From an uncultured Bacteroidota bacterium (lineage in GTDB: Bacteria > Bacteroidota > Bacteroidia > Flavobacteriales > Flavobacteriaceae): a stretch of DNA of 64,000 bases. This document shows, one piece after another, positions 1-64,000 of the stretch (positions within the stretch are counted from its first letter, which is position 1; the number at the start of each line of letters is the position of its first letter). Under the pieces are notes generated by a model. The model worked only from the letters and a program-made list of their open reading frames with translations, was not told where the DNA came from and ran no database searches. Both the position numbers and the translations under genes were made by a program. The stretch is taken from NCBI GenBank assembly GCA_902609185.1, contig CACLQX010000001.1, forward strand, positions 2,825 through 66,824. The letters run 5' to 3'.

Positions 1-336
1 GGCGTCAGGACCTACAACTAAATCAACAATTTTCTCCTCAATTAAAAATTTTTCTTTTAGTCTTTCAGCCATACAACCTAAAACACCAATTTTTAGATTG
101 GTATTTTTCTTTTTCAATTTTTTAAACGATTCAAGTTTTTTTCTAATAGTAATTTCAGCTTTTTCCCGTATTGAACATGTATTTAATAATATAAGGTCTG
201 AATTTATGTAATTATCAGATGATTGGTATCCATTACTGTTTAATATGGATGATACAACTTCAGAATCAGAAAAATTCATCTGACAACCATATGTAATGAT
301 TGAATATTTTTTTTTATTATCAACAGTTGCTAGCAT
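1..336 (-). CDS. miaB: tRNA methylthiotransferase MiaB-type, N-terminal part (gene continues beyond the left edge)
   Basis: It is absent from the ORF track because it runs off the window. My minus-strand translation from the ATG (complement of 334-336) gives MLATVDNKKKYSIITYGCQMNFSDSEVVSSILNSNGYQSSDNY..DLILLNTCSIREKAE..IGVLGCMAERLK..VVGPDA. This is the typical MiaB/MTTase N-terminal domain with its three spaced Cys. Confidence 0.8.
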   Translation of the reverse strand, partial: MLATVDNKKKYSIITYGCQMNFSDSEVVSSILNSNGYQSSDNYINSDLILLNTCSIREKAEITIRKKLESFKKLKKKNTNLKIGVLGCMAERLKEKFLIEEKIVDLVVGPDA

Positions 337-469
337 AATTTTAATATGATGGCAAATATAAAAAAACCTGACAAATTGTCGTGTTTTTTAAATTTTTGAT
401 TTCAATTTATTTTTTCAATTGGCACAAGACTTGATTAATTGTGATTCGTAAGCATTAAAAAAAAACGTA

Positions 470-477
470 TACATTTG
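470..477 (+). promoter_or_regulatory. Bacteroidetes-type -7 box (TACATTTG = TAnnTTTG) upstream of topA
   Basis: Exact TAnnTTTG match 18 nt upstream of the topA ATG at 496. No good TTG -33 element lies at 17-21 nt spacing, so this is weak. Confidence 0.3.
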
Positions 478-495
478 TCAACCTAATTTTCAGAA

Positions 496-2937
496 ATGCC
501 AAAAAATTTAGTCATAGTTGAGTCACCTGCAAAAGCAAAAACTATAGAAAAGTTTTTAGGAAATGACTTCAAAGTTGTATCAAGTAATGGTCATATAGCA
601 GACTTACCATCCAAAGAATTAGGCATCAATATTGACAACAATTATGAACCAAAATATATTGTTAATTCAGATAAAAAAGATATTGTAAAAAAACTCAAAA
701 AGGAATCAAAAACTGCGGAGATGGTTTGGTTGGCTAGTGATGAAGACAGAGAAGGTGAGGCCATTGCCTGGCATTTATATGAGCTTTTGGGTTTAAATAA
801 AGACAATACTAAAAGAATAGTATTTCGAGAGATAACGAAAAATGCGGTATTAAAGTCAATTGAAAATCCAAGAGAAATAAATGAAAGCCTCGTAAACGCT
901 CAACAAGCCAGGAGAGTCTTAGATCGGTTGGTTGGATATAAAATTTCACCTGTTCTTTGGAGAAAGGTTAAGGGAGGATTATCAGCAGGAAGAGTTCAAT
1001 CAGTCGCGTTGAGACTAATTGCTGACAAGGAGAAGGAAATTGAAAGTTTTCAGCCAGTGAAATCTTTCAAAGTATCAGCAGAGTTTTTGACTGTTAATGG
1101 GAAAGTATTTAAAGCAAGACACAAATCTAAGATTGATGAAAATATTGATTTAGAAAGATTAATAGAGTCCCTAAAAAATTCAGAATTTAATGTATCTGAT
1201 ATCAAAAAAACTCCTTTATCTAGAAAACCGTTGCCTCCTTTCACCACATCAACACTTCAGCAAGAGGCGTCAAGAAGGCTAGGTTTTCCTGTATCCAAAA
1301 CCATGCGTACAGCTCAAAGACTATATGAACAAGGACATATAACATACATGAGAACAGACAGTGTTACTCTGTCAGATGTAGCAAAAAATGCTATAAAAAA
1401 TAAAATTTTAAATGATTTTGGTGATAAATATTTTACCCAAAGATCTTACACTAATAAATCTAAAAATGCTCAGCAAGCACATGAAGCAGTTAGGCCAACG
1501 GATTTTGAAAACAAGAATGTTTCTGTTGATTTAGACCAGGTCAAGCTGTATGATTTGATTTGGAAACGGACAATTGCAAGTCAAATGTCTCTGGCAAAAA
1601 TTGATAAAACGGTTGTTTCAGTTCAAAGTAGAACAATTGATCTAACATTTACAGCTGAAGGCGAAGTGATTAACTTTGATGGGTTTTTAAAAGTTTACAG
1701 TTCGGTAAAAGATGATGACTCAGAAAAAGATATTACTATTGATCTTCCCAAACTAAATGTGGGAGACAATTTAAATAAAAAAGCAATTTTAATTACTGAA
1801 AATTTTTCAAAACCACCATTTAGATACACTGAGGCATCTCTTGTCAGAAAAATGGAGGAATTAGGCATTGGTAGACCATCTACGTACGCCCCAACAATAA
1901 CTACTGTAATGAACAGAAAATATGTTTTTAAGGGTACAGATGATTCAAAAAAGAGAGAGATATTACAAATTATTGTCAATGATAAAATTAAAAGGCAAAA
2001 GGTGGAAGAATCATATGGTTCTAACAAAGGTAAACTTGTGCCGTCCGAAGTTGGAAAGTTAGTTAATGATTTTTTATGTAATAATTTTAAAAACATAATT
2101 GATTATAATTTTACAGCTGATGTTGAAAATAATTTCGATTTAATTGCATCAGGAAAAAAACAATGGAAAGAAATTATTAATGAGTTTTATAACCCATTTA
2201 ACAATAAAGTGTCAGAAGTTGAAAAGAATGCTAAGAGAGAAACCGGTGAAAGAATTTTAGGCTTAGATCCAAAGAGTGGAAGACAAGTGAGTGTAAAACT
2301 CGGTAAGTTTGGTCCGATGGTACAAATCGGCAAGGTTGAAGATGAAGAAAAACCATTATTTGCTAGTCTTCTTCCAGATCAAAAAATAAGTAATGTAACC
2401 ATTAAAGATGCTTTAAGATTATTTGAACTTCCTTTTAAAGTTGGTGAATATGAGGGTAAAGAAGTTATTTCTAACATAGGAAGATATGGTCCATACATCA
2501 AATATGAAAAGACCTTTATCTCAATTCCGCAAGGATTAACTCCATTTACAATTTCAATTGAAAAATCTGTTGAGCTAATTTTAAATAAGCAAAAAGAAAA
2601 CAAACCCTTAATCAACTACGAGGGTTTTGACGTCACAAAGGGTAAAGGAAGGTTTGGCCCATATATCAAATGGAATGGAACTTTTATTAATGTTAATAAA
2701 AACTATGATTTTGAAAATCTTTCGCATGAGGATTGCATTAAGCTAATCACAGATAAAAAAGCGAAGGATGCAGAAAAAATATTAAAAGTCTGGGAGTCAG
2801 AAAAAATCTCAATAGAAAAGGGTAGGTGGGGCAAAATTTTTATTATTAAAGGAAAATCAAGAATTCCGCTTTCTAAAGATATTGATATCAATTCTATAGA
2901 TTTGAAGACCGCAAAAGGTTATTTTAGAAAAAAATAA
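496..2937 (+). CDS. topA: DNA topoisomerase I
   Basis: 813 aa. Toprim N-terminus MPKNLVIVESPAKAKTIEKFLG, DEDREGEAIAWH, and active-site region ITYMRTDS. The C-terminus carries four Cys-less G[RK][FYW]G(P)..I(K) repeats (GKFGPMVQIG, GRYGPYIKY, GRFGPYIKW, GRWGKIFII) instead of zinc fingers. Confidence 0.97.
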   Translation: MPKNLVIVESPAKAKTIEKFLGNDFKVVSSNGHIADLPSKELGINIDNNYEPKYIVNSDKKDIVKKLKKESKTAEMVWLASDEDREGEAIAWHLYELLGLNKDNTKRIVFREITKNAVLKSIENPREINESLVNAQQARRVLDRLVGYKISPVLWRKVKGGLSAGRVQSVALRLIADKEKEIESFQPVKSFKVSAEFLTVNGKVFKARHKSKIDENIDLERLIESLKNSEFNVSDIKKTPLSRKPLPPFTTSTLQQEASRRLGFPVSKTMRTAQRLYEQGHITYMRTDSVTLSDVAKNAIKNKILNDFGDKYFTQRSYTNKSKNAQQAHEAVRPTDFENKNVSVDLDQVKLYDLIWKRTIASQMSLAKIDKTVVSVQSRTIDLTFTAEGEVINFDGFLKVYSSVKDDDSEKDITIDLPKLNVGDNLNKKAILITENFSKPPFRYTEASLVRKMEELGIGRPSTYAPTITTVMNRKYVFKGTDDSKKREILQIIVNDKIKRQKVEESYGSNKGKLVPSEVGKLVNDFLCNNFKNIIDYNFTADVENNFDLIASGKKQWKEIINEFYNPFNNKVSEVEKNAKRETGERILGLDPKSGRQVSVKLGKFGPMVQIGKVEDEEKPLFASLLPDQKISNVTIKDALRLFELPFKVGEYEGKEVISNIGRYGPYIKYEKTFISIPQGLTPFTISIEKSVELILNKQKENKPLINYEGFDVTKGKGRFGPYIKWNGTFINVNKNYDFENLSHEDCIKLITDKKAKDAEKILKVWESEKISIEKGRWGKIFIIKGKSRIPLSKDIDINSIDLKTAKGYFRKK

Positions 2938-2945
2938 TTCAGAGA

Positions 2946-4061
2946 GTGTTAAAAGATTACTTCAGTTCACTAATTGATTTTAAAGAATTTCACGATAAAC
3001 TAAATAAGAAATCAATTGGTAGAAATATTATAATAAATGGTATTGATGAGTTCGAAATAGATCAATCAATTAGTATTGTATTATTGTCTGTTGAGGGTTT
3101 AAAATTAGACTCAAAAAATAGTTTAAATTATTCAAAAAAAATTAGAAAAAAATTATATGGCTTATCGTGGGGAGGTTGGAATTTAAAGATTTTAGACTTG
3201 GGATTTTTTAAAATTGGAAATCAAGACTCGGATACTCAGTTTGCTATAAGAGAAATTTTAGAAAAATTAGCGTCCATGCAAATAAAAGTCGTTGTTTTAA
3301 ATCACAACCATAATTTAACTTTTGATTTTTATTACGCATTAAAACAAAACAATAATATTGTTAATATTGTTTCGGTTGACAATAAAATTCCAACTAATTC
3401 TAAAGATTCATCATTAAGAAAAATTTTAGACGATGAAAATTGTAAACTTGGAGAATATTCAAACGTAGGTTTTCAAAAACACATTAATAATATTGATGAA
3501 ATTAAACTTTTTAAAAATATGATGTTTGAAACGTATAGTCTGGGTAAAGTAAAAAATAAAATAATCAATACAGAACCAATTTTTAGAAATTCTGATTTAG
3601 TTAATATCAGTATACGTGCAGTTAAATCAGGTGACGTTAATAATTCACATGAATTTACAAATGGATTGTCATCTTATGAATTTTGTAGTCTCTGCAGATT
3701 TGCAGGTTTATCAACCAACTTAAATTTAATTTCTTTTAGATTAGACTATCAATCCTCTGCCATATCATCATTAATTTCGGAGGGAATATGGTATGCTATT
3801 GATGGTATGGATAGTGTAGTGGAAGAAAATATAGATGTTAACTCAGAAAATTATATTTTTTATAACGTTTCAGTAGATAATTTTGATCTAAAATTTGTAA
3901 AGAGTTTACTTAGTAACAGGTGGTGGGTGTGTCTTGAAAATATTAATTTAGTTCAGATGGAAAAAACCTATATTCCATGTGTTGAAGATGATTATTTATT
4001 ATCTAAAAATTCTGTTTTGTCTGACAGGATATTGACAAGAATAAAAAATAAAATAACCTAA
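2946..4061 (+). CDS. Hypothetical protein (possibly a degenerate arginase/formiminoglutamase-fold protein)
   Basis: 371-aa ORF with a GTG start 8 nt after the topA stop. There is no in-frame ATG for about 110 codons and no signal peptide. The segment VVVLNHNHNLTFDFYYAL...VSVDNKIP loosely resembles the strand-GGxH.../..D.H.D layout of arginase-family proteins, but without the metal ligands. The function call is tentative. Confidence 0.65.
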   Translation: MLKDYFSSLIDFKEFHDKLNKKSIGRNIIINGIDEFEIDQSISIVLLSVEGLKLDSKNSLNYSKKIRKKLYGLSWGGWNLKILDLGFFKIGNQDSDTQFAIREILEKLASMQIKVVVLNHNHNLTFDFYYALKQNNNIVNIVSVDNKIPTNSKDSSLRKILDDENCKLGEYSNVGFQKHINNIDEIKLFKNMMFETYSLGKVKNKIINTEPIFRNSDLVNISIRAVKSGDVNNSHEFTNGLSSYEFCSLCRFAGLSTNLNLISFRLDYQSSAISSLISEGIWYAIDGMDSVVEENIDVNSENYIFYNVSVDNFDLKFVKSLLSNRWWVCLENINLVQMEKTYIPCVEDDYLLSKNSVLSDRILTRIKNKIT

Positions 4062-4119
4062 AATTAAATCAAAAGTATTATTTTAGGGTCCAATTTTTGA
4101 TATTGTATACATATATAGT

Positions 4120-5610
4120 ATGAAAAAAAATTTATTATTAGTAGCATTTTTGTTTTTACTGTTTTCTTGTTCAAAGGACGATAGAGGAGATCTCGTTGGA
4201 GTTAAGGCCTCAAAATTTTTTCCCAATAAACCACAAGGAATGGTCCTAATTCCCTCCGGTTCATACGTCATGGGACCCTCAAATCCAAATGCATATATGG
4301 ATCAAAATCCTACTCTAAAAACTGTTTCTTTGAAAGCGTTTTACATGGACGAAACGGAGATCTCTAATGGTGAGTATAGACAGTTTGTTAATTGGGTCAG
4401 AGATTCGATTGTCAGAGATGAACTTGCTCGAGCAGCATATGAAAAAATTGGAGATGAGATTAATGAAGAAGATCTTCTTTGGGATTATATGCCTATCGCA
4501 AAGATATCTGAATCTGATGATGAGGAAAAATCTGCTTATCAAGAATATTTAGAGCAAAATGGTTTAGGGTTTCTAGATATTGATAATAAATTTACCTACA
4601 AACTTAATTGGGAGACTGAACTTTATTGGAATGTTGAAGATTATGTGGATTCGAATTACGCAGCTGTATTAGAGGGTGGCTCTGGAGCAGATTCATCTGG
4701 GCTTTATGAAAATCTTCCCAATCCCATTAATGAAAAAGGTGAGGCAAAAGAATATATTAAAACTAATGATTCACTCATAGGTTTTGAAGGATTTATGATT
4801 CCTGGCGATAAGACACCAAATGGTTTAAGGGCGTTCAAAACAAAAAGAATTGTATATAATTACAGGGAATTTAATATTGATCAGAATAAATGGTCTGAAT
4901 ACAAGGAGATTGAAGTTTATCCAGATACTACTGTGTGGTACAAGGATTTTGCATTTAGTTACAATGAACCAATGCACAATGATTATTTTTGGCATGATGC
5001 TTACAATGATTACCCTGTTGTAGGTGTTTCATGGGAGCAAGCCAAGGCTTTTGCTCATTGGAGGACTTTTTATAAAAACCAAAACCAAAGAAAAGCAAGA
5101 AAAAATATTCAATTAGTTAGTGAATTTAGGCTACCTACTGAAGCTGAGTGGGAGTATGCAGCAAGAGGAGGTATTGAAAGAGCTGAGTTTCCGTGGGGAG
5201 GGCCATACACATATGATGAAAAAGGTTGTTTTCTTGCCAATTTTAAACCTGAAAGAGGAGATTATGCTGCTGACCAGATTTTATATACTGCCGAGGTGGA
5301 ATCTTATTGGCCGAATGATTTCGGATTATATAATATGTCAGGAAATGTTTCAGAGTGGACTGACTCCAATTATGAAAAGGATGCAGTTGATTTAGTAGCT
5401 GGATTAAACCCAAATGTTGAAGGATCTAAAACAAATAATCAAAAAGTTGTCAGAGGTGGATCTTGGAAGGACGTGGCTCATTTTTTAAAGGTATCTACAA
5501 GAGATTATGAATATCAAAATACGAAAAGATCCTACATAGGCTTTAGAACAGTTCAAAGTTATCTTGGAGAGGATGTAGGCTTTCAAGAAAACCCTAATAA
5601 AATATTTTAA
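4120..5610 (+). CDS. gldK: T9SS/gliding lipoprotein GldK (PorK homologue), FGE-sulfatase-like domain
   Basis: 496 aa. Lipoprotein signal MKKNLLLVAFLFLLFSC followed by DLVGV..PQGMVLIPSGSYVMG. SUMF1/FGE-type motifs are present (YPVVGVSWEQAKAFAHW, RLPTEAEWEYAARGG, GNVSEWT, VVRGGSW). It is the first gene of a gldKLMN string. Confidence 0.93.
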   Translation: MKKNLLLVAFLFLLFSCSKDDRGDLVGVKASKFFPNKPQGMVLIPSGSYVMGPSNPNAYMDQNPTLKTVSLKAFYMDETEISNGEYRQFVNWVRDSIVRDELARAAYEKIGDEINEEDLLWDYMPIAKISESDDEEKSAYQEYLEQNGLGFLDIDNKFTYKLNWETELYWNVEDYVDSNYAAVLEGGSGADSSGLYENLPNPINEKGEAKEYIKTNDSLIGFEGFMIPGDKTPNGLRAFKTKRIVYNYREFNIDQNKWSEYKEIEVYPDTTVWYKDFAFSYNEPMHNDYFWHDAYNDYPVVGVSWEQAKAFAHWRTFYKNQNQRKARKNIQLVSEFRLPTEAEWEYAARGGIERAEFPWGGPYTYDEKGCFLANFKPERGDYAADQILYTAEVESYWPNDFGLYNMSGNVSEWTDSNYEKDAVDLVAGLNPNVEGSKTNNQKVVRGGSWKDVAHFLKVSTRDYEYQNTKRSYIGFRTVQSYLGEDVGFQENPNKIF

Positions 5611-5639
5611 TTAAAATTTCAAACTAAAAATTAACAATT

Positions 5640-6221
5640 ATGAAAAAACAATTTATACCCGACAATTACATGGAATTATTCTTTGGAATAGGAGCTGCAG
5701 TTGTAATTATTGGTGCTCTCTTAAAAATTATTAATGCATCACTAATATTCTCAGCTAACACTTGGCTCATTGCTGGACTATCAACTGAAGCAATAATTTT
5801 TACTCTTTCAGGTATTCAAGGTTATTTTCTTTCATCACCTGGCGAAGAGGAAGATGCTGTCAGTACTATTGCAATTGAAACTGCTGCATTACAAAAAGCA
5901 GTTGACGGAACTGTTAAAGGTCTGAATAGTTTAAATTCAAATCTAACCTCCGCATCCAAAGCCGCACAATCTATTTCTGTTCCCTCTGATTTGTCATCTA
6001 ATGCTCAATCAGTAAGCGATGGGCTTTCATCTGCAAGTGCAAGTATTGAGGAGATCAATAAATTGTATCAAAACTTAGGAAAATCTTTATCTCAAGTAAA
6101 CTCGGCCACTGATGCCTTGGACATTCCGGACGGAATTGGTGAAGAGTTAGAGAAAATGAAGAATACAATTAAGGAGTTAAATGCTAAGTATGAAGCAATG
6201 CTTGGCGCAATGAACAAGTAA
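5640..6221 (+). CDS. gldL: T9SS/gliding motor protein GldL (PorL homologue)
   Basis: 193 aa. Two N-terminal TM helices (LFFGIGAAVVIIGALLKI; WLIAGLSTEAIIFTLSG) followed by a Ser/Ala-rich cytoplasmic tail. It sits between gldK and gldM. Confidence 0.88.
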   Translation: MKKQFIPDNYMELFFGIGAAVVIIGALLKIINASLIFSANTWLIAGLSTEAIIFTLSGIQGYFLSSPGEEEDAVSTIAIETAALQKAVDGTVKGLNSLNSNLTSASKAAQSISVPSDLSSNAQSVSDGLSSASASIEEINKLYQNLGKSLSQVNSATDALDIPDGIGEELEKMKNTIKELNAKYEAMLGAMNK

Positions 6222-6223
6222 AA

Positions 6224-7918
6224 ATGGCTGGATCATCAGGAAAACAAACGAGAAGTCAACAGTCTCGTCAGAAAATGATAAACATGATGTACCTCGTGTT
6301 TATTGCCATGCTTGCATTACAGATTAGTAAAGAGGTATTGGCTACCTTAGGAATTTTAAGTGAGGATATGGAAAAATCCACTGCTGAGCTTAAAATCTCT
6401 ATTGACAATGCCTACACTATTATTGATCAAAATAGTAATCAGGATTATTACAAAATTCCATCTGAGGAGTTGCCAAAGCTAAAAGACGCAACTGACGAAT
6501 ATTTTAAATTCCTTCAAAACATGAAGGATTCTCTAATAGGAATGGATGAAAATAATTATATGATTGATATTGAATACACGGATGAGAATGGTGAAGAAAA
6601 AGTTAGTCAAAGAAGAGATTATCAAGTGATGGATAAAAGTAATTACCTTGATGAAATGTTTTTTATTAGTGATGGAGTCACTGATAAAGGACAACAGTTT
6701 ATCGATTATTTTAAAGGATTTTCAGGAAAAGTAGAAGCAGTTTTAGATTCAATTGTACAAAGAGATGCGAGAACTGTTCAATCTAATTATGGTTTTTCTG
6801 CTGCATTTTCTAACTTATCTCTAAGGTTTAAATATCCAGAAGATGACCAAGTTGTAAACAGAGATGGAATCAAGGAAGACTGGATCTATTATAACTATGA
6901 AAAGTTTCCATTAGTTGCTTCACTTGCTAAAATCACTAAGATTCAAGCAGATATTAGATCTGTTGAATATGAAATTTTAAATTCTTTGGTTAGTAAGACC
7001 AAAGACCGTCAGCTTAGTTTTGACTCGAAAAGTACATTATTAGAGACTGATCGACAAGCCTATTACACAAACAGTGTTGTTGACGCCAAGGTTGTTGTTG
7101 GAAATACTGATTCTAGTTTCAAACCTGACAGAGTTGATTTAAAAGTTGATAATGTTTCACTAAGAGATTCTGAATTTGAGGTTGTTGATGGTAAGATCAA
7201 GCTTAGTAAAAGATTCTCATCACCTGGAATTAAAAAAATATTCGGATATCTATTCTTTGATAATAATGGAAATACTGACAGTCTTCTTGTTGACACTCAA
7301 TTTTATGTTATTCCAAAACCAAATGAGGCTGTTGTATCCCCAATTAATATGCAAGTGTTTTACATTGGTTTAAGAAATGAAATTAAAGTTGCATTTCCCG
7401 GTGTTGCAGACTTGACCTCAATTAATGTTTCAGCGAAAAATGGTCAAGTAATAAGACAAAACGGAAAATATTATGCTGCTCCTGATGCAGGTGTTACTAG
7501 TATGGATGTAGTAGTTTCTGGAAAAACTAATGATGAAACAGTTACAAGCGTAGTGCCTTTTGATGTTGCTGAGGCTCCACCTGGAAGAGGTTCGGTATTT
7601 ACAGGTGTAGAAAGTTTTGTAAATACAGATGGTGTATCCAAGAACAATTTAAAATTTGGTCAGATCAGAGGAGAAAAACCACCATCTTTTTTATATGATT
7701 ATGCAATTAATGTAAAAAGATTTCAAATAAAAGTTGGAAACTTTAACACAAGGGATATCGTTGGAGATAGGGTTAATGCTAATGCATCGGCTTTGGCAGA
7801 TATTGATGCAGCCAGCTCTGGCACAAGTGTTGTAATCACTATATTAGATGCCGAAAAAATTGATGGTGATTTTAAATCGCCAACTGTAGTTGAACCATTT
7901 GTTTTAACTTTAAAATAA
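6224..7918 (+). CDS. gldM: T9SS/gliding protein GldM (PorM homologue)
   Basis: 564 aa. The hallmark N-terminus is ..SRQKMINMMYLVFIAMLALQISKEVL (a single TM), followed by a long periplasmic region. It starts 2 nt after gldL. Confidence 0.93.
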   Translation: MAGSSGKQTRSQQSRQKMINMMYLVFIAMLALQISKEVLATLGILSEDMEKSTAELKISIDNAYTIIDQNSNQDYYKIPSEELPKLKDATDEYFKFLQNMKDSLIGMDENNYMIDIEYTDENGEEKVSQRRDYQVMDKSNYLDEMFFISDGVTDKGQQFIDYFKGFSGKVEAVLDSIVQRDARTVQSNYGFSAAFSNLSLRFKYPEDDQVVNRDGIKEDWIYYNYEKFPLVASLAKITKIQADIRSVEYEILNSLVSKTKDRQLSFDSKSTLLETDRQAYYTNSVVDAKVVVGNTDSSFKPDRVDLKVDNVSLRDSEFEVVDGKIKLSKRFSSPGIKKIFGYLFFDNNGNTDSLLVDTQFYVIPKPNEAVVSPINMQVFYIGLRNEIKVAFPGVADLTSINVSAKNGQVIRQNGKYYAAPDAGVTSMDVVVSGKTNDETVTSVVPFDVAEAPPGRGSVFTGVESFVNTDGVSKNNLKFGQIRGEKPPSFLYDYAINVKRFQIKVGNFNTRDIVGDRVNANASALADIDAASSGTSVVITILDAEKIDGDFKSPTVVEPFVLTLK

Positions 7919-7919
7919 A

Positions 7920-8828
7920 ATGAAAAAAATATTCTTACTCTCTTTATTGGTGTTCTCTGCTGATGATATGTTTGGTCAAGCTAACTTATTGAATGCGAAA
8001 AATCCTCTAGAAGTTGGTGATTCTTCATCAAGTAAAGCAATCGTTGAGTTTATGGATTATGAATATGTAGATGATAAAGATATTTTATGGTCCAAAGTGG
8101 TTTACGAATTTATTGATCTTAATGAAAGGTTAAATTTTCCATTACTTTTCCCTGTTAATGATACAAAATATGATGATACAAGAAAATCATTATGGAGAAT
8201 TATTAGAGAAAATATTGAAAATGGAAAAATTAGTGAGGTTTATGACTCCAACAACGATAACTTCACAGAAGCTTCAAGAATAATAGGAAAAGATAGTACT
8301 GATTTAGAAGCCAATATTTATAAAAACTATAATATTAGTGACATTTACAAGTCCAAATATGTTCCAGAATCTTTTGTTCCAAGGGAAATTGCCTCCTCTG
8401 CTGATATTTTTGGATATGTTATAAAGGGTGTATGGTATTTTGATAAAATTCATGCTGAACTGAGATACAGGTTATTGGCAATACAGCCATACGGAACTGA
8501 TCTTAAGACATCTGTTGACGGTGAAGAAACTGAGACAGGATATTTTTGGATATGGTACCCATCTATAAGAGAGATTTTAGATGATCATTTAGTTTTTAAT
8601 GATAAAAACAACAATAACAGAGTCTCATTTGATGAACTCCTAATTAACAGAAGATTTAGCTCGTACATATACAAGTATGATAATGTTTACGGAGATAGAG
8701 AAATTAGAGATTATATCAGACAGAGAGATAATGAATCATATGCTCAATGGCAAACTAGAATCGTGATGGAATCCGAAAGAATCAAGAAAGAAATTCTAGA
8801 CTTTGAAATTGACATGTGGGGTTACTAA
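7920..8828 (+). CDS. gldN: T9SS/gliding protein GldN (PorN homologue)
   Basis: 302 aa with a signal peptide, starting 1 nt after gldM. The IKGVWYFDKIHAELRYRLLAIQPYG segment resembles the conserved GldN/PorN core. Confidence 0.85.
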   Translation: MKKIFLLSLLVFSADDMFGQANLLNAKNPLEVGDSSSSKAIVEFMDYEYVDDKDILWSKVVYEFIDLNERLNFPLLFPVNDTKYDDTRKSLWRIIRENIENGKISEVYDSNNDNFTEASRIIGKDSTDLEANIYKNYNISDIYKSKYVPESFVPREIASSADIFGYVIKGVWYFDKIHAELRYRLLAIQPYGTDLKTSVDGEETETGYFWIWYPSIREILDDHLVFNDKNNNNRVSFDELLINRRFSSYIYKYDNVYGDREIRDYIRQRDNESYAQWQTRIVMESERIKKEILDFEIDMWGY

Positions 8829-8840
8829 GAATGTTAACTC

Positions 8841-9848
8841 ATGAAACCCAATATTGTCAAAGTTTTTTCTCTATTGTTCATAGTCGCGTGTCTATGCTTT
8901 AAGTCTTATTCACAAGATCCAGTCTTTACACAGTTTTACAATATTCCTGATTATTTAAATCCATCTTTTACAGGCTTTTCTAAAGGAACTAAGGTTGGTA
9001 TTATAAACAGAACCCAGTGGTTTGGTCTGAATTATGGTTTAAACTCACAATTTTTCTTTATTGATAATTATTTTGGAGATGACGCTGAAACTGGAGTAGG
9101 TTTGGGACTAAACATAATGAATCATCATGAAAGTGTGACAAGATATAATTTTACTCAGGTCAATCTAAATTATGCCCATCATTTAAAATTATCAAAGGAA
9201 TGGTATTTTAACCCAAGCCTGACAGTTGGTTTGGGTGTAAAGGATTATACTTTTGATTATTTACTTGAAGATCAAATTCTAATTTTCCAAGGAATTATTA
9301 ATGCAAATTCAAATGATCCTATTTTATTAAATGATAGTTTATCTTTTTTTGATATGTCAGCTGGACTATTATTTTACACAGAAAATATTTGGTTTGGTGC
9401 TAGCTTAAAACACCTGACAAATCCAAAAATTTCATTCACTGGCGATGGAACAATCAAATTGGATCACTTTCTCTCAGTTCATGGAGGTTATAAATGGGAT
9501 TTGAGTAATAGAAGTATCAGGGAAGATTTGGATTTAAATATTGATTTAAATTATATGAGACAGGGCAATTATGATCGATTTGATGTAGGAACTAGATTAA
9601 AGTACAACGATTTTAGCTTGGGAGTTTTTGGCGTTGTAGCTCCAACAGATGTCACTGGTAGGTCTCATAAGTTGACATCATTTAATATTGTTGGAAACAT
9701 TGATTTTGATCGATTCAGATTTGGATACTCATATGACTTAAATGTGAGTGAGCTAAGGAATACAAAAGGAGTTTTTGAAATTTCAATTTCATATAAGTTT
9801 GATTCCTTCTTTGGAAATAATGGGCCTAACCCGTGTGAATGTATGTAA
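8841..9848 (+). CDS. Type IX secretion system membrane protein, PorP/SprF family
   Basis: 335 aa. A signal peptide is followed by QDPVFTQFYNIPDYLNPSFTGF, which is the family signature (QDPxFSQY..NP...G). The rest has a beta-barrel-like alternating pattern. Confidence 0.85.
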   Translation: MKPNIVKVFSLLFIVACLCFKSYSQDPVFTQFYNIPDYLNPSFTGFSKGTKVGIINRTQWFGLNYGLNSQFFFIDNYFGDDAETGVGLGLNIMNHHESVTRYNFTQVNLNYAHHLKLSKEWYFNPSLTVGLGVKDYTFDYLLEDQILIFQGIINANSNDPILLNDSLSFFDMSAGLLFYTENIWFGASLKHLTNPKISFTGDGTIKLDHFLSVHGGYKWDLSNRSIREDLDLNIDLNYMRQGNYDRFDVGTRLKYNDFSLGVFGVVAPTDVTGRSHKLTSFNIVGNIDFDRFRFGYSYDLNVSELRNTKGVFEISISYKFDSFFGNNGPNPCECM

Positions 9849-12800
9849 TTAAAATGAAGAATTTTAGAAACATATCGCTAATAATTTTTACTTTTTGGAC
9901 TTTACTGTTCTCTGTCAATATTCAATCTCAGGTTAATAATATTAGCCAAAACAGAACATATGACACTGATGCAACGAAAAACACTGTTTATTTTATTGGC
10001 AATAATGAGTGTATCAATATTACCATTGATCTAAACATGATATCATTCCAAGATCAAAATGGGAATTACTATGGATTTGATTTGGGTGATGGAAATAACT
10101 ATCAACCAATCCCCGATAATTGGGATTTTGAAATTACCAATTTACCATCACCAGGAAGTGAATTATCCTCCGATGGTAAAACCTTTAAATATTGTACTGG
10201 ATCCGAAAACCCAAATAATACTTTCACCATAAGAATAAGAATTTTTGATAAAAATACAGGTACTGATATTTCGAATCTAGGTAATGTAAATCTTACCTTA
10301 TATATAAGAGATAAATTTAAAATTGGTAATGGAATCTGGAATGCCTGTGTGAGTCGATTTATTCTCTCTGTTAGTGAAACTATTGATGGAAATAATCAAT
10401 CTGCTTGTTCACCCTACACGATTAAAGTTTACAAATTAAATGAAAAAGACGCCGGACCAATTTATGAAAATACACAAGATAATAACACTTGGAATTTAGA
10501 TCTTGATATTGGACAATATCAGGCAGATATTACGGACAGTTGTGGTCAGCTCATTGAAAATTACTTAATTGATATTAGGGATGCTTACACATTTTCCGTT
10601 GATATTCTCTTTGAGGGATTCCAGTGTTTTGATGATAACAGTGGGCGAGTTGTGGTACAAATTAAAGGTGCTCAAGTATTTCAAGGTGGTGATTTGGATG
10701 GACAAATTAAATGGAGTCTAACAAATGCTAATGGTGATATAATTAGAAGTAATGGTACAAATACTGGACAGTCGAATTATTCATCTAATCAGGGTGGAGG
10801 ACCTCCTTTTGATTATGGTGTTGTAGATTTAGCAATTGAAATTCTGGGCCTCCCTGAGGGTACTTATACATTCTATTTTGAAGATGCTAATGGTTGTACT
10901 GAGGAAAAACAAATTACAATTGAAAAGTCAGTTCCAATTACAGCAGGTCTATTGGATGGTGCAGTTGATCAATTAGCATGTCACGGAGATACAAATGGTA
11001 AATTATGCTTTAAAGCTTCTGGAGGTTGGACTGAGCCATGGGATGGTAATACAATTAATACAGATGCTTGGGGAGCTCCTTACACTTTTACACTTTTAAA
11101 TTTAACAACTGGACAGGGATATAGTTCAGTTAGTGTAACTAATCATTTTGATAACAGCGGAAATCAAGATGGTTATCAAACATGTTTTAATAATCTTCCT
11201 GCTGGTAAATATCGATTGACAGTTGGAGAAACTGTTGCGAATGATCCTTATGACAGCACTAAAACGATTTTGTGTGAGAGAAGTTTTCAGGAGTTTGAAA
11301 TTACTGAGCCTGACCCAATAACAACTGCTCAATCAACGATAAAAGGTATTACATGTAAGGGTGATGATGATGGTGCTATTAATTTAGTCGTTGCTGGCGG
11401 AACATCCCCATTTACTTATTCTTGGACTAAATCAGGTGATACATCCTATTCTGCATTAACTGAGGATTTGAGTGACTTATCACCAGGAACATACAATGTT
11501 ACGATCACAGATGCCAATGGTTGTTCGATTTCTAGATCATTTACAATTGAAGAACCTGACACCTTAGAAATGCAAGCGTCTATTTTAACAGAAATATTAT
11601 GTTATGGTGATGACGGGTCAATAAAAGCTGAGATTACAAAACAATCTGATGGTCCATATGTATTTAGAATAAGCGGTACGGACTTTAACAACAATATAAT
11701 TACACCAGTAGGTGTAACACTGTCAGATGTAAATAATCTGAGTACAATATTTGTAGTAAAGGCAGGTACTTACATAGTTTCTGTAACTGATGCTAATGGT
11801 TGTCAATTGGCTGAGGAAAATATTACCCTTACACAGCCTGATGCTCCACTTACAATTGATAGTTCTACCATTCAAAATATTTCATGTTTTGGAGCTGATG
11901 ATGGCTCAATTGATCTAGTAGTTTCAGGTGGTACAGGTGCTTACACGTATCAGTGGTCTAATGGAGCAACCTCTGAGGATTTATCCAACTTAGCACCAGG
12001 AACATATACAGTTACAATAACAGATGTTAATCAGTGTTCAACTTCAGAACAATATACTGTTACTGAGCCAGCACTATTAGTTGCTTCCGGAACTAAATCT
12101 TCTCACAATGGTTTTGAAATTACATGTAATGGTGCTGATGATGGATCAATTGACCTAACAGTTTCTGGAGGAACCAGTCCTTATATATATTCTTGGACAA
12201 AAACAGGTGATGATTCTTACACTAGTTCTTCAGATGATATATCAGACCTGTCACCTGGAATATACCTAGTAAATGTAATTGATGCAAATGGATGTAGTTC
12301 AGATCAGACATTTACTATTTCTGAACCAGATGAATTATTAATTTCTTCATCAATTTTATCAGCCATTGGTTGTTACGATGGAAATGCAAACATTCAAGTC
12401 GATGTTGCTCAGGCATCTGTTGGTCCTTATGTGTTCACATTAGTTGGAAATGATTACAACAATCAGCCTGTTTCTTTGACTTCAAGTTCATTAGTTGAAT
12501 CCGATTTGGATGCTGTGTTTAATACTGTTAAAGCTGGGGTGTATACAATAAGAGTTACGGACAGAAATAATTGTTTTAAAGAACTCCCATTAACAATCTC
12601 TCAACCTGATGCAATCACAATAGACTATCAAGTTTCTGATTATAATGGCTTTAGTGTAAGCTGTGTGGATTCTAGCGATGGTTCAATAAATATTTCAGTT
12701 GTTGGTGGTACAATAAACAATACTGACTATACATTCTCATGGTCTACAAGTGACGGTTCAGGTCTTGATTTAAGTTCATTGAATCAAAATGGTCTTTCTG

Positions 12801-15673
12801 CAGGAACATACAATTTAATTGTGAGTGATGATAATGGATGTAGTATTCAGCAAGAGATTGTATTAGATGAGCCAACAGAAATTACAATTACTGAAAATAT
12901 ATCTAATTACAGTGGTTATCAAATTAGTTCATCTGGTGGTAGTGATGGTACTATAGTATTGAATGTAGTTGGTGGCACAAATAGTTTTACTTACAAATGG
13001 TCGACTAATGATGGTAGCGGCCTGGCTGCAAATCAAAAAGATCAGAGTGGTCTTTCTGCTGGCACATATACAGTTGTTGTTACTGATTCAAACGGATGCT
13101 CTGTTACAAAAACTTACACATTAGAAGAACCTACTGCATTGCTGATTTCGATTGACAATAGTGTTGTCTCAAATATTGCATGTTTTGAAGGAAACACAGG
13201 AAAAATTAAAATTGATATCGATCAAGCTTCTGTTGGACCATATACTTATGAAATCTTTGGTACTACTTACACTGGTGATCCGTACCTAAACAGAGTTGAT
13301 AATATTGATCTGCTAACTTACACCTTTACTGGCCTGGTAGCTGGTAAGTATCAGATAACAGTTACTGATGGTAACGGAAATTCAAATACAACAGGTATTA
13401 AAGAAATTACTCAGCCTGAAACCCCTTTAATTGTTACAGCTGTTTTGTCAACATATGGTAATTTTAATGTTGGGTGTCAAACTGATAACGATGGTTCAAT
13501 TGATATTACAGTTTCAGGTGGTAATGTTGCAGGAAATGCAAATTACACCTACGTCTGGTCAACAACAGATGGAAGTGGCTTAATTCAAGGTGATGAAGAC
13601 CAATCTGGATTGGGCCCAGGAACATACACGGTTTCTGTAACAGATGAGAATAATTGTACAGCAACCCAATCCTTTACTTTAACTCAGGCGCAACCATTGA
13701 ATTATGTATTGGATAGAAAACAAGATATTACGTGTTTTGGAGATGATGATGGAGCAATTGAAATTTCAGTGAATGACGGTACAGGCGTTTACACATACGA
13801 TTGGTCAACCACTAACGGGAGTGGACTGGTTCAAGGCCAGCAAGACCAATCTGGACTAAGTCCTGGTGATTATAAATTGATTTTATCTGACTCATGTACA
13901 ACTCTTGAGTATAATTATACGATCAGATCGCCTGGAGAACTAGAAATTTCACTTGATGAAGTTCAAAATGTTTTATGTTTCGGAGATAGTACTGGAAAAA
14001 TATCTGTTACAGTATCTGGCGGAACACAACCTTACAATTACGTATGGATAGATAATTTTGGAAACACTTATAACAGAGATATTGGGAATGTCTTTAACTC
14101 AGGAAACTTATCAAATATTCCTGCTGGAACATATACCTTAACTTTAACAGATTCTAATCAATGTAGTGCAACATTGCCGCCAGTAGAGATTACTGAGCCG
14201 GCAGATTTATTATTGTCATTTGATAAAACAGACCTGAGTTGCTACAACTCCAATGATGGTACAATAACTGTAACTGCATCAGGTGGTGTATCACCTTACA
14301 CATATACTTGGAGTGATTTAGGAAATGGAAGTTCAAGAGATAATCTTGCTGCAGGAACATATTCAGTCATAGTTAAAGATGCAAACGAATGTGAGGAAAC
14401 AGTTGATATTGTTATTGCAAATGCTGAATTATTTGATGTAGATCCAGTGATAACTCAAATCAGCTGCTTTGGAGCAAATGACGGAAGTATTGAATTAAAT
14501 TTTGTTGGTGGTGTTGGAAATGTAAATGTTCAGTGGACTGATGACTCAACTGCTGGCGTAAATAGAAACAATTTATCTCCTGGAGTTTACTCAGTTTTAA
14601 TTACGGATGAATCGTCATGTACTATTGAAAGAGACTTCACAATTATTGAGCCTCAAGAAATAGAAATTACAGGAATAATCACAAATGCTATTGATTGTAT
14701 TGAACCGAATAGCGGCTCAATTGATTTGCAAGTTGCTGGTGGGACTGCCCCCTACACATTCTTGTGGTCCAACGGCTCAACAACTGAAGATCTTACAAAT
14801 GTCCCTGCAAACAACTATTTAGTTACTGTTACAGATTCTAATGGTTGTATTTCTGAAAAGGAATTTGAAATAACAAGACAGGACGATTTAGAGATCATTT
14901 TAGATACAGAATTATTTGCAATTTGTGATACAAGAGAAGTCTTCCAGAAAAGTACTGTTTCATTTTCTGGTGGTGTTGCCCCGTACACAATAACATGGTC
15001 CAATGGTGTTGTTACGGGTTCAAATGGTGAAATAATGGATACAAATGTTGAAGGTTCATATGAAGTTACTGTTACCGACTTTCTTGGTTGTAGCGAGTCA
15101 TTGATTTTTAATGTGAGTTTACCTGAGATTGGTTTTCCAGAATTTGATTACACATCATTTTATTTTACAAACTATGGTGGGTTATCAATCAATGATCCAA
15201 TCACATTCACAAACCAATCATCTCAAGAGTATTTCTCTGTGCTTTGGAATTTTGGAGATGGAAATACATCAACAGATGAAAACCCAACACATACATATTC
15301 AGCTAGGGGATGGTATGATGTAACACTTACTGTTGAATTTATTTTAGGGTGTTCATACTCAATTACAAAAACTCTATACATAGGAGATGATTACGAAATG
15401 GTTATACCAAATGCTTTTACTCCAAATCTTGATAATATAAATGAAACATTTAGACCAGTCTATTATGGAATTACCAGTATTAGATTAACTGTATATGATA
15501 CTTGGGGAACACTTATATATTACGAAGATTCAACAGAAAATGAAATGATAGGATGGGACGGAACAATCAATGGTAAAAAAGCTGAGAACGGAAACTTCTT
15601 TTATCAAGTTTCTGCTACTACATACACAGGAAATTTGATTGAAAAAAATGGTGCATTTACATTAATAAGATAA
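9839..15673 (+). CDS. Giant cell-surface adhesin: SprB-type repeats + PKD domain + T9SS type-B C-terminal sorting domain
   Basis: 1944 aa; a more likely start is ATG 9854 (MKNFRNISLIIFTFWTLLFSVNIQSQ signal). There are at least 15 tandem Cys-containing modules of the C.G..DGSI.L.VSGG..PY.Y.W...G......L..L..G.Y.V.V.D.NGC type. A PKD-like segment (WNFGDGNTSTDENPTHTYSARGWYDVTLTV) lies at about 15205-15335. The type-B sorting domain (VIPNAFTPNLDNINETFRP...GWDG...G.FFYQV) lies at about 15398-15670. Confidence 0.9.
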   Translation: MYVIKMKNFRNISLIIFTFWTLLFSVNIQSQVNNISQNRTYDTDATKNTVYFIGNNECINITIDLNMISFQDQNGNYYGFDLGDGNNYQPIPDNWDFEITNLPSPGSELSSDGKTFKYCTGSENPNNTFTIRIRIFDKNTGTDISNLGNVNLTLYIRDKFKIGNGIWNACVSRFILSVSETIDGNNQSACSPYTIKVYKLNEKDAGPIYENTQDNNTWNLDLDIGQYQADITDSCGQLIENYLIDIRDAYTFSVDILFEGFQCFDDNSGRVVVQIKGAQVFQGGDLDGQIKWSLTNANGDIIRSNGTNTGQSNYSSNQGGGPPFDYGVVDLAIEILGLPEGTYTFYFEDANGCTEEKQITIEKSVPITAGLLDGAVDQLACHGDTNGKLCFKASGGWTEPWDGNTINTDAWGAPYTFTLLNLTTGQGYSSVSVTNHFDNSGNQDGYQTCFNNLPAGKYRLTVGETVANDPYDSTKTILCERSFQEFEITEPDPITTAQSTIKGITCKGDDDGAINLVVAGGTSPFTYSWTKSGDTSYSALTEDLSDLSPGTYNVTITDANGCSISRSFTIEEPDTLEMQASILTEILCYGDDGSIKAEITKQSDGPYVFRISGTDFNNNIITPVGVTLSDVNNLSTIFVVKAGTYIVSVTDANGCQLAEENITLTQPDAPLTIDSSTIQNISCFGADDGSIDLVVSGGTGAYTYQWSNGATSEDLSNLAPGTYTVTITDVNQCSTSEQYTVTEPALLVASGTKSSHNGFEITCNGADDGSIDLTVSGGTSPYIYSWTKTGDDSYTSSSDDISDLSPGIYLVNVIDANGCSSDQTFTISEPDELLISSSILSAIGCYDGNANIQVDVAQASVGPYVFTLVGNDYNNQPVSLTSSSLVESDLDAVFNTVKAGVYTIRVTDRNNCFKELPLTISQPDAITIDYQVSDYNGFSVSCVDSSDGSINISVVGGTINNTDYTFSWSTSDGSGLDLSSLNQNGLSAGTYNLIVSDDNGCSIQQEIVLDEPTEITITENISNYSGYQISSSGGSDGTIVLNVVGGTNSFTYKWSTNDGSGLAANQKDQSGLSAGTYTVVVTDSNGCSVTKTYTLEEPTALLISIDNSVVSNIACFEGNTGKIKIDIDQASVGPYTYEIFGTTYTGDPYLNRVDNIDLLTYTFTGLVAGKYQITVTDGNGNSNTTGIKEITQPETPLIVTAVLSTYGNFNVGCQTDNDGSIDITVSGGNVAGNANYTYVWSTTDGSGLIQGDEDQSGLGPGTYTVSVTDENNCTATQSFTLTQAQPLNYVLDRKQDITCFGDDDGAIEISVNDGTGVYTYDWSTTNGSGLVQGQQDQSGLSPGDYKLILSDSCTTLEYNYTIRSPGELEISLDEVQNVLCFGDSTGKISVTVSGGTQPYNYVWIDNFGNTYNRDIGNVFNSGNLSNIPAGTYTLTLTDSNQCSATLPPVEITEPADLLLSFDKTDLSCYNSNDGTITVTASGGVSPYTYTWSDLGNGSSRDNLAAGTYSVIVKDANECEETVDIVIANAELFDVDPVITQISCFGANDGSIELNFVGGVGNVNVQWTDDSTAGVNRNNLSPGVYSVLITDESSCTIERDFTIIEPQEIEITGIITNAIDCIEPNSGSIDLQVAGGTAPYTFLWSNGSTTEDLTNVPANNYLVTVTDSNGCISEKEFEITRQDDLEIILDTELFAICDTREVFQKSTVSFSGGVAPYTITWSNGVVTGSNGEIMDTNVEGSYEVTVTDFLGCSESLIFNVSLPEIGFPEFDYTSFYFTNYGGLSINDPITFTNQSSQEYFSVLWNFGDGNTSTDENPTHTYSARGWYDVTLTVEFILGCSYSITKTLYIGDDYEMVIPNAFTPNLDNINETFRPVYYGITSIRLTVYDTWGTLIYYEDSTENEMIGWDGTINGKKAENGNFFYQVSATTYTGNLIEKNGAFTLIR
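11561..13933 (+). repeat. In-frame 3x higher-order repeat (units of 771, 801 and 801 nt) inside the adhesin gene
   Basis: Each unit is one long 'B' module (C[YF].G....I...I.QAS.GPY.F...G..Y......AG.Y.I.VTD.N.C) plus two SprB-type 'A' modules. The unit boundaries I mapped are 11561-12331, 12332-13132 and 13133-13933. All are in frame with 9839. Confidence 0.75.
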
Positions 15674-15726
15674 TTTCTCGAGGTATTCCAGATTAATTTT
15701 ATATTTTAGTTAATTAACTTAAAAAA

Positions 15727-16305
15727 ATGAAAAGAATATTATTTATATTTTCTTTAGTGCTTATCATTTCATGTGAATCACCTGTAAACAATGGAGTATC
15801 TGAAGAAAATCAGGCAAAATTTGAACAACAAATAGAGTCTTTTAGAACATTCACAGAAGGGTTTAGCAAAGAGGACGTAGAATTGACAATGAGTGTCATA
15901 GCTGATGATATACAGTGGAGCCCCCCAGTATATAATGGAGGAGAAACTATTGGATATGATGGCTTTGTTGAGGCTTTAAAAGGTTATTTTGAAACTTTCG
16001 ATAATGTACAGTTTTTTGAGGGAGAGGGCCCTAACCTTGGTCCAGCTCTAAGTGCAGATGCTAACACTGCCTTTTGGTCTGGGTCTTTATATTCAAGTGC
16101 AACCCCAACTGATGATCCAAGTGGGTTAAGAGTTTATGGTGTTTGGAAATGGAAGCACACAGAATCAGGAGCTGAAGGTGGAAATAAATGGTATGGATTA
16201 ATCAATTTTAATGATGAAGGAAAAATATATGGATTTAGTGATTATATGGATTACCATGGTATGCAAGTTCAAATCGAAAACTATCTAAAATCAAGTCAAA
16301 ACTAA
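15727..16305 (+). CDS. Lipoprotein, NTF2/SnoaL-like fold (paralogue 1 of 3)
   Basis: 192 aa with lipobox LVLIISC. The C-terminal pattern RVYGVWKWKH....KWYGLINFNDEGKIYGFSDYMDY is shared with the third gene of the trio. Confidence 0.7.
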   Translation: MKRILFIFSLVLIISCESPVNNGVSEENQAKFEQQIESFRTFTEGFSKEDVELTMSVIADDIQWSPPVYNGGETIGYDGFVEALKGYFETFDNVQFFEGEGPNLGPALSADANTAFWSGSLYSSATPTDDPSGLRVYGVWKWKHTESGAEGGNKWYGLINFNDEGKIYGFSDYMDYHGMQVQIENYLKSSQN

Positions 16306-16308
16306 ATT

Positions 16309-16839
16309 ATGAGAAATTTTATATTATTATTTGTAGCAGCCTTGTTTGTAGGCTGTGCATCATCTGGTGTTCAAGTAACATTTGATGATGAAAAATCAAA
16401 CGCAATTAGAGCTCACATTCAAAATTATTGTAACAATGATGTTGAAGCTGTTTTAGCTCTCGCTGCTGACAATGTTGAAGTATACATAAATAGCAGTGAA
16501 CCAATATCGCTTGAGGATGTTTTATCTATTGTAGAAGTTCAACATGCTACATTTGGACCAATTACAACCTCTTGGTCTCAAGATGATGGTGGAGAGGATA
16601 TTGGTGCTTGGATTGAGTCAACAAATTATCCTGAAGGACCAGCTAACGAGGCAGTTAGTGTTACTCAAGCATGGTTTACGTGGAATGGAACTTCAAAATT
16701 ATCTGGAGAAGTAATTTCAGTTCCAGTTCATGTCGTTTATGTGTGGAATTCTGAGGGCAAAATTGAGACCGAATATCAGTTTTATGACCCAACTAATATT
16801 GCTGCTGCTGTTGAAGCATCTCTAGCCGCTTCAGAATAA
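16309..16839 (+). CDS. Lipoprotein, NTF2/SnoaL-like fold (paralogue 2 of 3, most divergent)
   Basis: 176 aa with lipobox ALFVGC. It has a similar length and layout (helical N-terminal half, then W/Y-rich strands ending ..VWNSEGKIETEYQFYD). Confidence 0.65.
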   Translation: MRNFILLFVAALFVGCASSGVQVTFDDEKSNAIRAHIQNYCNNDVEAVLALAADNVEVYINSSEPISLEDVLSIVEVQHATFGPITTSWSQDDGGEDIGAWIESTNYPEGPANEAVSVTQAWFTWNGTSKLSGEVISVPVHVVYVWNSEGKIETEYQFYDPTNIAAAVEASLAASE

Positions 16840-16862
16840 CATTAAAATTTAAATCATATATA

Positions 16863-17381
16863 ATGAAAAAAATACTTTTCACATTTTCAATACTTTTATT
16901 TGTCGCATGCGCGTCTGATGATGATAAAGCAAAAATTGATGGTGCTAATCAATTTGTAAGTGGTATTGAAAAATTTAATACAAATAAAGCTTTGTTAGAT
17001 CAACATTTTAACTCTTTTGAAGCGGGAAAGCTTGATGAAATGATGGCTGCTATGAGTGAGGATTTAGTATGGTATTCAGCAAATGGTGATACATTATCTA
17101 AACCTGATTATGTTCAGGGAATGAGTGGCTGGCATTCAGAATTTGAAAATTTTAATTTCACAGAAAGACAGTATTTTCCTGGTGTTGATGATTCACTCTA
17201 TATACCCAATGGGTCTGTAAGAGTTTATGGTATATGGAAGTATAATCATAAAGCAACAAAAATGGATTTTTCAACCAAATATTATGGTGTGGCAGAATTT
17301 AATGAAGAAGGACTACAGACAGTTGATTATGAATATTTTGATGTGGGTGGAATCTTTCTTAAGTTACAGCAGGCTCAATAG
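16863..17381 (+). CDS. Lipoprotein, NTF2/SnoaL-like fold (paralogue 3 of 3)
   Basis: 172 aa with lipobox LLFVAC. RVYGIWKYNH....KYYGVAEFNEEGLQTVDYEYFD parallels paralogue 1. Confidence 0.7.
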   Translation: MKKILFTFSILLFVACASDDDKAKIDGANQFVSGIEKFNTNKALLDQHFNSFEAGKLDEMMAAMSEDLVWYSANGDTLSKPDYVQGMSGWHSEFENFNFTERQYFPGVDDSLYIPNGSVRVYGIWKYNHKATKMDFSTKYYGVAEFNEEGLQTVDYEYFDVGGIFLKLQQAQ

Positions 17382-17405
17382 TGAAATAATAACTTTAAAA
17401 TAATT

Positions 17406-17430
17406 AAAGGGGTTTTATACCCCTTTTTTT
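17406..17430. terminator. Bidirectional intrinsic terminator candidate between convergent genes
   Basis: AAAGGGG-ttttata-CCCCTTT stem-loop followed by a T-run on the + strand and flanked by an A-run (T-run on the minus strand). It overlaps the aconitase stop codon (17415-17417). Confidence 0.45.
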
Positions 17431-19673
17431 ATTAGGTTTAAAGCTGATCCTTCTTTATACCATTCTATTTGCTGATCATTGTAAGTATGATTGGTTTTTA
17501 TAATATCCACTTTTCCATTTCTGTGTAGAAGTTCAATCGTAATTTGTTTACTTGGTGAGAAATCTTTTAAATCTACAAAATTAAAAGTATCGTCCTCCTG
17601 AACTAAGTCATAATCATTTTCATTGTCAAAAGTAAGAGCTAGCATACCTTGTTTTTTTAGGTTCGTTTCATGAATTCTAGCAAAGGATTTCACAATTACA
17701 ACTTTTACACCTAAATGACGAGGTTCCATTGCAGCATGTTCCCTCGAGGAACCTTCACCATAATTATGATCGCCAACAACTACAGTATCAATATTATTTT
17801 TTTTGTATTCTCTTTGAATATCTGGAACACTTCCATATTCTGAATCTATTTGATTCTTAATTAAGTTGGTTTTTTTATTGAAAGCATTTACTGCACCGAT
17901 AAGACAATTATTCGATATATTATCCAAATGGCCTCTGTACCTCAACCATGGACCTGCCATTGAAATATGATCTGTTGTGCATTTACCAAAGGCTTTAATT
18001 AATAGTTTTGCTCCCAAAATATTTTTTCCATCCCAGGGTTGAAATGGCGTTAATTTTTCGAGTCTCTTAGAATCAGGATTTATAACAACCTCAACATTTG
18101 ATCCATCCTCCATAGGTTCTATATATCCATTATCATCAACATCAAACCCATCAGGCGGCAGCTCCCATCCCTTTGGTTCGTCAAGCATTACTTCCTCTCC
18201 TTTATCATTGGTCAAAACATCACTTTGTGGGTTGAAAGCTAAATCTCCAGATATAGCAATCGCAGCAACAACTTCGGGTGATGCTACAAATGCGTGAGTG
18301 TTAGGATTCCCATCTGCTCTTTTAGCAAAATTTCTGTTGAAAGAGTGAATAATTGAGTTTTTTTCCTCTTTCTCTGCTCCCTTCCTTGCCCATTGGCCAA
18401 TACAAGGACCACATGCATTGGTAAAAATTTTAGCATCTAGTTTCTCGAAGATTTCTAAAAAACCGTCCCTTTCAGCGGTGAATCTTACTTGTTCTGATCC
18501 TGGGTTAATTCCAAAAAAAGCTTTTGTGGACAGGTTTTTATTTACGGCTTGATTTGCAATGGATGATGCCCTTGATAAATCCTCATAGGATGAATTTGTA
18601 CATGACCCAATTAATCCCCAATCTATTTTTCGAGGCCAATCATTTTCTTTCAAAGTATCTTTCATTTTACTGATTGGTGTAGCGATATCAGGTGAGAAAG
18701 GACCATTTATATGTGGTTCCAGTTCAGATAAATTTATTTCTATAACTTGATCAAAATATTTCTCAGGATTTTCATAAACTTCTGGATCACCTGTCAAATA
18801 ATCTTTTATACTATTTGCTTCATCAGCAATTTCACTTCGCCACGTAGCTCTCAAATACTTTTCCATTGAGTTATCATACCCAAAGGTTGATGTAGTAGCC
18901 CCAACTTCAGCACCCATATTACAAATAGTACCTTTGCCTGTACATGATAAATTTTCTGCTCCTGATCCAAAATATTCAATTATTGCACCTGTTCCGCCTT
19001 TAACTGTTAGTATTCCAGCAACTTTCAAAATAACATCTTTTGCCGAGGTCCATCCAGAGAGTTTTCCAGTAAGTTTCACACCGATTAGCTTTGGAAATTT
19101 TAATTCCCAAGCCATTCCAGCCATAACATCAACTGCATCAGCGCCTCCAACTCCTATTGCAACCATACCAAGTCCACCAGCATTTACAGTGTGGGAATCT
19201 GTACCAATCATCATACCGCCCGGAAATGCATAATTTTCAAGTACAACTTGATGAATGATTCCAGCACCTGGTTTCCAAAAACCAATACCATACTTATTAG
19301 AAACTGATTCTAAAAAATTAAAAACCTCATTACTTGTATTGATCGCTTGTTGTAAATCAGTACTAGCCCCAATTTTTGCTTGAATTAAGTGGTCACAATG
19401 TACTGTAGTTGGTACTGCAACTTTCTTTTTTCCTGCTTGCATGAACTGTAACAAAGCCATCTGGGCAGTAGCATCTTGGCAAGCAATTCGGTCAGGTGCG
19501 AAATCTACATAATCAACTCCTCTTTTAAATGGTTTTTCAATTTTCGACCACAAATGAGAATAAAGAATTTTTTCAGAAAGGGTAAATGGATGTTTACATA
19601 CAGATTGAGCGTGATCAACTTTTTCTCTGATGGAGGAATATATTTTTTTAATCATTTCTAAATCAAACACCAT
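17415..19673 (-). CDS. acnA: Aconitate hydratase (about 750-aa mitochondrial-like type)
   Basis: 752 aa with [34 protein letters not shown] and [10 protein letters not shown], which are the Fe-S cluster and substrate motifs of aconitase. Confidence 0.95.
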
Positions 19674-19689
19674 AAAAATTTATTTATTA

Positions 19690-19697
19690 CAAAATTA
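19690..19697 (-). promoter_or_regulatory. -7 box TAATTTTG (minus strand) upstream of aconitase
   Basis: Exact TAnnTTTG on the minus strand, 16 nt upstream of the ATG (19673). No clear -33 TTG. Confidence 0.3.
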
Positions 19698-19781
19698 CTA
19701 AAGACTAGGCTCTCTTCATAATAATATTAAACATTTGATACAAAACAAGAATTCCCAATTTTAATATCCAGAGCCTAAACT

Positions 19782-21779
19782 CTATTTCTTCACAGAATGT
19801 TTGTCAAACCAAGCATTGATGTAGCCATGAGTTCTTAAAAAGTTTGAGGGTTTACTACTTGTTCCGTGATATTCATCATTAAACCTTATCATTACTGTGG
19901 GCACTTTATTCATTTTTAATGCTTGATAATATTCCTCAGTTTGAGAAATTGGAGTTCTTAAATCCTCCTCTCCACACATTAACATTGTCGGAGTTTTAAC
20001 ATTACCAACATACATCAAAGGTGATCTTTTTATGTGCTCACTAGGGTCTTCCCAAGGATATTTTTCAAAATTATAATACCACACCGCACCGTCAGTGGTT
20101 CCCACAAAAGAAAACCAATTTGTAACTGGATAATTAACCGAAGCTGCAGCAAAACGATCAGTCTTTCCAACTATCCAACTCGTTAAAACTCCACCACCAC
20201 TTCCACCGTATACATACATTCTGTCCTCATCAATATATCCTCTTGAAATAACTTCATCTACACCATACATAATATCATCATAATCATTTCCTGGATAGGC
20301 ATTTTGGATTGCATTAGCAAAGTCATAACCATATCCAGTAGATCCTCTTGGGTTAGTGTATAATACAACCTGTTCTTGAGCTGCATGTAGTTGGAAATTA
20401 TAGTTGAATCCGACATGATACATGCTGTGAGGACCTCCGTGAATTCGCAAAACTAGAGGATATTTTTTATTTGAATCAAAGTTTGGGGGTTTTACAATCC
20501 ACCCTTGTACATTTTCACCATCTATTGACTTGTAGGTCAACTCTTCCACTTCTCCTAACTCTACGTTGTAAAATATATCCTTGTTCACATCAGTTAGGCG
20601 ATTCATTTGATTTGGTTTATCTAGTGAAAAGCTGACAATATCACTTGGGTTTGATGGATCAGTCCATGTTGCTACTACATTACTCCCAGCTAAATCATTC
20701 ATTGTTAACATGTGATTGCCATTTGTAATTTTTTTTACCCTTCCCTTCATGTCTGCTTTATATACGTTACTCTGTCCAAATTCTCTTACATTGAAGTAAA
20801 CAGCAGAACTATTTTTTCCCCACATTGCTCCACTTGGTGTTTGATCTAAGTCATTACTAATGCACTTAAGATTTTTGCCATCAATATCCATAACATACAT
20901 TTTACGATCTTGATAGAAATTCTTGGTCCATGTAGAACCTAAAAAAGCGATCTTAGATCCATCAGGGGAGACACTTGGTGAAGACTCAGTTCCATCTCTG
21001 GTTGTTAGTTCGCTTATGTTTAGGTCATTTATATTAACAGAGTATAAATTTGAATGTCCTCTTGCATATTCGGCATCTTCCTTTTGATAGCTACTAAATA
21101 CAATTGTTTCGCTATCCCTTAACCATGAAATTCCACCAGAAATATCATCAAACTCTCCAAATGTAATTTGTCTTGATGTTCCACCATCAGATGGTACAAT
21201 GAATAGCTGACGAAAACCTCTGTCAAGAAAACCAACACGATCTTGGCTGTAATCTACTTGGTCAATTACTTGAGGTCCATTAGTCCAAGTTGCTCCATTA
21301 GGTCTTTTTGGAACATCTAAAGGTTTTAATGCTGGGTCACTGGGTACATGCATTATGAAGGCAATGTATTTCCCATCAGGAGACCATTCCATACTTGAGG
21401 GTGATTTATCTAGTTTTGTTATTTGAGTAGGCTCCCCTTCAACTCCTAAATATTTTACAAAGATTTGTGTTCCGTTTGGTTCACCATCTTTAGTGAATGC
21501 TACCCTTTTTCCATCTGGTGACCATTTGCCATTAGATCCATTTAGGAAAAACCTGTTAGTGGTACCATTTTTATCCATAATCCATAAATCAGTCTCTCTT
21601 TTATCATCAACTAAGTTTATCCAAGACCTTGAATAGAGAACCTGTTCACCATTGGGTGATAGAGATGGGTTTGATGTCCATTCATAATTTTTGTAATGTT
21701 CAAGTGATAGTTTTATTTTATCTTGAGCGTAGTTGAAGATTAGAAAAAAAATAAATATAAATGATAATGTATGTTTCAT
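19782..21779 (-). CDS. S9 family serine peptidase with N-terminal TolB-like beta-propeller
   Basis: 665 aa with a signal peptide. Repeated SPDG/WSPDGK propeller blades. The C-terminal alpha/beta hydrolase domain carries the nucleophile motif YGGSGGG, then GEEDLRTP and DEYHG (Ser-Asp-His). Confidence 0.9.
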   Translation of the reverse strand: MKHTLSFIFIFFLIFNYAQDKIKLSLEHYKNYEWTSNPSLSPNGEQVLYSRSWINLVDDKRETDLWIMDKNGTTNRFFLNGSNGKWSPDGKRVAFTKDGEPNGTQIFVKYLGVEGEPTQITKLDKSPSSMEWSPDGKYIAFIMHVPSDPALKPLDVPKRPNGATWTNGPQVIDQVDYSQDRVGFLDRGFRQLFIVPSDGGTSRQITFGEFDDISGGISWLRDSETIVFSSYQKEDAEYARGHSNLYSVNINDLNISELTTRDGTESSPSVSPDGSKIAFLGSTWTKNFYQDRKMYVMDIDGKNLKCISNDLDQTPSGAMWGKNSSAVYFNVREFGQSNVYKADMKGRVKKITNGNHMLTMNDLAGSNVVATWTDPSNPSDIVSFSLDKPNQMNRLTDVNKDIFYNVELGEVEELTYKSIDGENVQGWIVKPPNFDSNKKYPLVLRIHGGPHSMYHVGFNYNFQLHAAQEQVVLYTNPRGSTGYGYDFANAIQNAYPGNDYDDIMYGVDEVISRGYIDEDRMYVYGGSGGGVLTSWIVGKTDRFAAASVNYPVTNWFSFVGTTDGAVWYYNFEKYPWEDPSEHIKRSPLMYVGNVKTPTMLMCGEEDLRTPISQTEEYYQALKMNKVPTVMIRFNDEYHGTSSKPSNFLRTHGYINAWFDKHSVKK

Positions 21780-21810
21780 AGTTTATAAACTTTATTATGT
21801 AAAAATAAAA

Positions 21811-21842
21811 AAACGGTTTACTATATAATAGTATAACCGTTT
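21811..21842 (-). terminator. Intrinsic terminator downstream of tRNA-fMet
   Basis: The 8-bp stem AAACGGTT/AACCGTTT has a 16-nt loop. On the minus strand it is followed by TTTTTATTTTT. Confidence 0.5.
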
Positions 21843-21850
21843 TATTGTTT

Positions 21851-21926
<76 letters not shown>

Positions 21927-21972
21927 AAATGGAGGACGAATTTACAATTTTTTGATTTTATAACAAAAAATC

Positions 21973-22002
21973 TTGAGTATTACCCTTAAGAAGTTAAATT
22001 TG
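21973..22002 (+). promoter_or_regulatory. Canonical Bacteroidetes promoter TTG-N19-TAAATTTG in front of era
   Basis: TTG lies at 21973-21975, followed by an exact 19-nt spacer and TAAATTTG at 21995-22002. The motif ends 4 nt before the era GTG (22007). Confidence 0.45.
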
Positions 22003-22006
22003 CCAC

Positions 22007-22882
22007 GTGTTTAAATCAGGTTTCGTAAATATTATTGGGTATCCAAATGCTGGTAAGTCAACATTGATAAATTCACTTTTGAATGATAAATTATCAATTA
22101 TAACAGAGAAAGCTCAAACAACTAGACATAAGATAATTGGGATTGAAAGTACTAATAATTATCAATTAATATTCACTGATAATCCAGGTTTTACAAAACC
22201 TTCTAATATTATTCATGAATACATGAACAAAAAGGTAAAAGAATCAATAATAGATGGTGATATTATATTATACGTCGTCGATTTGAGTTCAAAGTCCATT
22301 GAATATGGTGATTTAAATGAAAAATTGAAAAAAATCAAGGTTCCTTTGATTATAGTTTTAAATAAAATTGATAAAGTGGACCAACAAATTTTGGAAAATA
22401 TTTCATCAAAATGGAAAACAGAATTTAATAATGCGGAGATCTGGACAACTTCAGCATTAAATAAATTTAATGTAGAAAATCTGAAAGAAAGAATTATAGA
22501 ATTACTTCCAGAGGGTCCAAAATATTTCCCTGATGATCAATGGACTGATAAATCTGAGCGATTTTTTGTAAATGAGATCATTAGAGAAAAAATATTCAAT
22601 TATTACAAGGAAGAAATTCCCTATTCATCTGAGGTTGTTACAGAAAAGTTCAAATATAGAAACAAAGTTTTTAGGATAAGTAGTTCAATAATTGTTGAAA
22701 GAAATTCTCAGAAAGCAATAATTATTGGAAATAAAGGTTCTTCTTTAAAAAAAGTAGCATCACAATCTAGAACTGATCTTGAAAAATTCTTTAATCAAAA
22801 AGTTTATTTAGAGATAAATGTGAAAGTTGTCAAAGATTGGAGAAAGAAATCACAACAGCTTAAAAATTTTGGCTATAATTAA
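22007..22882 (+). CDS. era: GTPase Era
   Basis: 291 aa with a GTG start. G1 motif GYPNAGKST, DNPG, NKID and a C-terminal KH domain (IIGNKGSSLKKV). Confidence 0.95.
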   Translation: MFKSGFVNIIGYPNAGKSTLINSLLNDKLSIITEKAQTTRHKIIGIESTNNYQLIFTDNPGFTKPSNIIHEYMNKKVKESIIDGDIILYVVDLSSKSIEYGDLNEKLKKIKVPLIIVLNKIDKVDQQILENISSKWKTEFNNAEIWTTSALNKFNVENLKERIIELLPEGPKYFPDDQWTDKSERFFVNEIIREKIFNYYKEEIPYSSEVVTEKFKYRNKVFRISSSIIVERNSQKAIIIGNKGSSLKKVASQSRTDLEKFFNQKVYLEINVKVVKDWRKKSQQLKNFGYN

Positions 22883-22884
22883 AG

Positions 22885-24189
22885 ATGAATAAAATTGTTG
22901 CAATAGTAGGAAGACCTAACGTTGGAAAATCAACATTATTCAATCGTTTAGCAAAAAAAAATCAAGCGATTGTTGATTCTCATAGTGGGGTAACAAGGGA
23001 TCGCCATTACTCAATATCTGATTGGAATGGAAAAACATTTACGATTATAGATACTGGTGGGTATGTTAAGGGTGGAAGTGACAGTTATGAAAAAGAGATC
23101 GACAATCAAGTAATGATTGCTATTGAGGAGTGTGATTCAGTAATTTTTGTTGTTGATGTTTTGGACGGGATTAACTCTTCCGACAGGGATATTGCAAAAA
23201 TTTTACACAGAACAAGTAAAAGTGTTTTTTTGGTGGTCAATAAAGTTGATAAAAATACTATGATCAAAGATTCATTAGAATTTTATTCACTAGGTTTTGA
23301 AAAAATTTATTCAGTTTCTGCCATAAATGGACTTGGGACTGGTGACTTTTTAGACGAACTGGTTAAAAACTTTAATCCTGACTTTGAACAACCCAATCTT
23401 GAAATACCATCATTTGCTGTTGTTGGCAGACCAAATGCAGGTAAATCGTCTTTTATCAACTCATTAATTGGAGAGGAAAGAAATATTGTAAAAGATGAGC
23501 CAGGAACAACAAGAGATAGTATCGATACACGATATAATAAATTTGGATTTGACTTTAATCTTGTTGATACAGCAGGAATAAGAAAAAAATCTAAGATTAA
23601 TAATGATCTTGAGTTTTACTCAGTTGTGAGATCAATTAAGTCAATTGAAAAAAGCGATGTAAGTCTTCTAATGATCGATGCAACAAGAAGTTTTGATAGT
23701 CAAATTAAAAATATTTTTTGGTTGGCCCATCGGAGAAATAAGGGAGTTGTAATTTTAGTAAATAAGTGGGATTTAGTTGACAAAAATAATTTATCAGCAA
23801 AAGATTTTGAAAAGAAAATAAAAGAAGAAATTGAACCATTTGTAGATGTTCCAATAATTTTCATTTCAACTCTAAAAAAACAAAGAATTTTTAAGGCCCT
23901 TGAACTTGCAATCAAAGTCTATGAGAACAGAAAACGAAAGATAAAAACTAGTAAATTAAATGATGATTTATTAGATATTGTTTCTAAAAATCCACCGCCC
24001 TCTATAAAAGGCAAATATGTTAAAATTAAGTTTTGTAATCAATTACCTGGTTATTATCCTCAATTTGTGTTCTATTGTAACTTACCCAAGTATGTCAAAG
24101 AACCTTATAAAAGATTTATAGAAAATAAAATTAGGAGTATATATAATTTTGAGGGTGTTCCAATCACAATATATTTTAGAAAGAAATAA
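22885..24189 (+). CDS. der: Ribosome-associated GTPase Der (EngA)
   Basis: 434 aa with two tandem GTPase domains (GRPNVGKSTLFN / GRPNAGKSSFIN; DTGG / DTAG; NKVD / NKWD). Confidence 0.95.
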   Translation: MNKIVAIVGRPNVGKSTLFNRLAKKNQAIVDSHSGVTRDRHYSISDWNGKTFTIIDTGGYVKGGSDSYEKEIDNQVMIAIEECDSVIFVVDVLDGINSSDRDIAKILHRTSKSVFLVVNKVDKNTMIKDSLEFYSLGFEKIYSVSAINGLGTGDFLDELVKNFNPDFEQPNLEIPSFAVVGRPNAGKSSFINSLIGEERNIVKDEPGTTRDSIDTRYNKFGFDFNLVDTAGIRKKSKINNDLEFYSVVRSIKSIEKSDVSLLMIDATRSFDSQIKNIFWLAHRRNKGVVILVNKWDLVDKNNLSAKDFEKKIKEEIEPFVDVPIIFISTLKKQRIFKALELAIKVYENRKRKIKTSKLNDDLLDIVSKNPPPSIKGKYVKIKFCNQLPGYYPQFVFYCNLPKYVKEPYKRFIENKIRSIYNFEGVPITIYFRKK

Positions 24190-24507
24190 TTACAGCTCTT
24201 TTCTAATACCCTCTAATGTGTTTTTTAATTTTTCAAGCTTTCTTAAAACGTTTATTTTATCAGAATCATATTTGATTTTTTCTTTTGCACCATCAATGGT
24301 AAATCCTCTTTTTTTTATTAAACTGTAAATTAAAACTATATTTTCAATATCTACTTTACTATACCTTCGTGTTCCTTTGAGATTTTTTTTTGGTTTTAAC
24401 AATTCGAATTCTTTTTCCCAAAATCTCAATAATGATGTTCTTACATTAAAAGCTTTTGCTATTTCACCTATGCTGTAATACAACTTTTCAGGTAAATCTA
24501 AATTCAT
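24190..24507 (-). CDS. MerR-family HTH transcriptional regulator (short, no sensor domain)
   Basis: 105 aa. YSIGEIAKAFNVRTSLLRFWEKEF is a MerR-type HTH. Its stop codon abuts the der stop. Confidence 0.8.
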   Translation of the reverse strand: MNLDLPEKLYYSIGEIAKAFNVRTSLLRFWEKEFELLKPKKNLKGTRRYSKVDIENIVLIYSLIKKRGFTIDGAKEKIKYDSDKINVLRKLEKLKNTLEGIRKEL

Positions 24508-24508
24508 A

Positions 24509-25486
24509 TTAGTCTAAAGATTGATTCTCTTGGCTTGCTATTTTTAAAATTTCATCAAACTCGTCAGCTGTCAGATTACCATAAAAATAATTTACCGGGT
24601 CAACTCTTCTACCATCTTTTAATACTTCATAGTGTAAATGAAATCCCTTTGATCTTCCAGTATTTCCAACATATCCTATTACATCACCCTTATTAACTTT
24701 TTGACCTCTTTTTACATTATATGAATTTAAGTGTGCATAAATTGTAGAATACCCATAACCGTGATTTATTCTAATGTGTTTTCCATAGCCTGATGATCTA
24801 CTGTCTGCACGAGTGATTGTGCCGTTAGATGCTGCATAGACAGGTGTATTTCTTGGTGCGGAAAAATCAAGACCTTGATGCATTTTACGAGACTTATCAA
24901 ATGGGTCAGTTCTCATACCGAAACCTGATGCAATTCTAGTCAAATCATCGTTTCTTAAGGGTTGAATTGAAGGTATTGCAGCAAGCATTTCTTGTTTATC
25001 TTTTACAAGTTTTTCAATCTCATCAAGAGATTTGGATTGAATTACTAGTTGTTTTGTTAAAACTTCAAGCTTTTTGGTTGTTTCAATTATAATATCAGAG
25101 TTTTCATAACCCTCAAGTTCAGAATATCGATTCACACCACCAAAACCTGCTTTTCTAATATCTTCGTCAATTGGGTTTACTTCAAATAAAACTCTATATA
25201 TGTTATTATCTCTTTCCTCTATATTATTAAGAACTATCTCAAGTTGTTCTAATTTTTTATTTAAAATTCCAATTTGAATTTCATAATTTTTTAGCTCTCT
25301 AGATTGTGAAAGTTCAGTAGGGGTATTGATTGCAGGTGTATTAATAATTATAAGAAGAGTAATAGTACCAAAAAAAAATGATGCAAGAGAAAAAGATAGT
25401 ACACTCAAAAACCTATCCTTCTTGGATGTAGTAATCTTCTTGTAAGACAATGATTCTTTGTCGTAATAATATTTTGACTTACCCAT
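24509..25486 (-). CDS. M23 family metallopeptidase with N-terminal TM and coiled coil (EnvC-like layout)
   Basis: 325 aa with HQGLDFSAP, TIYAHL and GNTGRSKGFHLHYEV (LytM/M23 zinc ligands). Confidence 0.9.
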   Translation of the reverse strand: MGKSKYYYDKESLSYKKITTSKKDRFLSVLSFSLASFFFGTITLLIIINTPAINTPTELSQSRELKNYEIQIGILNKKLEQLEIVLNNIEERDNNIYRVLFEVNPIDEDIRKAGFGGVNRYSELEGYENSDIIIETTKKLEVLTKQLVIQSKSLDEIEKLVKDKQEMLAAIPSIQPLRNDDLTRIASGFGMRTDPFDKSRKMHQGLDFSAPRNTPVYAASNGTITRADSRSSGYGKHIRINHGYGYSTIYAHLNSYNVKRGQKVNKGDVIGYVGNTGRSKGFHLHYEVLKDGRRVDPVNYFYGNLTADEFDEILKIASQENQSLD

Positions 25487-25502
25487 AAAAAATTTACTTT
25501 TG
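25474..25502 (+). promoter_or_regulatory. TTG-N18-TACTTTTG promoter candidate for alaS
   Basis: TTG at 25474-25476 and TACTTTTG at 25495-25502, about 68 nt upstream of the alaS ATG. The -33 element lies inside the first codons of the divergent M23 gene. Confidence 0.35.
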
Positions 25503-25569
25503 GTTGAGTACTAGATATTTATTTTTTTACTTTGTAAATATAAAAATTCTATTTATTAAGAACACCTAA

Positions 25570-28179
25570 ATGAAAGCATCTGAAATAAGAGAGAAATTTA
25601 TCAAGTTTTTTAAAGATAAGGATCACTCAGTTGTTCCATCTTCTACAATTGTAGCAAAAAACGATCCAAGTCTAATGTTTACAAATGCTGGTATGAATCA
25701 ATTCAAAAGTATTTTTCTCGGTGATAAATCAAATAACACTTTAAAAAGAGTGGTGAATTCACAAAAGTGCTTGAGGGTTTCGGGAAAACACAATGATCTC
25801 GAAGAAGTTGGTGTTGATCACTACCACCATACAATGTTTGAAATGTTAGGTAACTGGAGTTTTGGAGACTATTTTAAGGAAGAAATTATTAAATGGAGTT
25901 ATGAATTACTTACAAACACCTATGGTTTAAATTCTGATGATTTGTATGTCTCAATTTTTCAGGGAGATAAAAAGGATAAAACATCAAAAGATGATGAAGC
26001 TTTTAAAATATGGTCTGAAATTGTTGGACATGAAAAAATCATTTTGGGAAATAAAAAAGATAATTTTTGGGAGATGGGTGACAGTGGACCGTGTGGACCA
26101 TGTTCAGAAATACACATTGACTTAAGATCTGATTCTGAAAAAGCGAAAATTCCAGCCAAAAATTTGGTAAACATGGATCACCCAAGTGTAATTGAGTTGT
26201 GGAACTTAGTCTTTATTCAATACAACAGATTATCAAATGGAACCTTGATTGAACTTCCAGAAAAACACATCGATACAGGAATGGGGTTTGAAAGACTTGT
26301 CCGAGTAATCCAAAAAAAAGATTCAAATTATGATACAGATATTTTTATGCCATTGATTACCGCTATCGAGGGTATGAGTGATAAAAAATATGGATCAAAT
26401 AAAGAAGTTGATGTGGCTATGAGAGTTATAGCTGACCATGTAAGAGCTGTTTCTTTTTGTATTTGTGACGGACAAATTCCAGGGAATACAGGAGCTGGTT
26501 ACGTAGTGAGAAGAATATTAAGAAGAGCTGTTCGTTATGGGTACACTTTTTTAAAAATAAAAACACCATTTATTCATAATTTAGTTAGTATATTATCTTA
26601 TCAATTTCAAGATTTTTTTCCTGAGTTATCAAAAAATAAAGATTTCATTAAATCCATCATCAATGAGGAAGAGAGCTCTTTTTTGAAAACCCTTTCAGAT
26701 GGAATTTTAAGATTGGATACTATTACAAAAGATTCAAAATCAACAAAGGTTTCCGGAAAGGTAGTATTTGAATTGTATGATACATATGGTTTTCCGTCTG
26801 ATTTAACATCACTTATATTAAGAGAAAAAAATATTACATATGATCATAACGAATATGCTCTGGAACTGGAAAAACAAAAATCAAGATCTAGATCAGTCAC
26901 CGATTTGCAAACCGAAGACTGGAATATTTTAGATAATTCTAATTCTAGTATTTTTTTAGGCTATGATAAAGTATCATTAAAAACTAAGATAAATAAGTAT
27001 AGATCGGTTTCAACTAAGAATAAAAAGTTTATTCAAGTTGTATTAAACGAAACTCCCTTTTATCCTGAAGGTGGTGGACAAATTGGGGATAGGGGATACT
27101 TAGAATCTCAAAATGGGGTAAAAATCAGAGTATTTAATACAAAAAAGGAAAATGATGAAATCATCCATTCTGTTGATGCAAAAGATTTTATTGAAAACTC
27201 CGAAATTAACGCACTAGTTGACATTCAAATGAGAAAAAAATGTTCGTCAAACCATACTGCAACTCACCTTCTTCATCAAGCTCTGAGAGAAATTCTTGGT
27301 AGTCATGTTGAGCAAAAAGGTTCAATGGTTTCAGATAAATATTTAAGATTTGATTTTTCCCATTTTAAAAAAATTGAGCAAAATATATTAAATGAAATAG
27401 AAGAGTTTGTGAATAATAAAATTGACGAATCAATTGAACTCATTGAAAATAGAAATCAGAAATATGATGAAGCTATAAAAGATGGAGTTGTAGCGCTATT
27501 TGGAGAAAAATATGGAAAAGTTGTTCGATCAATAAAATTTGGAAATTCCTATGAGCTATGTGGTGGAACACATGTTCAAAACACCATTCACCTGAGAAAT
27601 TTTGTTATATTATCTGAAAGTTCAATTGCATCAGGAATTAGAAGAATTGAGGCAATTTCTGGCCCTGGAGCTTCAAAGTTTTTGAGGGATAAAAAAACAG
27701 AGCTGAATAATATTTCAGATATTTTATCAAGCAAAACAAACCTCATTGACTCTGTAAAAAATATTAAGGATCAAAACACTCAGATATCAAAAGATTTAAA
27801 ATCAAGCCAAATGAAATTAATTGATTTTTATTCAGATAAGTGGTTGGGCCAAGTTGAAAAAATAAAATCATTTAATTTTTTATTTAAAAAATTGAATTTA
27901 GAACCAAGTTTTGTTAAATCACTGTGTTTAAATCTCAGTAAAATTATAAATGAACATGTTATAATATTAGTGACAGACTCAAATAATAAGTATAATATTT
28001 TTGTATCGGTTTCTAATTTACTAGTTGAGTCTACAGGTTTATCGGCTTCTGTTATTATAAAAAGTATATGTGACTCTATTGATGGTGGTGGAGGTGGTCA
28101 AAGTACATTTGCAGCCGGGTCTGGCCCAAACAAAGCTGATATAGTTAGTGTTATAACAAAGATTAAGGAAAGCCTTTAG
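25570..28179 (+). CDS. alaS: Alanine--tRNA ligase
   Basis: 869 aa with FTNAGMNQFK, HHTMFEMLGNWSFGDYFK, the editing-domain HTATHLL...CGGTH, and a C-terminal DHHA1 GGGGQ motif. Confidence 0.97.
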   Translation: MKASEIREKFIKFFKDKDHSVVPSSTIVAKNDPSLMFTNAGMNQFKSIFLGDKSNNTLKRVVNSQKCLRVSGKHNDLEEVGVDHYHHTMFEMLGNWSFGDYFKEEIIKWSYELLTNTYGLNSDDLYVSIFQGDKKDKTSKDDEAFKIWSEIVGHEKIILGNKKDNFWEMGDSGPCGPCSEIHIDLRSDSEKAKIPAKNLVNMDHPSVIELWNLVFIQYNRLSNGTLIELPEKHIDTGMGFERLVRVIQKKDSNYDTDIFMPLITAIEGMSDKKYGSNKEVDVAMRVIADHVRAVSFCICDGQIPGNTGAGYVVRRILRRAVRYGYTFLKIKTPFIHNLVSILSYQFQDFFPELSKNKDFIKSIINEEESSFLKTLSDGILRLDTITKDSKSTKVSGKVVFELYDTYGFPSDLTSLILREKNITYDHNEYALELEKQKSRSRSVTDLQTEDWNILDNSNSSIFLGYDKVSLKTKINKYRSVSTKNKKFIQVVLNETPFYPEGGGQIGDRGYLESQNGVKIRVFNTKKENDEIIHSVDAKDFIENSEINALVDIQMRKKCSSNHTATHLLHQALREILGSHVEQKGSMVSDKYLRFDFSHFKKIEQNILNEIEEFVNNKIDESIELIENRNQKYDEAIKDGVVALFGEKYGKVVRSIKFGNSYELCGGTHVQNTIHLRNFVILSESSIASGIRRIEAISGPGASKFLRDKKTELNNISDILSSKTNLIDSVKNIKDQNTQISKDLKSSQMKLIDFYSDKWLGQVEKIKSFNFLFKKLNLEPSFVKSLCLNLSKIINEHVIILVTDSNNKYNIFVSVSNLLVESTGLSASVIIKSICDSIDGGGGGQSTFAAGSGPNKADIVSVITKIKESL

Positions 28180-28697
28180 TTTAAAGATGGTGGATAGGAT
28201 TCCAACACTTGAGAAACAAAATTAGAAATCAATTGATCTCTAGATAGTTTATTTGAGGAAAGTGATCCTGAACCACTTCCTTGCCATATTAATTTACCTG
28301 TCTTTGAATCAACAATGTCGATGTAAAGCAATCCAACAACTTTAGTGAAAGGCTTGTAGGTTCCAGAGCCATAACCATAGTAAGGGTAATACCACCCATA
28401 ATAATTATAATCGTTGAATCTATTTATGTAAACATTTTCCTTTGATTTAGTATCTACAGAAACTATTAAGTCTGGATTTTTAGAAAATGAATAACCCTTT
28501 GAATTTAGATACGATTCAACAGAGCTTAGAATTCTTTTTTTATCAATATCTGAAATTTCAAGGTTTTCAATCTGCTCTTTTGAAAAAGCATATGTATTAT
28601 ATAATGAGAAATCTGAACCACTATCATAATCATAAGCAACTCTTACTGATCCGCAAGAAAGTATAAATAAAGATAATATGAAAAGTGTTAATCTCAT
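28176..28697 (-). CDS. DUF4136-type lipoprotein
   Basis: 173 aa. Lipobox LFILSC followed by VRVAYDYDSGSDFSLYNTYAF, the typical DUF4136 opening. Its 3' end overlaps alaS by 4 nt. Confidence 0.75.
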   Translation of the reverse strand: MRLTLFILSLFILSCGSVRVAYDYDSGSDFSLYNTYAFSKEQIENLEISDIDKKRILSSVESYLNSKGYSFSKNPDLIVSVDTKSKENVYINRFNDYNYYGWYYPYYGYGSGTYKPFTKVVGLLYIDIVDSKTGKLIWQGSGSGSLSSNKLSRDQLISNFVSQVLESYPPSLN

Positions 28698-28764
28698 TGA
28701 TATTAAAATTACAATAATTATGCCTAAAAAATTTCAATTAAAAAGTTATTAATAATTTTAATGT

Positions 28765-29565
28765 ATGAGAGTTGGTAGTAAAATCTGCTTAATTTTAATA
28801 TTTTCCATTTTGATGTCATCATGTAGTCTTTTGAAACTACCTGGAAAAATTATCAAGGCACCATTAAATATAAAGAGATCAATTACAAAAAAACCTAACT
28901 CTAAATCTAATCAATTTGAAAAATTTATAAGAAATTTAAGCTTCGAGGAGAGAAAAAAATGGTATATAAAAACATATTCAGGATTAGCTATTCAACAGAT
29001 GAAAAAATATAAAATTCCAGCAAGTATTATCTTAGCTCAAGGAATGGTTGAGTCAGCTTCGGGGTCAAGTAATTTAGCTTTAAAATCTAATAACCATTTT
29101 GGTATAAAATGCCACCAAGAATGGAGGGGTAAAAAAGTCTATCATGATGATGATGAAAAAAATGAATGTTTTAGAAAATATAATTCACCTGTAGATAGCT
29201 ATAAGGATCATTCGGAATTTTTAACTACAAGGGGGCGCTACTCATTTCTTTTTAGACTACCGAAAGACAATTATATAAAGTGGGCAAATGGTTTAAAAAA
29301 AGCAGGCTACGCTACGGATCCTAATTATCCAAAAAAATTGATTAGAACTATTGAGGAAAATAAACTTTGGAAATTTGATGGCTCCAAAAAACCTTTGAAC
29401 CAAAAGAAAAGTAAAGAATTAAAAAATATTCATACTGTTCAAAGGGGTGACACATTGTATTCTATATCTAAAAAATATAATATTTCTATTGAAGACATTA
29501 TGAAAATTAATAATCTAAAAAACAATCAGATTAGTGTTGGTCAAGAAATTAAATACGTAAACTAA
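28765..29565 (+). CDS. Peptidoglycan N-acetylglucosaminidase (FlgJ-like GH73) with C-terminal LysM
   Basis: 266 aa with lipobox LMSSC. GH73 motif IILAQGMVESASGSS..NNHFGIK. LysM HTVQRGDTLYSISKKYNISIEDIMKINNL. Confidence 0.85.
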   Translation: MRVGSKICLILIFSILMSSCSLLKLPGKIIKAPLNIKRSITKKPNSKSNQFEKFIRNLSFEERKKWYIKTYSGLAIQQMKKYKIPASIILAQGMVESASGSSNLALKSNNHFGIKCHQEWRGKKVYHDDDEKNECFRKYNSPVDSYKDHSEFLTTRGRYSFLFRLPKDNYIKWANGLKKAGYATDPNYPKKLIRTIEENKLWKFDGSKKPLNQKKSKELKNIHTVQRGDTLYSISKKYNISIEDIMKINNLKNNQISVGQEIKYVN

Positions 29566-29568
29566 CAT

Positions 29569-32019
29569 CTAACCTTTGAGTATATTATTTATTAATCCAG
29601 TACAATACATCAAATGATTTTTAACCGATTTATTTGAAGAGTATTTTTTCTGAGCTTTATTTAACTCCTTTCTCAAATCAATTAAGATACCTAATGTTGT
29701 AGACCTTATGTCAGATTCATCAACTTTAACTCTAGTTATGCTAGAGGATGATCTAAAAAATGATGGAATATTTTGATTTTCTTTCATCAAATACCCTAAT
29801 CTTTGAATAAAAGCTCTTTGAATATTTCGCCTGTAAATATCAATATTTGAATTATTTTTCAATTCACTAAAAATACCATTCTTTAAATCCAACATTAATT
29901 CGTTTATTGAGTAGGCCTTTAATCCATTCAACGCTTCATTTTCAATCACTCTAGCTAGTCTGCCAAAATCAAGGACCCTGTTTAGGTAGCTTGACTGAAG
30001 TCCTCTAACTTGATCTACAGCGCCAGCAAATTGAATTTTATCCAATATATCTTTATCTATCATCCATGTAGGAGTTTCAAATAAGTTTTTGTTAAGGAAT
30101 TGAACACAATTTTTTTGATGATTTTTTTCTACATGACTATATATTGGACCTATTTGATCAGAGGTTTTATAATGCTGATAAATACCTCCAATATTATTTG
30201 TTACATGCCCCATATATCTTCTGAACTGATTAAATACAGCATTATGTAATTCCCTAAGGTTATCATAATTTTCACCTTCGGTTGAAGTCCAATTAATTAA
30301 TTCAGGATAAATTCTTTTTAAGTTTTTAATTCCATAGTTACTTGACTTTATAGCATTATCACCTAAATCTTCGGTTTGTTGACTAGGATCTACGTTGCCA
30401 CCCGGACCAAACCTATATTTTAAATCAGTTTGTTTTTCTGTTATCCACTTTCTTAAAACTTCTTTTTCCTCTTCCTCACTTAAGTCAAGTATTGGTCTGT
30501 AGCCCCATTTGACAGAAAATCTATCGTATATTCCGCTATTTGGTGTGTTCCAATCAGACGGTATTAGTGCAACTCCTTTGTCTTCAGGTTGAGCAACATA
30601 ATTATAACGTGCATAGTCCATAATCGAGGGTGCCGTACCGTATTTTTTTGTGAATGTTACAGATCTTAAAGAATCAACAGGGTATGCACTACTGCTTCCC
30701 ATATTGTGTGGAAGACCTATTGCGTGACCAACCTCGTGGGCTGCAATAAATCTAACGCCTTCACCCATTAATTCATTTTTTAATTCAACTCCTCTTGCAT
30801 CCTCATTTACTGCACCTGTTTGAACAACAAGCCAATCTCTAACCAGTTTTAATACATTGTGATACCAATTAACACTGAACTCAATAATTTCGCCAGATCT
30901 CGGATCAACAACATTACCTCCATTAGCATTTACAGTTTCAGAAGCTAAGTATCTAAATACACTGTATCTAACATCCTCAGGACTCCAATCAGGATTTTCA
31001 TCCTTTGTAGGCGGATCTTTGGCCATAATGGCATTTTTAAATCCTGCTTCTTCAAAGGCAATTTGCCAATCTTCAATTCCTAACTTTATATATTTCCTCC
31101 ACTTTAGGGGAGTTCCTGGGTCAATATAAAATATAATTGGATTTTTAGGTTCTACCAATTCACCTGCTTTGAATTTGTCTATATCTTCATCTTTAACCTC
31201 TAACCTCCATCTTCTCAAATATCTAATTGTTTCAGCTCTTTGATTATCAAGACCATAATCAACCTGCCTATTTGTATTCCATCCAACTCTTTCATCAAAA
31301 TATCTTCTTTTCATAGGTTTTTTTGGAAGAATAATCATTGAATTATTAATTTCCATAGAAACTGAACCGTTTTTTGCCTCTGTCGATCTATATGTCTTAA
31401 CATTTCTTACCTCTATATTTTTTGGAAAGGACTTAATATTTTTGATATATGATAGCTTTGAATCAAGACTAGTAATCTTATAGCTTTTTCTGCTTCTTTG
31501 CGGATAACCAAGACTTTTTAAGTCTGTAGTAAATAAACTTGTAACATCAATGAGAGATGAATTTACAGAGTCATTTCTGGCTTCAACCTTAAATTTGAAC
31601 AAAATCGGTTCAAAATTAGAATTTATAACTGCCTCATTAATTGGTAGTGAGTCTGCAGCATAATTTATGTAAGAGGATTCCCTCAATAATACATTATTAT
31701 TATTTTTTTCCCATCTTAAAACTTGTCGATTAAGAATATGTGAGTATAGTGGAATTGAGACAGACATTTTTGAAATTCTAGTTATCATTAACATATCTCT
31801 ACCAATTAATGAATCAGGTATCTCATAATAATATTTTTCATCATTTTTGTAGATATTAAACAATCCCTCATCTTTTGTTGCCTTTGAAACTATTGATGCA
31901 AAACTTTTAGTTTTCGTATTAGAATCAGATTTGGATGATTTTTTCTCGTCCTGAGAATGTAAACTTTTACTAGGTATTAGTATAAAGATTAATAAGAATA
32001 GATTTATAATCACTTTCAT
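29569..32019 (-). CDS. Secreted zinc-dependent metalloprotease (large met-zincin, DUF5117/DUF4953-type)
   Basis: 816 aa with a signal peptide and the HExxH site AAHEVGHAIGLPHN. Confidence 0.85.
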   Translation of the reverse strand: MKVIINLFLLIFILIPSKSLHSQDEKKSSKSDSNTKTKSFASIVSKATKDEGLFNIYKNDEKYYYEIPDSLIGRDMLMITRISKMSVSIPLYSHILNRQVLRWEKNNNNVLLRESSYINYAADSLPINEAVINSNFEPILFKFKVEARNDSVNSSLIDVTSLFTTDLKSLGYPQRSRKSYKITSLDSKLSYIKNIKSFPKNIEVRNVKTYRSTEAKNGSVSMEINNSMIILPKKPMKRRYFDERVGWNTNRQVDYGLDNQRAETIRYLRRWRLEVKDEDIDKFKAGELVEPKNPIIFYIDPGTPLKWRKYIKLGIEDWQIAFEEAGFKNAIMAKDPPTKDENPDWSPEDVRYSVFRYLASETVNANGGNVVDPRSGEIIEFSVNWYHNVLKLVRDWLVVQTGAVNEDARGVELKNELMGEGVRFIAAHEVGHAIGLPHNMGSSSAYPVDSLRSVTFTKKYGTAPSIMDYARYNYVAQPEDKGVALIPSDWNTPNSGIYDRFSVKWGYRPILDLSEEEEKEVLRKWITEKQTDLKYRFGPGGNVDPSQQTEDLGDNAIKSSNYGIKNLKRIYPELINWTSTEGENYDNLRELHNAVFNQFRRYMGHVTNNIGGIYQHYKTSDQIGPIYSHVEKNHQKNCVQFLNKNLFETPTWMIDKDILDKIQFAGAVDQVRGLQSSYLNRVLDFGRLARVIENEALNGLKAYSINELMLDLKNGIFSELKNNSNIDIYRRNIQRAFIQRLGYLMKENQNIPSFFRSSSSITRVKVDESDIRSTTLGILIDLRKELNKAQKKYSSNKSVKNHLMYCTGLINNILKG

Positions 32020-32032
32020 ATTTTAAATTTTT

Positions 32033-33733
32033 TTAGATTGATTCAACAAAAATGCCAGAGTCATTTTTGAATACTTTTAATAGTTTATTTTTTGTCAAGG
32101 ATTTTATTGTTTTGTCCCATTTTTTATTACTTAGTTCTGCAAAATCTTTTAATTCTCCAATTTCAACTTTTTTATTTTTTTTCATAAAGTCAAAAACTTT
32201 CCTTTCTTCCTCATTCAATTTCACTTTATTTTTTTCAGGTCGCATTTGAGGAAAAAATATAACTTCCTGTATCGATTTATGATTTGTTAGTAGCATGACC
32301 AACCGATCAATTCCAAAACCTATTCCAGATGTTGGGGGCATACCGTACTCTAGTGAACGAATAAAGTCATGGTCAATAAACATTGCTTCATCATCTCCCT
32401 TCTCAGAAAGTTTTAATTGGTCTTCAAACCTTTCAAGCTGATCAATAGGATCATTTAATTCAGAATAAGCGTTAGCTATCTCACTACCATTAATTAAAAG
32501 CTCAAATCTTTCAGTCAGATTTTCTTTTGTTCGGTGTTGTTTTGTTAAGGGACTCATTTCCTTTGGATAGTCAATAATAAAAGTTGGTTGGATAAACTTG
32601 GATTCGCACTTATCTCCAAATATTGAATCAATTATTTTTCCTCTACCCATTGTTGAATCAATCTCTATTCCAATACTTTTTGCTTTTTCAGATAATTCTT
32701 GGTCATCTAATTTTTCAATGTCCAATCCTGTTTCATTTTTAATTGCATCTAAAATTGGAACTTTTTTGTAAGGTCCTTTAAAATCTATTTTCTTATTCCC
32801 ATAGATAACTTCAGTTTTTCCATACAGGTTAGTAACTGTATCCTCTAATAATTTTTCAGTCAAATCCATCATCCAATTATAGTCTTTGTATGCAACATAA
32901 AATTCAAGATTTGTGAATTCAGGGTTATGAGTTCTATCCATTCCTTCATTTCTAAAATCTTTAGCAAATTCAAAAACTCCATCAAAACCACCAACTATAA
33001 GTCTTTTTAGATAAAGCTCATTGGCTATTCTCATATATAATGGAATGTTAAGAGAATTATGGTGTGTTACAAATGGCTTTGCTGTTGCTCCGCCAGGAAT
33101 AGGTTGTAAAATTGGAGTCTCAACTTCAATAAAGTTCAGTTTTTCTAAAAACTTTCTAATAGAACTTATGATTTTTGATCTCTTTAAAAAGGTTTCTTTG
33201 ACCTCACTATTAACCACTAAGTCAATATATCTTTGTCTATATCTTTGTTCTGGATCACTAAATTCATCATACTTGTTACCTTCACTATCCTCTTTTGGGA
33301 GCGGTAGAGGTTTAAGAGATTTAGATAGTAATTTGAAATCTTTTACCATGATGGTCATTTCACCTACTTGAGTCTTGAAAAGAACCCCATCAATTCCTAA
33401 AAAATCACCGATATCAAGTAACTTTTTATAAAGATCATTGTATTTTGATTTATTCTCTGAATTACATATTTCGTCCCTATTAAAATAAACTTGAATCTTT
33501 CCAGTGCTGTCTTGAATCTCTGCAAAACTGGCCTTTCCCTGTATTCTTCTTGACATAATTCTACCAGCAACTTTAACAACTTCACCTTCTTTAAAATTTT
33601 CTTTAATTTTTACAGCTAGGTGACTTACTTGAAAAGTTTCTGCAGGGTAGGGATTTATACCTAATTCAATAATTTTTTTTAGTTTTTCTCTCCTAACCAG
33701 CTCTTGTTCAGAAAAATTTGACATGTCATTCAA
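32033..33733 (-). CDS. lysS: Lysine--tRNA ligase (class II) with Bacteroidetes-type C-terminal extension
   Basis: 566 aa with an OB-fold N-terminus and class II motifs (FRNEG, GIGFGIDRLVML). There are about 65 extra C-terminal residues after FPQMR. Confidence 0.96.
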   Translation of the reverse strand: MNDMSNFSEQELVRREKLKKIIELGINPYPAETFQVSHLAVKIKENFKEGEVVKVAGRIMSRRIQGKASFAEIQDSTGKIQVYFNRDEICNSENKSKYNDLYKKLLDIGDFLGIDGVLFKTQVGEMTIMVKDFKLLSKSLKPLPLPKEDSEGNKYDEFSDPEQRYRQRYIDLVVNSEVKETFLKRSKIISSIRKFLEKLNFIEVETPILQPIPGGATAKPFVTHHNSLNIPLYMRIANELYLKRLIVGGFDGVFEFAKDFRNEGMDRTHNPEFTNLEFYVAYKDYNWMMDLTEKLLEDTVTNLYGKTEVIYGNKKIDFKGPYKKVPILDAIKNETGLDIEKLDDQELSEKAKSIGIEIDSTMGRGKIIDSIFGDKCESKFIQPTFIIDYPKEMSPLTKQHRTKENLTERFELLINGSEIANAYSELNDPIDQLERFEDQLKLSEKGDDEAMFIDHDFIRSLEYGMPPTSGIGFGIDRLVMLLTNHKSIQEVIFFPQMRPEKNKVKLNEEERKVFDFMKKNKKVEIGELKDFAELSNKKWDKTIKSLTKNKLLKVFKNDSGIFVESI

Positions 33734-33795
33734 ATATAATAATATAACATGTACTTAATGCTTATGTTTTTTATTTTTATACTACCAATTAAATA

Positions 33796-34494
33796 GTGTT
33801 GAATACCAATAAACAAATAGAAATAAAAAAACTAGGTTTCAAAGAATACAGTAAGGCTTTAGAAATTCAAAACTATTATCATGATGAGATCTGTAATATC
33901 AAATTAAGCAATAGGAAAAATAATAACTCTACACCAACACCAAATTATCTTTTGTTTGTTGAGCATAATCATGTTTATACCATTGGAAAAAGTGGAGATT
34001 TAAATAACTTGTTATTCAATCAAAATTTACTAAAAGAAAAGGGTATCGAATTAATAAAAATTGGAAGGGGAGGAGACATCACATATCACGGACCTGGTCA
34101 GGTAGTATGCTATCCAATATTTGACCTCGAAAACTTTTTTACTGATATCCATAAATATTTAAGAACTCTAGAATCCATAGTTGTAAAAACATTAAAAAAG
34201 TTTGAAATTGATTCAATTGGAAGTGAGGATCACACAGGTGTATGGATAGATAAGGGTACAGTAAATGAAAGAAAAATCTGTGCTCTGGGAATTAAAGCAA
34301 GTAGATGGGTTACTAAGCACGGATTGGCGCTAAACGTTAATACTGATTTGTCTTATTTTGATGGAATTATTCCTTGTGGACTTAAGGGAAAAGCTGTGAC
34401 TTCAATGAGTAAAGAAATTGGCAAGGAAGTAAATATTGATGAAGTGATTGAAGAGCTTTCTCATCAATTTGATTTTTTTTTTAAAAATCATTAA
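33796..34494 (+). CDS. lipB: Octanoyltransferase LipB
   Basis: 232 aa with a GTG start. GRGGDITYHGPGQVVCYPI and the KICALG catalytic Cys/Lys region. Confidence 0.93.
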   Translation: MLNTNKQIEIKKLGFKEYSKALEIQNYYHDEICNIKLSNRKNNNSTPTPNYLLFVEHNHVYTIGKSGDLNNLLFNQNLLKEKGIELIKIGRGGDITYHGPGQVVCYPIFDLENFFTDIHKYLRTLESIVVKTLKKFEIDSIGSEDHTGVWIDKGTVNERKICALGIKASRWVTKHGLALNVNTDLSYFDGIIPCGLKGKAVTSMSKEIGKEVNIDEVIEELSHQFDFFFKNH

Positions 34495-36786
34495 TTAGTC
34501 AACACTGTAGCATAGTAGCTCATCCTCGTCACCTACCAGTACCAAAAATGTTTGTTTTTCCTTGGATGAAAAATTAAAATACTTTGACGAAAAAATAGGA
34601 AAACGATCAACCTTTTTGGTTTTATTAAAAAGGTAAAGTTCTTTAGTATCAAGGTTTAGTAAGGAGACATAATCTTTGTAAATTTTTGGATCAACATAGT
34701 TGCCATAAGGAATCTTAAATTCATTTTCATTTACTAAAAGTTTATTTTCAGTAAGCATAACTAATAAATCTTGATTTGAGGCCACGTTATTTATTTTGTC
34801 GGTAAAAGGCTGATATGAAACTTCTCCAGAAATATCAATCTTAACAATTTCATTTCCTTCACTTAGGAATAATAATTTATTTTGATTTTTAAAGACAGTT
34901 GACTCATACTTTAAATCTTTAGGTAATTTAATTCTTACCCTCCCTCTTCTATCAAATATTTCAAAAGTTTTATCATCATAATATTGAATAAGAAAATCTT
35001 TATTGAGTATTCTTACATGATCCATACTATTAGTTATATTTTTCTTAGTCTTTGTGCCTTTAAAGCCTTTGACAATATTGAGTTTTGAGTCATACATCGA
35101 AACAGTACGTCCTTCCTGAACAACCAATCTGTAATTTTTATTTTTGTCATAATCAAAAACAGATAAATATTTTTGAGTCCCACTTGCCTTATTCATAATT
35201 TTTTTGACAACATTTCCTTTTATATCAAGGATATAAAGATATTCAAGGGTTAGAAAAACAAATTGTAATCTATTGTTTTTATACATATCAATTTGATGTA
35301 CATCACTAATAATCTTTGATTCAAAATTTTTTGACCATATTTTATTGCCACTTAAATCTGATAGAATTATTTTATTATCTGAGTCCTGAAAAAAAATATT
35401 CAAATCGTTAGTTCTATGATTTTTAATCAGTGAGGGTGTAATCACAATTTCTTTAGAGTGTTTTGTTTTAAAAACTAATTCTAACTTTCGAATTGACTGT
35501 GTATTTTCATTTGGACTTGTAAATAGTGAAAAATAAGAGAGATTTTTACTGATTTCCTCACTAGTGTATATGTACTTATTGCTAAAATCTTCACTATTAC
35601 TATCATTATACAAAGCAAATTTTACAGATTTAGATGGAATTTTTTTTCTAAACCCCTTAAATTCATTCTCCTTCGACAGGGTTAAATTATTTCTAAAATT
35701 CAAAATAATATTTTCTAATTCGTTTTCAGTCATTGAAAACAACACTAAGTTTCCAAATTTTGTAAAATATTTGAAGTTGTTAAGTTTATTAAAACCAAAA
35801 AGATCAATCTGAAAATTATTTTTTGATAACTCAATAATTTCTTGTCCTCGGTAAAATTGATTCCTTATTATTGATTCACTTAAGTTGATTTGATCAGCAT
35901 CAGTAAAATTCAAAATAAATAGAGTATCATTCTTAATTGTTAATTCACCAATTTCAGAAACATTCTGATACACTGAATCAATTTCATAAGTAATTATTGA
36001 TTCATCTTGTTTTAGTGAGTTTAAGTTTTTTTTGATCTCACTAAATTCAAATGAAATCCTTTCAAGTTTAGAAAAGTTTGTTGGAACTATATCAAAAAAA
36101 TCTGTTTTAGTTTTTTTTAAATTATTTAAAAGTTGAATATTTCTTTTTTGGTCACTTTCAGCAAATCCCAATACATTAATTTCGTCATTCAAAATATCAA
36201 ATTCGTAGGATATAAATTCAGAAAACTTTTCTACATTTTGGGGGATATCTTTGAATTTTAATCCGTCGTAGTTTTCCCTCACTATAAGAGAAATATTTTT
36301 TGATTTATTTTCATAAAGTTTTTGAAATTTTTCAAAATCAATATTTGAACTGTAAGTTGAGTTACGGATTACATTTTCAATTAAAAGTTTGTTTTTTGAT
36401 AAATACAAAAAATTATTTTGCTGTGTCAGAAAATTAGAATTTTTATCAATGTAAATATTCTTACCACCATAACTTACTGAGTCAAGTAATTTGTTTGATA
36501 GTGTATCAGAAAATTCATGTATTAAAATAAGATCTAAGATATTTTTTGATGTATTATGAAAGCTTATCAACATTTCACCTTTTGGTTTATAATTTTCAAT
36601 TAATGATAAATCAAAACCTGTAGACTCTGAGATAAATTCAAGTGTTTGATAATTAATATTTTCATATTCTTTAATTAGTATTGTTAAAACTGGATCGTCG
36701 GGGATATCTTCAATAATTAATTTCGTTTGTTCATTTTCTGAGCAAGAAATAAGTAATACAATTAAAATAATATAAAGCCTCTTCAT
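34495..36786 (-). CDS. Large hypothetical lipoprotein (C-terminal half repeat-like, possibly beta-propeller)
   Basis: 763 aa with lipobox VLLISC and no motif I can name. It is Asn/Lys/Ile-rich. The C-terminal roughly 330 aa show recurring strand-turn segments (..ILSDLSGNKIWS.., ..YILDIKGNVVKK.., ..VSMYDSKLNIVKG.., ..FEIFDRRGRVRI.., ..IVKIDISGEVSY..). Confidence 0.7.
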   Translation of the reverse strand: MKRLYIILIVLLISCSENEQTKLIIEDIPDDPVLTILIKEYENINYQTLEFISESTGFDLSLIENYKPKGEMLISFHNTSKNILDLILIHEFSDTLSNKLLDSVSYGGKNIYIDKNSNFLTQQNNFLYLSKNKLLIENVIRNSTYSSNIDFEKFQKLYENKSKNISLIVRENYDGLKFKDIPQNVEKFSEFISYEFDILNDEINVLGFAESDQKRNIQLLNNLKKTKTDFFDIVPTNFSKLERISFEFSEIKKNLNSLKQDESIITYEIDSVYQNVSEIGELTIKNDTLFILNFTDADQINLSESIIRNQFYRGQEIIELSKNNFQIDLFGFNKLNNFKYFTKFGNLVLFSMTENELENIILNFRNNLTLSKENEFKGFRKKIPSKSVKFALYNDSNSEDFSNKYIYTSEEISKNLSYFSLFTSPNENTQSIRKLELVFKTKHSKEIVITPSLIKNHRTNDLNIFFQDSDNKIILSDLSGNKIWSKNFESKIISDVHQIDMYKNNRLQFVFLTLEYLYILDIKGNVVKKIMNKASGTQKYLSVFDYDKNKNYRLVVQEGRTVSMYDSKLNIVKGFKGTKTKKNITNSMDHVRILNKDFLIQYYDDKTFEIFDRRGRVRIKLPKDLKYESTVFKNQNKLLFLSEGNEIVKIDISGEVSYQPFTDKINNVASNQDLLVMLTENKLLVNENEFKIPYGNYVDPKIYKDYVSLLNLDTKELYLFNKTKKVDRFPIFSSKYFNFSSKEKQTFLVLVGDEDELLCYSVD

Positions 36787-36807
36787 TTATTTAGTAAAAT
36801 TAGAAAG

Positions 36808-37404
36808 TTAGATTGTCAGTTTCAACTGTTTGTTTTTAATTTTAAATGTTTTTCGATGAAATCTGCATAGGCCATATTTAGAAATCATTTCTCTGTGGCT
36901 TATTGTTCCATAGCCTTTATTATTTTTCCAACCATACATTGGAAATAAAGTATTTAATTCACACATAATTTCATCTCTTTTGACTTTTGCAAGAATTGAT
37001 GCTGCTGCGATACTTAAATATTTGTTATCCCCACCAACAATACATTCAAAGTTTATTTTTTTATTTGTTTTAAATCTATTCCCATCAATAATTATTTTGT
37101 GTGGCTTTATCTCAAGATTTTCAATAGCAAAGTTCATAGCTAAATAAGTGGAATTTAAAATATTGATTTTATCAATTTTTTTTGAGTTAATACTCATGAT
37201 CGAATATGAAATACAATCGTTAATTATTTCATTATATAATCGAGTTCTTTGATCTTGATTTAGTTTTTTTGAATCTTTAATAAATGGGTTTTTATAATTT
37301 TTTGGTAAAATTACTGCCGCTGCTGTAACAGGACCGGCAAGTGATCCTCTTCCAGCTTCATCAACTCCACATACCAGGTTTTTGTTATCAAAAAGACTCA
37401 ACAT
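36808..37404 (-). CDS. rnhB: Ribonuclease HII
   Basis: 198 aa with GVDEAGRGSLAGPV, IIDG and ASILAKVKRD. Confidence 0.93.
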   Translation of the reverse strand: MLSLFDNKNLVCGVDEAGRGSLAGPVTAAAVILPKNYKNPFIKDSKKLNQDQRTRLYNEIINDCISYSIMSINSKKIDKINILNSTYLAMNFAIENLEIKPHKIIIDGNRFKTNKKINFECIVGGDNKYLSIAAASILAKVKRDEIMCELNTLFPMYGWKNNKGYGTISHREMISKYGLCRFHRKTFKIKNKQLKLTI

Positions 37405-37456
37405 ATTATTAAATTAAATCATAAATGCTATTAAATCAATAACTTTAAATAAATAA

Positions 37457-39361
37457 ATGAAGAAACTATTAACAATATCACTTTTTATATTTTCAATTTT
37501 TTCTTTTTCACAAGACAATACAATAATTAGCAACCTTGAAAATTTGATTGATAATCCCGCCGATTCTACTAAGTCCAAATATTTCAAATTTGATATTTCT
37601 AAACTTCAATTTTTTAATGAACAGAATGATACAATAGTCTTAGATACATCTTTAACAATTAAAAATTATTATTCTTTTAATTTCCTTAAAAAAGATAATT
37701 TTCATTTACTCAAATCAAATAATGTTGGAAGATTCTATAATACTTTAACATATGAAATTCAAAAAGACAACCTTCCCAAACTTGGATATTCAGCCAATGA
37801 TGTTATGTTAATTCAGAGAGAGGATGTTTTATTTAGTAAGGTAGCCTATCCTTTAACTGAGCTTTTTTTTAAATCTGTTTATTCTCAAGGACAGTTAACA
37901 GATGCTTACTTTACAAGTAATTTAAATGAGAACCTTAATTTTTCCCTTGCTTTTAAAGCATTAAGATCACTTGGAACTTTTCAGAATAGTTTGTTTGGGT
38001 CCAAGCAGTTTAGGACAACATTAAATTATAATGGTGAAAAAATTGTTACAAAGTTTTTTTATTTGAGTCAAAGTTTTGAAAGAAATGAGAATGGTGGTTT
38101 GACATCAGCGTCTATTGAAAACTATGAGTCAGAGGATCCAATATTCGATGAGAGATCTAAACTCAATGTGAAATTTGAAGATGCAAAAAATAATTACCAA
38201 CAGAGAATATTCTACTTGAAAAATAACTTCATGCTCAGTAATAAAAAAAATAACTCTTTTGATCTTTATCATGTTTTTGACTTTGAAACAAGCAATAATA
38301 GATATACACAAGATAACCCCTCATTCTACTATGGGAGTTTAGGCTCAGGTATTAATGAGATTGTCGATCATTACAAGCTGAGGACTTTATCAAACAGCTT
38401 TGGTTTATTGAAGGATAATTTATTTTTTGAGAGATTACTTATACAGTTAAATAATTATAATTTAAATTATTTTAAAGTTGACAATAATATAGATAACAAA
38501 GTTCTTTCAAAAAACTTTACCTCATTTTCAGTTAAGGCATTTAAAAAAATATTTAATTACGATTTATCTATTGATTTGGAACAAAAAATAAACGGTGATC
38601 AATTAGGTAATAATTTTATTGCTAAAGTTAAAAGAGAATTTTCTGAAAATAATTCATATAGCCTATCAATTTCTGTAAAACAGAAACATCCTGGTTTAAT
38701 TTATGAAAACTTTACTAGTAACTATGAAAATATTAATTGGATACAATCAATGAAACTTGTTGAAAATAAATCAGTTGATTTAAAAATATCAAATTCAACT
38801 TTAGGTGATATTGATTTAAACCACTCTATCATTGATAATTTTTTCTATGTTTCAGTAGATTCAAATTCACAAGAAATCATGGCACCTATTTTAAATCATT
38901 ACGATAGAAAAATTCAGTATTCAAGTTTACGTATCAGAAGATCCCTAAATTTCGGTAAATGGACAATTGACAACTCAATAATGTACCAAGTTGTCAATCA
39001 AAATGATAATATTTTAAATCTCCCTCACTTTATTTCCAGGAATACCTTGTATTTTAAAGAAAGGATTTTTAAAAATACTTTATCAATACAAACAGGCATT
39101 AATTTTAAAATATTTTCAAAATTTTATTCAAATGAGTACAACCCCTTAATATCAGCTTTTCATGTACAGAGTCAAAAGAAAATAGGAGGGTTTCCCTTGC
39201 TTGATTTTTTCTTCAATGCAAAAATTAGACAAACAAAAATCTTTATAATTGCCGAACATATAAATTCATCCATAAGCGGTAATAGCTTTTATTCAACACC
39301 AGAAAGTGTATATAGAGATTTTGGGGTAAGATTTGGATTTAAGTGGAATTTATTTAACTGA
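37457..39361 (+). CDS. Outer-membrane beta-barrel protein (putative porin family)
   Basis: 634 aa with the signal peptide MKKLLTISLFIFSIFSFSQ. It has an alternating hydrophobic pattern throughout and an aromatic terminal strand GVRFGFKWNLFN. Confidence 0.6.
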   Translation: MKKLLTISLFIFSIFSFSQDNTIISNLENLIDNPADSTKSKYFKFDISKLQFFNEQNDTIVLDTSLTIKNYYSFNFLKKDNFHLLKSNNVGRFYNTLTYEIQKDNLPKLGYSANDVMLIQREDVLFSKVAYPLTELFFKSVYSQGQLTDAYFTSNLNENLNFSLAFKALRSLGTFQNSLFGSKQFRTTLNYNGEKIVTKFFYLSQSFERNENGGLTSASIENYESEDPIFDERSKLNVKFEDAKNNYQQRIFYLKNNFMLSNKKNNSFDLYHVFDFETSNNRYTQDNPSFYYGSLGSGINEIVDHYKLRTLSNSFGLLKDNLFFERLLIQLNNYNLNYFKVDNNIDNKVLSKNFTSFSVKAFKKIFNYDLSIDLEQKINGDQLGNNFIAKVKREFSENNSYSLSISVKQKHPGLIYENFTSNYENINWIQSMKLVENKSVDLKISNSTLGDIDLNHSIIDNFFYVSVDSNSQEIMAPILNHYDRKIQYSSLRIRRSLNFGKWTIDNSIMYQVVNQNDNILNLPHFISRNTLYFKERIFKNTLSIQTGINFKIFSKFYSNEYNPLISAFHVQSQKKIGGFPLLDFFFNAKIRQTKIFIIAEHINSSISGNSFYSTPESVYRDFGVRFGFKWNLFN

Positions 39362-40813
39362 TGGTAAGTCTCCATGAACTTTAGAAGCAAGTTCTGTCGA
39401 GCCCATCAAAAATTTATCTATTTCATACGCTGCCTCTCTGCCCTCTGAGATGGCCCACACAATAAGAGATTGACCTCGTCTTAAGTCCCCAGCAGCAAAA
39501 ACTTTTTTATCAGATGTTTGATATTTAGTTGTAAATGGTTTTGAGGTATTATCTGAATTTAATTTTAAGTCATTGATTATTTCCTTGTCTGGACCTGTAA
39601 ATCCAAGAGCTAATAATACTAAATCACAAGGCCATATTTTTTCAGATCCTTCAATTTCAACTAATTTCGGTCTTTCATCTGATTTTTTTATCCACTCAAC
39701 CTCAACCGTTTTTAATGCTTTGACATTTCCATTACCATCATCTAAAAACTCTTTGGTTAAAATCGACCATTGTCTTTTACTTCCCTCTTCATGAGAAGAG
39801 CTAGTTTTAAGTGTAAAAGGCCAATATGGCCATGGATTTTCAACAGTACGTTGTTTACTTGGTTTTGGTAAAATCTCAAAATTTAATACTGATTTTGCAC
39901 CTTGTCTATTTGAAGTTCCAATACAATCAGATCCTGTATCACCACCACCTATAACTATGACATTTTTATTTTTTGCATTTAGCTCTTCAACTTTACTAAA
40001 ATTTTCACCAATAACTTGATTTTGTCTTTTCAAAAATCTCATGGCTTGGACTATTCCATTTAACTCATGGCCAGGTATTGGTAAACTTCTCATTAAAGTA
40101 GCACCGCCACACAATAAAACAATATCGTTATCCTTTTTTAATTTCTTGATAGACACATCAATTCCAATTTCTGTATTGGTTTTGAATTTAATTCCTTCCA
40201 GAGTTAAAATTTCAATTCTTCTATCTATAATTGATTTCTCGAGCTTAAAATCTGGAATACCGTATCTTAAAAGTCCACCTATTTTTGAATCTCTTTCATA
40301 AACAGTAACTAAATGCCCTGCTCTGTTTAGTTGTTGTGAAGCAGCAAGACCTGCTGGACCTGAACCAACAATAGCTATTTTTTTACCGGTTCGTCTCTTT
40401 GGTTTAATAGGTTGAATCCATCCCTCTTTAAAACCTCTCTCAACAATATATTTTTCAATCAGTTCAATGGATACGGGGGGATTTATAAGACCAAGAACAC
40501 AAGCTGATTCACACGGTGCAGGACATAGTCTACCAGTAAATTCAGGGAAATTGTTAGTTGAATGTAAGATCTTAAGTGCTTCTTTCCAGTTTCTATTGTA
40601 AACCGCATCATTAAAGTCAGGAATTAAATTACCTAGTGGGCAACCACTGTGACAAAATGGTACTCCACAATCCATACACCGTCCACCTTGCTTTATTAGA
40701 TCATCATCTTTTGGTTTGATTGTAAATTCTTTGAAATTCTTTATTCTTTTTTCAACTGGGACGTAACCTTCAACCATCCTTTCGTACTCAACAAAGCCTC
40801 TAAGTTTACCCAT
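39350..40813 (-). CDS. gltD: Glutamate synthase small subunit
   Basis: 487 aa with the Fe-S Cys clusters (CMDCGVPFC...GCP; CPAPCESAC) and two dinucleotide folds (VGSGPAGL; VIGGGDTG). Confidence 0.95.
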   Translation of the reverse strand: MGKLRGFVEYERMVEGYVPVEKRIKNFKEFTIKPKDDDLIKQGGRCMDCGVPFCHSGCPLGNLIPDFNDAVYNRNWKEALKILHSTNNFPEFTGRLCPAPCESACVLGLINPPVSIELIEKYIVERGFKEGWIQPIKPKRRTGKKIAIVGSGPAGLAASQQLNRAGHLVTVYERDSKIGGLLRYGIPDFKLEKSIIDRRIEILTLEGIKFKTNTEIGIDVSIKKLKKDNDIVLLCGGATLMRSLPIPGHELNGIVQAMRFLKRQNQVIGENFSKVEELNAKNKNVIVIGGGDTGSDCIGTSNRQGAKSVLNFEILPKPSKQRTVENPWPYWPFTLKTSSSHEEGSKRQWSILTKEFLDDGNGNVKALKTVEVEWIKKSDERPKLVEIEGSEKIWPCDLVLLALGFTGPDKEIINDLKLNSDNTSKPFTTKYQTSDKKVFAAGDLRRGQSLIVWAISEGREAAYEIDKFLMGSTELASKVHGDLPSVK

Positions 40814-40815
40814 GA

Positions 40816-43800
40816 TTAGTTTATTATTTCATTTATTTTGGATTGGGCCATTTTTTCCAAAGCCATTTTATATTCCGTTGGCATTATTTTAACAAACATA
40901 TTTTTTGATTTATTCCAATTTAAAATTATTTCTTCAGCAATGCCACTGTGTGTGTAAGAATAGTGTTTTTCTAATAATTCTTTAATTATATCAAAGTCTT
41001 GATTATCTAGCTTTTCAAACTCTACCATTTCCATATTGAAATTGTCAATATTATAATTTTTATTTGATTTATAAATGTATGCAATTCCTCCACTCATTCC
41101 AGCAGCAAAGTTTCTTCCAATTTTTCCTAAAATTAGTGCTATTCCACCTGTCATGTATTCACAACCATGATCACCAACACCTTCAACAACAGCTGTTGCT
41201 CCCGAGTTTCTGACACAGAATCTTTCTCCGGCTATTCCATTTATGTATGCTTCTCCGGATGTAGCTCCGTAAAGGGCAACATTTCCAGTTATAACATTTT
41301 CATTGGGTTTAAAAGTAGATCTATTTGGTACTTTAACAATAAGCGTAGCACCTGAAAGACCTTTTCCAAAATAATCATTAGTATTACCTTCAATTTTCAT
41401 TTCAAGACCTTTTGTTGCAAATGCTCCAAAACTTTGACCAGCAGCACCCGTGAAGTTTAATTTTAATGTCCCCTTGGGAAGCCCTTTTTCACCATATTTT
41501 TTTGAAATCTCGTTACTTATTATCGTGCCTACAGTTCTGTCAGTATTTCTTATTTTATAATCAAGACTCATCTTAATTTTTTTCTCGATGGCCAACCTAG
41601 AATTTTTTAAAATCTTAAAATCAATCACAGATGTTAAATTGTGGTCTTGGTTAGTCACATTTCTAACAGGGATATTTTCGCTAACATTTGGCTTGTACAA
41701 TACTTTAGACAAATCTATCCCCCTTGCTTTATAGTATTCAACAGCGTCAGTCATAACAAGTTTTTGACTTTGACCAACCATTTCATTAATTGTCCTAAAT
41801 CCTAAATTGGCCATTATTTCTCTTAATTCTTGAGCAACGAAATACATGAAATTTATAACGTGTTCAGGCTTGCCTTTGAAATTTTTTCTTAATTCAGGAT
41901 CTTGAGTTGCAATTCCTACTGGACACGTATTTAAGTGGCAAGCTCTCATCATAATACATCCTGATGCAACAAGTGGAGCTGTTGAGAATCCAAATTCTTC
42001 AGCACCAAGAAGACATGCGATAGCAACATCTCTACCAGTTTTCATTTGACCATCACATTCAACAACAACCCTTCCTCGTAAGTCATTTAATACAAGTGTT
42101 TGTTGAGCTTCAGCAATTCCTAACTCCCATGGTAAACCTGCGTGCTTTAGTGATGTTAGTGGCGATGCCCCAGTTCCACCATCATAACCTGAAATTAATA
42201 TTACATCTGCTTTTGCCTTTGCAACACCAGCAGCAATTGTTCCAACGCCAACCTCAGATACTAATTTTACGTTGATTCTAGCCTTCCTATTTGCGTTTTT
42301 CAGATCATATATAAGCTGAGCTAAATCCTCAATTGAATATATATCATGATGAGGAGGAGGAGAAATTAAACCTACGTAGGGTGTAGAATTTCTAACTTTT
42401 GCTATTAGTGGATTGACTTTAGGTCCAGGAAGTTGTCCACCCTCACCAGGCTTAGCGCCTTGAGCCATTTTAATTTGAATCTCAGAAGCATTTGATAGAT
42501 AATTAGAACTAACACCAAATCTTCCAGACGCAACTTGTTTAATTGAGCTATTTTTTGAGTCTCCGTTATTTAGTTTTTTAAATCGATTTGAATCTTCTCC
42601 ACCTTCACCTGAATTACTTTTTCCTCCGATTCTATTCATTGCAATTGCTAAGTTTTCGTGGGCTTCTTTACTAATTGAACCGTAAGACATTGCTCCAGTT
42701 TTGAATCTTTTAACGATTTCAGTCCATGGTTCAACCTCTTCAATTGAAATGGGGTCAAATTCTTCAAACTTTAAAAGCCCTCTGATTGTCATGAATTGTT
42801 CACTTTGTTTATTGATTTTTTCAGCATAAGCTTTATACGTATCATATTTCTCTTCTCTTACAGCTTGTTGAAGTTTTGATATTGTAAAAGGATTTAACAT
42901 GTGTGCTTCTCCATATCTTCTCCATCTGTAATCACCGCCTATTTTCATACTTGAAATATCTTTTTCACTATTAAGAGCATGTTCCATTCTGGCTGAGACT
43001 TCTTTTTCTAAAACATATAAACCTGCACCTTCAATTCTTGAAGGTGTATTATTAAAGTACTTGGATACAAACTTTTTCCTCAACCCCAGAGCTTCAAAAA
43101 TTTGTGCTCCTCGGTAGGAATGTAGTGTTGATATGCCGATTTTATTCATGACTTTAAGTATACCCTTTGCAATAGCTTTATTGAAATTAGTTATCGATTC
43201 ATCAAGTTTTTGGTTGTTTAAAAAACCAAGTTTGTGGTGATATTCAATTATTTCATTGACCATGTATGGGTTTATTGCACTGGCTCCATAACCAAAGAGC
43301 ATGGAAAAATGATGTGGTTCTCTTGGCTCAGCTGATTCAATAACAATTCCAAATTTTGATCGTTTTTTTCTTTTTATCAAGCTGTGGTGTACATATGAAC
43401 AAACAAGTAAAATTGGTATAGGAGCGTATTTTTTAGATGTTTTTCTGTCACTTAGGATAATGATATTGTGACCCGTATCGACTTTTTTTTCAACTTTATC
43501 AACAATACTGTCTAGTGCTTTCTCAAGACCATTGTGACCTTTACTAATTTCATAATTGACATTTATTGAACATGCTTTGAAATCTTCATGATCAATATGC
43601 TTGATTTTTTCGAGGTCACCATTTGAAATGATTGGATTATTAATTTTGAGTTTTTTAGCGTGGTCAGGAATTAAATCAAATATATTATAGTCACTTCCTA
43701 ATGATAAACTTGTATCAGTAATTATTTCTTCTCTAATTCCGTCAAGGGGAGGATTCGTTACCTGAGCAAAAAGTTGCTTGAAATAGTTATAAATAAGTTG

Positions 43801-45318
43801 TGGTTTTTTTGACAAAACTGCAAGTGGTGTATCAGTCCCCATTGATCCAATAGCCTCTTTGCCATTGTTACACATGGGTAATATTATAGTTTTAAAATCT
43901 TCTTTTGTGTAACCAAAAACTTTTAATCTAGTTTCAAAATTTAATTTTTCTTTGACTGTTTTTTTTATTCTGTAGGGAACCTTACTGAGTGGTAAAACAT
44001 TTAATTTTACCCATTTACTGTAGGGGTATTTTTTTACAATTGAGTTTTTAATTTCATCATCTTCAACAATTCTTCCCTCGTTCATATTAACCAAAAACAT
44101 TTTTCCAGGCTCTAGTCTTCCATGCATTTTAATATTTTCAGGTTCAATGTCTACAACACCCGTTTCAGATGACATTATTACATATCCGTCGTGAGTGACA
44201 GTGTATCTAGATGGTCTCAATCCATTTCTATCCAATAATGCACCAATGTAATCACCGTCGGTAAAGGGAATTGATGCTGGTCCATCCCAAGGCTCCATTA
44301 AACAACTATTGAATTGATAAAACGCTTTTTTGGATGAGGACATGGTCTTATGTTTTTCCCAAGCTTCCGGCACAAGTATCATCATAACTTCAGGCAAACT
44401 TCTACCAGTCATTAACAATAGCTCTAAAACCATATCCATTGATGCTGAATCTGATTTTCCTTCTAAAATTATTGGAAAAACTTTTTCTAAATCACTTTTA
44501 TCAATTAAATCAGAATCCATTAACTCTTGCCTAGAAACCATTCTGTTAATATTACCCTTTAGCGTATTAATTTCACCATTGTGACACATATATCTGAATG
44601 GTTGAGCAAGATCCCAAGTTGGAAAAGTATTGGTTGAAAATCTCTGATGAACCAAAGCAAGTCGAGTTACTAGCATTGGATTTTTTAAATCAATATAAAA
44701 TCTTTCAATATCCTCTGGAACTAAGAGTCCTTTATAAATTATTGTCTTGTTGTGTAAGCTTGAAAAATAGAAAAAGCTCTTTTGAGATAATTTGGATTGA
44801 TAAATTTTATTTTCTGCAATTTTTCTAGCTATATATAGTTTTAATAAAAAATCTTTTTCGGTCTGATTTGAATCTATTTTTCCAATAAATACTTGTTTTA
44901 TATTAGGTTGAGATTGTGATGCAATTGCTCCAACAACTTTTGAATTAACAGGGACATCTCTCCATCCTAAAATATTTAAGCCTTGTCTTTTAATTTCTTC
45001 TTCAAAAATGTCAACACAATGGTTGAGTTGGTTTTTTTTAGGAGGAAGAAAAACCATTCCTACAGCATATTCTTTAAATTCCGGAAGTTCAAACTTACAT
45101 TCTTTTCTAAAAAAATTATTGGGTATTTCTATCAATATTCCAGCTCCATCTCCAGTCCTTCCATCAGAACTAACCGCCCCTCTGTGCTCGAGACAAGTTA
45201 AAATATTTAGAGCCTTAGAAATGATGTCATTTGTCTTCTTTCCCTCCAGGCTACATATGAAACCGGCACCACAATTTTCATGCTCAAACGATGGATTATA
45301 AAGACCTTGTTCTTTCAA
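40816..45318 (-). CDS. gltB: Glutamate synthase large subunit
   Basis: 1500 aa with the Ntn amidotransferase N-terminus ..HENCGAGFI, the FMN/3Fe-4S central domain and the C-terminal GXGXG repeats. Confidence 0.97.
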   Translation of the reverse strand: MKEQGLYNPSFEHENCGAGFICSLEGKKTNDIISKALNILTCLEHRGAVSSDGRTGDGAGILIEIPNNFFRKECKFELPEFKEYAVGMVFLPPKKNQLNHCVDIFEEEIKRQGLNILGWRDVPVNSKVVGAIASQSQPNIKQVFIGKIDSNQTEKDFLLKLYIARKIAENKIYQSKLSQKSFFYFSSLHNKTIIYKGLLVPEDIERFYIDLKNPMLVTRLALVHQRFSTNTFPTWDLAQPFRYMCHNGEINTLKGNINRMVSRQELMDSDLIDKSDLEKVFPIILEGKSDSASMDMVLELLLMTGRSLPEVMMILVPEAWEKHKTMSSSKKAFYQFNSCLMEPWDGPASIPFTDGDYIGALLDRNGLRPSRYTVTHDGYVIMSSETGVVDIEPENIKMHGRLEPGKMFLVNMNEGRIVEDDEIKNSIVKKYPYSKWVKLNVLPLSKVPYRIKKTVKEKLNFETRLKVFGYTKEDFKTIILPMCNNGKEAIGSMGTDTPLAVLSKKPQLIYNYFKQLFAQVTNPPLDGIREEIITDTSLSLGSDYNIFDLIPDHAKKLKINNPIISNGDLEKIKHIDHEDFKACSINVNYEISKGHNGLEKALDSIVDKVEKKVDTGHNIIILSDRKTSKKYAPIPILLVCSYVHHSLIKRKKRSKFGIVIESAEPREPHHFSMLFGYGASAINPYMVNEIIEYHHKLGFLNNQKLDESITNFNKAIAKGILKVMNKIGISTLHSYRGAQIFEALGLRKKFVSKYFNNTPSRIEGAGLYVLEKEVSARMEHALNSEKDISSMKIGGDYRWRRYGEAHMLNPFTISKLQQAVREEKYDTYKAYAEKINKQSEQFMTIRGLLKFEEFDPISIEEVEPWTEIVKRFKTGAMSYGSISKEAHENLAIAMNRIGGKSNSGEGGEDSNRFKKLNNGDSKNSSIKQVASGRFGVSSNYLSNASEIQIKMAQGAKPGEGGQLPGPKVNPLIAKVRNSTPYVGLISPPPHHDIYSIEDLAQLIYDLKNANRKARINVKLVSEVGVGTIAAGVAKAKADVILISGYDGGTGASPLTSLKHAGLPWELGIAEAQQTLVLNDLRGRVVVECDGQMKTGRDVAIACLLGAEEFGFSTAPLVASGCIMMRACHLNTCPVGIATQDPELRKNFKGKPEHVINFMYFVAQELREIMANLGFRTINEMVGQSQKLVMTDAVEYYKARGIDLSKVLYKPNVSENIPVRNVTNQDHNLTSVIDFKILKNSRLAIEKKIKMSLDYKIRNTDRTVGTIISNEISKKYGEKGLPKGTLKLNFTGAAGQSFGAFATKGLEMKIEGNTNDYFGKGLSGATLIVKVPNRSTFKPNENVITGNVALYGATSGEAYINGIAGERFCVRNSGATAVVEGVGDHGCEYMTGGIALILGKIGRNFAAGMSGGIAYIYKSNKNYNIDNFNMEMVEFEKLDNQDFDIIKELLEKHYSYTHSGIAEEIILNWNKSKNMFVKIMPTEYKMALEKMAQSKINEIIN

Positions 45319-45494
45319 AACTCAAATTTTATAAGGACTTACTAATTTATGTATTAATTAATCCTGTAGGAATTATTTTAAATCAATAATCAATCCAATG
45401 TCTAATAAATATTAACTTTTTAAAATATACTATCAATTTTTATTTTTTTTACATATTTTGGTTCAATTATTGAGAATTCTAAAACAAAAATTAA

Positions 45495-46820
45495 ATGGAA
45501 ACAGCAATTATAGTCATATTCGTACTGGGTTATTTGGCAATTGCTTTTGAGCACTCACTTAAAATAGATAAATTAGTTCCTGCTCTTGTAATGATGGCTC
45601 TCATTTGGGCTATTATTTCATTTTTTGGTTTAACTGTTTATGATATAGACCCAGCTACAAAAAGTTTGGTTCCAAATAAACTTGAAAAGGTTATAAACTA
45701 TTTCTTGGGCCACACTGCTGAAATTCTAATTTTTTTAATTGGTGCAATGACGATTGTGGAAATTATAGATTTCTTTAATGGTTTTTCCACGATTAAAAAT
45801 CTCATCAAAACAAAAAGTAAAATAAAAATTTTGTGGATTATATGTTTTCTTGCTTTCTTTTTATCTGCAATAATTGATAACCTTACAGCAACTATAGTAC
45901 TAATAACTATTTTGCAGAAGATACTTAAAGACAGAAATCTAAAATTGTGGTATGCCGGAATGATTATTGTTGCTGCGAATGCAGGTGGTGCATGGTCTCC
46001 AATCGGTGATATAACAACAACAATGCTATGGATTGGTAAAAAGGTTACACCAATTGCTCTATTGAAATATTTGATCATTCCTTCTCTAGTTTGTATGTTA
46101 ATACCGACTTACGTCGTTTCTAGATATAAAGTCTTTCAAGGTGAAATTAATCCAATGGTGTCAAAAGAATCCGAAAATAAATTTGGTTCAAAAATTTTGA
46201 TAATAGGCCTTCTATCAATACTATTTGTACCTTTTTTTAAAGTAGCTACAGGCTTACCTCCTTATGTTGGTATGATGTTATCTTTAGCCTTTGTAGCAAC
46301 AATTGGTGAAATATATAACTATATCCTTTTAGAACCTGCAAACTCTGTACATCAAAGCCCTGTTCATCATGCGTTAACTAAAATTGAAATGCCAAGTATT
46401 TTATTTTTCTTAGGAATCCTTATGGCTGTAGGGGGGTTAGAAGCTCTAGGGATTGTATTTGAGGTGGGTCAAACTATGGTTTTAACTTTTGAAAATGTTG
46501 ATTGGTTTCTGTTTAAGGGATTGGATATTGTAGTTTTTATTCTAGGCTTTCTTTCAGCAGCCATTGATAATGTTCCTCTTGTAGCAGCTTCAATGGGAAT
46601 GTTTGGAGAGGCGGTTGACGATCCTTTATGGCATGGAATAGCTTATGCTGCAGGTACTGGCGGAAGCATGATTATTATTGGATCAGCTGCAGGTGTTGTT
46701 GCAATGGGAATGGAAAAAATTGACTTTATATGGTACCTAAAAAAAATCGCTTTTTTAGCCTTTATTGGTTACATAGCTGGTTTTTTAACTTTTATTTTTC
46801 TTAGAGATTTCGTCCTTTAA
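45495..46820 (+). CDS. nhaD: Na+/H+ antiporter, NhaD/ArsB-type permease
   Basis: 441 aa, polytopic. It has GYLAIAFEH..KIDK, two SA.IDN(L/V) motifs and ANAGGAWSPIGD. Confidence 0.82.
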   Translation: METAIIVIFVLGYLAIAFEHSLKIDKLVPALVMMALIWAIISFFGLTVYDIDPATKSLVPNKLEKVINYFLGHTAEILIFLIGAMTIVEIIDFFNGFSTIKNLIKTKSKIKILWIICFLAFFLSAIIDNLTATIVLITILQKILKDRNLKLWYAGMIIVAANAGGAWSPIGDITTTMLWIGKKVTPIALLKYLIIPSLVCMLIPTYVVSRYKVFQGEINPMVSKESENKFGSKILIIGLLSILFVPFFKVATGLPPYVGMMLSLAFVATIGEIYNYILLEPANSVHQSPVHHALTKIEMPSILFFLGILMAVGGLEALGIVFEVGQTMVLTFENVDWFLFKGLDIVVFILGFLSAAIDNVPLVAASMGMFGEAVDDPLWHGIAYAAGTGGSMIIIGSAAGVVAMGMEKIDFIWYLKKIAFLAFIGYIAGFLTFIFLRDFVL

Positions 46821-48007
46821 TGAATTATGAAGAGTCCATAGAATGGCTCAATACTATACCATTATCATTTGATAGAAACAATAAAAATTACGAGTTTAAA
46901 TTAGATGGAATAAAAGCTTTCCTTTCACACTTAGATAATCCTCACTCAAAATTAAAAATTATTCATGTAGGCGGTACCAACGGTAAGGGTTCTACTTGTA
47001 GTGTTATTTCATCCATACTACAAGAATCAGGATATGAAATAGGTGCTTTTACGTCTCCACATATCAAAGATTACAGGGAAAGAATTAGAATTGGAAAAAA
47101 CTTTATCGAAAAAAATTTCATATTGGAATTTATCAGGAATAACAATTTAAAAATTGAAGAATTGGGTCTTACATATTTTGAAATTTCTTTTGCAATGGCA
47201 GTAGATTATTTTGTAACAAAAAAAGTTGATTATGCAATACTTGAGGTTGGTTTAGGTGGTAGATTAGATGCAACAAATGTAGTTGACCCTGTTACTTCTG
47301 TCATAACCAATATAGGCTATGACCACAAAGAATTTCTAGGAAATAGTCTTGAAGAAATTGCTATGGAAAAAGCAGGAATTATCAAATATAACGTACCTGT
47401 TGTTGTTGGTGAGGAAAAAGAAAAATTACAAGATTTAATAAAAATTGAAGCAAATAAAAAATCTGCCTCAATATACTTCTCAAGACTAAATAAAGAATAC
47501 AAAAGTGATATGAGTGGACCCTTCATTCAAAAGAATATCTCACTTGCACTAAAAGCTTTAGACATACTGAAGCTGGGGATTGCAAAGAAAGATATTCAAA
47601 AAGGAATTTTGAATATTAAGGAAAATACAAAGATTTATGGTAGGTGGGATTTGGTTAGGATAAAACCCAAAATTATATTTGATACGGGACATAATATTTC
47701 AGCACTAAAAATATCATTGTCAGAATTAAAAGATTACTCTAAAGTAGTATTTGGAACACTAGAAAAAAAAGATCAAATTGACATTATAAAGATTCTACCA
47801 ACTAATTTTAGATATTATTTCTGTCCTGTTAAATCTGATAGATCTATGTCAGTATATAAAATTGATAATGAGGCTAGTAAAATGGGGCTAAAATATACCA
47901 TACATGAAAATATTAATGACGCATTAAATATTGCAATTAAAGATTCTGATGAAAATGATACTGTACTTGTTACAGGTTCTACTTTCCTTTTTTCTGACTT
48001 ATACTAG
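46820..48007 (+). CDS. folC: Bifunctional folylpolyglutamate synthase/dihydrofolate synthase
   Basis: 395 aa with the P-loop HVGGTNGKGST and EVGLGGRLDATN. The ATG overlaps the nhaD stop (TAATG). Confidence 0.9.
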   Translation: MNYEESIEWLNTIPLSFDRNNKNYEFKLDGIKAFLSHLDNPHSKLKIIHVGGTNGKGSTCSVISSILQESGYEIGAFTSPHIKDYRERIRIGKNFIEKNFILEFIRNNNLKIEELGLTYFEISFAMAVDYFVTKKVDYAILEVGLGGRLDATNVVDPVTSVITNIGYDHKEFLGNSLEEIAMEKAGIIKYNVPVVVGEEKEKLQDLIKIEANKKSASIYFSRLNKEYKSDMSGPFIQKNISLALKALDILKLGIAKKDIQKGILNIKENTKIYGRWDLVRIKPKIIFDTGHNISALKISLSELKDYSKVVFGTLEKKDQIDIIKILPTNFRYYFCPVKSDRSMSVYKIDNEASKMGLKYTIHENINDALNIAIKDSDENDTVLVTGSTFLFSDLY

Positions 48008-48040
48008 TATACATAATTATACTATATTTGGCCTTCCTTA

Positions 48041-48115
48041 GGGCGCTTAGCTCAGTTGGTTCAGAGCACTTGGTTTACACCCAAGGGGTCGGGGGTTCGA
48101 ATCCCTCAGCGCCCA
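48041..48115 (+). tRNA. tRNA-Val (anticodon TAC), CCA not encoded
   Basis: GGGCGCTTAGCTCAGTTGGTTCAGAGCACTTGGTTTACACCCAAGGGGTCGGGGGTTCGAATCCCTCAGCGCCCA. 7-bp acceptor stem, GCTC/GAGC D stem, CTTGG/CCAAG anticodon stem with loop TTTACAC, and a TTCGAAT T-loop. Confidence 0.93.
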
Positions 48116-48123
48116 CATTTTTT

Positions 48124-48144
48124 ATCTCAATATCTTGTTGAGAT
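48124..48144 (+). terminator. Weak stem-loop after tRNA-Val
   Basis: ATCTCAA-tatcttg-TTGAGAT (7-bp AT-rich stem) followed by TATTTAATT. Confidence 0.3.
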
Positions 48145-48185
48145 TATTTAATTGAAAATGATTTTTATATTTACAAAAAAAGTAA

Positions 48186-48692
48186 ATGTTTTATTTTTTC
48201 AAATCAAAAGAAAGTAAGTTTAAAATACAGCAAGGAAAGCTAATTAAGTTAAGGCAGAAATATAAGGTAGCTGATTATATAAGGGAATTAAATATTCCAG
48301 ACTGTATTAATTATAATCACGATTTTCTTGAACAATATGATGATGTTTGGCGCGATTTGATGTCTTATGGAAAAGTTATGAGTAAAATTATTGATGGTAA
48401 ATTAACTGAAGATGACGAGGCAATTAATATTATATTAAGAGGTTATTATTTCTTTCTAAAAGCAATTAAAAGTGGTTATGTTGACAATACAAATCATTGG
48501 GAGACTCCCCCAGGGATAACTCCTAAAATAGCTCCAAAGGATAATCCTTTTGCATATGCATTTTCTCCAAATATTATGCACAAAGAAGTTCCGATTATAA
48601 ATTTAAGAAGAGCTTTAGAAAATGTTATTAATGAACAATTAAAGTGGGATAGGTTAAAAAATATTCAATACTCAAAAAATTTATTTAAATAG
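48186..48692 (+). CDS. Hypothetical cytoplasmic protein (orphan-like)
   Basis: 168-aa ORF with no signal peptide, TM segment or motif I recognise. It is bracketed by tRNA-Val and a hairpin. Confidence 0.55.
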   Translation: MFYFFKSKESKFKIQQGKLIKLRQKYKVADYIRELNIPDCINYNHDFLEQYDDVWRDLMSYGKVMSKIIDGKLTEDDEAINIILRGYYFFLKAIKSGYVDNTNHWETPPGITPKIAPKDNPFAYAFSPNIMHKEVPIINLRRALENVINEQLKWDRLKNIQYSKNLFK

Positions 48693-48733
48693 GGTATTCT
48701 CATTGTTCATTTAACAAATTTTTAATTAACCTT

Positions 48734-48791
48734 AATCCTTTGGTGAAGCAAAAAGCTTATTTATAAGTAAACAGTAATCAAAGGATTTTTT
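48734..48791. terminator. Long stem-loop between convergent genes
   Basis: AATCCTTTG ... CAAAGGATT is a 9-bp stem with a 36-nt loop containing an inner AAGC/GCTT stem. It is followed by TTTT. Confidence 0.3.
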
Positions 48792-48802
48792 ATTATAGAA
48801 TT

Positions 48803-49990
48803 TTAGTTAGAGTAAAGAAATTGTGTTTCAATGGGAACACCATAGAGGGATTCCAATTCTTTTATATTATCCTTGTAAACTTTCGTTTCTGGTGGAACAC
48901 TGAAATTTTGCCAAAAAAACTTGTTGTAAGGTAATCTGTATAACGACATATCTTTTTGTTCCATGTCTAAAAAACTGTCAAATTTTGATTTTTCCTCAAT
49001 AAGTTTCGTGACAAATAGCTCGTGTCTGAAAGATACAGGATAAAATTCTTTTACTTTTTGACCAGAATTAATCATTGTTCTCTTAACATTTTCTGGAAGC
49101 CTTCTAGCCCCAACCCACTCTCTTGTCATATAACTCAAATATAATTTACCAGAAATATTTTTTTTATAAATCCACATACTTTTAGCATATCTACCTATAT
49201 TAGGATCTCTTTCATATTCAAGTCTATAAATTTTGTATGATTCATATCCAATGTACAAAGTTATTTTAGCTTCTTCCTTGTCAACACCTTCAAAGATTAA
49301 AACATCCTCTCCATCATATGATGAATTACCAATTTTTTTCCAATTATAACTTTTAGTTCTTATCCCTTTTCTCAACGGATTACTCCATTCCGTATATCTC
49401 AATGGATGAAACTGAGATTGATTTTTTACAAATCTATAATCTGATGATTTTCTAATATTTTTAACACTTGCTCTTACAATATTTGAATTAGGTCCTTGAT
49501 CAATTGCTTTAATAAAATGCTCTAAAAAAAAACGACATTTATTATCTTCCACATCCCACCTTCTATATAAAATATTCAATTGATGAGACTTACTGATTGT
49601 ATTTACTTTCAAAAGTTTAATAGCTTGATTCACATAATTTATCGGGGCTTTAACAACTACTTCGTCTAGAGCAGTAAGTTTCTCTTTTAAAATTATTTTT
49701 TTGTCCTCTCGATTAATAAATTCACGAACATTAATTTTTAGCGTTTCGAATCCTATGGATGAAATCTCAAGTTCATCATCCAGCTCATTAACAGTTACCA
49801 AGAATGAAAATGTGCCTTCCATAGTGGATGTAGTCCCAATATTTTTTTTTAGAATACCAACTGCAGCAAAAGGAACTTCATAATCAAACTCATCAACAAC
49901 CGATCCCTCAACAATAATATTTTGAGTATACAGGATGTTACTTAAAAAAATTAATGTAATTAAAATATATGAGTTAATTTTAAAAATCAT
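48803..49990 (-). CDS. CarboxypepD_reg-like domain protein of unknown function
   Basis: 395 aa. A signal/TM segment is followed by IIVEGSVVDEFDYEVPFAAVGILKKNIGTTSTMEGTFSF, the carboxypeptidase-regulatory-like beta-sandwich seen at the N-termini of many Bacteroidetes OM proteins. The remaining roughly 280 aa are unassigned. Confidence 0.7.
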   Translation of the reverse strand: MIFKINSYILITLIFLSNILYTQNIIVEGSVVDEFDYEVPFAAVGILKKNIGTTSTMEGTFSFLVTVNELDDELEISSIGFETLKINVREFINREDKKIILKEKLTALDEVVVKAPINYVNQAIKLLKVNTISKSHQLNILYRRWDVEDNKCRFFLEHFIKAIDQGPNSNIVRASVKNIRKSSDYRFVKNQSQFHPLRYTEWSNPLRKGIRTKSYNWKKIGNSSYDGEDVLIFEGVDKEEAKITLYIGYESYKIYRLEYERDPNIGRYAKSMWIYKKNISGKLYLSYMTREWVGARRLPENVKRTMINSGQKVKEFYPVSFRHELFVTKLIEEKSKFDSFLDMEQKDMSLYRLPYNKFFWQNFSVPPETKVYKDNIKELESLYGVPIETQFLYSN

Positions 49991-50009
49991 TCACTTAAAT
50001 ATAAGAATA

Positions 50010-50486
50010 ATGTTTTTCGAAAATAAAATTAATTTTCCTCAGAAATTTAAATTTATTACTATTTACATAATGTCTATCCTTTATATTAATATTGGTATTA
50101 ACCATTTTGTAAATCCAGATTTTTTTTTGGTAATTGTTCCAGACTATTTGCCGTATCATTTAGCATTAGTATATATTTCTGGATTGTTTGAAATCATTTT
50201 TGGTCTATTACTAATCTTCAAAAAAACAAGAAAAATTGCGGGAATTGGATTGATTTTTCTTTTGATTTTAGTTTTCCCGGCTAACATATTTCTTTTTCAA
50301 TCAATAGAGGCCCAATCTGCTTACGAAATAACTCAAAATAAAGCACTTGTTAGAATGTTTTTTCAAGCCCCTCTTATATTGATTGCATTTTGGCACTCAA
50401 TCTTAAAAGAACATAAATATTTTGATATTTTTTGTGGAATTTTTTTTATACCTACAATTTTATATTTTGTTAGTCTTTCAACATAA
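50010..50486 (+). CDS. DoxX-like small integral membrane protein
   Basis: I prefer ATG 50010 (MFFENK...) to the ORF-track start at 49935, which would overlap the divergent gene by 56 nt. It has four predicted TM helices and the motif INHF.NP.FF..IVP.YLP....LVYISG.FEI..GLLLI..KTR..AG.GLI.LLI.VFPANI. Confidence 0.6.
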   Translation: MFFENKINFPQKFKFITIYIMSILYINIGINHFVNPDFFLVIVPDYLPYHLALVYISGLFEIIFGLLLIFKKTRKIAGIGLIFLLILVFPANIFLFQSIEAQSAYEITQNKALVRMFFQAPLILIAFWHSILKEHKYFDIFCGIFFIPTILYFVSLST

Positions 50487-50504
50487 AATCCTTATATTAA
50501 AATT

Positions 50505-51455
50505 ATGATTTTAAAGTTGGGTAAATATTTTGTTTTTGTGTTGTCATTCTATTATGCATCAGCTCAAATTGATGATGTTTTCATTGATTCATTAATTAAA
50601 AATGATGATGTTAGATTTTTTCAAAATTTGGAATATGGAGATAGTAAAAGAAATAAACTGGATCTTCTTATACCAAAATCAAATATAAAAACACCACTTG
50701 TTGTTTTTTTGCATGGTGGGGGCTATAAGGGTGGAAACAAAGAAAGCTCCTATAAAAAAAATAATATAGTTAGAGTTAGACGTATTTTGAGAAATAAAAT
50801 TGCATTTGCTACAATTAATTATAGCTTTTTAAATAATAATGATGGCTTATTATCATCATTAAATGATGCAAAGTTGGCTTTACAGTTTTTAAAGTACAAT
50901 CATTTAAATTATAATATAGATAGAGATAAAGTCATTATTTGGGGAGTTTCATCAGGCGCAAATTCTGTTCTCTGGTTGGGTCTGTCCGATGATATGGCTG
51001 AAGATGAAAATGAAAATAGAGTTTTAAGAGAATCAACCAATGTTAAAGGAATAATTGCTATAAATGGTGCCCATTCATTTAACAGCGAAAACTGGAAAAA
51101 AATGATAAATATGCCTGATAATATGTTTGACATTATGATTAAAAGATTTTTAAAATACCCTGGAATGGATGTAGAAAAGTGGTTGACTAATTATAAATTA
51201 GAGAAATATCAGGATTCAATTGATTATTTTAATTTTATGGATTCATCTGACCCTGCGTTATTTATTGGTAATTATGGTGAAATAGCACCCAAAACAATTT
51301 CAAGTTTTAATCATCACCCGATGCATGCGAAGTATTTGAAGCAAAGGGCTGACTCCTTATCGATAACAAACTATGTCTTCGCTCCCCAGTTAGGAATTAA
51401 AAGTAAAGAGGTTAATGATATCGTTAATTTTATACTTAAACAAGTTTCTGATTAA
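50505..51455 (+). CDS. Alpha/beta hydrolase (esterase/lipase-like), secreted
   Basis: 316 aa with a signal peptide, the oxyanion motif LHGGGY and the nucleophile elbow GVSSG. Confidence 0.82.
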   Translation: MILKLGKYFVFVLSFYYASAQIDDVFIDSLIKNDDVRFFQNLEYGDSKRNKLDLLIPKSNIKTPLVVFLHGGGYKGGNKESSYKKNNIVRVRRILRNKIAFATINYSFLNNNDGLLSSLNDAKLALQFLKYNHLNYNIDRDKVIIWGVSSGANSVLWLGLSDDMAEDENENRVLRESTNVKGIIAINGAHSFNSENWKKMINMPDNMFDIMIKRFLKYPGMDVEKWLTNYKLEKYQDSIDYFNFMDSSDPALFIGNYGEIAPKTISSFNHHPMHAKYLKQRADSLSITNYVFAPQLGIKSKEVNDIVNFILKQVSD

Positions 51456-51489
51456 TAGGTAATTAAAAAAAAATTCGGATATTTGATTC

Positions 51490-52944
51490 ATGGTTGTGAG
51501 TTGTAATAACGGGACTTTATCTGCTTTTGTTCCGACTGATGAAAATCCTTGGGATATTTCAAAAATTTTGCTTGTCAATAGACGACTAGGATTTGGAATA
51601 AAACACTCAGATATACAATCTAAATTATCTTTAAGCCCTGAAGAACTGATAGATCAGTTAATTGATAATGCTAAAAATTTACCATTAACACCTGATCCAG
51701 GTTGGGCAAATTGGACCAATACAGATTTCAGAAATGCAGGTGGAAACAGAGGACCTTTTTTCAGAAATCATCAAAGAATTATGTTTGATGATTTTTTAAA
51801 AAATGGTATGCGTGATCGACTTACATTATTTTGGAGTAATCATTTTGTTACGGAATACTATATGTATAATAATCCTGCATATACTTTCAGATATTATAAC
51901 AATTTACAAGCTAATGTTTTTGGTAATTTTAAAAATTTCGTTTCGATAATTGGACTTGATGATGCAATGCTCATGTATTTGAATGGCTATGAAAATAGAA
52001 ATAATGCTCCTAATGAAAATTATGCAAGAGAGCTTTATGAATTGTTTACATTAGGTGAAGGTAATGGTTATACCCAAGATGATATCACGGAGACTGCTAG
52101 AGCTTTAACGGGTTACAATAACAGACAGGACGGTGGGCCAATATATTTTAATCCAAATAGGTTTGATGATGGAGAAAAAACTATTTTTGGAAGAACTGGT
52201 AACTGGAATTATGACGACGTAATCAATATTTTGTTTGAAGAAAAAAGTGATTTAATTTCAGAATTTATTGTTAGAAAAATATACAAACATTTCGTTAGTC
52301 CTGATGTTAATAATGATATAATCAATGAGCTATCAAATTATTTCAAAGACAATAATTTTGAGTTAGAGCCACTTTACAGAAAATTATTTAAAAGTGAGCA
52401 CTTTTTTAATTCTTTTGCAAGTAATGTATTAATAAAAAGCCCCATTGATTTAATGGTCCAAATTGAAAAAGAGTTTAATTTTGAAAAGCCTGATAACTTC
52501 AATGAAAATTTATTTAATTATTTAAGAGCCAGATGTAGTGATATGGGTCAAGAAATTCTTAATCCTGTTGATGTTGCAGGTTGGCAGGAAAACCATGATT
52601 GGATTTCCACAGGGACACTACCAATGAGGTGGGAATTTTCGGATTATTTGCTATCAAGATACTGGATTAAAAATAAAGAACAGTTCAGAAATTATGCAAT
52701 AAGTATTGTTGGAATTGATGAAACTAATCCGTTAGAAATAGTTAAAAAAATTAATAAATATATGTTTTGCAGCTATGAAATGATGGATGACGAGTTAAAT
52801 GATGCTTTAGCTGCTTTTAAAGGTGATGTTCCAGATGATTATTTTAATGGTGGAGGATGGACCTTAAATGAAACTTATGCACCCAATCAAGTTTATGCAT
52901 TGATATTATTTTTTGTCAAACTTCCTGAATATCAACTAAAATGA
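51490..52944 (+). CDS. DUF1800 family protein
   Basis: 484 aa with LTLFWSNHFV and ARELYELFTLGEGNGYTQDDI, typical DUF1800 blocks. There is no signal peptide, and a stop codon lies 2 codons upstream of the ATG. The stop overlaps the next gene's start (ATGA). Confidence 0.82.
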   Translation: MVVSCNNGTLSAFVPTDENPWDISKILLVNRRLGFGIKHSDIQSKLSLSPEELIDQLIDNAKNLPLTPDPGWANWTNTDFRNAGGNRGPFFRNHQRIMFDDFLKNGMRDRLTLFWSNHFVTEYYMYNNPAYTFRYYNNLQANVFGNFKNFVSIIGLDDAMLMYLNGYENRNNAPNENYARELYELFTLGEGNGYTQDDITETARALTGYNNRQDGGPIYFNPNRFDDGEKTIFGRTGNWNYDDVINILFEEKSDLISEFIVRKIYKHFVSPDVNNDIINELSNYFKDNNFELEPLYRKLFKSEHFFNSFASNVLIKSPIDLMVQIEKEFNFEKPDNFNENLFNYLRARCSDMGQEILNPVDVAGWQENHDWISTGTLPMRWEFSDYLLSRYWIKNKEQFRNYAISIVGIDETNPLEIVKKINKYMFCSYEMMDDELNDALAAFKGDVPDDYFNGGGWTLNETYAPNQVYALILFFVKLPEYQLK

Positions 52945-54551
52945 GTAAAAAGAACTATTTAGACTCAAAAAAGCACAAGGAAGAGCATTCCAGATGGGAC
53001 AGGAGAGGGTTTCTTAAAGTCTTAGGAATTGCCGGTGCAGGTTCTATTTCGCTAGGAAATACTAATATTTCTGTTCTCAACTCCAATTTTTTGACTAACG
53101 CTTTGTCTGACTCTTTATCTGACAGAGTTTTAGTTTTAATTAGACTTAAGGGAGGTAATGATGGGTTAAACACGATTATACCAGTTTATGATTATGATAC
53201 TTATGTTTCTAAAAGACCATCAATTCATATTCCTAAAAATAATTTAATTAGATTAAGTGATGATTTTTCAATGCCTGATCATATGGGTAATTTATCTAGT
53301 TTTTGGGAAAATGGCAAAATGAGAGTGGTTAATGGTGTAGGTTATGAGGGGCAAAATTTATCACATTTTACTTCGTCTGATTATTGGGCAACTGGATCAA
53401 CCAACAAAAGCGATATGGTATCTTCTGGCTGGCTTGGTAGATATTATGATGAAAAATACTTTGATTACACAACAAATCCACCTGAAAAACCAGTTGCCGT
53501 TCAAATTGGAAGTAATGCGAACCTGATTTTTAATGGAGCTTCTAGAAATTATGCTTTTGCTGTTGCTAATGAGTCTAGGTTAGAAAGAGTTGCTGAAAGA
53601 GGTGAATTTTATTCAACTCAAAATCTTCCTGATTGTACACATGGCGACCAATTGGAATTTTTAAGAAGAGTTAGTAATACAACTTACGATTATGCAAAGG
53701 TTATTAATGATGCATTCAAATCTTCAACAGATTATAATGGGTACGAAACTGAAGAAGGCTTAGATAAACAACTTAGGCTTGTTGCCAAACTGATTAAAGG
53801 TGGTCTAGGTTCAAAAATTTATATGGTTTCAATTGGTGGTTTTGACACTCATGGAAATCAAGCCTTAACTCATCAGTACCTTTTATCTAGTTTATCATCT
53901 GCTGTGAAATCATTTTATGATGATTTGGCAGAAGATGGTTATGATTCAAAAGTATTATCAATGACTTTTTCAGAATTTGGAAGAAGAGTTGGTGAAAATG
54001 GTTCCGAAGGCACAGATCATGGATCAGCTGCCCCTGTTATGCTCTTTGGTTCTCCATTAAGAGGAAGTGGTTTTATTGGTAGCCACCCAAGCTTATCAAA
54101 TCTAAATAGAAGAGGAAATATGTATAATACAATTGATTTTAGATCAATATACCAAACTGTATTAACTGATTGGTTGTGTGGTGATTCAAATTTCATTAAT
54201 TCAGCTATGCTTGGAAATGAGTATGATTTATTAGGCCTTGGATTTGGATGTCAGGATACAGATGCTGTTGATTATGATAACTTATTGAATTATCATGCCC
54301 CAATATATGCAAATTATGATCAAAGAGTTAGCCTAAATTTAAGAATTCAACAAACTCATAAAGTAAATATTAAAACTTTTGATATTTTAGGGAGGCATGT
54401 CAATACCATTTTTAGTGGAGATTTAATCAGGGGTGAACATAAATTTTCTATAAGCCACGATAAAAACGGAAAGTTATCAGCAGGACAATATTTTTACAGA
54501 ATAAATTTGGTAGGTGGACCTACATTAAGCAAAGCGTTTGTAGTTAGATAG
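52941..54551 (+). CDS. DUF1501 family protein with Tat signal and T9SS type-A C-terminal sorting domain
   Basis: 536 aa. Twin-arginine motif DRRGFLKVLGIAGAG (RR at 53001-53006). DUF1501 blocks LKGGNDGLNT, GGFDTHGNQ and SEFGRR..ENGSEGTDHG. The last roughly 80 aa (VSLNLRI..KVNIKTFDILGRHV..GEHKFSI....LSAGQYFYRINL....SKAFVV) fit the Por secretion C-terminal domain. Confidence 0.88.
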   Translation: MSKKNYLDSKKHKEEHSRWDRRGFLKVLGIAGAGSISLGNTNISVLNSNFLTNALSDSLSDRVLVLIRLKGGNDGLNTIIPVYDYDTYVSKRPSIHIPKNNLIRLSDDFSMPDHMGNLSSFWENGKMRVVNGVGYEGQNLSHFTSSDYWATGSTNKSDMVSSGWLGRYYDEKYFDYTTNPPEKPVAVQIGSNANLIFNGASRNYAFAVANESRLERVAERGEFYSTQNLPDCTHGDQLEFLRRVSNTTYDYAKVINDAFKSSTDYNGYETEEGLDKQLRLVAKLIKGGLGSKIYMVSIGGFDTHGNQALTHQYLLSSLSSAVKSFYDDLAEDGYDSKVLSMTFSEFGRRVGENGSEGTDHGSAAPVMLFGSPLRGSGFIGSHPSLSNLNRRGNMYNTIDFRSIYQTVLTDWLCGDSNFINSAMLGNEYDLLGLGFGCQDTDAVDYDNLLNYHAPIYANYDQRVSLNLRIQQTHKVNIKTFDILGRHVNTIFSGDLIRGEHKFSISHDKNGKLSAGQYFYRINLVGGPTLSKAFVVR

Positions 54552-55323
54552 AACTAAAAATCTTTTCCATTTTTTTCTCTTCATCATCAGCCAAATCTTT
54601 GTCAACTAGAATTCTACCGCTATACTCATCAGTTATAAATTTATTTCTTGATGATATATCTAGTTGGACTTGAGGAGGAATAACAAAGAATGAACCAGCA
54701 GAAGCTCCCCTTTCGACAGGGACAATTGCAAGACCATTTTTCACACTTGAGCGAATTTTTTTATAGGAGACGAGAAGTGCATCATCAATTTTTTTTTCAA
54801 ATTCTTTAGACTTCTTAATTAATGCACTTTCTTCTTTTTCAGTTTCTTTCATTATGCTGTTTAATTCCTCTTTTTTGTGATCTAAATGAGTTTTTCTCTC
54901 ATCTTTAAGGTTGGATGTTTCATTCAATTTTTCTTTTTTCTCTTCTATTTCAGACTTTGACGCATTGATCTGTTTTTCACAATATTGAATTTCTAATTCT
55001 TGATATTCAATTTCTTTACTAAGAGACTCAAAAGCCCTATTATTTCTAACATTTTTTTGTTGATCATTGTATTTACTTATCATTCCTCTCGATTCTTCGA
55101 TCTTATTTAATTTTTCTTTAATAATATTTTCAATCTCAGTCAATTCTTCATTTATTTTATTAATTCTAAAGTCCAAACCTTCGACCTCATCTTCTAAATC
55201 TTCTACCTCAAGTGGCAGTTCTCCTCTTACACTTTTGATTTTATCTATTCGTGAATCAATTAGTTGCAAATCATACATTGCTCTCAATTTCTCTTCGACT
55301 GAATACTCAACTTTTTTAGCCAT
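54544..55323 (-). CDS. Coiled-coil DUF164-type protein (Nif3 partner) with a cysteine-less 'zinc-ribbon' tail
   Basis: 259 aa with a long heptad-rich coiled coil. The C-terminal segment VERGASAGSFFVIPPQ....FITDEYSGRILV aligns by eye to the C.GC....P...../..C..CGRIL ribbon of this family. It sits immediately downstream of Nif3, as is usual. Confidence 0.78.
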   Translation of the reverse strand: MAKKVEYSVEEKLRAMYDLQLIDSRIDKIKSVRGELPLEVEDLEDEVEGLDFRINKINEELTEIENIIKEKLNKIEESRGMISKYNDQQKNVRNNRAFESLSKEIEYQELEIQYCEKQINASKSEIEEKKEKLNETSNLKDERKTHLDHKKEELNSIMKETEKEESALIKKSKEFEKKIDDALLVSYKKIRSSVKNGLAIVPVERGASAGSFFVIPPQVQLDISSRNKFITDEYSGRILVDKDLADDEEKKMEKIFSSI

Positions 55324-55324
55324 A

Positions 55325-56122
55325 TTAAAAATAATTTACAGGATTTGTCTTACTTTCTGCAATAATGCACGCAAACTTAGGAATTTTTTTGTTAAGATAA
55401 TTTAAAATAGTCTCTTTTATGTGTCTTTCACTTTCATAGTGTCCAATGTCGATTATTAATATTTTTTTATTAGGCTTAAAAAAATCGTGGTATTTAAAGT
55501 CAGCGGAAATAAAACAATCAGCTTTTTTAAAAATTGCATTGTCAATTGCAAAACTCCCAGAGCCTGCAAGTATAGCTACTTTTTTAATTTTTTTATCTAA
55601 TAATTTGGAGTGTCTCAAATATTTCAAATTTAATTTATCTTTTAAAAATTCGAGAAAATTGTAGTCATTTATGGAATGACTCATTGAACCAATACTCCCC
55701 ATTCCTTTTAAATTATTATTTTCATTATTTACCAGTATTTCTTGATTTTTTAAGCTTAGAATTTTACCAAGTTGATAACTAGTTCCTAATGGATTGTTAT
55801 CCAAGTTAGTATGTATGCAATAAACATTAATATTATTTTTTAAACACCTGATTATATACTTATTTATCCTTTCATCCATTTCGTTGGTTTTTGGATCTGC
55901 TATGAATAAAGGATGAAAACTAATAATTAAGTTTGCTCCATTTGAAATACATTCATCAATGACGTCATCAGTTATATCGAGAGTTATTACAGCTTTGGTA
56001 ATTTCTGATTGTAATTCACCAACCAAAAGCCCAATATTATCAAACTCCTCGGCATCAGAAGGAGGGCACCAATCATCTAATATTTTTATAATTTTTGAAA
56101 GTAACATCAAATTTTTTATCAA
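55325..56122 (-). CDS. Nif3-like dinuclear metal centre protein (GTP cyclohydrolase I type 2 homologue)
   Basis: 265 aa with ..AEEFDNIGLLVG.., ISFHPLF, and C-terminal DIGHYESE. Confidence 0.85.
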   Translation of the reverse strand: MIKNLMLLSKIIKILDDWCPPSDAEEFDNIGLLVGELQSEITKAVITLDITDDVIDECISNGANLIISFHPLFIADPKTNEMDERINKYIIRCLKNNINVYCIHTNLDNNPLGTSYQLGKILSLKNQEILVNNENNNLKGMGSIGSMSHSINDYNFLEFLKDKLNLKYLRHSKLLDKKIKKVAILAGSGSFAIDNAIFKKADCFISADFKYHDFFKPNKKILIIDIGHYESERHIKETILNYLNKKIPKFACIIAESKTNPVNYF

Positions 56123-56149
56123 ATATAAAATTTATATTTTCGCCTTTAG

Positions 56150-57160
56150 ATGTTACTTAGAAAAATACTCTTCCCAGTTGCAATATTAAATTTTCTATTT
56201 CAACTAACTAGAAGTTTTTTATATTCTGCTAATTTCCTAAAGGTTCATGAAACTAAAATAAATACAATTTGTATTGGAAATTTATCAATGGGTGGAACAG
56301 GTAAAACACCATTAGTAAAATTTTTAATTGAGAGATTTCCAAAAAAAATAAATATCTCAGTATTGAGCAGAGGGTACAAAAGAAAGACAAATGGTCTAGT
56401 GGAGGTTTTGGTAGGCTCTGATGTCAATGATGTTGGAGATGAAAATTTTATGATAAAACAAGCATATAAAAATGTAAATGTTTTTGCTTGTGAAGATCGG
56501 TTATTCGCAATTGATAAAATTTCAAAAAATTTTAGTGCTGATGATATTTTGATACTTGATGATGCGATGCAGCACAGAAGAATAAAGTGTAAGTTTAATA
56601 TACTTTTAACAAAGTTTGAAGAACCATTTTACAATGATTATATTTTTCCATTCGGTAATTTAAGGGAACCAAGAAATGGTTTTAAAAGAGCAAATCTCAT
56701 TATAATTACTAAATGCCCCAATAATTTAACATCATTACAGAAAGAAAATATTGTTAAAAAAATTAAACCCTTGAATAATCAAAGAATCTTGTTTAGTAAA
56801 ATTATTTATGAAGATATTTTAAAAGGGAAAAAAAATATTCATATTTCAGACTTAAACTCTGATTTCCTATTAATAACAGGAATTGCAGATAGTAAACCAT
56901 TAACAAGACATTTAAAATCGAAACAATTAAAATTCAAACACTTAACCTATGACGATCATCACAATTATAATCAAAATGATATTAAAGAAATTTTAAAGCA
57001 TAGCGGAGATAAAATAATATTAACAACCGAGAAGGACTACTTTAAAATTATGTCGATTCATGATTTTAAAAATCTGTTTTATATCGAAATTAAGATAGAT
57101 TTCCTTGGAAAATCAAATGATTTAGTAAATCTAATCTCCAATAAATTAAATTTTAATTGA
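56150..57160 (+). CDS. lpxK: Tetraacyldisaccharide 4'-kinase
   Basis: 336 aa with the P-loop GNLSMGGTGKTP, SRGY and LDDAMQH. Confidence 0.92.
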   Translation: MLLRKILFPVAILNFLFQLTRSFLYSANFLKVHETKINTICIGNLSMGGTGKTPLVKFLIERFPKKINISVLSRGYKRKTNGLVEVLVGSDVNDVGDENFMIKQAYKNVNVFACEDRLFAIDKISKNFSADDILILDDAMQHRRIKCKFNILLTKFEEPFYNDYIFPFGNLREPRNGFKRANLIIITKCPNNLTSLQKENIVKKIKPLNNQRILFSKIIYEDILKGKKNIHISDLNSDFLLITGIADSKPLTRHLKSKQLKFKHLTYDDHHNYNQNDIKEILKHSGDKIILTTEKDYFKIMSIHDFKNLFYIEIKIDFLGKSNDLVNLISNKLNFN

Positions 57161-57998
57161 CGTGTTTTTTTGCTTTGTAAGACGATCTTACAAGTGGCCC
57201 ACTTTCTACATGTATAAAGCCTAGATCTTTTGCAAAATCCTTGTAAAAATTAAATTTTGTTGGTTCAATAAACTCTTTGACGGGCAAATGCTTTTTAGTG
57301 GGCTGTAAATATTGTCCAATAGTAACTACATCTACATTAGCTCTTCGCAGGTCACGCAGCGTTTCCATAACTTCAAATTCTTTCTCTCCCAATCCAAGCA
57401 TAATTCCAGATTTAGTTCTTTTCGCACCATTATCTTTTAGGTATTTAAGAACGGCCATACTTCTATCGTATTTAGCTTGAATTCTAACTTCACGAGTTAG
57501 TCTTCTAACTGTTTCAATATTGTGAGAAATAACTTCAGGATTTGCTTCAATAATTCTGTCTATATGTCTCTCAACACCTTGGAAGTCTGGAATTAAGGTC
57601 TCCATGGTTGTATCTGGGTTGAGTCTCCTAACGCTTTTGACTGTCTCAGCCCAAATTATTGAACCCTGATCATGTAAATCATCACGATCAACAGATGTTA
57701 TTACAGCATGTTTAATTTTCATAACAGAAATCGATTTTGCAACTTTTTCAGGCTCCTCCCAGTCAACTGCTTCTGGTTTTCCAGTTTTAACTCCACAAAA
57801 CCCACAAGATCTCGTGCAAATGTTACCTAAAATCATAAATGTAGCTGTACCCTCTCCCCAGCACTCGCCCATATTTGGACAACTACCTGATGAGCATATG
57901 GTATTTAATTTATACTTATCAACTAAACCTCTGATTTCAGAATATTTTTTACCTGTGGGTAATTTTACTCTTATCCAGTTAGGTTTTTTTTTTAAAAT
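57153..57998 (-). CDS. lipA: Lipoyl synthase (true start upstream of the ORF-track ATG; exact start codon uncertain)
   Basis: The ORF-track version (57153-57872) begins MGECWGEGTATFMILGNICTRSCGFCGV (radical-SAM CxxxCxxC). My translation of the in-frame upstream sequence gives ..ILKKKPNWIRVKLPTGKKYSEIRGLVDKYKLNTICSSGSCPN-MGEC. This is conserved LipA N-terminus and includes 2 of the 3 auxiliary-cluster Cys. The frame is open up to 58034. The end coordinate uses the ATT at 57996-57998 as a provisional start. Confidence 0.88.
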   Translation of the reverse strand: MLKKKPNWIRVKLPTGKKYSEIRGLVDKYKLNTICSSGSCPNMGECWGEGTATFMILGNICTRSCGFCGVKTGKPEAVDWEEPEKVAKSISVMKIKHAVITSVDRDDLHDQGSIIWAETVKSVRRLNPDTTMETLIPDFQGVERHIDRIIEANPEVISHNIETVRRLTREVRIQAKYDRSMAVLKYLKDNGAKRTKSGIMLGLGEKEFEVMETLRDLRRANVDVVTIGQYLQPTKKHLPVKEFIEPTKFNFYKDFAKDLGFIHVESGPLVRSSYKAKKHVN

Positions 57999-58114
57999 CC
58001 GATCTCTGCTTTGAAAGGATTTTATTAGTTTTCTTTAAATCGATACGACTCCAACTTTCTTCTACTTTATTATCTAAAATTTTTGTGCTCAATCTAACTT
58101 TATTTAAGAGTTTA

Positions 58115-58122
58115 CAAATATA
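58115..58122 (-). promoter_or_regulatory. -7 box TATATTTG (minus strand) upstream of lipA
   Basis: Exact TAnnTTTG on the minus strand between the transporter stop (58141) and the lipA open frame. No convincing -33 element. Confidence 0.25.
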
Positions 58123-58140
58123 TAACTATATAATCAAAAT

Positions 58141-59352
58141 TTATACTAAAGTTATATACCAAATTGAAAAGATTGTTAAAAAAACTATTCCTGAAAACGA
58201 ATATAGTTTCATTGATTTCGAAAGTTTATACTTTTCTGGCATAAATTTACTATTCACAAGAGAATAATTCATAATTGCATAAATAGGTGCAGCTACAAAT
58301 GACAGAATAGTTGCTATTTTGATCAAGTTGCCCATTTCTGATTCGAAAAATACAAAAATTATCATTGTCATTGATGCTATAATTAAAATCCATCTATTGT
58401 ATCCACTAAATTTCTTAAAGTTTAGTAATCTTAATGTTTGACTCATAGCTCTTGGAGAGGCATCTAAACAAGTTATAGTGGTGCTAAGCATTGTTGTGAA
58501 TGCGGCAACTGAAATCAAAATTTTAACATTATCTCCTAAGTTGATTGTATATAGTTTTATCAGTTGATTAGCAAACTCAGATCCATTATTTGAAAATGTT
58601 TGTCCTGACCCAAACATAACAAAAGCACCTAGTAAAATAAAGCATAAACCGATTAATACAGTTGTAGTATAACCTACATTGAAATCAAATAATGCTGATT
58701 TGTGGTCCATTCTATTGTTCAATTTTACTTTTTCTTTGGTCCAGATGGATTGCCAAATTGAAATATCCAAAGGAGCAGGCATCCAGCCCATAAAAGCAGC
58801 TAAAAAAACTATTCCTGAAACTTCGATCGGAAATATTTGAGTGGTTGTTATTTCTCCGGGATTATTATTAATTGCAAAACCTACTGCAAGTAATGTTGAT
58901 AGGACTAAAATTACAATAACTAATTTTATAAAATTATCTAGTAATTTATATTTTCCAACTGTAAGAATTACAATACAAAGAATTAAAATGAACAATGACA
59001 TAATGGTTATATTTTTTGTAAAACCAAAAAGTTCAACTGCCAATCCTGCAGTTACTATTGTTACAGCCGCTTGGATTGTAAAAATTGTAACAATTGATAG
59101 CATTAAATAGATGTATAGTACGTAGTTACCAATTTTTTTATACCCTTGTAATAAGGTTTCACCTGTTGAAATAGCGTATTTAGTCCCAAATAAAAAAAAT
59201 GGATATTTAAAAAAATTACATAACAATAATGCCCAGATTAACCCAAAACCAAATTCTGCACCTGCCTTGGTTGATTGAACAAGATGGGAAACTCCAATGG
59301 CAGCCCCTGCAAATAATAAACCAGGCCCCAGTTTCTTAACTTTATCAATCAT
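58141..59352 (-). CDS. Nramp-related transporter (divergent; canonical metal-site motifs altered)
   Basis: 403 aa with about 11 TM segments. The N-terminus KLGPGLLFAGAAIGVSHLVQSTKAGAEFGFGLIW parallels Nramp GPG.L.....DPGN......GA.FGY.LLW, and the TM6-like GWMPAPL parallels MPHNL. Confidence 0.75.
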   Translation of the reverse strand: MIDKVKKLGPGLLFAGAAIGVSHLVQSTKAGAEFGFGLIWALLLCNFFKYPFFLFGTKYAISTGETLLQGYKKIGNYVLYIYLMLSIVTIFTIQAAVTIVTAGLAVELFGFTKNITIMSLFILILCIVILTVGKYKLLDNFIKLVIVILVLSTLLAVGFAINNNPGEITTTQIFPIEVSGIVFLAAFMGWMPAPLDISIWQSIWTKEKVKLNNRMDHKSALFDFNVGYTTTVLIGLCFILLGAFVMFGSGQTFSNNGSEFANQLIKLYTINLGDNVKILISVAAFTTMLSTTITCLDASPRAMSQTLRLLNFKKFSGYNRWILIIASMTMIIFVFFESEMGNLIKIATILSFVAAPIYAIMNYSLVNSKFMPEKYKLSKSMKLYSFSGIVFLTIFSIWYITLV

Positions 59353-59857
59353 TATTTTTGATTTTTTCTATTAAAAGTTTTTTTGCTCTAAAAATTTTAA
59401 TCTTAATTGTATTAATAGGTTGGTTGAGCTTATTAGAAATTTCCTTAATTGATAGGTCATCAAAATACCTATATTTTAAAACTTCTTTATAATTAGGTTT
59501 TAATTGATTTATTTTTTCCTTTAGCTCGTCAAAGCTCTCTTTCTCAATAAAATCTTCTTCTGGACTTCTAGATAAATTATGTTTTTCAATATTTTCATAA
59601 TCATCAATTATTGTTTTCTTTTTTCTTAATTGGTCTGAATAAGTATTTTTTGCAATTGAAATCAACCATGTTTTAAATAAAAACTTTTTATCATAAAGTT
59701 TTATTTTTTGAAATGCCTTTGAAAATGTTTGAATCGTAATTTCCTCAGAAATGTACTCATTTGAAGTTTTTTTCAGTATGTAATTGTAAACATAATCCCA
59801 GTTTTCATTCAACAACTTATTAAAAGGAGTTTTTTTTTCATCAAAATTTGAACTCAT
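59345..59857 (-). CDS. RNA polymerase ECF-type sigma-70 factor
   Basis: 170 aa with region 2 (..TWLISIAKNTYSDQLRKKK) and a region 4 HTH (YFDDLSIKEISNKLNQPINTIKIKIFRAKKLL). Confidence 0.9.
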   Translation of the reverse strand: MSSNFDEKKTPFNKLLNENWDYVYNYILKKTSNEYISEEITIQTFSKAFQKIKLYDKKFLFKTWLISIAKNTYSDQLRKKKTIIDDYENIEKHNLSRSPEEDFIEKESFDELKEKINQLKPNYKEVLKYRYFDDLSIKEISNKLNQPINTIKIKIFRAKKLLIEKIKNND

Positions 59858-59862
59858 TTATA

Positions 59863-60069
59863 TCAATTCAAATTAAAATTGGATTTCTTGCAATCATTTT
59901 CCTCTGGAAGTTTTCCGCACAAACTACAGGGCTTACCCTCTTTATTTAAAAATGGATTATTTGAAGCACATGTTCCTGAAAACTTACCGTCTTTTTTAAA
60001 AATTATTTTGATTGAAATTCCTGCGAAAGCAATAGTTAATAGAATAATTGATATAAAAAATAGTTCCAT
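59863..60069 (-). CDS. Small single-TM Cys-rich membrane protein (NqrM/DUF539-like?)
   Basis: 68 aa. One N-terminal TM helix is followed by K..GK.SGTC(12)KPCSLCG(8)C. The layout resembles the small (Na+)-NQR maturation protein NqrM, so the assignment is tentative. Confidence 0.55.
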   Translation of the reverse strand: MELFFISIILLTIAFAGISIKIIFKKDGKFSGTCASNNPFLNKEGKPCSLCGKLPEENDCKKSNFNLN

Positions 60070-60072
60070 GTA

Positions 60073-61080
60073 TTAAATGATGTTAACCTCTTCCTCAAGC
60101 AAGATATCAAATTTTTCTAAAACCTTAGATTTTATTTTTTGTGAAAATGAATATATTTCTCTGCCAGTTGCATTACCAAGGTTTGTGATTACCAATGCTT
60201 GATTCTTATACACACTAACATTTTTTTCTTTGATATTTTTAAAACCACAATTTTCAATGAGCCATGCTGCTGATAATTTATATTTTATCCCATTTTCTTT
60301 GTAAAAAACTATGTCTGAAAACCTTTCCTTAAGTTTTGTCAATGTATCCTGAGATACAATTGGGTTTTTGAAAAAACTACCTGAATTACCTATTATTGAT
60401 GGGTCCGGTAATTTATCTTTTCTAATATTACTTACTATTTCTGCAATATCTTTAATTGTAGGATCCTTTACATTTTTACTTTTTATGACATCATTTAAGC
60501 TTTTATAAGATTTATTAATCTTATGATTATTTTTTGATAATTGGAGAACAACCTCTGTTATAATGAACTTATTTTTTAACGATTTTTTAAAAATTGAGGA
60601 TCGATAAGAAAATTGACAATCATTTATTTTGAACTCCTTTTTTTCTAATGTTTCAATAAAATAACCTGAACAAGAAAGAAAAACATTTTTAATTTCTACT
60701 CCGTAAGCACCAATGTTTTGAATTGGAGCACCGCCTACATATCCAGGAATTGATATCAAATTTTCAACTCCACCAAGGTTTTTTGATATTGCCCATTTTA
60801 CAAAATCGTCCCATATTTCCCCAGCTCCAATTGAAACGCTAACATGATTATTATTTTCTGAAATAATTTTTATTCCCTTAATTTTTACATTAATTATAGG
60901 GGTTTGGACATTATTAGTAAACAAAATATTTGAACCCCCACCAAGAATAAAAACCTTTCTATCTTTCAATGAGTTCAGTGTTTTTAAGACCTCATCTTCA
61001 GAATAAACTTCATATAATTCTTTGGAAATCACATCAACCCCGAAGGAATTATATGATTTTAAAGAAATATTTATTTTCAA
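60073..61080 (-). CDS. murB: UDP-N-acetylenolpyruvoylglucosamine reductase
   Basis: 335 aa with LKSYNSFG, the FAD-binding ILGGGSNILF and GSFFKNP. Confidence 0.93.
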   Translation of the reverse strand: MKINISLKSYNSFGVDVISKELYEVYSEDEVLKTLNSLKDRKVFILGGGSNILFTNNVQTPIINVKIKGIKIISENNNHVSVSIGAGEIWDDFVKWAISKNLGGVENLISIPGYVGGAPIQNIGAYGVEIKNVFLSCSGYFIETLEKKEFKINDCQFSYRSSIFKKSLKNKFIITEVVLQLSKNNHKINKSYKSLNDVIKSKNVKDPTIKDIAEIVSNIRKDKLPDPSIIGNSGSFFKNPIVSQDTLTKLKERFSDIVFYKENGIKYKLSAAWLIENCGFKNIKEKNVSVYKNQALVITNLGNATGREIYSFSQKIKSKVLEKFDILLEEEVNII

Positions 61081-61106
61081 AAATTATGATTAAAATTGGA
61101 GATTTA

Positions 61107-61520
61107 CTAATTCATTTGTCCATCATCTTCCTCTTCTTCTTCCTCTAAAACTTCACCCATAATTCTTAAAATCACGGTAGAGGTTTTTGCATTTGAATTT
61201 ACAGTCACAGCTTTTCGAAAAATTCCAACTCTCTTGGTATCGTAATCAACTTCAATTTGACCTTCACCACCTGGTTCTATTGGTTTTTCAGGTTTTTTTG
61301 GAATCGTACATCCACATGATGATGAAATCCTTGTAAAAATCAGCGGCGCATCACCAATATTTTTAAATTTGAAGACTTTTGTTCCATCAGATTCATAATC
61401 AATTTGTCCATAATCAATAGAATTGGTTTCAAATTTAATTTCAGCTTGTTTTTCCTGTGCTAAATTTAAAACTGAAAAGAAGCAAAAAATTAATGTTGTT
61501 AATTTAAGTGTGATTTTCAT
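61107..61520 (-). CDS. DUF1573 domain protein with poly-acidic C-terminal tail
   Basis: 137 aa with a signal peptide. FKFKNIGDAPLIFTRISSSCGCT.P.....I.PG..G.I.V.YDT is the DUF1573 signature. The tail is EEEEEEDDGQMN. Confidence 0.85.
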   Translation of the reverse strand: MKITLKLTTLIFCFFSVLNLAQEKQAEIKFETNSIDYGQIDYESDGTKVFKFKNIGDAPLIFTRISSSCGCTIPKKPEKPIEPGGEGQIEVDYDTKRVGIFRKAVTVNSNAKTSTVILRIMGEVLEEEEEEDDGQMN

Positions 61521-61594
61521 ATAATCTGAATTTATACAAATTTAACTCTTTTACAAAAAAATAACTATACTTTTAATAATTCTCTGTAGTTAGT

Positions 61595-61602
61595 TACTTT
61601 TG
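61595..61602 (+). promoter_or_regulatory. -7 box TACTTTTG upstream of valS
   Basis: Exact TAnnTTTG 14 nt before the valS ATG. No -33 TTG at the expected spacing. Confidence 0.3.
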
Positions 61603-61616
61603 CTTAAAATATTTAA

Positions 61617-64000
61617 ATGGGAATTGAAAAAATTTATAATCCATTATTAATTGAAAATAAATGGTTAGTAAAATGGGAAAAAGAAGATTTTTTTAAATCT
61701 GATCCAAATGATGATACACCCTATACAATTCTCATTCCTCCACCTAATGTTACTGGTATTTTGCATATGGGTCACATGTTGAATAATTCAATTCAAGATA
61801 TTTTAATTAGAAAAGCTAGATTAAGTGGATACAATGCATGCTGGGTTCCTGGAACAGACCATGCTTCTATAGCGACCGAGGCTAAAGTAGTTAATAAGCT
61901 CAAAGAAATGGGCATAAAAAAACATGAATTAAGTAGGGATGAGTTTATACAGCATGCTTGGGATTGGACGAATAAACATGGAGGAATCATTTTAAACCAG
62001 CTCAAAAAAATAGGTTGTTCCTGTGATTGGTCAAAAACAAAGTTTACCCTAGATCCGGATATGTATGAATCTGTTCAGAATATGTTTATTAAACTTTATG
62101 ATGATGGTTATTTATACAGAGATAAAAAAATTGTTAATTGGGATCCTGAGGCAAAAACTACCCTATCAAATGAAGAAGTTGTTTATAAAGAAAAAACAGC
62201 AAAACTTTTTTACTTAAAATACAAACTAGAAAGTTCAGAAGAATTTTTATTGGTTGCTACAACTAGGCCTGAAACAATTTTTGGTGACACTGCTGTTGCA
62301 GTAAATCCAAATGACAAGAGATACAGAAAACTCATTGGTAAAAAATTAATCGTTCCATTAGTTAATAGAGCTGTTCCAATTGTGGGTGACAAAAGTGTTG
62401 ATTTAGAATTTGGAACAGGTTGTCTTAAAGTAACTCCTGCTCACAGTGAGAAAGATTTTGAAATAGGCTTAAGGAACAATTTGGATATAATAGATGTTTT
62501 TAATGATGATGCTTCTCTAAATGGATACGGAATGCATTATAAATCATTAGATAGATTTTCTGTAAGAAAAAAAATAATCAATGAGCTTGATGAAAAAGGA
62601 TTATTGGATAGGGCAGAGGATTATTCTCACAATATTGCTTTATCTGAGAGGACTAGTTGTGTAGTTGAACCAAAACTTTCTACTCAATGGTTTGTAAAGA
62701 TGAAAAAATTATCCAAGCCAGCTTTAGAGCTGGTTTTAAATGGAGATATTCAATTTTATCCAAAGAAATATGTAAAAACTTATAAAAATTGGCTTGAAAA
62801 TATTAGAGATTGGAATATTTCTCGTCAATTATATTGGGGGCACCGAATCCCAGTATTCTATTTAAAAGAAGACAAATCAAAATATGTTGTTTGCTTGTCA
62901 GAGTCTGAGGCCATAAAGCTTTTTGAGGAAAAATATAATATCAAGAATTTAGTTACTGGTGAAATTGTGCAAGATGAAGATGTTTTAGATACATGGTTTT
63001 CATCGTGGTTATGGCCAATTAGTGTTTTTGACGGAATAAGAAACCCTAACAACTCTGAAATAAATTATTACTACCCAACTTCTGACCTCGTCACAGGACC
63101 AGATATTATATTTTTTTGGGTAGCCAGAATGATTATTTCTGGAAATTATTTACGTCAAGAAATACCTTTCAGGAACGTTTACTTTACTGGCTTAGTTAGA
63201 GATAAAAAAGGTAGAAAAATGTCAAAACAGTTAGGCAATTCACCTGATCCAGAAATTCTTATAAAAAAATATGGTGCTGATGGAGTTAGAGTTGGTTTGT
63301 TGTTTTGCGCTCCTGCAGGAAATGATTTACTATTTGACGAAACTTTATGTAATCAAGGAAAAAATTTTTCCAATAAAATTTGGAATGCCTTCAGGCTAAT
63401 TGAAAGTTTGAAAATTGATGATAGTCAGCAAAGTAAATCTCACAATGAATTTGCCATAGAATGGTTTAATGAAAATTTGAATAAGAAAGTCCTTTCAATT
63501 AATGAATCATTTAAAAATTTTAAAATATCAGAGGCTTTAATGATAATCTACAAACTTTTTTGGGATGACTTTTGTTCAATTTATTTAGAAATTATAAAGC
63601 CAGAATTTGGAAAAGGAGTTTCGAAAAAAATTAAACACTCAACCCTTGCTTTTCTTGAAAAATTATTGACTTTATTACACCCATTTATGCCTTTCATAAG
63701 TTCAGAAATTACGGACCAAATAGTCTCTAACAAAAATTTCAATATTAAAAAATCAAATTGGCCAGAATCAATAAAATTCGATTCAGAAATCATAGAAAAT
63801 GTTAATTATTCAATCGAAATTGTTTCAAAAATAAGACACTTTAAAAAAGAAAATTCTCTTTCTTTCAAAGATGTTTTTAAAATTTATTTTGAGAATGATT
63901 TGATAGATAATCAGATTGGGATTGTTAAGAAACTGACTAATTGTGATTTAATTAAAAAACAACTAAAAGGTAAAGGTTCAGATACTTCTTTTATTGTTGG
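61617..64000 (+). CDS. valS: Valine--tRNA ligase (partial; continues beyond the right edge)
   Basis: It is absent from the ORF track because it is open to the window end. My translation from ATG 61617 gives MGIEKIYNPLLIENKWLVKWEKEDFF..YTILIPPPNVTGILHMGH (HIGH motif). KMSKQLGNSPDP (KMSKS) is in frame at 63216. Confidence 0.95.
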   Translation, partial: MGIEKIYNPLLIENKWLVKWEKEDFFKSDPNDDTPYTILIPPPNVTGILHMGHMLNNSIQDILIRKARLSGYNACWVPGTDHASIATEAKVVNKLKEMGIKKHELSRDEFIQHAWDWTNKHGGIILNQLKKIGCSCDWSKTKFTLDPDMYESVQNMFIKLYDDGYLYRDKKIVNWDPEAKTTLSNEEVVYKEKTAKLFYLKYKLESSEEFLLVATTRPETIFGDTAVAVNPNDKRYRKLIGKKLIVPLVNRAVPIVGDKSVDLEFGTGCLKVTPAHSEKDFEIGLRNNLDIIDVFNDDASLNGYGMHYKSLDRFSVRKKIINELDEKGLLDRAEDYSHNIALSERTSCVVEPKLSTQWFVKMKKLSKPALELVLNGDIQFYPKKYVKTYKNWLENIRDWNISRQLYWGHRIPVFYLKEDKSKYVVCLSESEAIKLFEEKYNIKNLVTGEIVQDEDVLDTWFSSWLWPISVFDGIRNPNNSEINYYYPTSDLVTGPDIIFFWVARMIISGNYLRQEIPFRNVYFTGLVRDKKGRKMSKQLGNSPDPEILIKKYGADGVRVGLLFCAPAGNDLLFDETLCNQGKNFSNKIWNAFRLIESLKIDDSQQSKSHNEFAIEWFNENLNKKVLSINESFKNFKISEALMIIYKLFWDDFCSIYLEIIKPEFGKGVSKKIKHSTLAFLEKLLTLLHPFMPFISSEITDQIVSNKNFNIKKSNWPESIKFDSEIIENVNYSIEIVSKIRHFKKENSLSFKDVFKIYFENDLIDNQIGIVKKLTNCDLIKKQLKGKGSDTSFIV

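Follow-up and report, generated by a model that had tools for sequence, protein, structure and literature searches.

[quoted passage not shown] 2025, PMC12635249). The same GldK cysteine serves as the disulfide partner of PorG as well as of SprF (PMC12635249). Type-B cargo requires a cognate carrier of the PorP/SprF-like kind that is genetically linked to it (PMC12618676; PMC9143113). The static type-B adhesins of F. johnsoniae are accompanied by a PorE-like gene (PMC12618676). In Porphyromonas gingivalis, porP lies in porPKLMN, is the sole family member of that species and encodes a protein that binds a type-B CTD protein (PMC9143113, PMC12618676).

The locus described here was analysed within a 64-kb stretch of DNA (hereafter, the window) from an uncultured, gene-dense marine flavobacterium. 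The ORF list places six ORFs on its plus strand: gldK/porK (4120-5610), gldL/porL (5640-6221), gldM/porM (6224-7918), gldN/porN (7920-8828), a PorP/SprF-family gene (8841-9848) and an adhesin gene (9839-15673). They are separated by 29, 2, 1 and 12 nt, and at the last junction the two ORFs overlap by 10 nt or, if the adhesin is read from the ATG at 9854, stand 5 nt apart. These ORFs and spacings had been put forward in the original prediction and were reproduced exactly by the ORF list and the sequence, and its suggestion of a compact genome was also borne out (window 96.6% coding; median gap: 18 nt). Since short gaps are usual in this genome (median of same-strand gaps outside the cluster: 19.5 nt in the 64-kb window), it is conservation in other lineages, not spacing, that makes the adjacency significant. 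Upstream of gldK lie topA and a gene for a 371-aa protein that had no family match in profile searches. The same type of search returned no gldJ, sprA/E/T, porV, gldA/F/G, gldB/D/H/I or other T9SS gene elsewhere in the 64-kb window, and an Rfam search of the window returned two tRNAs alone, with no match in the cluster. We regard the locus as probably a core gldK-L-M-N operon with a two-gene adhesin module (carrier, then cargo) joined to its 3' end. All parts are of known kinds; what is new is their arrangement, in a rare gene order.

The gene identities proposed in the original prediction all hold, and curated cutoffs were passed throughout except for GldL on one model. The lipoprotein GldK (496 aa; TIGR03525: 493.8 bits, cutoff 350; FGE-sulfatase domain PF03781 present) has the lipobox LFSC with Cys17 as the lipidation residue, and aligns to the P. 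gingivalis PorK structures 9ots and 9mzu (E 8e-84) with GCFLANFKP opposite GCFLGNFKP. Within GCFLANFKP, Cys370 (nt 5227-5229) is the equivalent of F. johnsoniae GldK Cys343; the distance to it from the column of the second, dispensable GldK cysteine (Ala312 in the window protein) is 58 residues, as it is from C285 to C343 in F. johnsoniae. The Cys370 column is kept in 81 of the 81 aligned GldK sequences among the matches listed, and because this cysteine is invariant in all GldK/PorK, its presence in the window does not discriminate. GldL is a short form (193 aa) of the motor subunit, with 51.8 bits against a cutoff of 24 on Pfam GldL_N and 55.2 bits on TIGR03513, under the cutoff of 68.3. Its best PDB match, chain 7saz_C, spans the transmembrane region and the C-terminal domain, 6ys8 matches too, and the TM2 motif GLSTEAIIF retains its glutamate; the protein was accepted as GldL on position and motif. 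GldM, the motor and periplasmic shaft protein (564 aa; TIGR03517: 215 bits, cutoff 180; domains GldM_1st, GldM_2nd and GldM_3rd), matches chains 7saz_A and 6ys8_A, and its conserved N-terminal SRQKMINMMYLVF was aligned to the GldM of 7saz. GldN (302 aa) scored 207.3 bits on TIGR03523 (cutoff 85.9) and 167.3 bits on PF19841 (cutoff 23).

The 335-aa product of the fifth gene passed the PorP/SprF check that the original prediction had named for it (TIGR03519: 198.5 bits, cutoff 90.55) and scored 165 bits against 22.3 on PF11751; it looks like an SprF-type outer-membrane carrier of this family. Its AF2 model (pLDDT 75) is a barrel of 14 beta strands with a signal helix, and the C-terminal tail (residues 321-335) is disordered. 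A sequence search of the PDB returned no relative of the carrier, and matches came from fold comparison alone, in which the model resembled FadL and also chain F in each of the T9SS translocon complexes 8gl6 and 6h3i, a chain that we take to be PorV. The C-terminal tail ends in NPCECM, with Cys332 (nt 9834-9836) and Cys334 (nt 9840-9842). This Cys-X-Cys tail is common to loci L001, L008 and L087 and to every full-length homologue of the nearest tier (52-62% identical), the homologues of that tier all ending in PCGCK, whereas the Flavobacterium homologues among the top carrier matches have C-X-X-C.

The adhesin gene is better read from the ATG at 9854 (9854-15673, plus strand, 1939 aa), judged by three features: this start yields a normal signal peptide (MKNFRNISLIIFTFWTLLFSVNIQSQ), it agrees with the N-terminus of the L087 homologue (MKNFYQN...), and gene callers chose the equivalent start for the 1939-aa protein of L092, a single-cell assembly obtained independently. 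The protein consists of the signal peptide, a variable passenger, a PKD domain (approximately nt 15182-15379) and a type-B CTD (approximately nt 15404-15670). Both of the identifications made for it in the original prediction were confirmed by model searches: the SprB repeat (PF13573) was found in 13 stretches of the protein with 378.9 bits, and the CTD scored 42.6 against 35 on TIGR04131 (residues 1856-1944 of the 1944-aa ORF) and 39.5 against 27 on CHU_C (PF13585). A search of the adhesin gene for tandem DNA repeats found none, which makes length variation by slippage unlikely.

Among close relatives, the machinery, the carrier and the final 250 aa of the adhesin are 92-100% identical. Over stretches of 120-250 aa at its C-terminal end, the adhesin is 87-100% identical, against 38-62% for the passenger; carrier (93-95%) and CTD (94-100%) are conserved together. 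These relatives have an extra aspartyl-protease-like gene after gldN and an adhesin of 2421-2428 aa. One locus, L096, with an identical carrier and a seemingly different CTD, was discarded as a chimeric assembly because GC content is 51% in the final 1.3 kb and 34.5% in the remainder. A 100%-identical GldN exists among the homologues.

Gene order in other lineages was surveyed by using GldN homologues from a 50%-clustered library and a 10-sequence alignment for the locus scan; the window's own species was not among the matches listed. Two other inputs were set aside: a 41-sequence GldN alignment, which was too divergent for the locus scan, and a first GldN homologue search, in which all sequences were at least 93% identical and useless for a broad alignment. 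Outside the window genus, gldN-carrier linkage was found in 1 of 80 species-level gldN loci among the matches listed, and no PorP/SprF gene lay within 10 kb of gldN in the other 79 of these 80. The full-text literature that we searched held no description of a PorP/SprF gene downstream of gldN. Besides the window genus, L087 and L008 (the latter with a GldN only ~50% identical) have the carrier-cargo pair after gldN. In other lineages the same pair stands after an ABC-F ATPase gene or a giant cadherin-like gene, away from gldKLMN, and can thus function without linkage to gldKLMN. The carrier precedes its SprB-like cargo in all six contexts of the marine CxC tier (6/6), and the canonical cargo-then-carrier order was seen in L089 and L091. 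The direct gldN-carrier adjacency noted in the original prediction is real in the window; relatives whose GldN is 93% or 51% identical have the aspartyl-protease-like gene between gldN and carrier, and on this gene order the direct junction is a derived state. A remnant of the inserted gene in the window was considered, and none was found by tblastn.

These contexts bear on whether the 335-aa protein could be a general PorP that moved from 5' of porK to 3' of porN, with the adhesin as a mere neighbour. Although it belongs to the same PorP/SprF family, and the P. gingivalis arrangement outlined above would fit such a move, its relatives are always paired with type-B SprB-like cargo, often far from gldKLMN, and 79 of the 80 other species loci among the matches listed have no PorP/SprF gene within 10 kb of gldN. 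Carrier and CTD are moreover conserved together, and the twin-cysteine tail is a documented SprF feature (PMC12635249). We therefore consider a displaced PorP highly improbable. The protein instead looks like a cargo-specific SprF-type carrier, with orthology to F. johnsoniae SprF itself unproven. The original prediction had described the locus as a permuted porP-KLMN order, which is the wrong frame given the twin-cysteine tail, the type-B cargo that is always adjacent and the occurrence of the pair elsewhere, away from gldKLMN; the pairing of a PorP-like gene with a type-B adhesin, which it had also proposed, is a conserved one.

A terminator scan found no plus-strand hairpin or T-tract at any junction of the cluster, as had been predicted. 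The sole convincing plus-strand terminator-like site in positions 1-18000 is a bidirectional hairpin at 17406-17426 (AAAGGGGTTTTATACCCCTTT, then TTTTTATT), between the plus-strand block and a convergent aconitase gene. In the same strand block, before this first terminator, lie three tandem small lipoprotein genes (15727-17381, plus strand; 192, 176 and 172 aa). Lipoprotein signal peptides are present in all three, they match SnoaL_2/DUF4440 only weakly, with scores below threshold, no PorE likeness was found in any of the three, and these genes also follow the adhesin in relatives; whether they belong to the gld/adhesin system is uncertain. Upstream of gldK, a 58-nt spacer (4062-4119, plus strand) is a candidate promoter or operator: it is 96.6% identical to L001, where the flanking genes are 75-85% identical, its core motif AAATTAAAYCAAAAGTRTTATTTTAGGGTCCAA is present in L008 and L087, with partial copies in L009 and L007 (GldN ~50% identical), and two sites within the spacer match the Bacteroidetes -7 box TAnnTTTG at 7 of 8 positions. 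The 12- and 5-nt gaps leave no room for an intergenic promoter. Small gaps, the lack of a terminator before 17406 and the conserved gldK spacer make co-transcription from gldK to the adhesin, the single transcription unit of the original prediction, plausible, and transcription would most likely start at the spacer and continue via gldN into the carrier and adhesin genes.

The carrier-adhesin pair might instead be expressed separately, from a promoter of its own inside the carrier gene or towards the 3' end of gldN, its adjacency being due to compactness without coupling. Short gaps are typical of the genome, the same pair follows an ABC-F ATPase or cadherin-like gene elsewhere, and -7-like motifs occur inside gldN (8405 and 8541) and the carrier gene (9097, 9248 and 9794), the last of which (TAAGTTTG) is a -7 motif match 60 nt 5' of the adhesin ATG. 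Such motifs are, however, at chance frequency (15 found against 12.3 +/- 3.5 by chance), so that they argue neither for nor against internal promoters; a sigma-70 promoter scan gave 113 sites against 87 expected, under a model that is uninformative for Bacteroidota. The last 100 nt of gldN are 84% identical against 85% for the whole gene and thus lack a conservation footprint of the kind seen in the gldK spacer (96.6%), lineages with GldN ~50% identical retain the linkage to gldN, and the inserted gene and carrier gene of the relatives are likewise 0-1 nt apart. Taking both sides together, we judge separate expression to be unlikely, and retain transcription from the gldK spacer as the preferred reading.

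By analogy with SprB and SprF of F. johnsoniae, the adhesin would be exported via the T9SS translocon, and its conserved C-terminal PKD and CTD would be captured by the carrier barrel and held on the cell surface. The periplasmic Cys332-X-Cys334 tail of the carrier would then form a disulfide bond with GldK Cys370, a link that could hook the adhesin to a GldK/GldN track or ring driven by the GldLM motor. Across the population, machinery, carrier and CTD stay constant, and the exposed passenger and the presence of the extra gene after gldN vary. Gene identities, motifs, synteny and variation are observed here, whereas joint transcription of the genes, binding of the cargo by the carrier, the disulfide bond with GldK and movement of the adhesin are inferred. 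Since the 64-kb window contains no gldJ or other gliding gene, movement, as against static display, is unsupported. On 64 kb, the self-contained gliding module with a single dedicated adhesin that the original prediction envisaged is likewise unsupported. The module could accordingly serve static attachment to particles or algae in a planktonic, streamlined bacterium, with GldKLMN used for secretion only, like the PorKN ring of P. gingivalis. The abundance of the lineage in open-ocean metagenomes and single-cell genomes would suit such a role, as would the missing gliding-specific genes and the size of the adhesin: SprB has ~6500 aa, and the 1939-aa window adhesin is ~30% of that length. In F. 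johnsoniae, however, the Cys-X-Cys tail is dispensable for display and needed for track-driven movement, and it is strictly conserved in this clade; furthermore, the PorE-like gene that accompanies static adhesins of F. johnsoniae was found neither in the cluster nor elsewhere in the 64-kb window, a pattern that in F. johnsoniae goes with 'dynamic' type-B adhesins. Static attachment is thus a possibility to which we give limited weight.

A stronger version of the preferred reading can be offered tentatively, and we doubt it more than we favour it. In a streamlined planktonic marine Flavobacteriales clade, the core operon would be hard-wired to a carrier-first module whose interface parts (carrier, PKD and type-B CTD, and the GldK cysteine) are frozen, while populations swap or diversify the passenger, similarity changing from the gldN stop codon onwards. 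If so, the locus would represent a natural minimal system of a motor and one exchangeable adhesin, and an independent genomic signature of the covalent GldK-SprF coupling found in 2025. If the joined operon and adhesin module hold, GldK and an SprF-type carrier, the proposed disulfide partners, would stand with the moved adhesin in one compact, probably co-transcribed unit, which would lend natural genetic support to the track-attachment model and provide a small gene set with which adhesin loading could be reconstituted heterologously. The contrast of conserved carrier and CTD with a hypervariable passenger marks the machine-constrained and the free parts of a type-B adhesin, and passenger variability suggests diversifying pressure on surface adhesion in an abundant open-ocean flavobacterium thought to be free-living. 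The protein family identities are unchanged by this analysis; the interest lies in the arrangement and the population variation.

Of the systems compared, sprB-sprF with gldKLMN of F. johnsoniae shares with the window the GldK/L/M/N core, the 14-strand PorP/SprF barrel, the SprB-repeat adhesin with type-B CTD, the Cys-X-Cys tail of the carrier and the bonding GldK cysteine, and both lack a PorE-like companion. There, cargo precedes carrier and the pair is not described beside gldKLMN, whereas in the window the carrier precedes the cargo at the 3' end of gldKLMN; the genes directly 5' of the window pair are gldKLMN and, we presume, not sprC/sprD. The porPKLMN cluster and the PorP-PorE-PG1035 complex of P. 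gingivalis share a PorP/SprF gene linked to K-L-M-N, with PorP binding a type-B CTD protein. In that species, porP lies 5' of porK, the type-B partner PG1035 has not been described as adjacent to it, and the complex is static and contains the peptidoglycan-binding PorE, whereas the window has its carrier 3' of gldN with the presumptive cargo directly after it, a twin-cysteine tail and no PorE-like gene nearby. Other type-B/SprF-like shuttle pairs of F. johnsoniae (for example Fjoh_3952/Fjoh_3951 and Fjoh_4750) share the cognate, linked carrier and cargo and a CTD region presumably conserved because the carrier recognises it; those pairs are cargo-first and scattered on the chromosome, five with a PorE homologue, and none is reported as fused to the motor operon.

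Six plus-strand ORFs with the originally noted spacing were reproduced by the ORF list (window 4120-5610, 5640-6221, 6224-7918, 7920-8828, 8841-9848 and 9839-15673), with gaps of 29, 2, 1 and 12 nt between successive ORFs from 4120 to 9848, confirming the observation of a six-ORF cassette. The last two encode a 335-aa PorP/SprF-family protein (the carrier) and a SprB-repeat adhesin, whose genes overlap by 10 nt or lie 5 nt apart if the adhesin starts at ATG 9854. We consider ATG 9854 the likelier start because translation from it would yield a normal signal peptide and an N-terminus that agrees with a homologue (MKNF...), and because the same start was called in an independent single-cell assembly.

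In NCBIfam and Pfam searches, GldK (494 bits), GldM (215 bits), GldN (207 bits) and the carrier (PorP/SprF, 198.5 bits) scored above the curated cutoffs; GldL passed Pfam GldL_N and scored 55.2 in NCBIfam, below the cutoff of 68.3. In the adhesin, the SprB repeat matched 13 times (379 bits); a PKD domain was also present, as was a type-B CTD (TIGR04131, 42.6 with a cutoff of 35; CHU_C, 39.5 with a cutoff of 27). The proposed SprB-repeat and type-B CTD assignments therefore held, as did that of the carrier, whose failure at the PorP/SprF model had been named beforehand as grounds for rejection; none of the sequence-based observations that the original prediction had listed as counting against it was made. 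By PDB sequence search, GldK aligned to P. gingivalis PorK; GldLM motor structures were matched by GldL and GldM, with the GldL TM2 glutamate and the GldM N-terminal arginine motif both retained. The AlphaFold2 model of the carrier (pLDDT 75) has 14 beta strands, a signal helix and, at the C-terminus, a disordered tail. Its top fold matches were FadL and, in the T9SS translocon complexes 8gl6 and 6h3i, chain F, which we take to be PorV.

Outside the cluster, a search of the 64-kb window returned no additional T9SS or gliding genes, gldJ included, and no PorE-like gene; the remaining genes are housekeeping (era, der, alaS, lysS, lipB, rnhB, gltBD, folC, lpxK, lipA, murB, valS and others). Genes for a Porin_10 family outer-membrane protein (371 bits; 37457-39361), a DUF4953 Met-zincin with DUF5117/5118 domains (29569-32019) and an ECF sigma factor (59345-59857) had no evident link to the T9SS cluster in the window. 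The suggestion of a streamlined genome stands as a statement of local coding density (96.6% coding, median gap 18 nt) and found no other support.

Since the median same-strand gap outside the cluster is 19.5 nt, tight spacing is typical of the window and is by itself no evidence of an operon. We nonetheless regard co-transcription from gldK through the adhesin gene, as originally proposed, as likely: the gaps of 12 nt and 5 nt are too small for intergenic promoters, and a terminator scan found no hairpin at any of the junctions, as originally noted, and no terminator before 17406, the first plus-strand terminator-like hairpin lying at 17406-17426, 3' of three additional small ORFs (the same-strand block runs from topA at 496 to 17381). 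In the 58-nt spacer upstream of gldK (window 4062-4119; 6140-6198 in the congeneric locus L001; ~1934-1991 in L008, SAG AG-325-E07; ~4330-4394 in L087, SAG GCA_902539075.1), the window and L001 share 96.6% identity, compared with 75-85% in the flanking genes, and the core motif of the spacer, AAATTAAAYCAAAAGTRTTATTTTAGGGTCCAA, is retained where GldN identity is down to ~50%. The spacer, which has no match in Rfam, is probably a promoter/operator or regulator-binding site of the T9SS core operon, and the gldN 3' end has no comparable conservation footprint. Transcription of the downstream genes from an internal promoter inside gldN or the carrier gene is the alternative to read-through; TAnnTTTG matches occur inside both genes, one at 9794, but at chance frequency. 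The sole intergenic consensus Bacteroidetes -7 box in 1-18000, TACATTTG, was found at 462-477, 26 nt 5' of the topA start codon.

The carrier ends in ...NPCECM. [quoted passage not shown] Across 81 GldK sequences aligned from the fetched loci, Cys370 of the window protein is invariant and lies 58 residues past a second cysteine column, matching the C285-to-C343 spacing, so the cluster encodes both proposed disulfide partners. The second column, corresponding to F. johnsoniae Cys285 (dispensable there; PMC12635249), is Ala312 in the window (5053-5055) and lacks cysteine in 22 of the 81 sequences. Among the 120 best carrier homologues, every full-length member of the closest tier (52-62% identity, from marine metagenomes and SAGs) ends in PCGCK, the second tier (44-51%) has the tail CFGCPDY and Flavobacterium homologues (38-43%) have C-X-X-C. 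Twin cysteines are thus general in this branch, and the C-X-C spacing of the window protein is that of SprF. The gene identities and the carrier-cargo pairing of the original interpretation stand; its "permuted porP" order is better described as a module of SprF-type carrier and cargo joined to gldKLMN, with the carrier gene first.

To place this arrangement, we scanned one genome per GTDB species with a GldN alignment, which yielded at least 80 loci, mostly from Flavobacteriaceae. The order topA, a gene without an assigned name and gldKLMN is kept in ~77 of 86 loci (L001-L086) among the matches listed; the intervening 371-aa protein (window 2946-4061) has no Pfam or NCBIfam match; it is unnamed and widely conserved beside the T9SS core operon, in gldN loci that are mostly from Flavobacteriaceae. 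Of the 80 species-level loci listed, all outside the genus of the window, L008 alone (GldN 49% identical to that of the window) has a PorP/SprF gene no more than 10 kb from gldN; a narrow profile and a broader profile derived from 41 homologues gave the same outcome. In the typical Flavobacteriaceae loci that we inspected (L012, L013, L017, L072 and L081), a gene encoding ~350 aa comes after gldN; its product in L012 is a DAO-family oxidoreductase. Two sister lineages (L007, 11150-20849; L009, 11224-20850) carry giant Big_9/cadherin/Calx-beta/NHL/C-type-lectin proteins directly after gldN, in place of a carrier-SprB pair. Around carrier homologues, we observed gldKLMN, an aspartyl-protease-like gene, carrier and adhesin in L087; a 3100-aa cadherin-like protein, carrier and a 2412-aa SprB-like protein in L098; and an ABC-F ATPase gene, carrier and SprB-like protein in L099, L100 and L101, while two C-X-X-C homologues (L089 and L091) have the canonical cargo-then-carrier order. 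The carrier-first pair is thus a conserved two-gene module in the marine clade, and its attachment to gldKLMN is lineage-restricted but old. The giant proteins of L007, L009 and L098 raise the possibility that the clade repeatedly places a giant surface protein after the motor operon.

Within the genus, six loci (L001-L006; GldN 93% identical to that of the window) have the order topA, 368-aa counterpart of the unnamed gene, gldKLMN, 296-aa Asp_protease_2-like gene, PorP/SprF, 2421-aa SprB-like adhesin and small ORFs. The window arrangement, with a 1939-aa adhesin and no protease-like gene, recurs in independent assemblies (L092-L097; SAG GCA_902526165.1 and several metagenomes), yet one of these contigs, L094, carries the protease-like gene together with an adhesin of 2428 aa, although its GldN is that of L092 (99% identical to the GldN of the window). 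The protease-like gene (L001 10921-11811; L087 9106-9999; L094 1489-2379) lies between gldN and the carrier gene, 0-1 nt from the latter, and encodes a secreted product of 296-297 aa whose C-terminal domain is retropepsin-like (Asp_protease_2, motif FDSGAT). It is missing from L008 and from the window (8828 to 8841), with no remnant left, and the direct gldN-carrier junction of the window reflects its loss.

At the DNA level, the window and L094 are 96.5% identical across gldM-gldN up to position 8845; after the inserted gene, identity is 84% in the carrier gene, and the adhesin gene is 68-71% identical or unalignable. L094 and L001 are colinear at ~84-85% throughout, so L094 is not an assembly chimera of the window type and L001. 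Protein identities between the window and L001 are 92% for GldK, 95% for GldL, 94% for GldM, 93% for GldN and 93% for the carrier; the adhesins are 45-62% identical over the initial 1600 aa, then 78% and 89%, and 98-100% over the final ~140 aa (92% over the last 250 aa). Against L094, identities are 95% for the carrier, 94% for the CTD and 38-63% for the initial 1600 aa of the adhesin. The parts that have to fit the machine (carrier, PKD and CTD) are constant while the exposed passenger diverges, in agreement with the cognate CTD-carrier specificity described in F. johnsoniae (PMC12618676). An apparently different CTD in L096 was rejected as chimeric, its terminal 1.3 kb (9016-10316) having 51% GC versus 34.5% elsewhere; this stretch of a low-coverage metagenome contig spans the adhesin 3' end and the next gene, and is DNA of another organism joined on inside a SprB repeat, not a real CTD swap. 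After the adhesin, three tandem lipoprotein genes (15727-17381) include a paralogous first and third, with weak SnoaL_2/DUF4440 matches; the second and third are 65-69% identical to the SAG L092 where neighbouring genes are 96-99%, so this stretch is likewise variable.

All components are known families. Our literature search found no published description of the gldKLMN-carrier-adhesin arrangement. What appears to be new is this arrangement, which few of the sampled species share and which is conserved in the marine clade, together with the pattern of a frozen interface and a variable passenger. By analogy with F. johnsoniae, the T9SS would export the adhesin, the carrier barrel would hold it through the conserved C-terminal region, and the cysteine pair of the carrier tail would form a mixed disulfide with GldK Cys370, coupling the adhesin to a GldK/GldN track or ring powered by GldLM. 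Dynamic and static classes of type-B adhesins have been described in F. johnsoniae (PMC12618676), and the lack of a PorE-like gene in the window fits the dynamic class.

Follow-up and report, generated by a model that had tools for sequence, protein, structure and literature searches.

Secretion in two steps, through Tat and then through the T2SS, is already established, phospholipase C PlcH of Pseudomonas aeruginosa being one example, and the T9SS is known to carry folded proteins. Hitchhiker pairs of the Tat pathway include hydrogenase-2 HybO/HybC and DMSO reductase DmsA/DmsB. The cargo of the T9SS is generally described as Sec-dependent (PMC10515386, PMC12618676, PMC9251779, PMC7073777), in agreement with the initial annotation of the DNA studied here. 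None of the 102 substrates used by T9GPred has a Tat signal, and T9GPred itself demands 'no Tat signal', discarding Tat proteins (PMC10515386). On Tat together with the T9SS, the literature searched contains general statements and this exclusion rule only; no published description of a Tat-then-T9SS route was found in it, as the annotation had supposed.

The window analysed here, a stretch of 64 kb, contains a DUF1800 gene (positions 51490..52944, + strand, 484 aa) followed by a DUF1501 gene (52941..54551, + strand, 536 aa). Both proteins belong to large, abundant families without known function that are core genes in marine Flavobacteriaceae. The first matches PF08811 over its full length (E 9e-93; 312 bits, cut-off 26.1; residues 31-482), and the second, which consists of a Tat signal, an alkaline-phosphatase-superfamily domain and a T9SS type-A C-terminal domain (CTD), matches PF07394 (E 8e-22; 78.4 bits, cut-off 27). 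The stop codon of DUF1800 and the start codon of DUF1501 share an ATGA overlap at 52941..52944 (+ strand), consistent with translational coupling; the overlap and both open reading frames are exactly as first annotated. DUF1800 lies directly upstream of DUF1501 in 73 of 79 loci, a conserved arrangement, and the intergenic gap is 30 nt or less in 62 of 76 related loci. The two genes form a self-contained, translationally coupled operon. They are flanked in the window by genes for an esterase, NIF3, LpxK and lipoyl synthase, and in related loci by those for MetRS, an LD-carboxypeptidase and a deacetylase; neither neighbourhood gives a hint of function. Neither protein had a match when its sequence was compared with the PDB.

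Judging from the sequences, we consider it fairly probable that the alkaline-phosphatase-superfamily protein encoded by this coupled operon is exported via Tat and then by the T9SS, with DUF1800 riding along through Tat at least. The likeliest interpretation is a folded hydrolase of this superfamily that takes this path, which would be a variant of known two-step secretion, one not reported in the literature searched. Since both signals are conserved, T9SS genes are present in the genome, and the published picture is one of Sec alone, such a route is a reasonable reading. The precedents of Tat-to-T2SS secretion and of folded T9SS cargo make it less radical than the wording of the initial annotation, which had put forward the Tat-to-T9SS passage of DUF1501, perhaps together with DUF1800. 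The joint conservation of the two signals and the T9SS genes uphold the core of that proposal, whereas the co-export of DUF1800 is circumstantial.

The catalytic domain of DUF1501 (53124..54254, + strand) was delimited from motifs of the alkaline-phosphatase superfamily in invariant columns of alignment A1, namely GGNDG (residues 71-75), SHF (141-143), FDTH (301-304) and GTDHG (357-361), and from a Foldseek search. The AF2 model matched 3LXQ, sulfatases, LtaS and alkaline phosphatase with a probability of ~1.0. DUF1501 is thus a predicted metal-dependent hydrolase of the alkaline-phosphatase/sulfatase superfamily.

DUF1800 has no signal peptide, as was first proposed. An in-frame TGA, read directly in the sequence at 51484..51486 (+ strand), stands two codons 5' of the ATG and therefore excludes an N-terminal extension; its homologues are all 474-486 aa long, and an h-region is missing from the N-termini of ~60 relatives. 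The protein is soluble and all-alpha, without a transmembrane segment, and its hydropathy over 19 residues (KD19) peaks at 0.98, which rules out a membrane protein. A lipobox at Cys5 was also ruled out, because no h-region precedes this residue. The AF2 model (pTM 0.85) has helices throughout, and a Foldseek search with it found no fold relative in the PDB, so that the fold gives no functional clue. DUF1800 is without a signal in every phylum sampled, Flavobacteriaceae, Saprospiraceae, Rhodobacter and Vibrio included, and its position beside a Tat-signal DUF1501 is a general arrangement that holds in Rhodobacter and Vibrio too. In other FCB lineages, M[DN]RRxF[FL] opens the sequence of at least 13 DUF1800 proteins, one of which (L069) has a plausible h-region. 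None of these N-termini scored with TIGR01409, and they are therefore not counted as evidence of export.

DUF1800 might stay inside the cell as a cytoplasmic maturation or proofreading factor, in a role like that of TorD or DmsD, binding the n-region or the enzyme and letting go before Tat. Its uniform lack of a signal, its soluble all-alpha nature and its coupled gene immediately upstream all accord with such a role, as does a motif in the n-region of DUF1501, H12-x3-H16-x2-W19 (52974..52997, + strand). This motif lies just ahead of the twin arginines, is invariant in 31 orthologues, occurs also in Saprospiraceae and Rhodothermales relatives, and would be unusual unless bound by something. 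However, known Tat chaperones are far smaller than 484 aa; DUF1800 contains many invariant polar motifs that resemble an active or binding site; and the M[DN]RRxF[FL] starts, for all their lack of TIGR01409 scores, hint at an extracytoplasmic location. We regard a purely cytoplasmic DUF1800 as possible but doubtful. Co-export of DUF1800 is plausible on circumstantial grounds, and hitchhiking and a cytoplasmic helper fit the arrangement equally well; it is the gene order that suggests binding of DUF1800 to DUF1501. A bolder version of co-export, in which the two proteins assemble in the cytoplasm, possibly via the H-x3-H-x2-W n-region, and one twin-arginine signal and then one CTD serve for both, seems unlikely. 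If true, such joint secretion would give the T9SS its first cargo supplied by Tat and also its first piggyback cargo, conserved across the FCB superphylum.

The preferred reading, Tat followed by the T9SS, depends for its second step on the tail of DUF1501. At 54285..54548 (+ strand) this protein ends in a seven-strand beta-sandwich, recognised from AF2, TIGR04183 and profile matches as a divergent copy of the T9SS type-A sorting domain. The AF2 strands occupy residues 449-535 at the extreme C-terminus (pLDDT ~80-87), in a tail of ~88 residues. The window protein scores 13.2 bits with TIGR04183, and its tail alone 18.2, against a cut-off of 23; with PF18962 it scores 14.1 bits against a cut-off of 27, so that neither cut-off is reached. 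TIGR04183 matches 68 of 70 orthologous tails at E<=0.01 (best 8.9e-15), and PF18962 does so at the same level in 24 of 31 orthologues; the relative L055 attains the Pfam cut-off. A profile built from the orthologous tails matches solved T9SS CTDs, including that of RgpB (5HFS, 6e-7) and those of 7PQ4, 8GLK_D, 5AG8 and 8QB1; these matches cover RgpB, mirolase and F. johnsoniae cargo. The motifs conserved in the alignment are DxxG+xV, GxY and a terminal K/R, which in the window copy read FDILGRHV, GQYFYRI and SKAFVVR. The type-A assignment of the initial annotation, for which TIGR04183 had been named as the check, therefore holds for the orthologues and in the solved-CTD matches, whereas the window protein by itself falls short. 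By these profile comparisons, membership of the T9SS type-A sorting domain family is firm at the family level.

It could be argued that the likeness to a T9SS CTD is superficial, the beta-sandwich being an Ig-like domain with a structural or binding role, and that the enzyme uses Tat only and stays in the periplasm. The sub-threshold scores of the window tail, weak matches from the same tails to FlgD Ig-like domains and the fact that no documented T9SS cargo has a Tat signal (PMC10515386) would agree with this, but the frequency and strength of the TIGR04183 matches among orthologues tell against it, as does the finding that bona fide T9SS CTDs are the best matches among solved structures. The domain is, moreover, always at the extreme C-terminus with a K/R ending. 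Its distribution argues in the same direction: the CTD is found in FCB phyla and confined to phyla that bear the T9SS, and elsewhere it is exchanged for other extracellular modules. In a Latescibacterota MAG its place is taken by an EF-hand/dockerin-like module and in Vibrio by an F5/8 type C domain; the Rhodobacter DUF1501 is without a CTD. Retention in the periplasm is accordingly quite improbable. DUF1501 with Tat signal and CTD, and with DUF1800 upstream, occurs in Flavobacteriaceae, Saprospiraceae, Chitinophagales, Rhodothermales, Ignavibacteriota, Chlorobiota and Marinimicrobia. In ~75 species-level genomes of several phyla the two signals are kept along with a DUF1800 that has none, which speaks against coincidence.

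The first step of the Tat-then-T9SS reading is indicated by the N-terminus of DUF1501. At 53001..53105 (+ strand) a twin-arginine motif (R21-R22-G-F-L-K) leads into an h-region of weak hydrophobicity, and this into a polar c-region; the predicted signal peptide extends to about residue 55. The near-consensus motif D-R-R-G-F-L-K, pointed out in the initial annotation, is confirmed at residues 20-26, with 30 uncharged residues after it; all 79 relatives, from several phyla, have RR-x-F-[LIMFV]. The h-region has a mean KD of 1.26 and a best 19-residue window (KD19) of 1.13, the median hydropathy being 1.1, and an h-region of low hydropathy generally marks a Tat signal and not a Sec one. As a criterion for a Tat h-region we used an uncharged, weakly hydrophobic stretch of at least 13 residues past the motif, and that of DUF1501 is of this kind. 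With TIGR01409 the full protein gives 14.0 bits and the N-terminal 62 residues alone 17.7, the cut-off being 16.7, and 44 of 75 relatives match at E<=0.0075. DUF1501 proteins elsewhere have been reported as Tat-predicted (PMC5122149, PMC3542564). That the arginine pair is incidental and DUF1501 takes the ordinary Sec-to-T9SS route is very improbable: the full-length window protein is sub-threshold with the Tat model and Sec serves all characterised T9SS cargo (PMC12618676, PMC9251779), but the motif is invariant across phyla, the h-region is more polar than a typical Sec signal would allow, the N-terminus alone exceeds the TIGR01409 cut-off, and the family is Tat-predicted in unrelated phyla (PMC5122149).

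The window also contains genes of the T9SS itself. The gldK, gldL, gldM and gldN genes (4120..8828, + strand) were identified from the Pfam domains FGE-sulfatase (GldK type), GldL_N, GldM_1st/2nd/3rd and GldN. They are followed at 8841..15673 (+ strand), again by Pfam, by porP/sprF (PF11751, E 3e-48) and a gene for a 1944-aa SprB-repeat adhesin (SprB repeats, E 4e-116) with a type-B CTD (CHU_C, 39.5 bits, cut-off 27). These genes, together with the SprB-like type-B cargo, establish the presence of a T9SS in the genome. Within the window no protein other than DUF1501 is Tat-like, and no tatA or tatC was recognised among the scanned ORFs; Tat has been reported in a Flavobacteriaceae genome (PMC5561996). 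A scan of the window and of ~1 Mb from related loci with a CTD HMM showed further CTD proteins; those whose N-terminus is intact have ordinary Sec-type signals.

From these observations we infer Tat use, T9SS secretion and a DUF1800-DUF1501 complex. DUF1501 would fold in the cytoplasm, where its metal site would probably be acquired; the twin-arginine signal would be read by the Tat translocase, bringing the protein into the periplasm, and the signal peptide would be cleaved near residue 55. The enzyme would then pass the outer membrane and either leave the cell or become attached to its surface. DUF1800, without an export signal of its own, would most likely be bound to DUF1501 before export and carried at least through Tat. 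If this route is confirmed, the T9SS takes cargo that has been folded, and perhaps loaded with metal or a partner, in the cytoplasm, which would widen the range of surface enzymes for Bacteroidota and also that of enzymes that could be engineered for display. It would also give the DUF1501 and DUF1800 families a concrete, genetically testable handle. Because reviews and prediction pipelines take T9SS cargo to be Sec-exported by definition, and T9GPred drops proteins with a Tat signal, a family of the DUF1501 type would be systematically missed, and this family spans hundreds of species-level genomes in most T9SS-bearing phyla.

The proposed route resembles the Tat-then-T2SS secretion of PlcH in that a folded enzyme would pass through Tat and then through an outer-membrane system that accepts folded periplasmic cargo. 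In contrast to that case, the outer membrane would be crossed through the T9SS, with the cargo chosen by a cleavable C-terminal beta-sandwich. DUF1501 shares with T9SS type-A cargo (RgpB, mirolase and F. johnsoniae enzymes) a C-terminal seven-strand beta-sandwich of ~80 residues with type-A motifs. However, its signal is twin-arginine and not Sec, its CTD is divergent and below the cut-offs, and it has a signal-less partner gene. The pair is like the Tat hitchhikers in having one twin-arginine subunit, DUF1501, and an adjoining co-transcribed subunit without a signal, DUF1800, but no redox cofactor is evident, the complex is a putative one, and its carrier would meet a second translocon for which piggyback cargo is not known. 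Like PhoD (PMC4223295) and PhoX, DUF1501 would be an extracytoplasmic metallohydrolase sent folded through Tat, which in its case is predicted; it differs from them in belonging to the alkaline-phosphatase/sulfatase superfamily and in having a dedicated partner and a T9SS tail. In the DUF1501 modules of Planctomycetes and Verrucomicrobia (PMC3542564), DUF1501 likewise often has a twin-arginine signal and always a conserved neighbour, but the partner there is PSCyt/PSD1 instead of DUF1800, and the T9SS tail is absent.

In DUF1501, the second protein of the gene pair, a Tat signal is combined with a C-terminal T9SS sorting domain (CTD); the combination is a genuine and conserved feature, kept under selection, in a genome that bears a T9SS. 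The DUF1800 gene (51490–52944, + strand; 484 aa; PF08811, E = 9e-93) and the DUF1501 gene (52941–54551, + strand; 536 aa; PF07394, E = 8e-22) have the ATGA at 52941–52944 in common; ORF reading and Pfam searches agree here with the initial annotation. The window has a G+C content of 31%, and the nearest relatives are uncultured marine Flavobacteriaceae. The stop of DUF1501 and the convergent gene at 54544–55323 (a zinc-ribbon protein gene, then NIF3) share 8 nt at their 3' ends (54544–54551), with no terminator room between them. In the related Aquimarina loci L009, L013, L023 and L041 the whole pair is doubled in tandem, copies side by side, and the signal and tail sequences of the L009 copies are near-identical.

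The near-consensus twin-arginine motif described initially is present: DUF1501 residues 20–26 read D-R-R-G-F-L-K and are followed by 30 uncharged residues. Hydropathy after this motif is low (mean KD 1.26; best 19-residue window 1.13). Against a cut-off of 16.7 bits, TIGR01409 scored the full protein at 14.0 and the N-terminal 62 residues alone at 17.7. The two arginines, F at +3 and L, I, M, F or V at +4 are invariant in 79/79 relatives from GTDB species representatives, and the N-termini of 44 of 75 relatives passed TIGR01409 at E ≤ 0.0075. RR-x-F-L signals also start the DUF1501 proteins of Rhodobacter and Vibrio plasmids, and twin-arginine motifs in this family have been noted earlier (PMC5122149, PMC3542564). 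No tat genes were seen within the 64-kb window; a Tat system has been reported for a Flavobacteriaceae genome (PMC5561996). Directly ahead of the twin arginines, the n-region contains an invariant H-x3-H-x2-W (residues 12–19; 52974–52997), whose consensus, H-D-x-E-H-x-x-W-x-R-R, is kept from Flavobacteriaceae to Rhodothermales (also in loci L025, L030 and L042–L052). Because the n-regions of signal peptides are normally not conserved, a partner, chaperone or metal may bind this one.

The T9SS type-A domain proposed for DUF1501 stands at the family level, whereas the window protein alone falls below both cut-offs (TIGR04183, 13.2 bits for the 536-aa protein and 18.2 for the tail alone against 23; PF18962, 14.1 bits against 27). 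Among close orthologues, 31/31 matched TIGR04183 at E ≤ 0.1 and 24/31 matched PF18962 at E ≤ 0.01; 68 of 70 tails from several phyla matched TIGR04183 at E ≤ 0.01 (best, 8.9e-15), and one relative, at locus L055, reached the PF18962 cut-off. The tail profile matches the solved T9SS CTD of RgpB (5HFS, 6e-7; 5AG8; 5AG9), as well as 7PQ4, the F. johnsoniae cargo CTDs 8GLK_D and 8GLJ_D, and mirolase (8QB1). In the AlphaFold2 model, seven strands span 449–535 (pLDDT about 80–87) and are joined on by a low-confidence linker (439–447); FDILGRHV, GQYFYRI and SKAFVVR of the window protein fall in conserved alignment columns. The family-level evidence for a CTD is thus strong.

When one genome was scanned for each GTDB species, 593 relatives emerged. 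The best 79 loci belong to Flavobacteriaceae, Saprospiraceae, Chitinophagales, Rhodothermales, Kapaibacteria/Melioribacter, Chlorobiota, Marinimicrobia and Latescibacterota; where the C-terminus is intact, the CTD is nearly always present. As its C-terminal add-on, the protein of a Latescibacterota MAG (L064:6037–7464) carries EF-hand/dockerin-like repeats, that of Vibrio maritimus (L081:4552–6315) carries an F5/8 type C domain, and the Rhodobacter protein (L080:4064–5269) has the catalytic domain only. This difference by lineage argues against a mere structural domain and fits a putative targeting or anchoring module suited to the export machinery of each host.

The source genome has a T9SS: a T9SS/gliding block at 4120–15673, all on the + strand, comprises gldK (4120–5610), gldL (5640–6221), gldM (6224–7918), gldN (7920–8828), a PorP/SprF protein gene (8841–9848) and a gene (9839–15673) whose 1944-aa product is an adhesin with SprB repeats, a PKD domain and a type-B (CHU_C) CTD. 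Neither the 371-aa ORF immediately 5' of gldK (2946–4061, +) nor a 763-aa ORF (34495–36786, -) has a Pfam match at E ≤ 1e-4.

The GGNDG, SHF, FDTH and GTDHG motifs are invariant in the DUF1501 alignment, and the Foldseek matches include 3LXQ, LtaS, an alkaline phosphatase and many sulfatases; motifs and modeled fold together assign DUF1501 to the alkaline-phosphatase superfamily. The pairing of Asp-His motifs points to a probable metal site, and in the Vibrio homologue the F5/8 type C domain is a hint of glycan-linked substrates.

DUF1800 lies immediately 5' of DUF1501 in 73/79 loci, with a gap of ≤30 nt in 62 of 76, and its homologues are uniform in length (474–486 aa). The absence of a signal peptide was borne out: an in-frame TGA two codons 5' of the ATG (51484–51486) makes a hidden N-terminal extension impossible, the N-termini of Flavobacteriaceae and Saprospiraceae relatives contain no hydrophobic stretch, the window protein has no TM segment, and proteobacterial DUF1800 proteins likewise have no signal. 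In at least 13 loci of other FCB lineages (Chitinophagales, Chlorobiota and some Rhodothermales; L043, L055, L056, L061, L063, L067–L070, L072, L076, L077 and L079) DUF1800 starts with M[DN]RRxF[FL]; the region that follows is usually polar or proline-rich, mostly without an h-region (plausible only in L069), and none of the nine such N-termini tested, L069 included, scored with TIGR01409 as Tat signals. A Cys is conserved within the first 5–12 residues in Flavobacteriaceae and Saprospiraceae (L001–L041; Cys5 in the window, 51502–51504), in the context S-C-N-x-x-x-L-x-P-Y-x-P-x-x-x-N-P-W; a lipobox is ruled out by the lack of any hydrophobic stretch ahead of this Cys. The DUF1800 model is all-alpha and of good confidence (pTM 0.85), Foldseek found no PDB relative of the model better than E = 4, and the protein may represent a fold without a solved representative. 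Leaving aside the M[DN]RRxF[FL] starts and the conserved Cys, these traits are what is classically seen in the gene of a Tat hitchhiker, and a cytoplasmic helper fits them equally well.

Both reviews and primary papers assign a Sec signal to T9SS substrates (PMC9251779, PMC7073777, PMC12618676), and T9GPred, on the basis of 102 experimental substrates, accepts only proteins that lack a Tat signal (PMC10515386). The open-access literature on Tat and T9SS yielded no description of Tat-fed T9SS cargo, and the initial annotation had known of none. As the likeliest mechanism, DUF1501 would probably be exported by Tat as a folded metallohydrolase and would then be secreted by the T9SS. That DUF1800 is co-exported through Tat is a tentative and rather doubtful proposal, and its passage through both Tat and the T9SS is unlikely. 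The DUF1501 proposal is directly testable. Secretion by Tat and then the T2SS is established, and the DUF1501 route would thus extend a known principle, with the T9SS as the second step.
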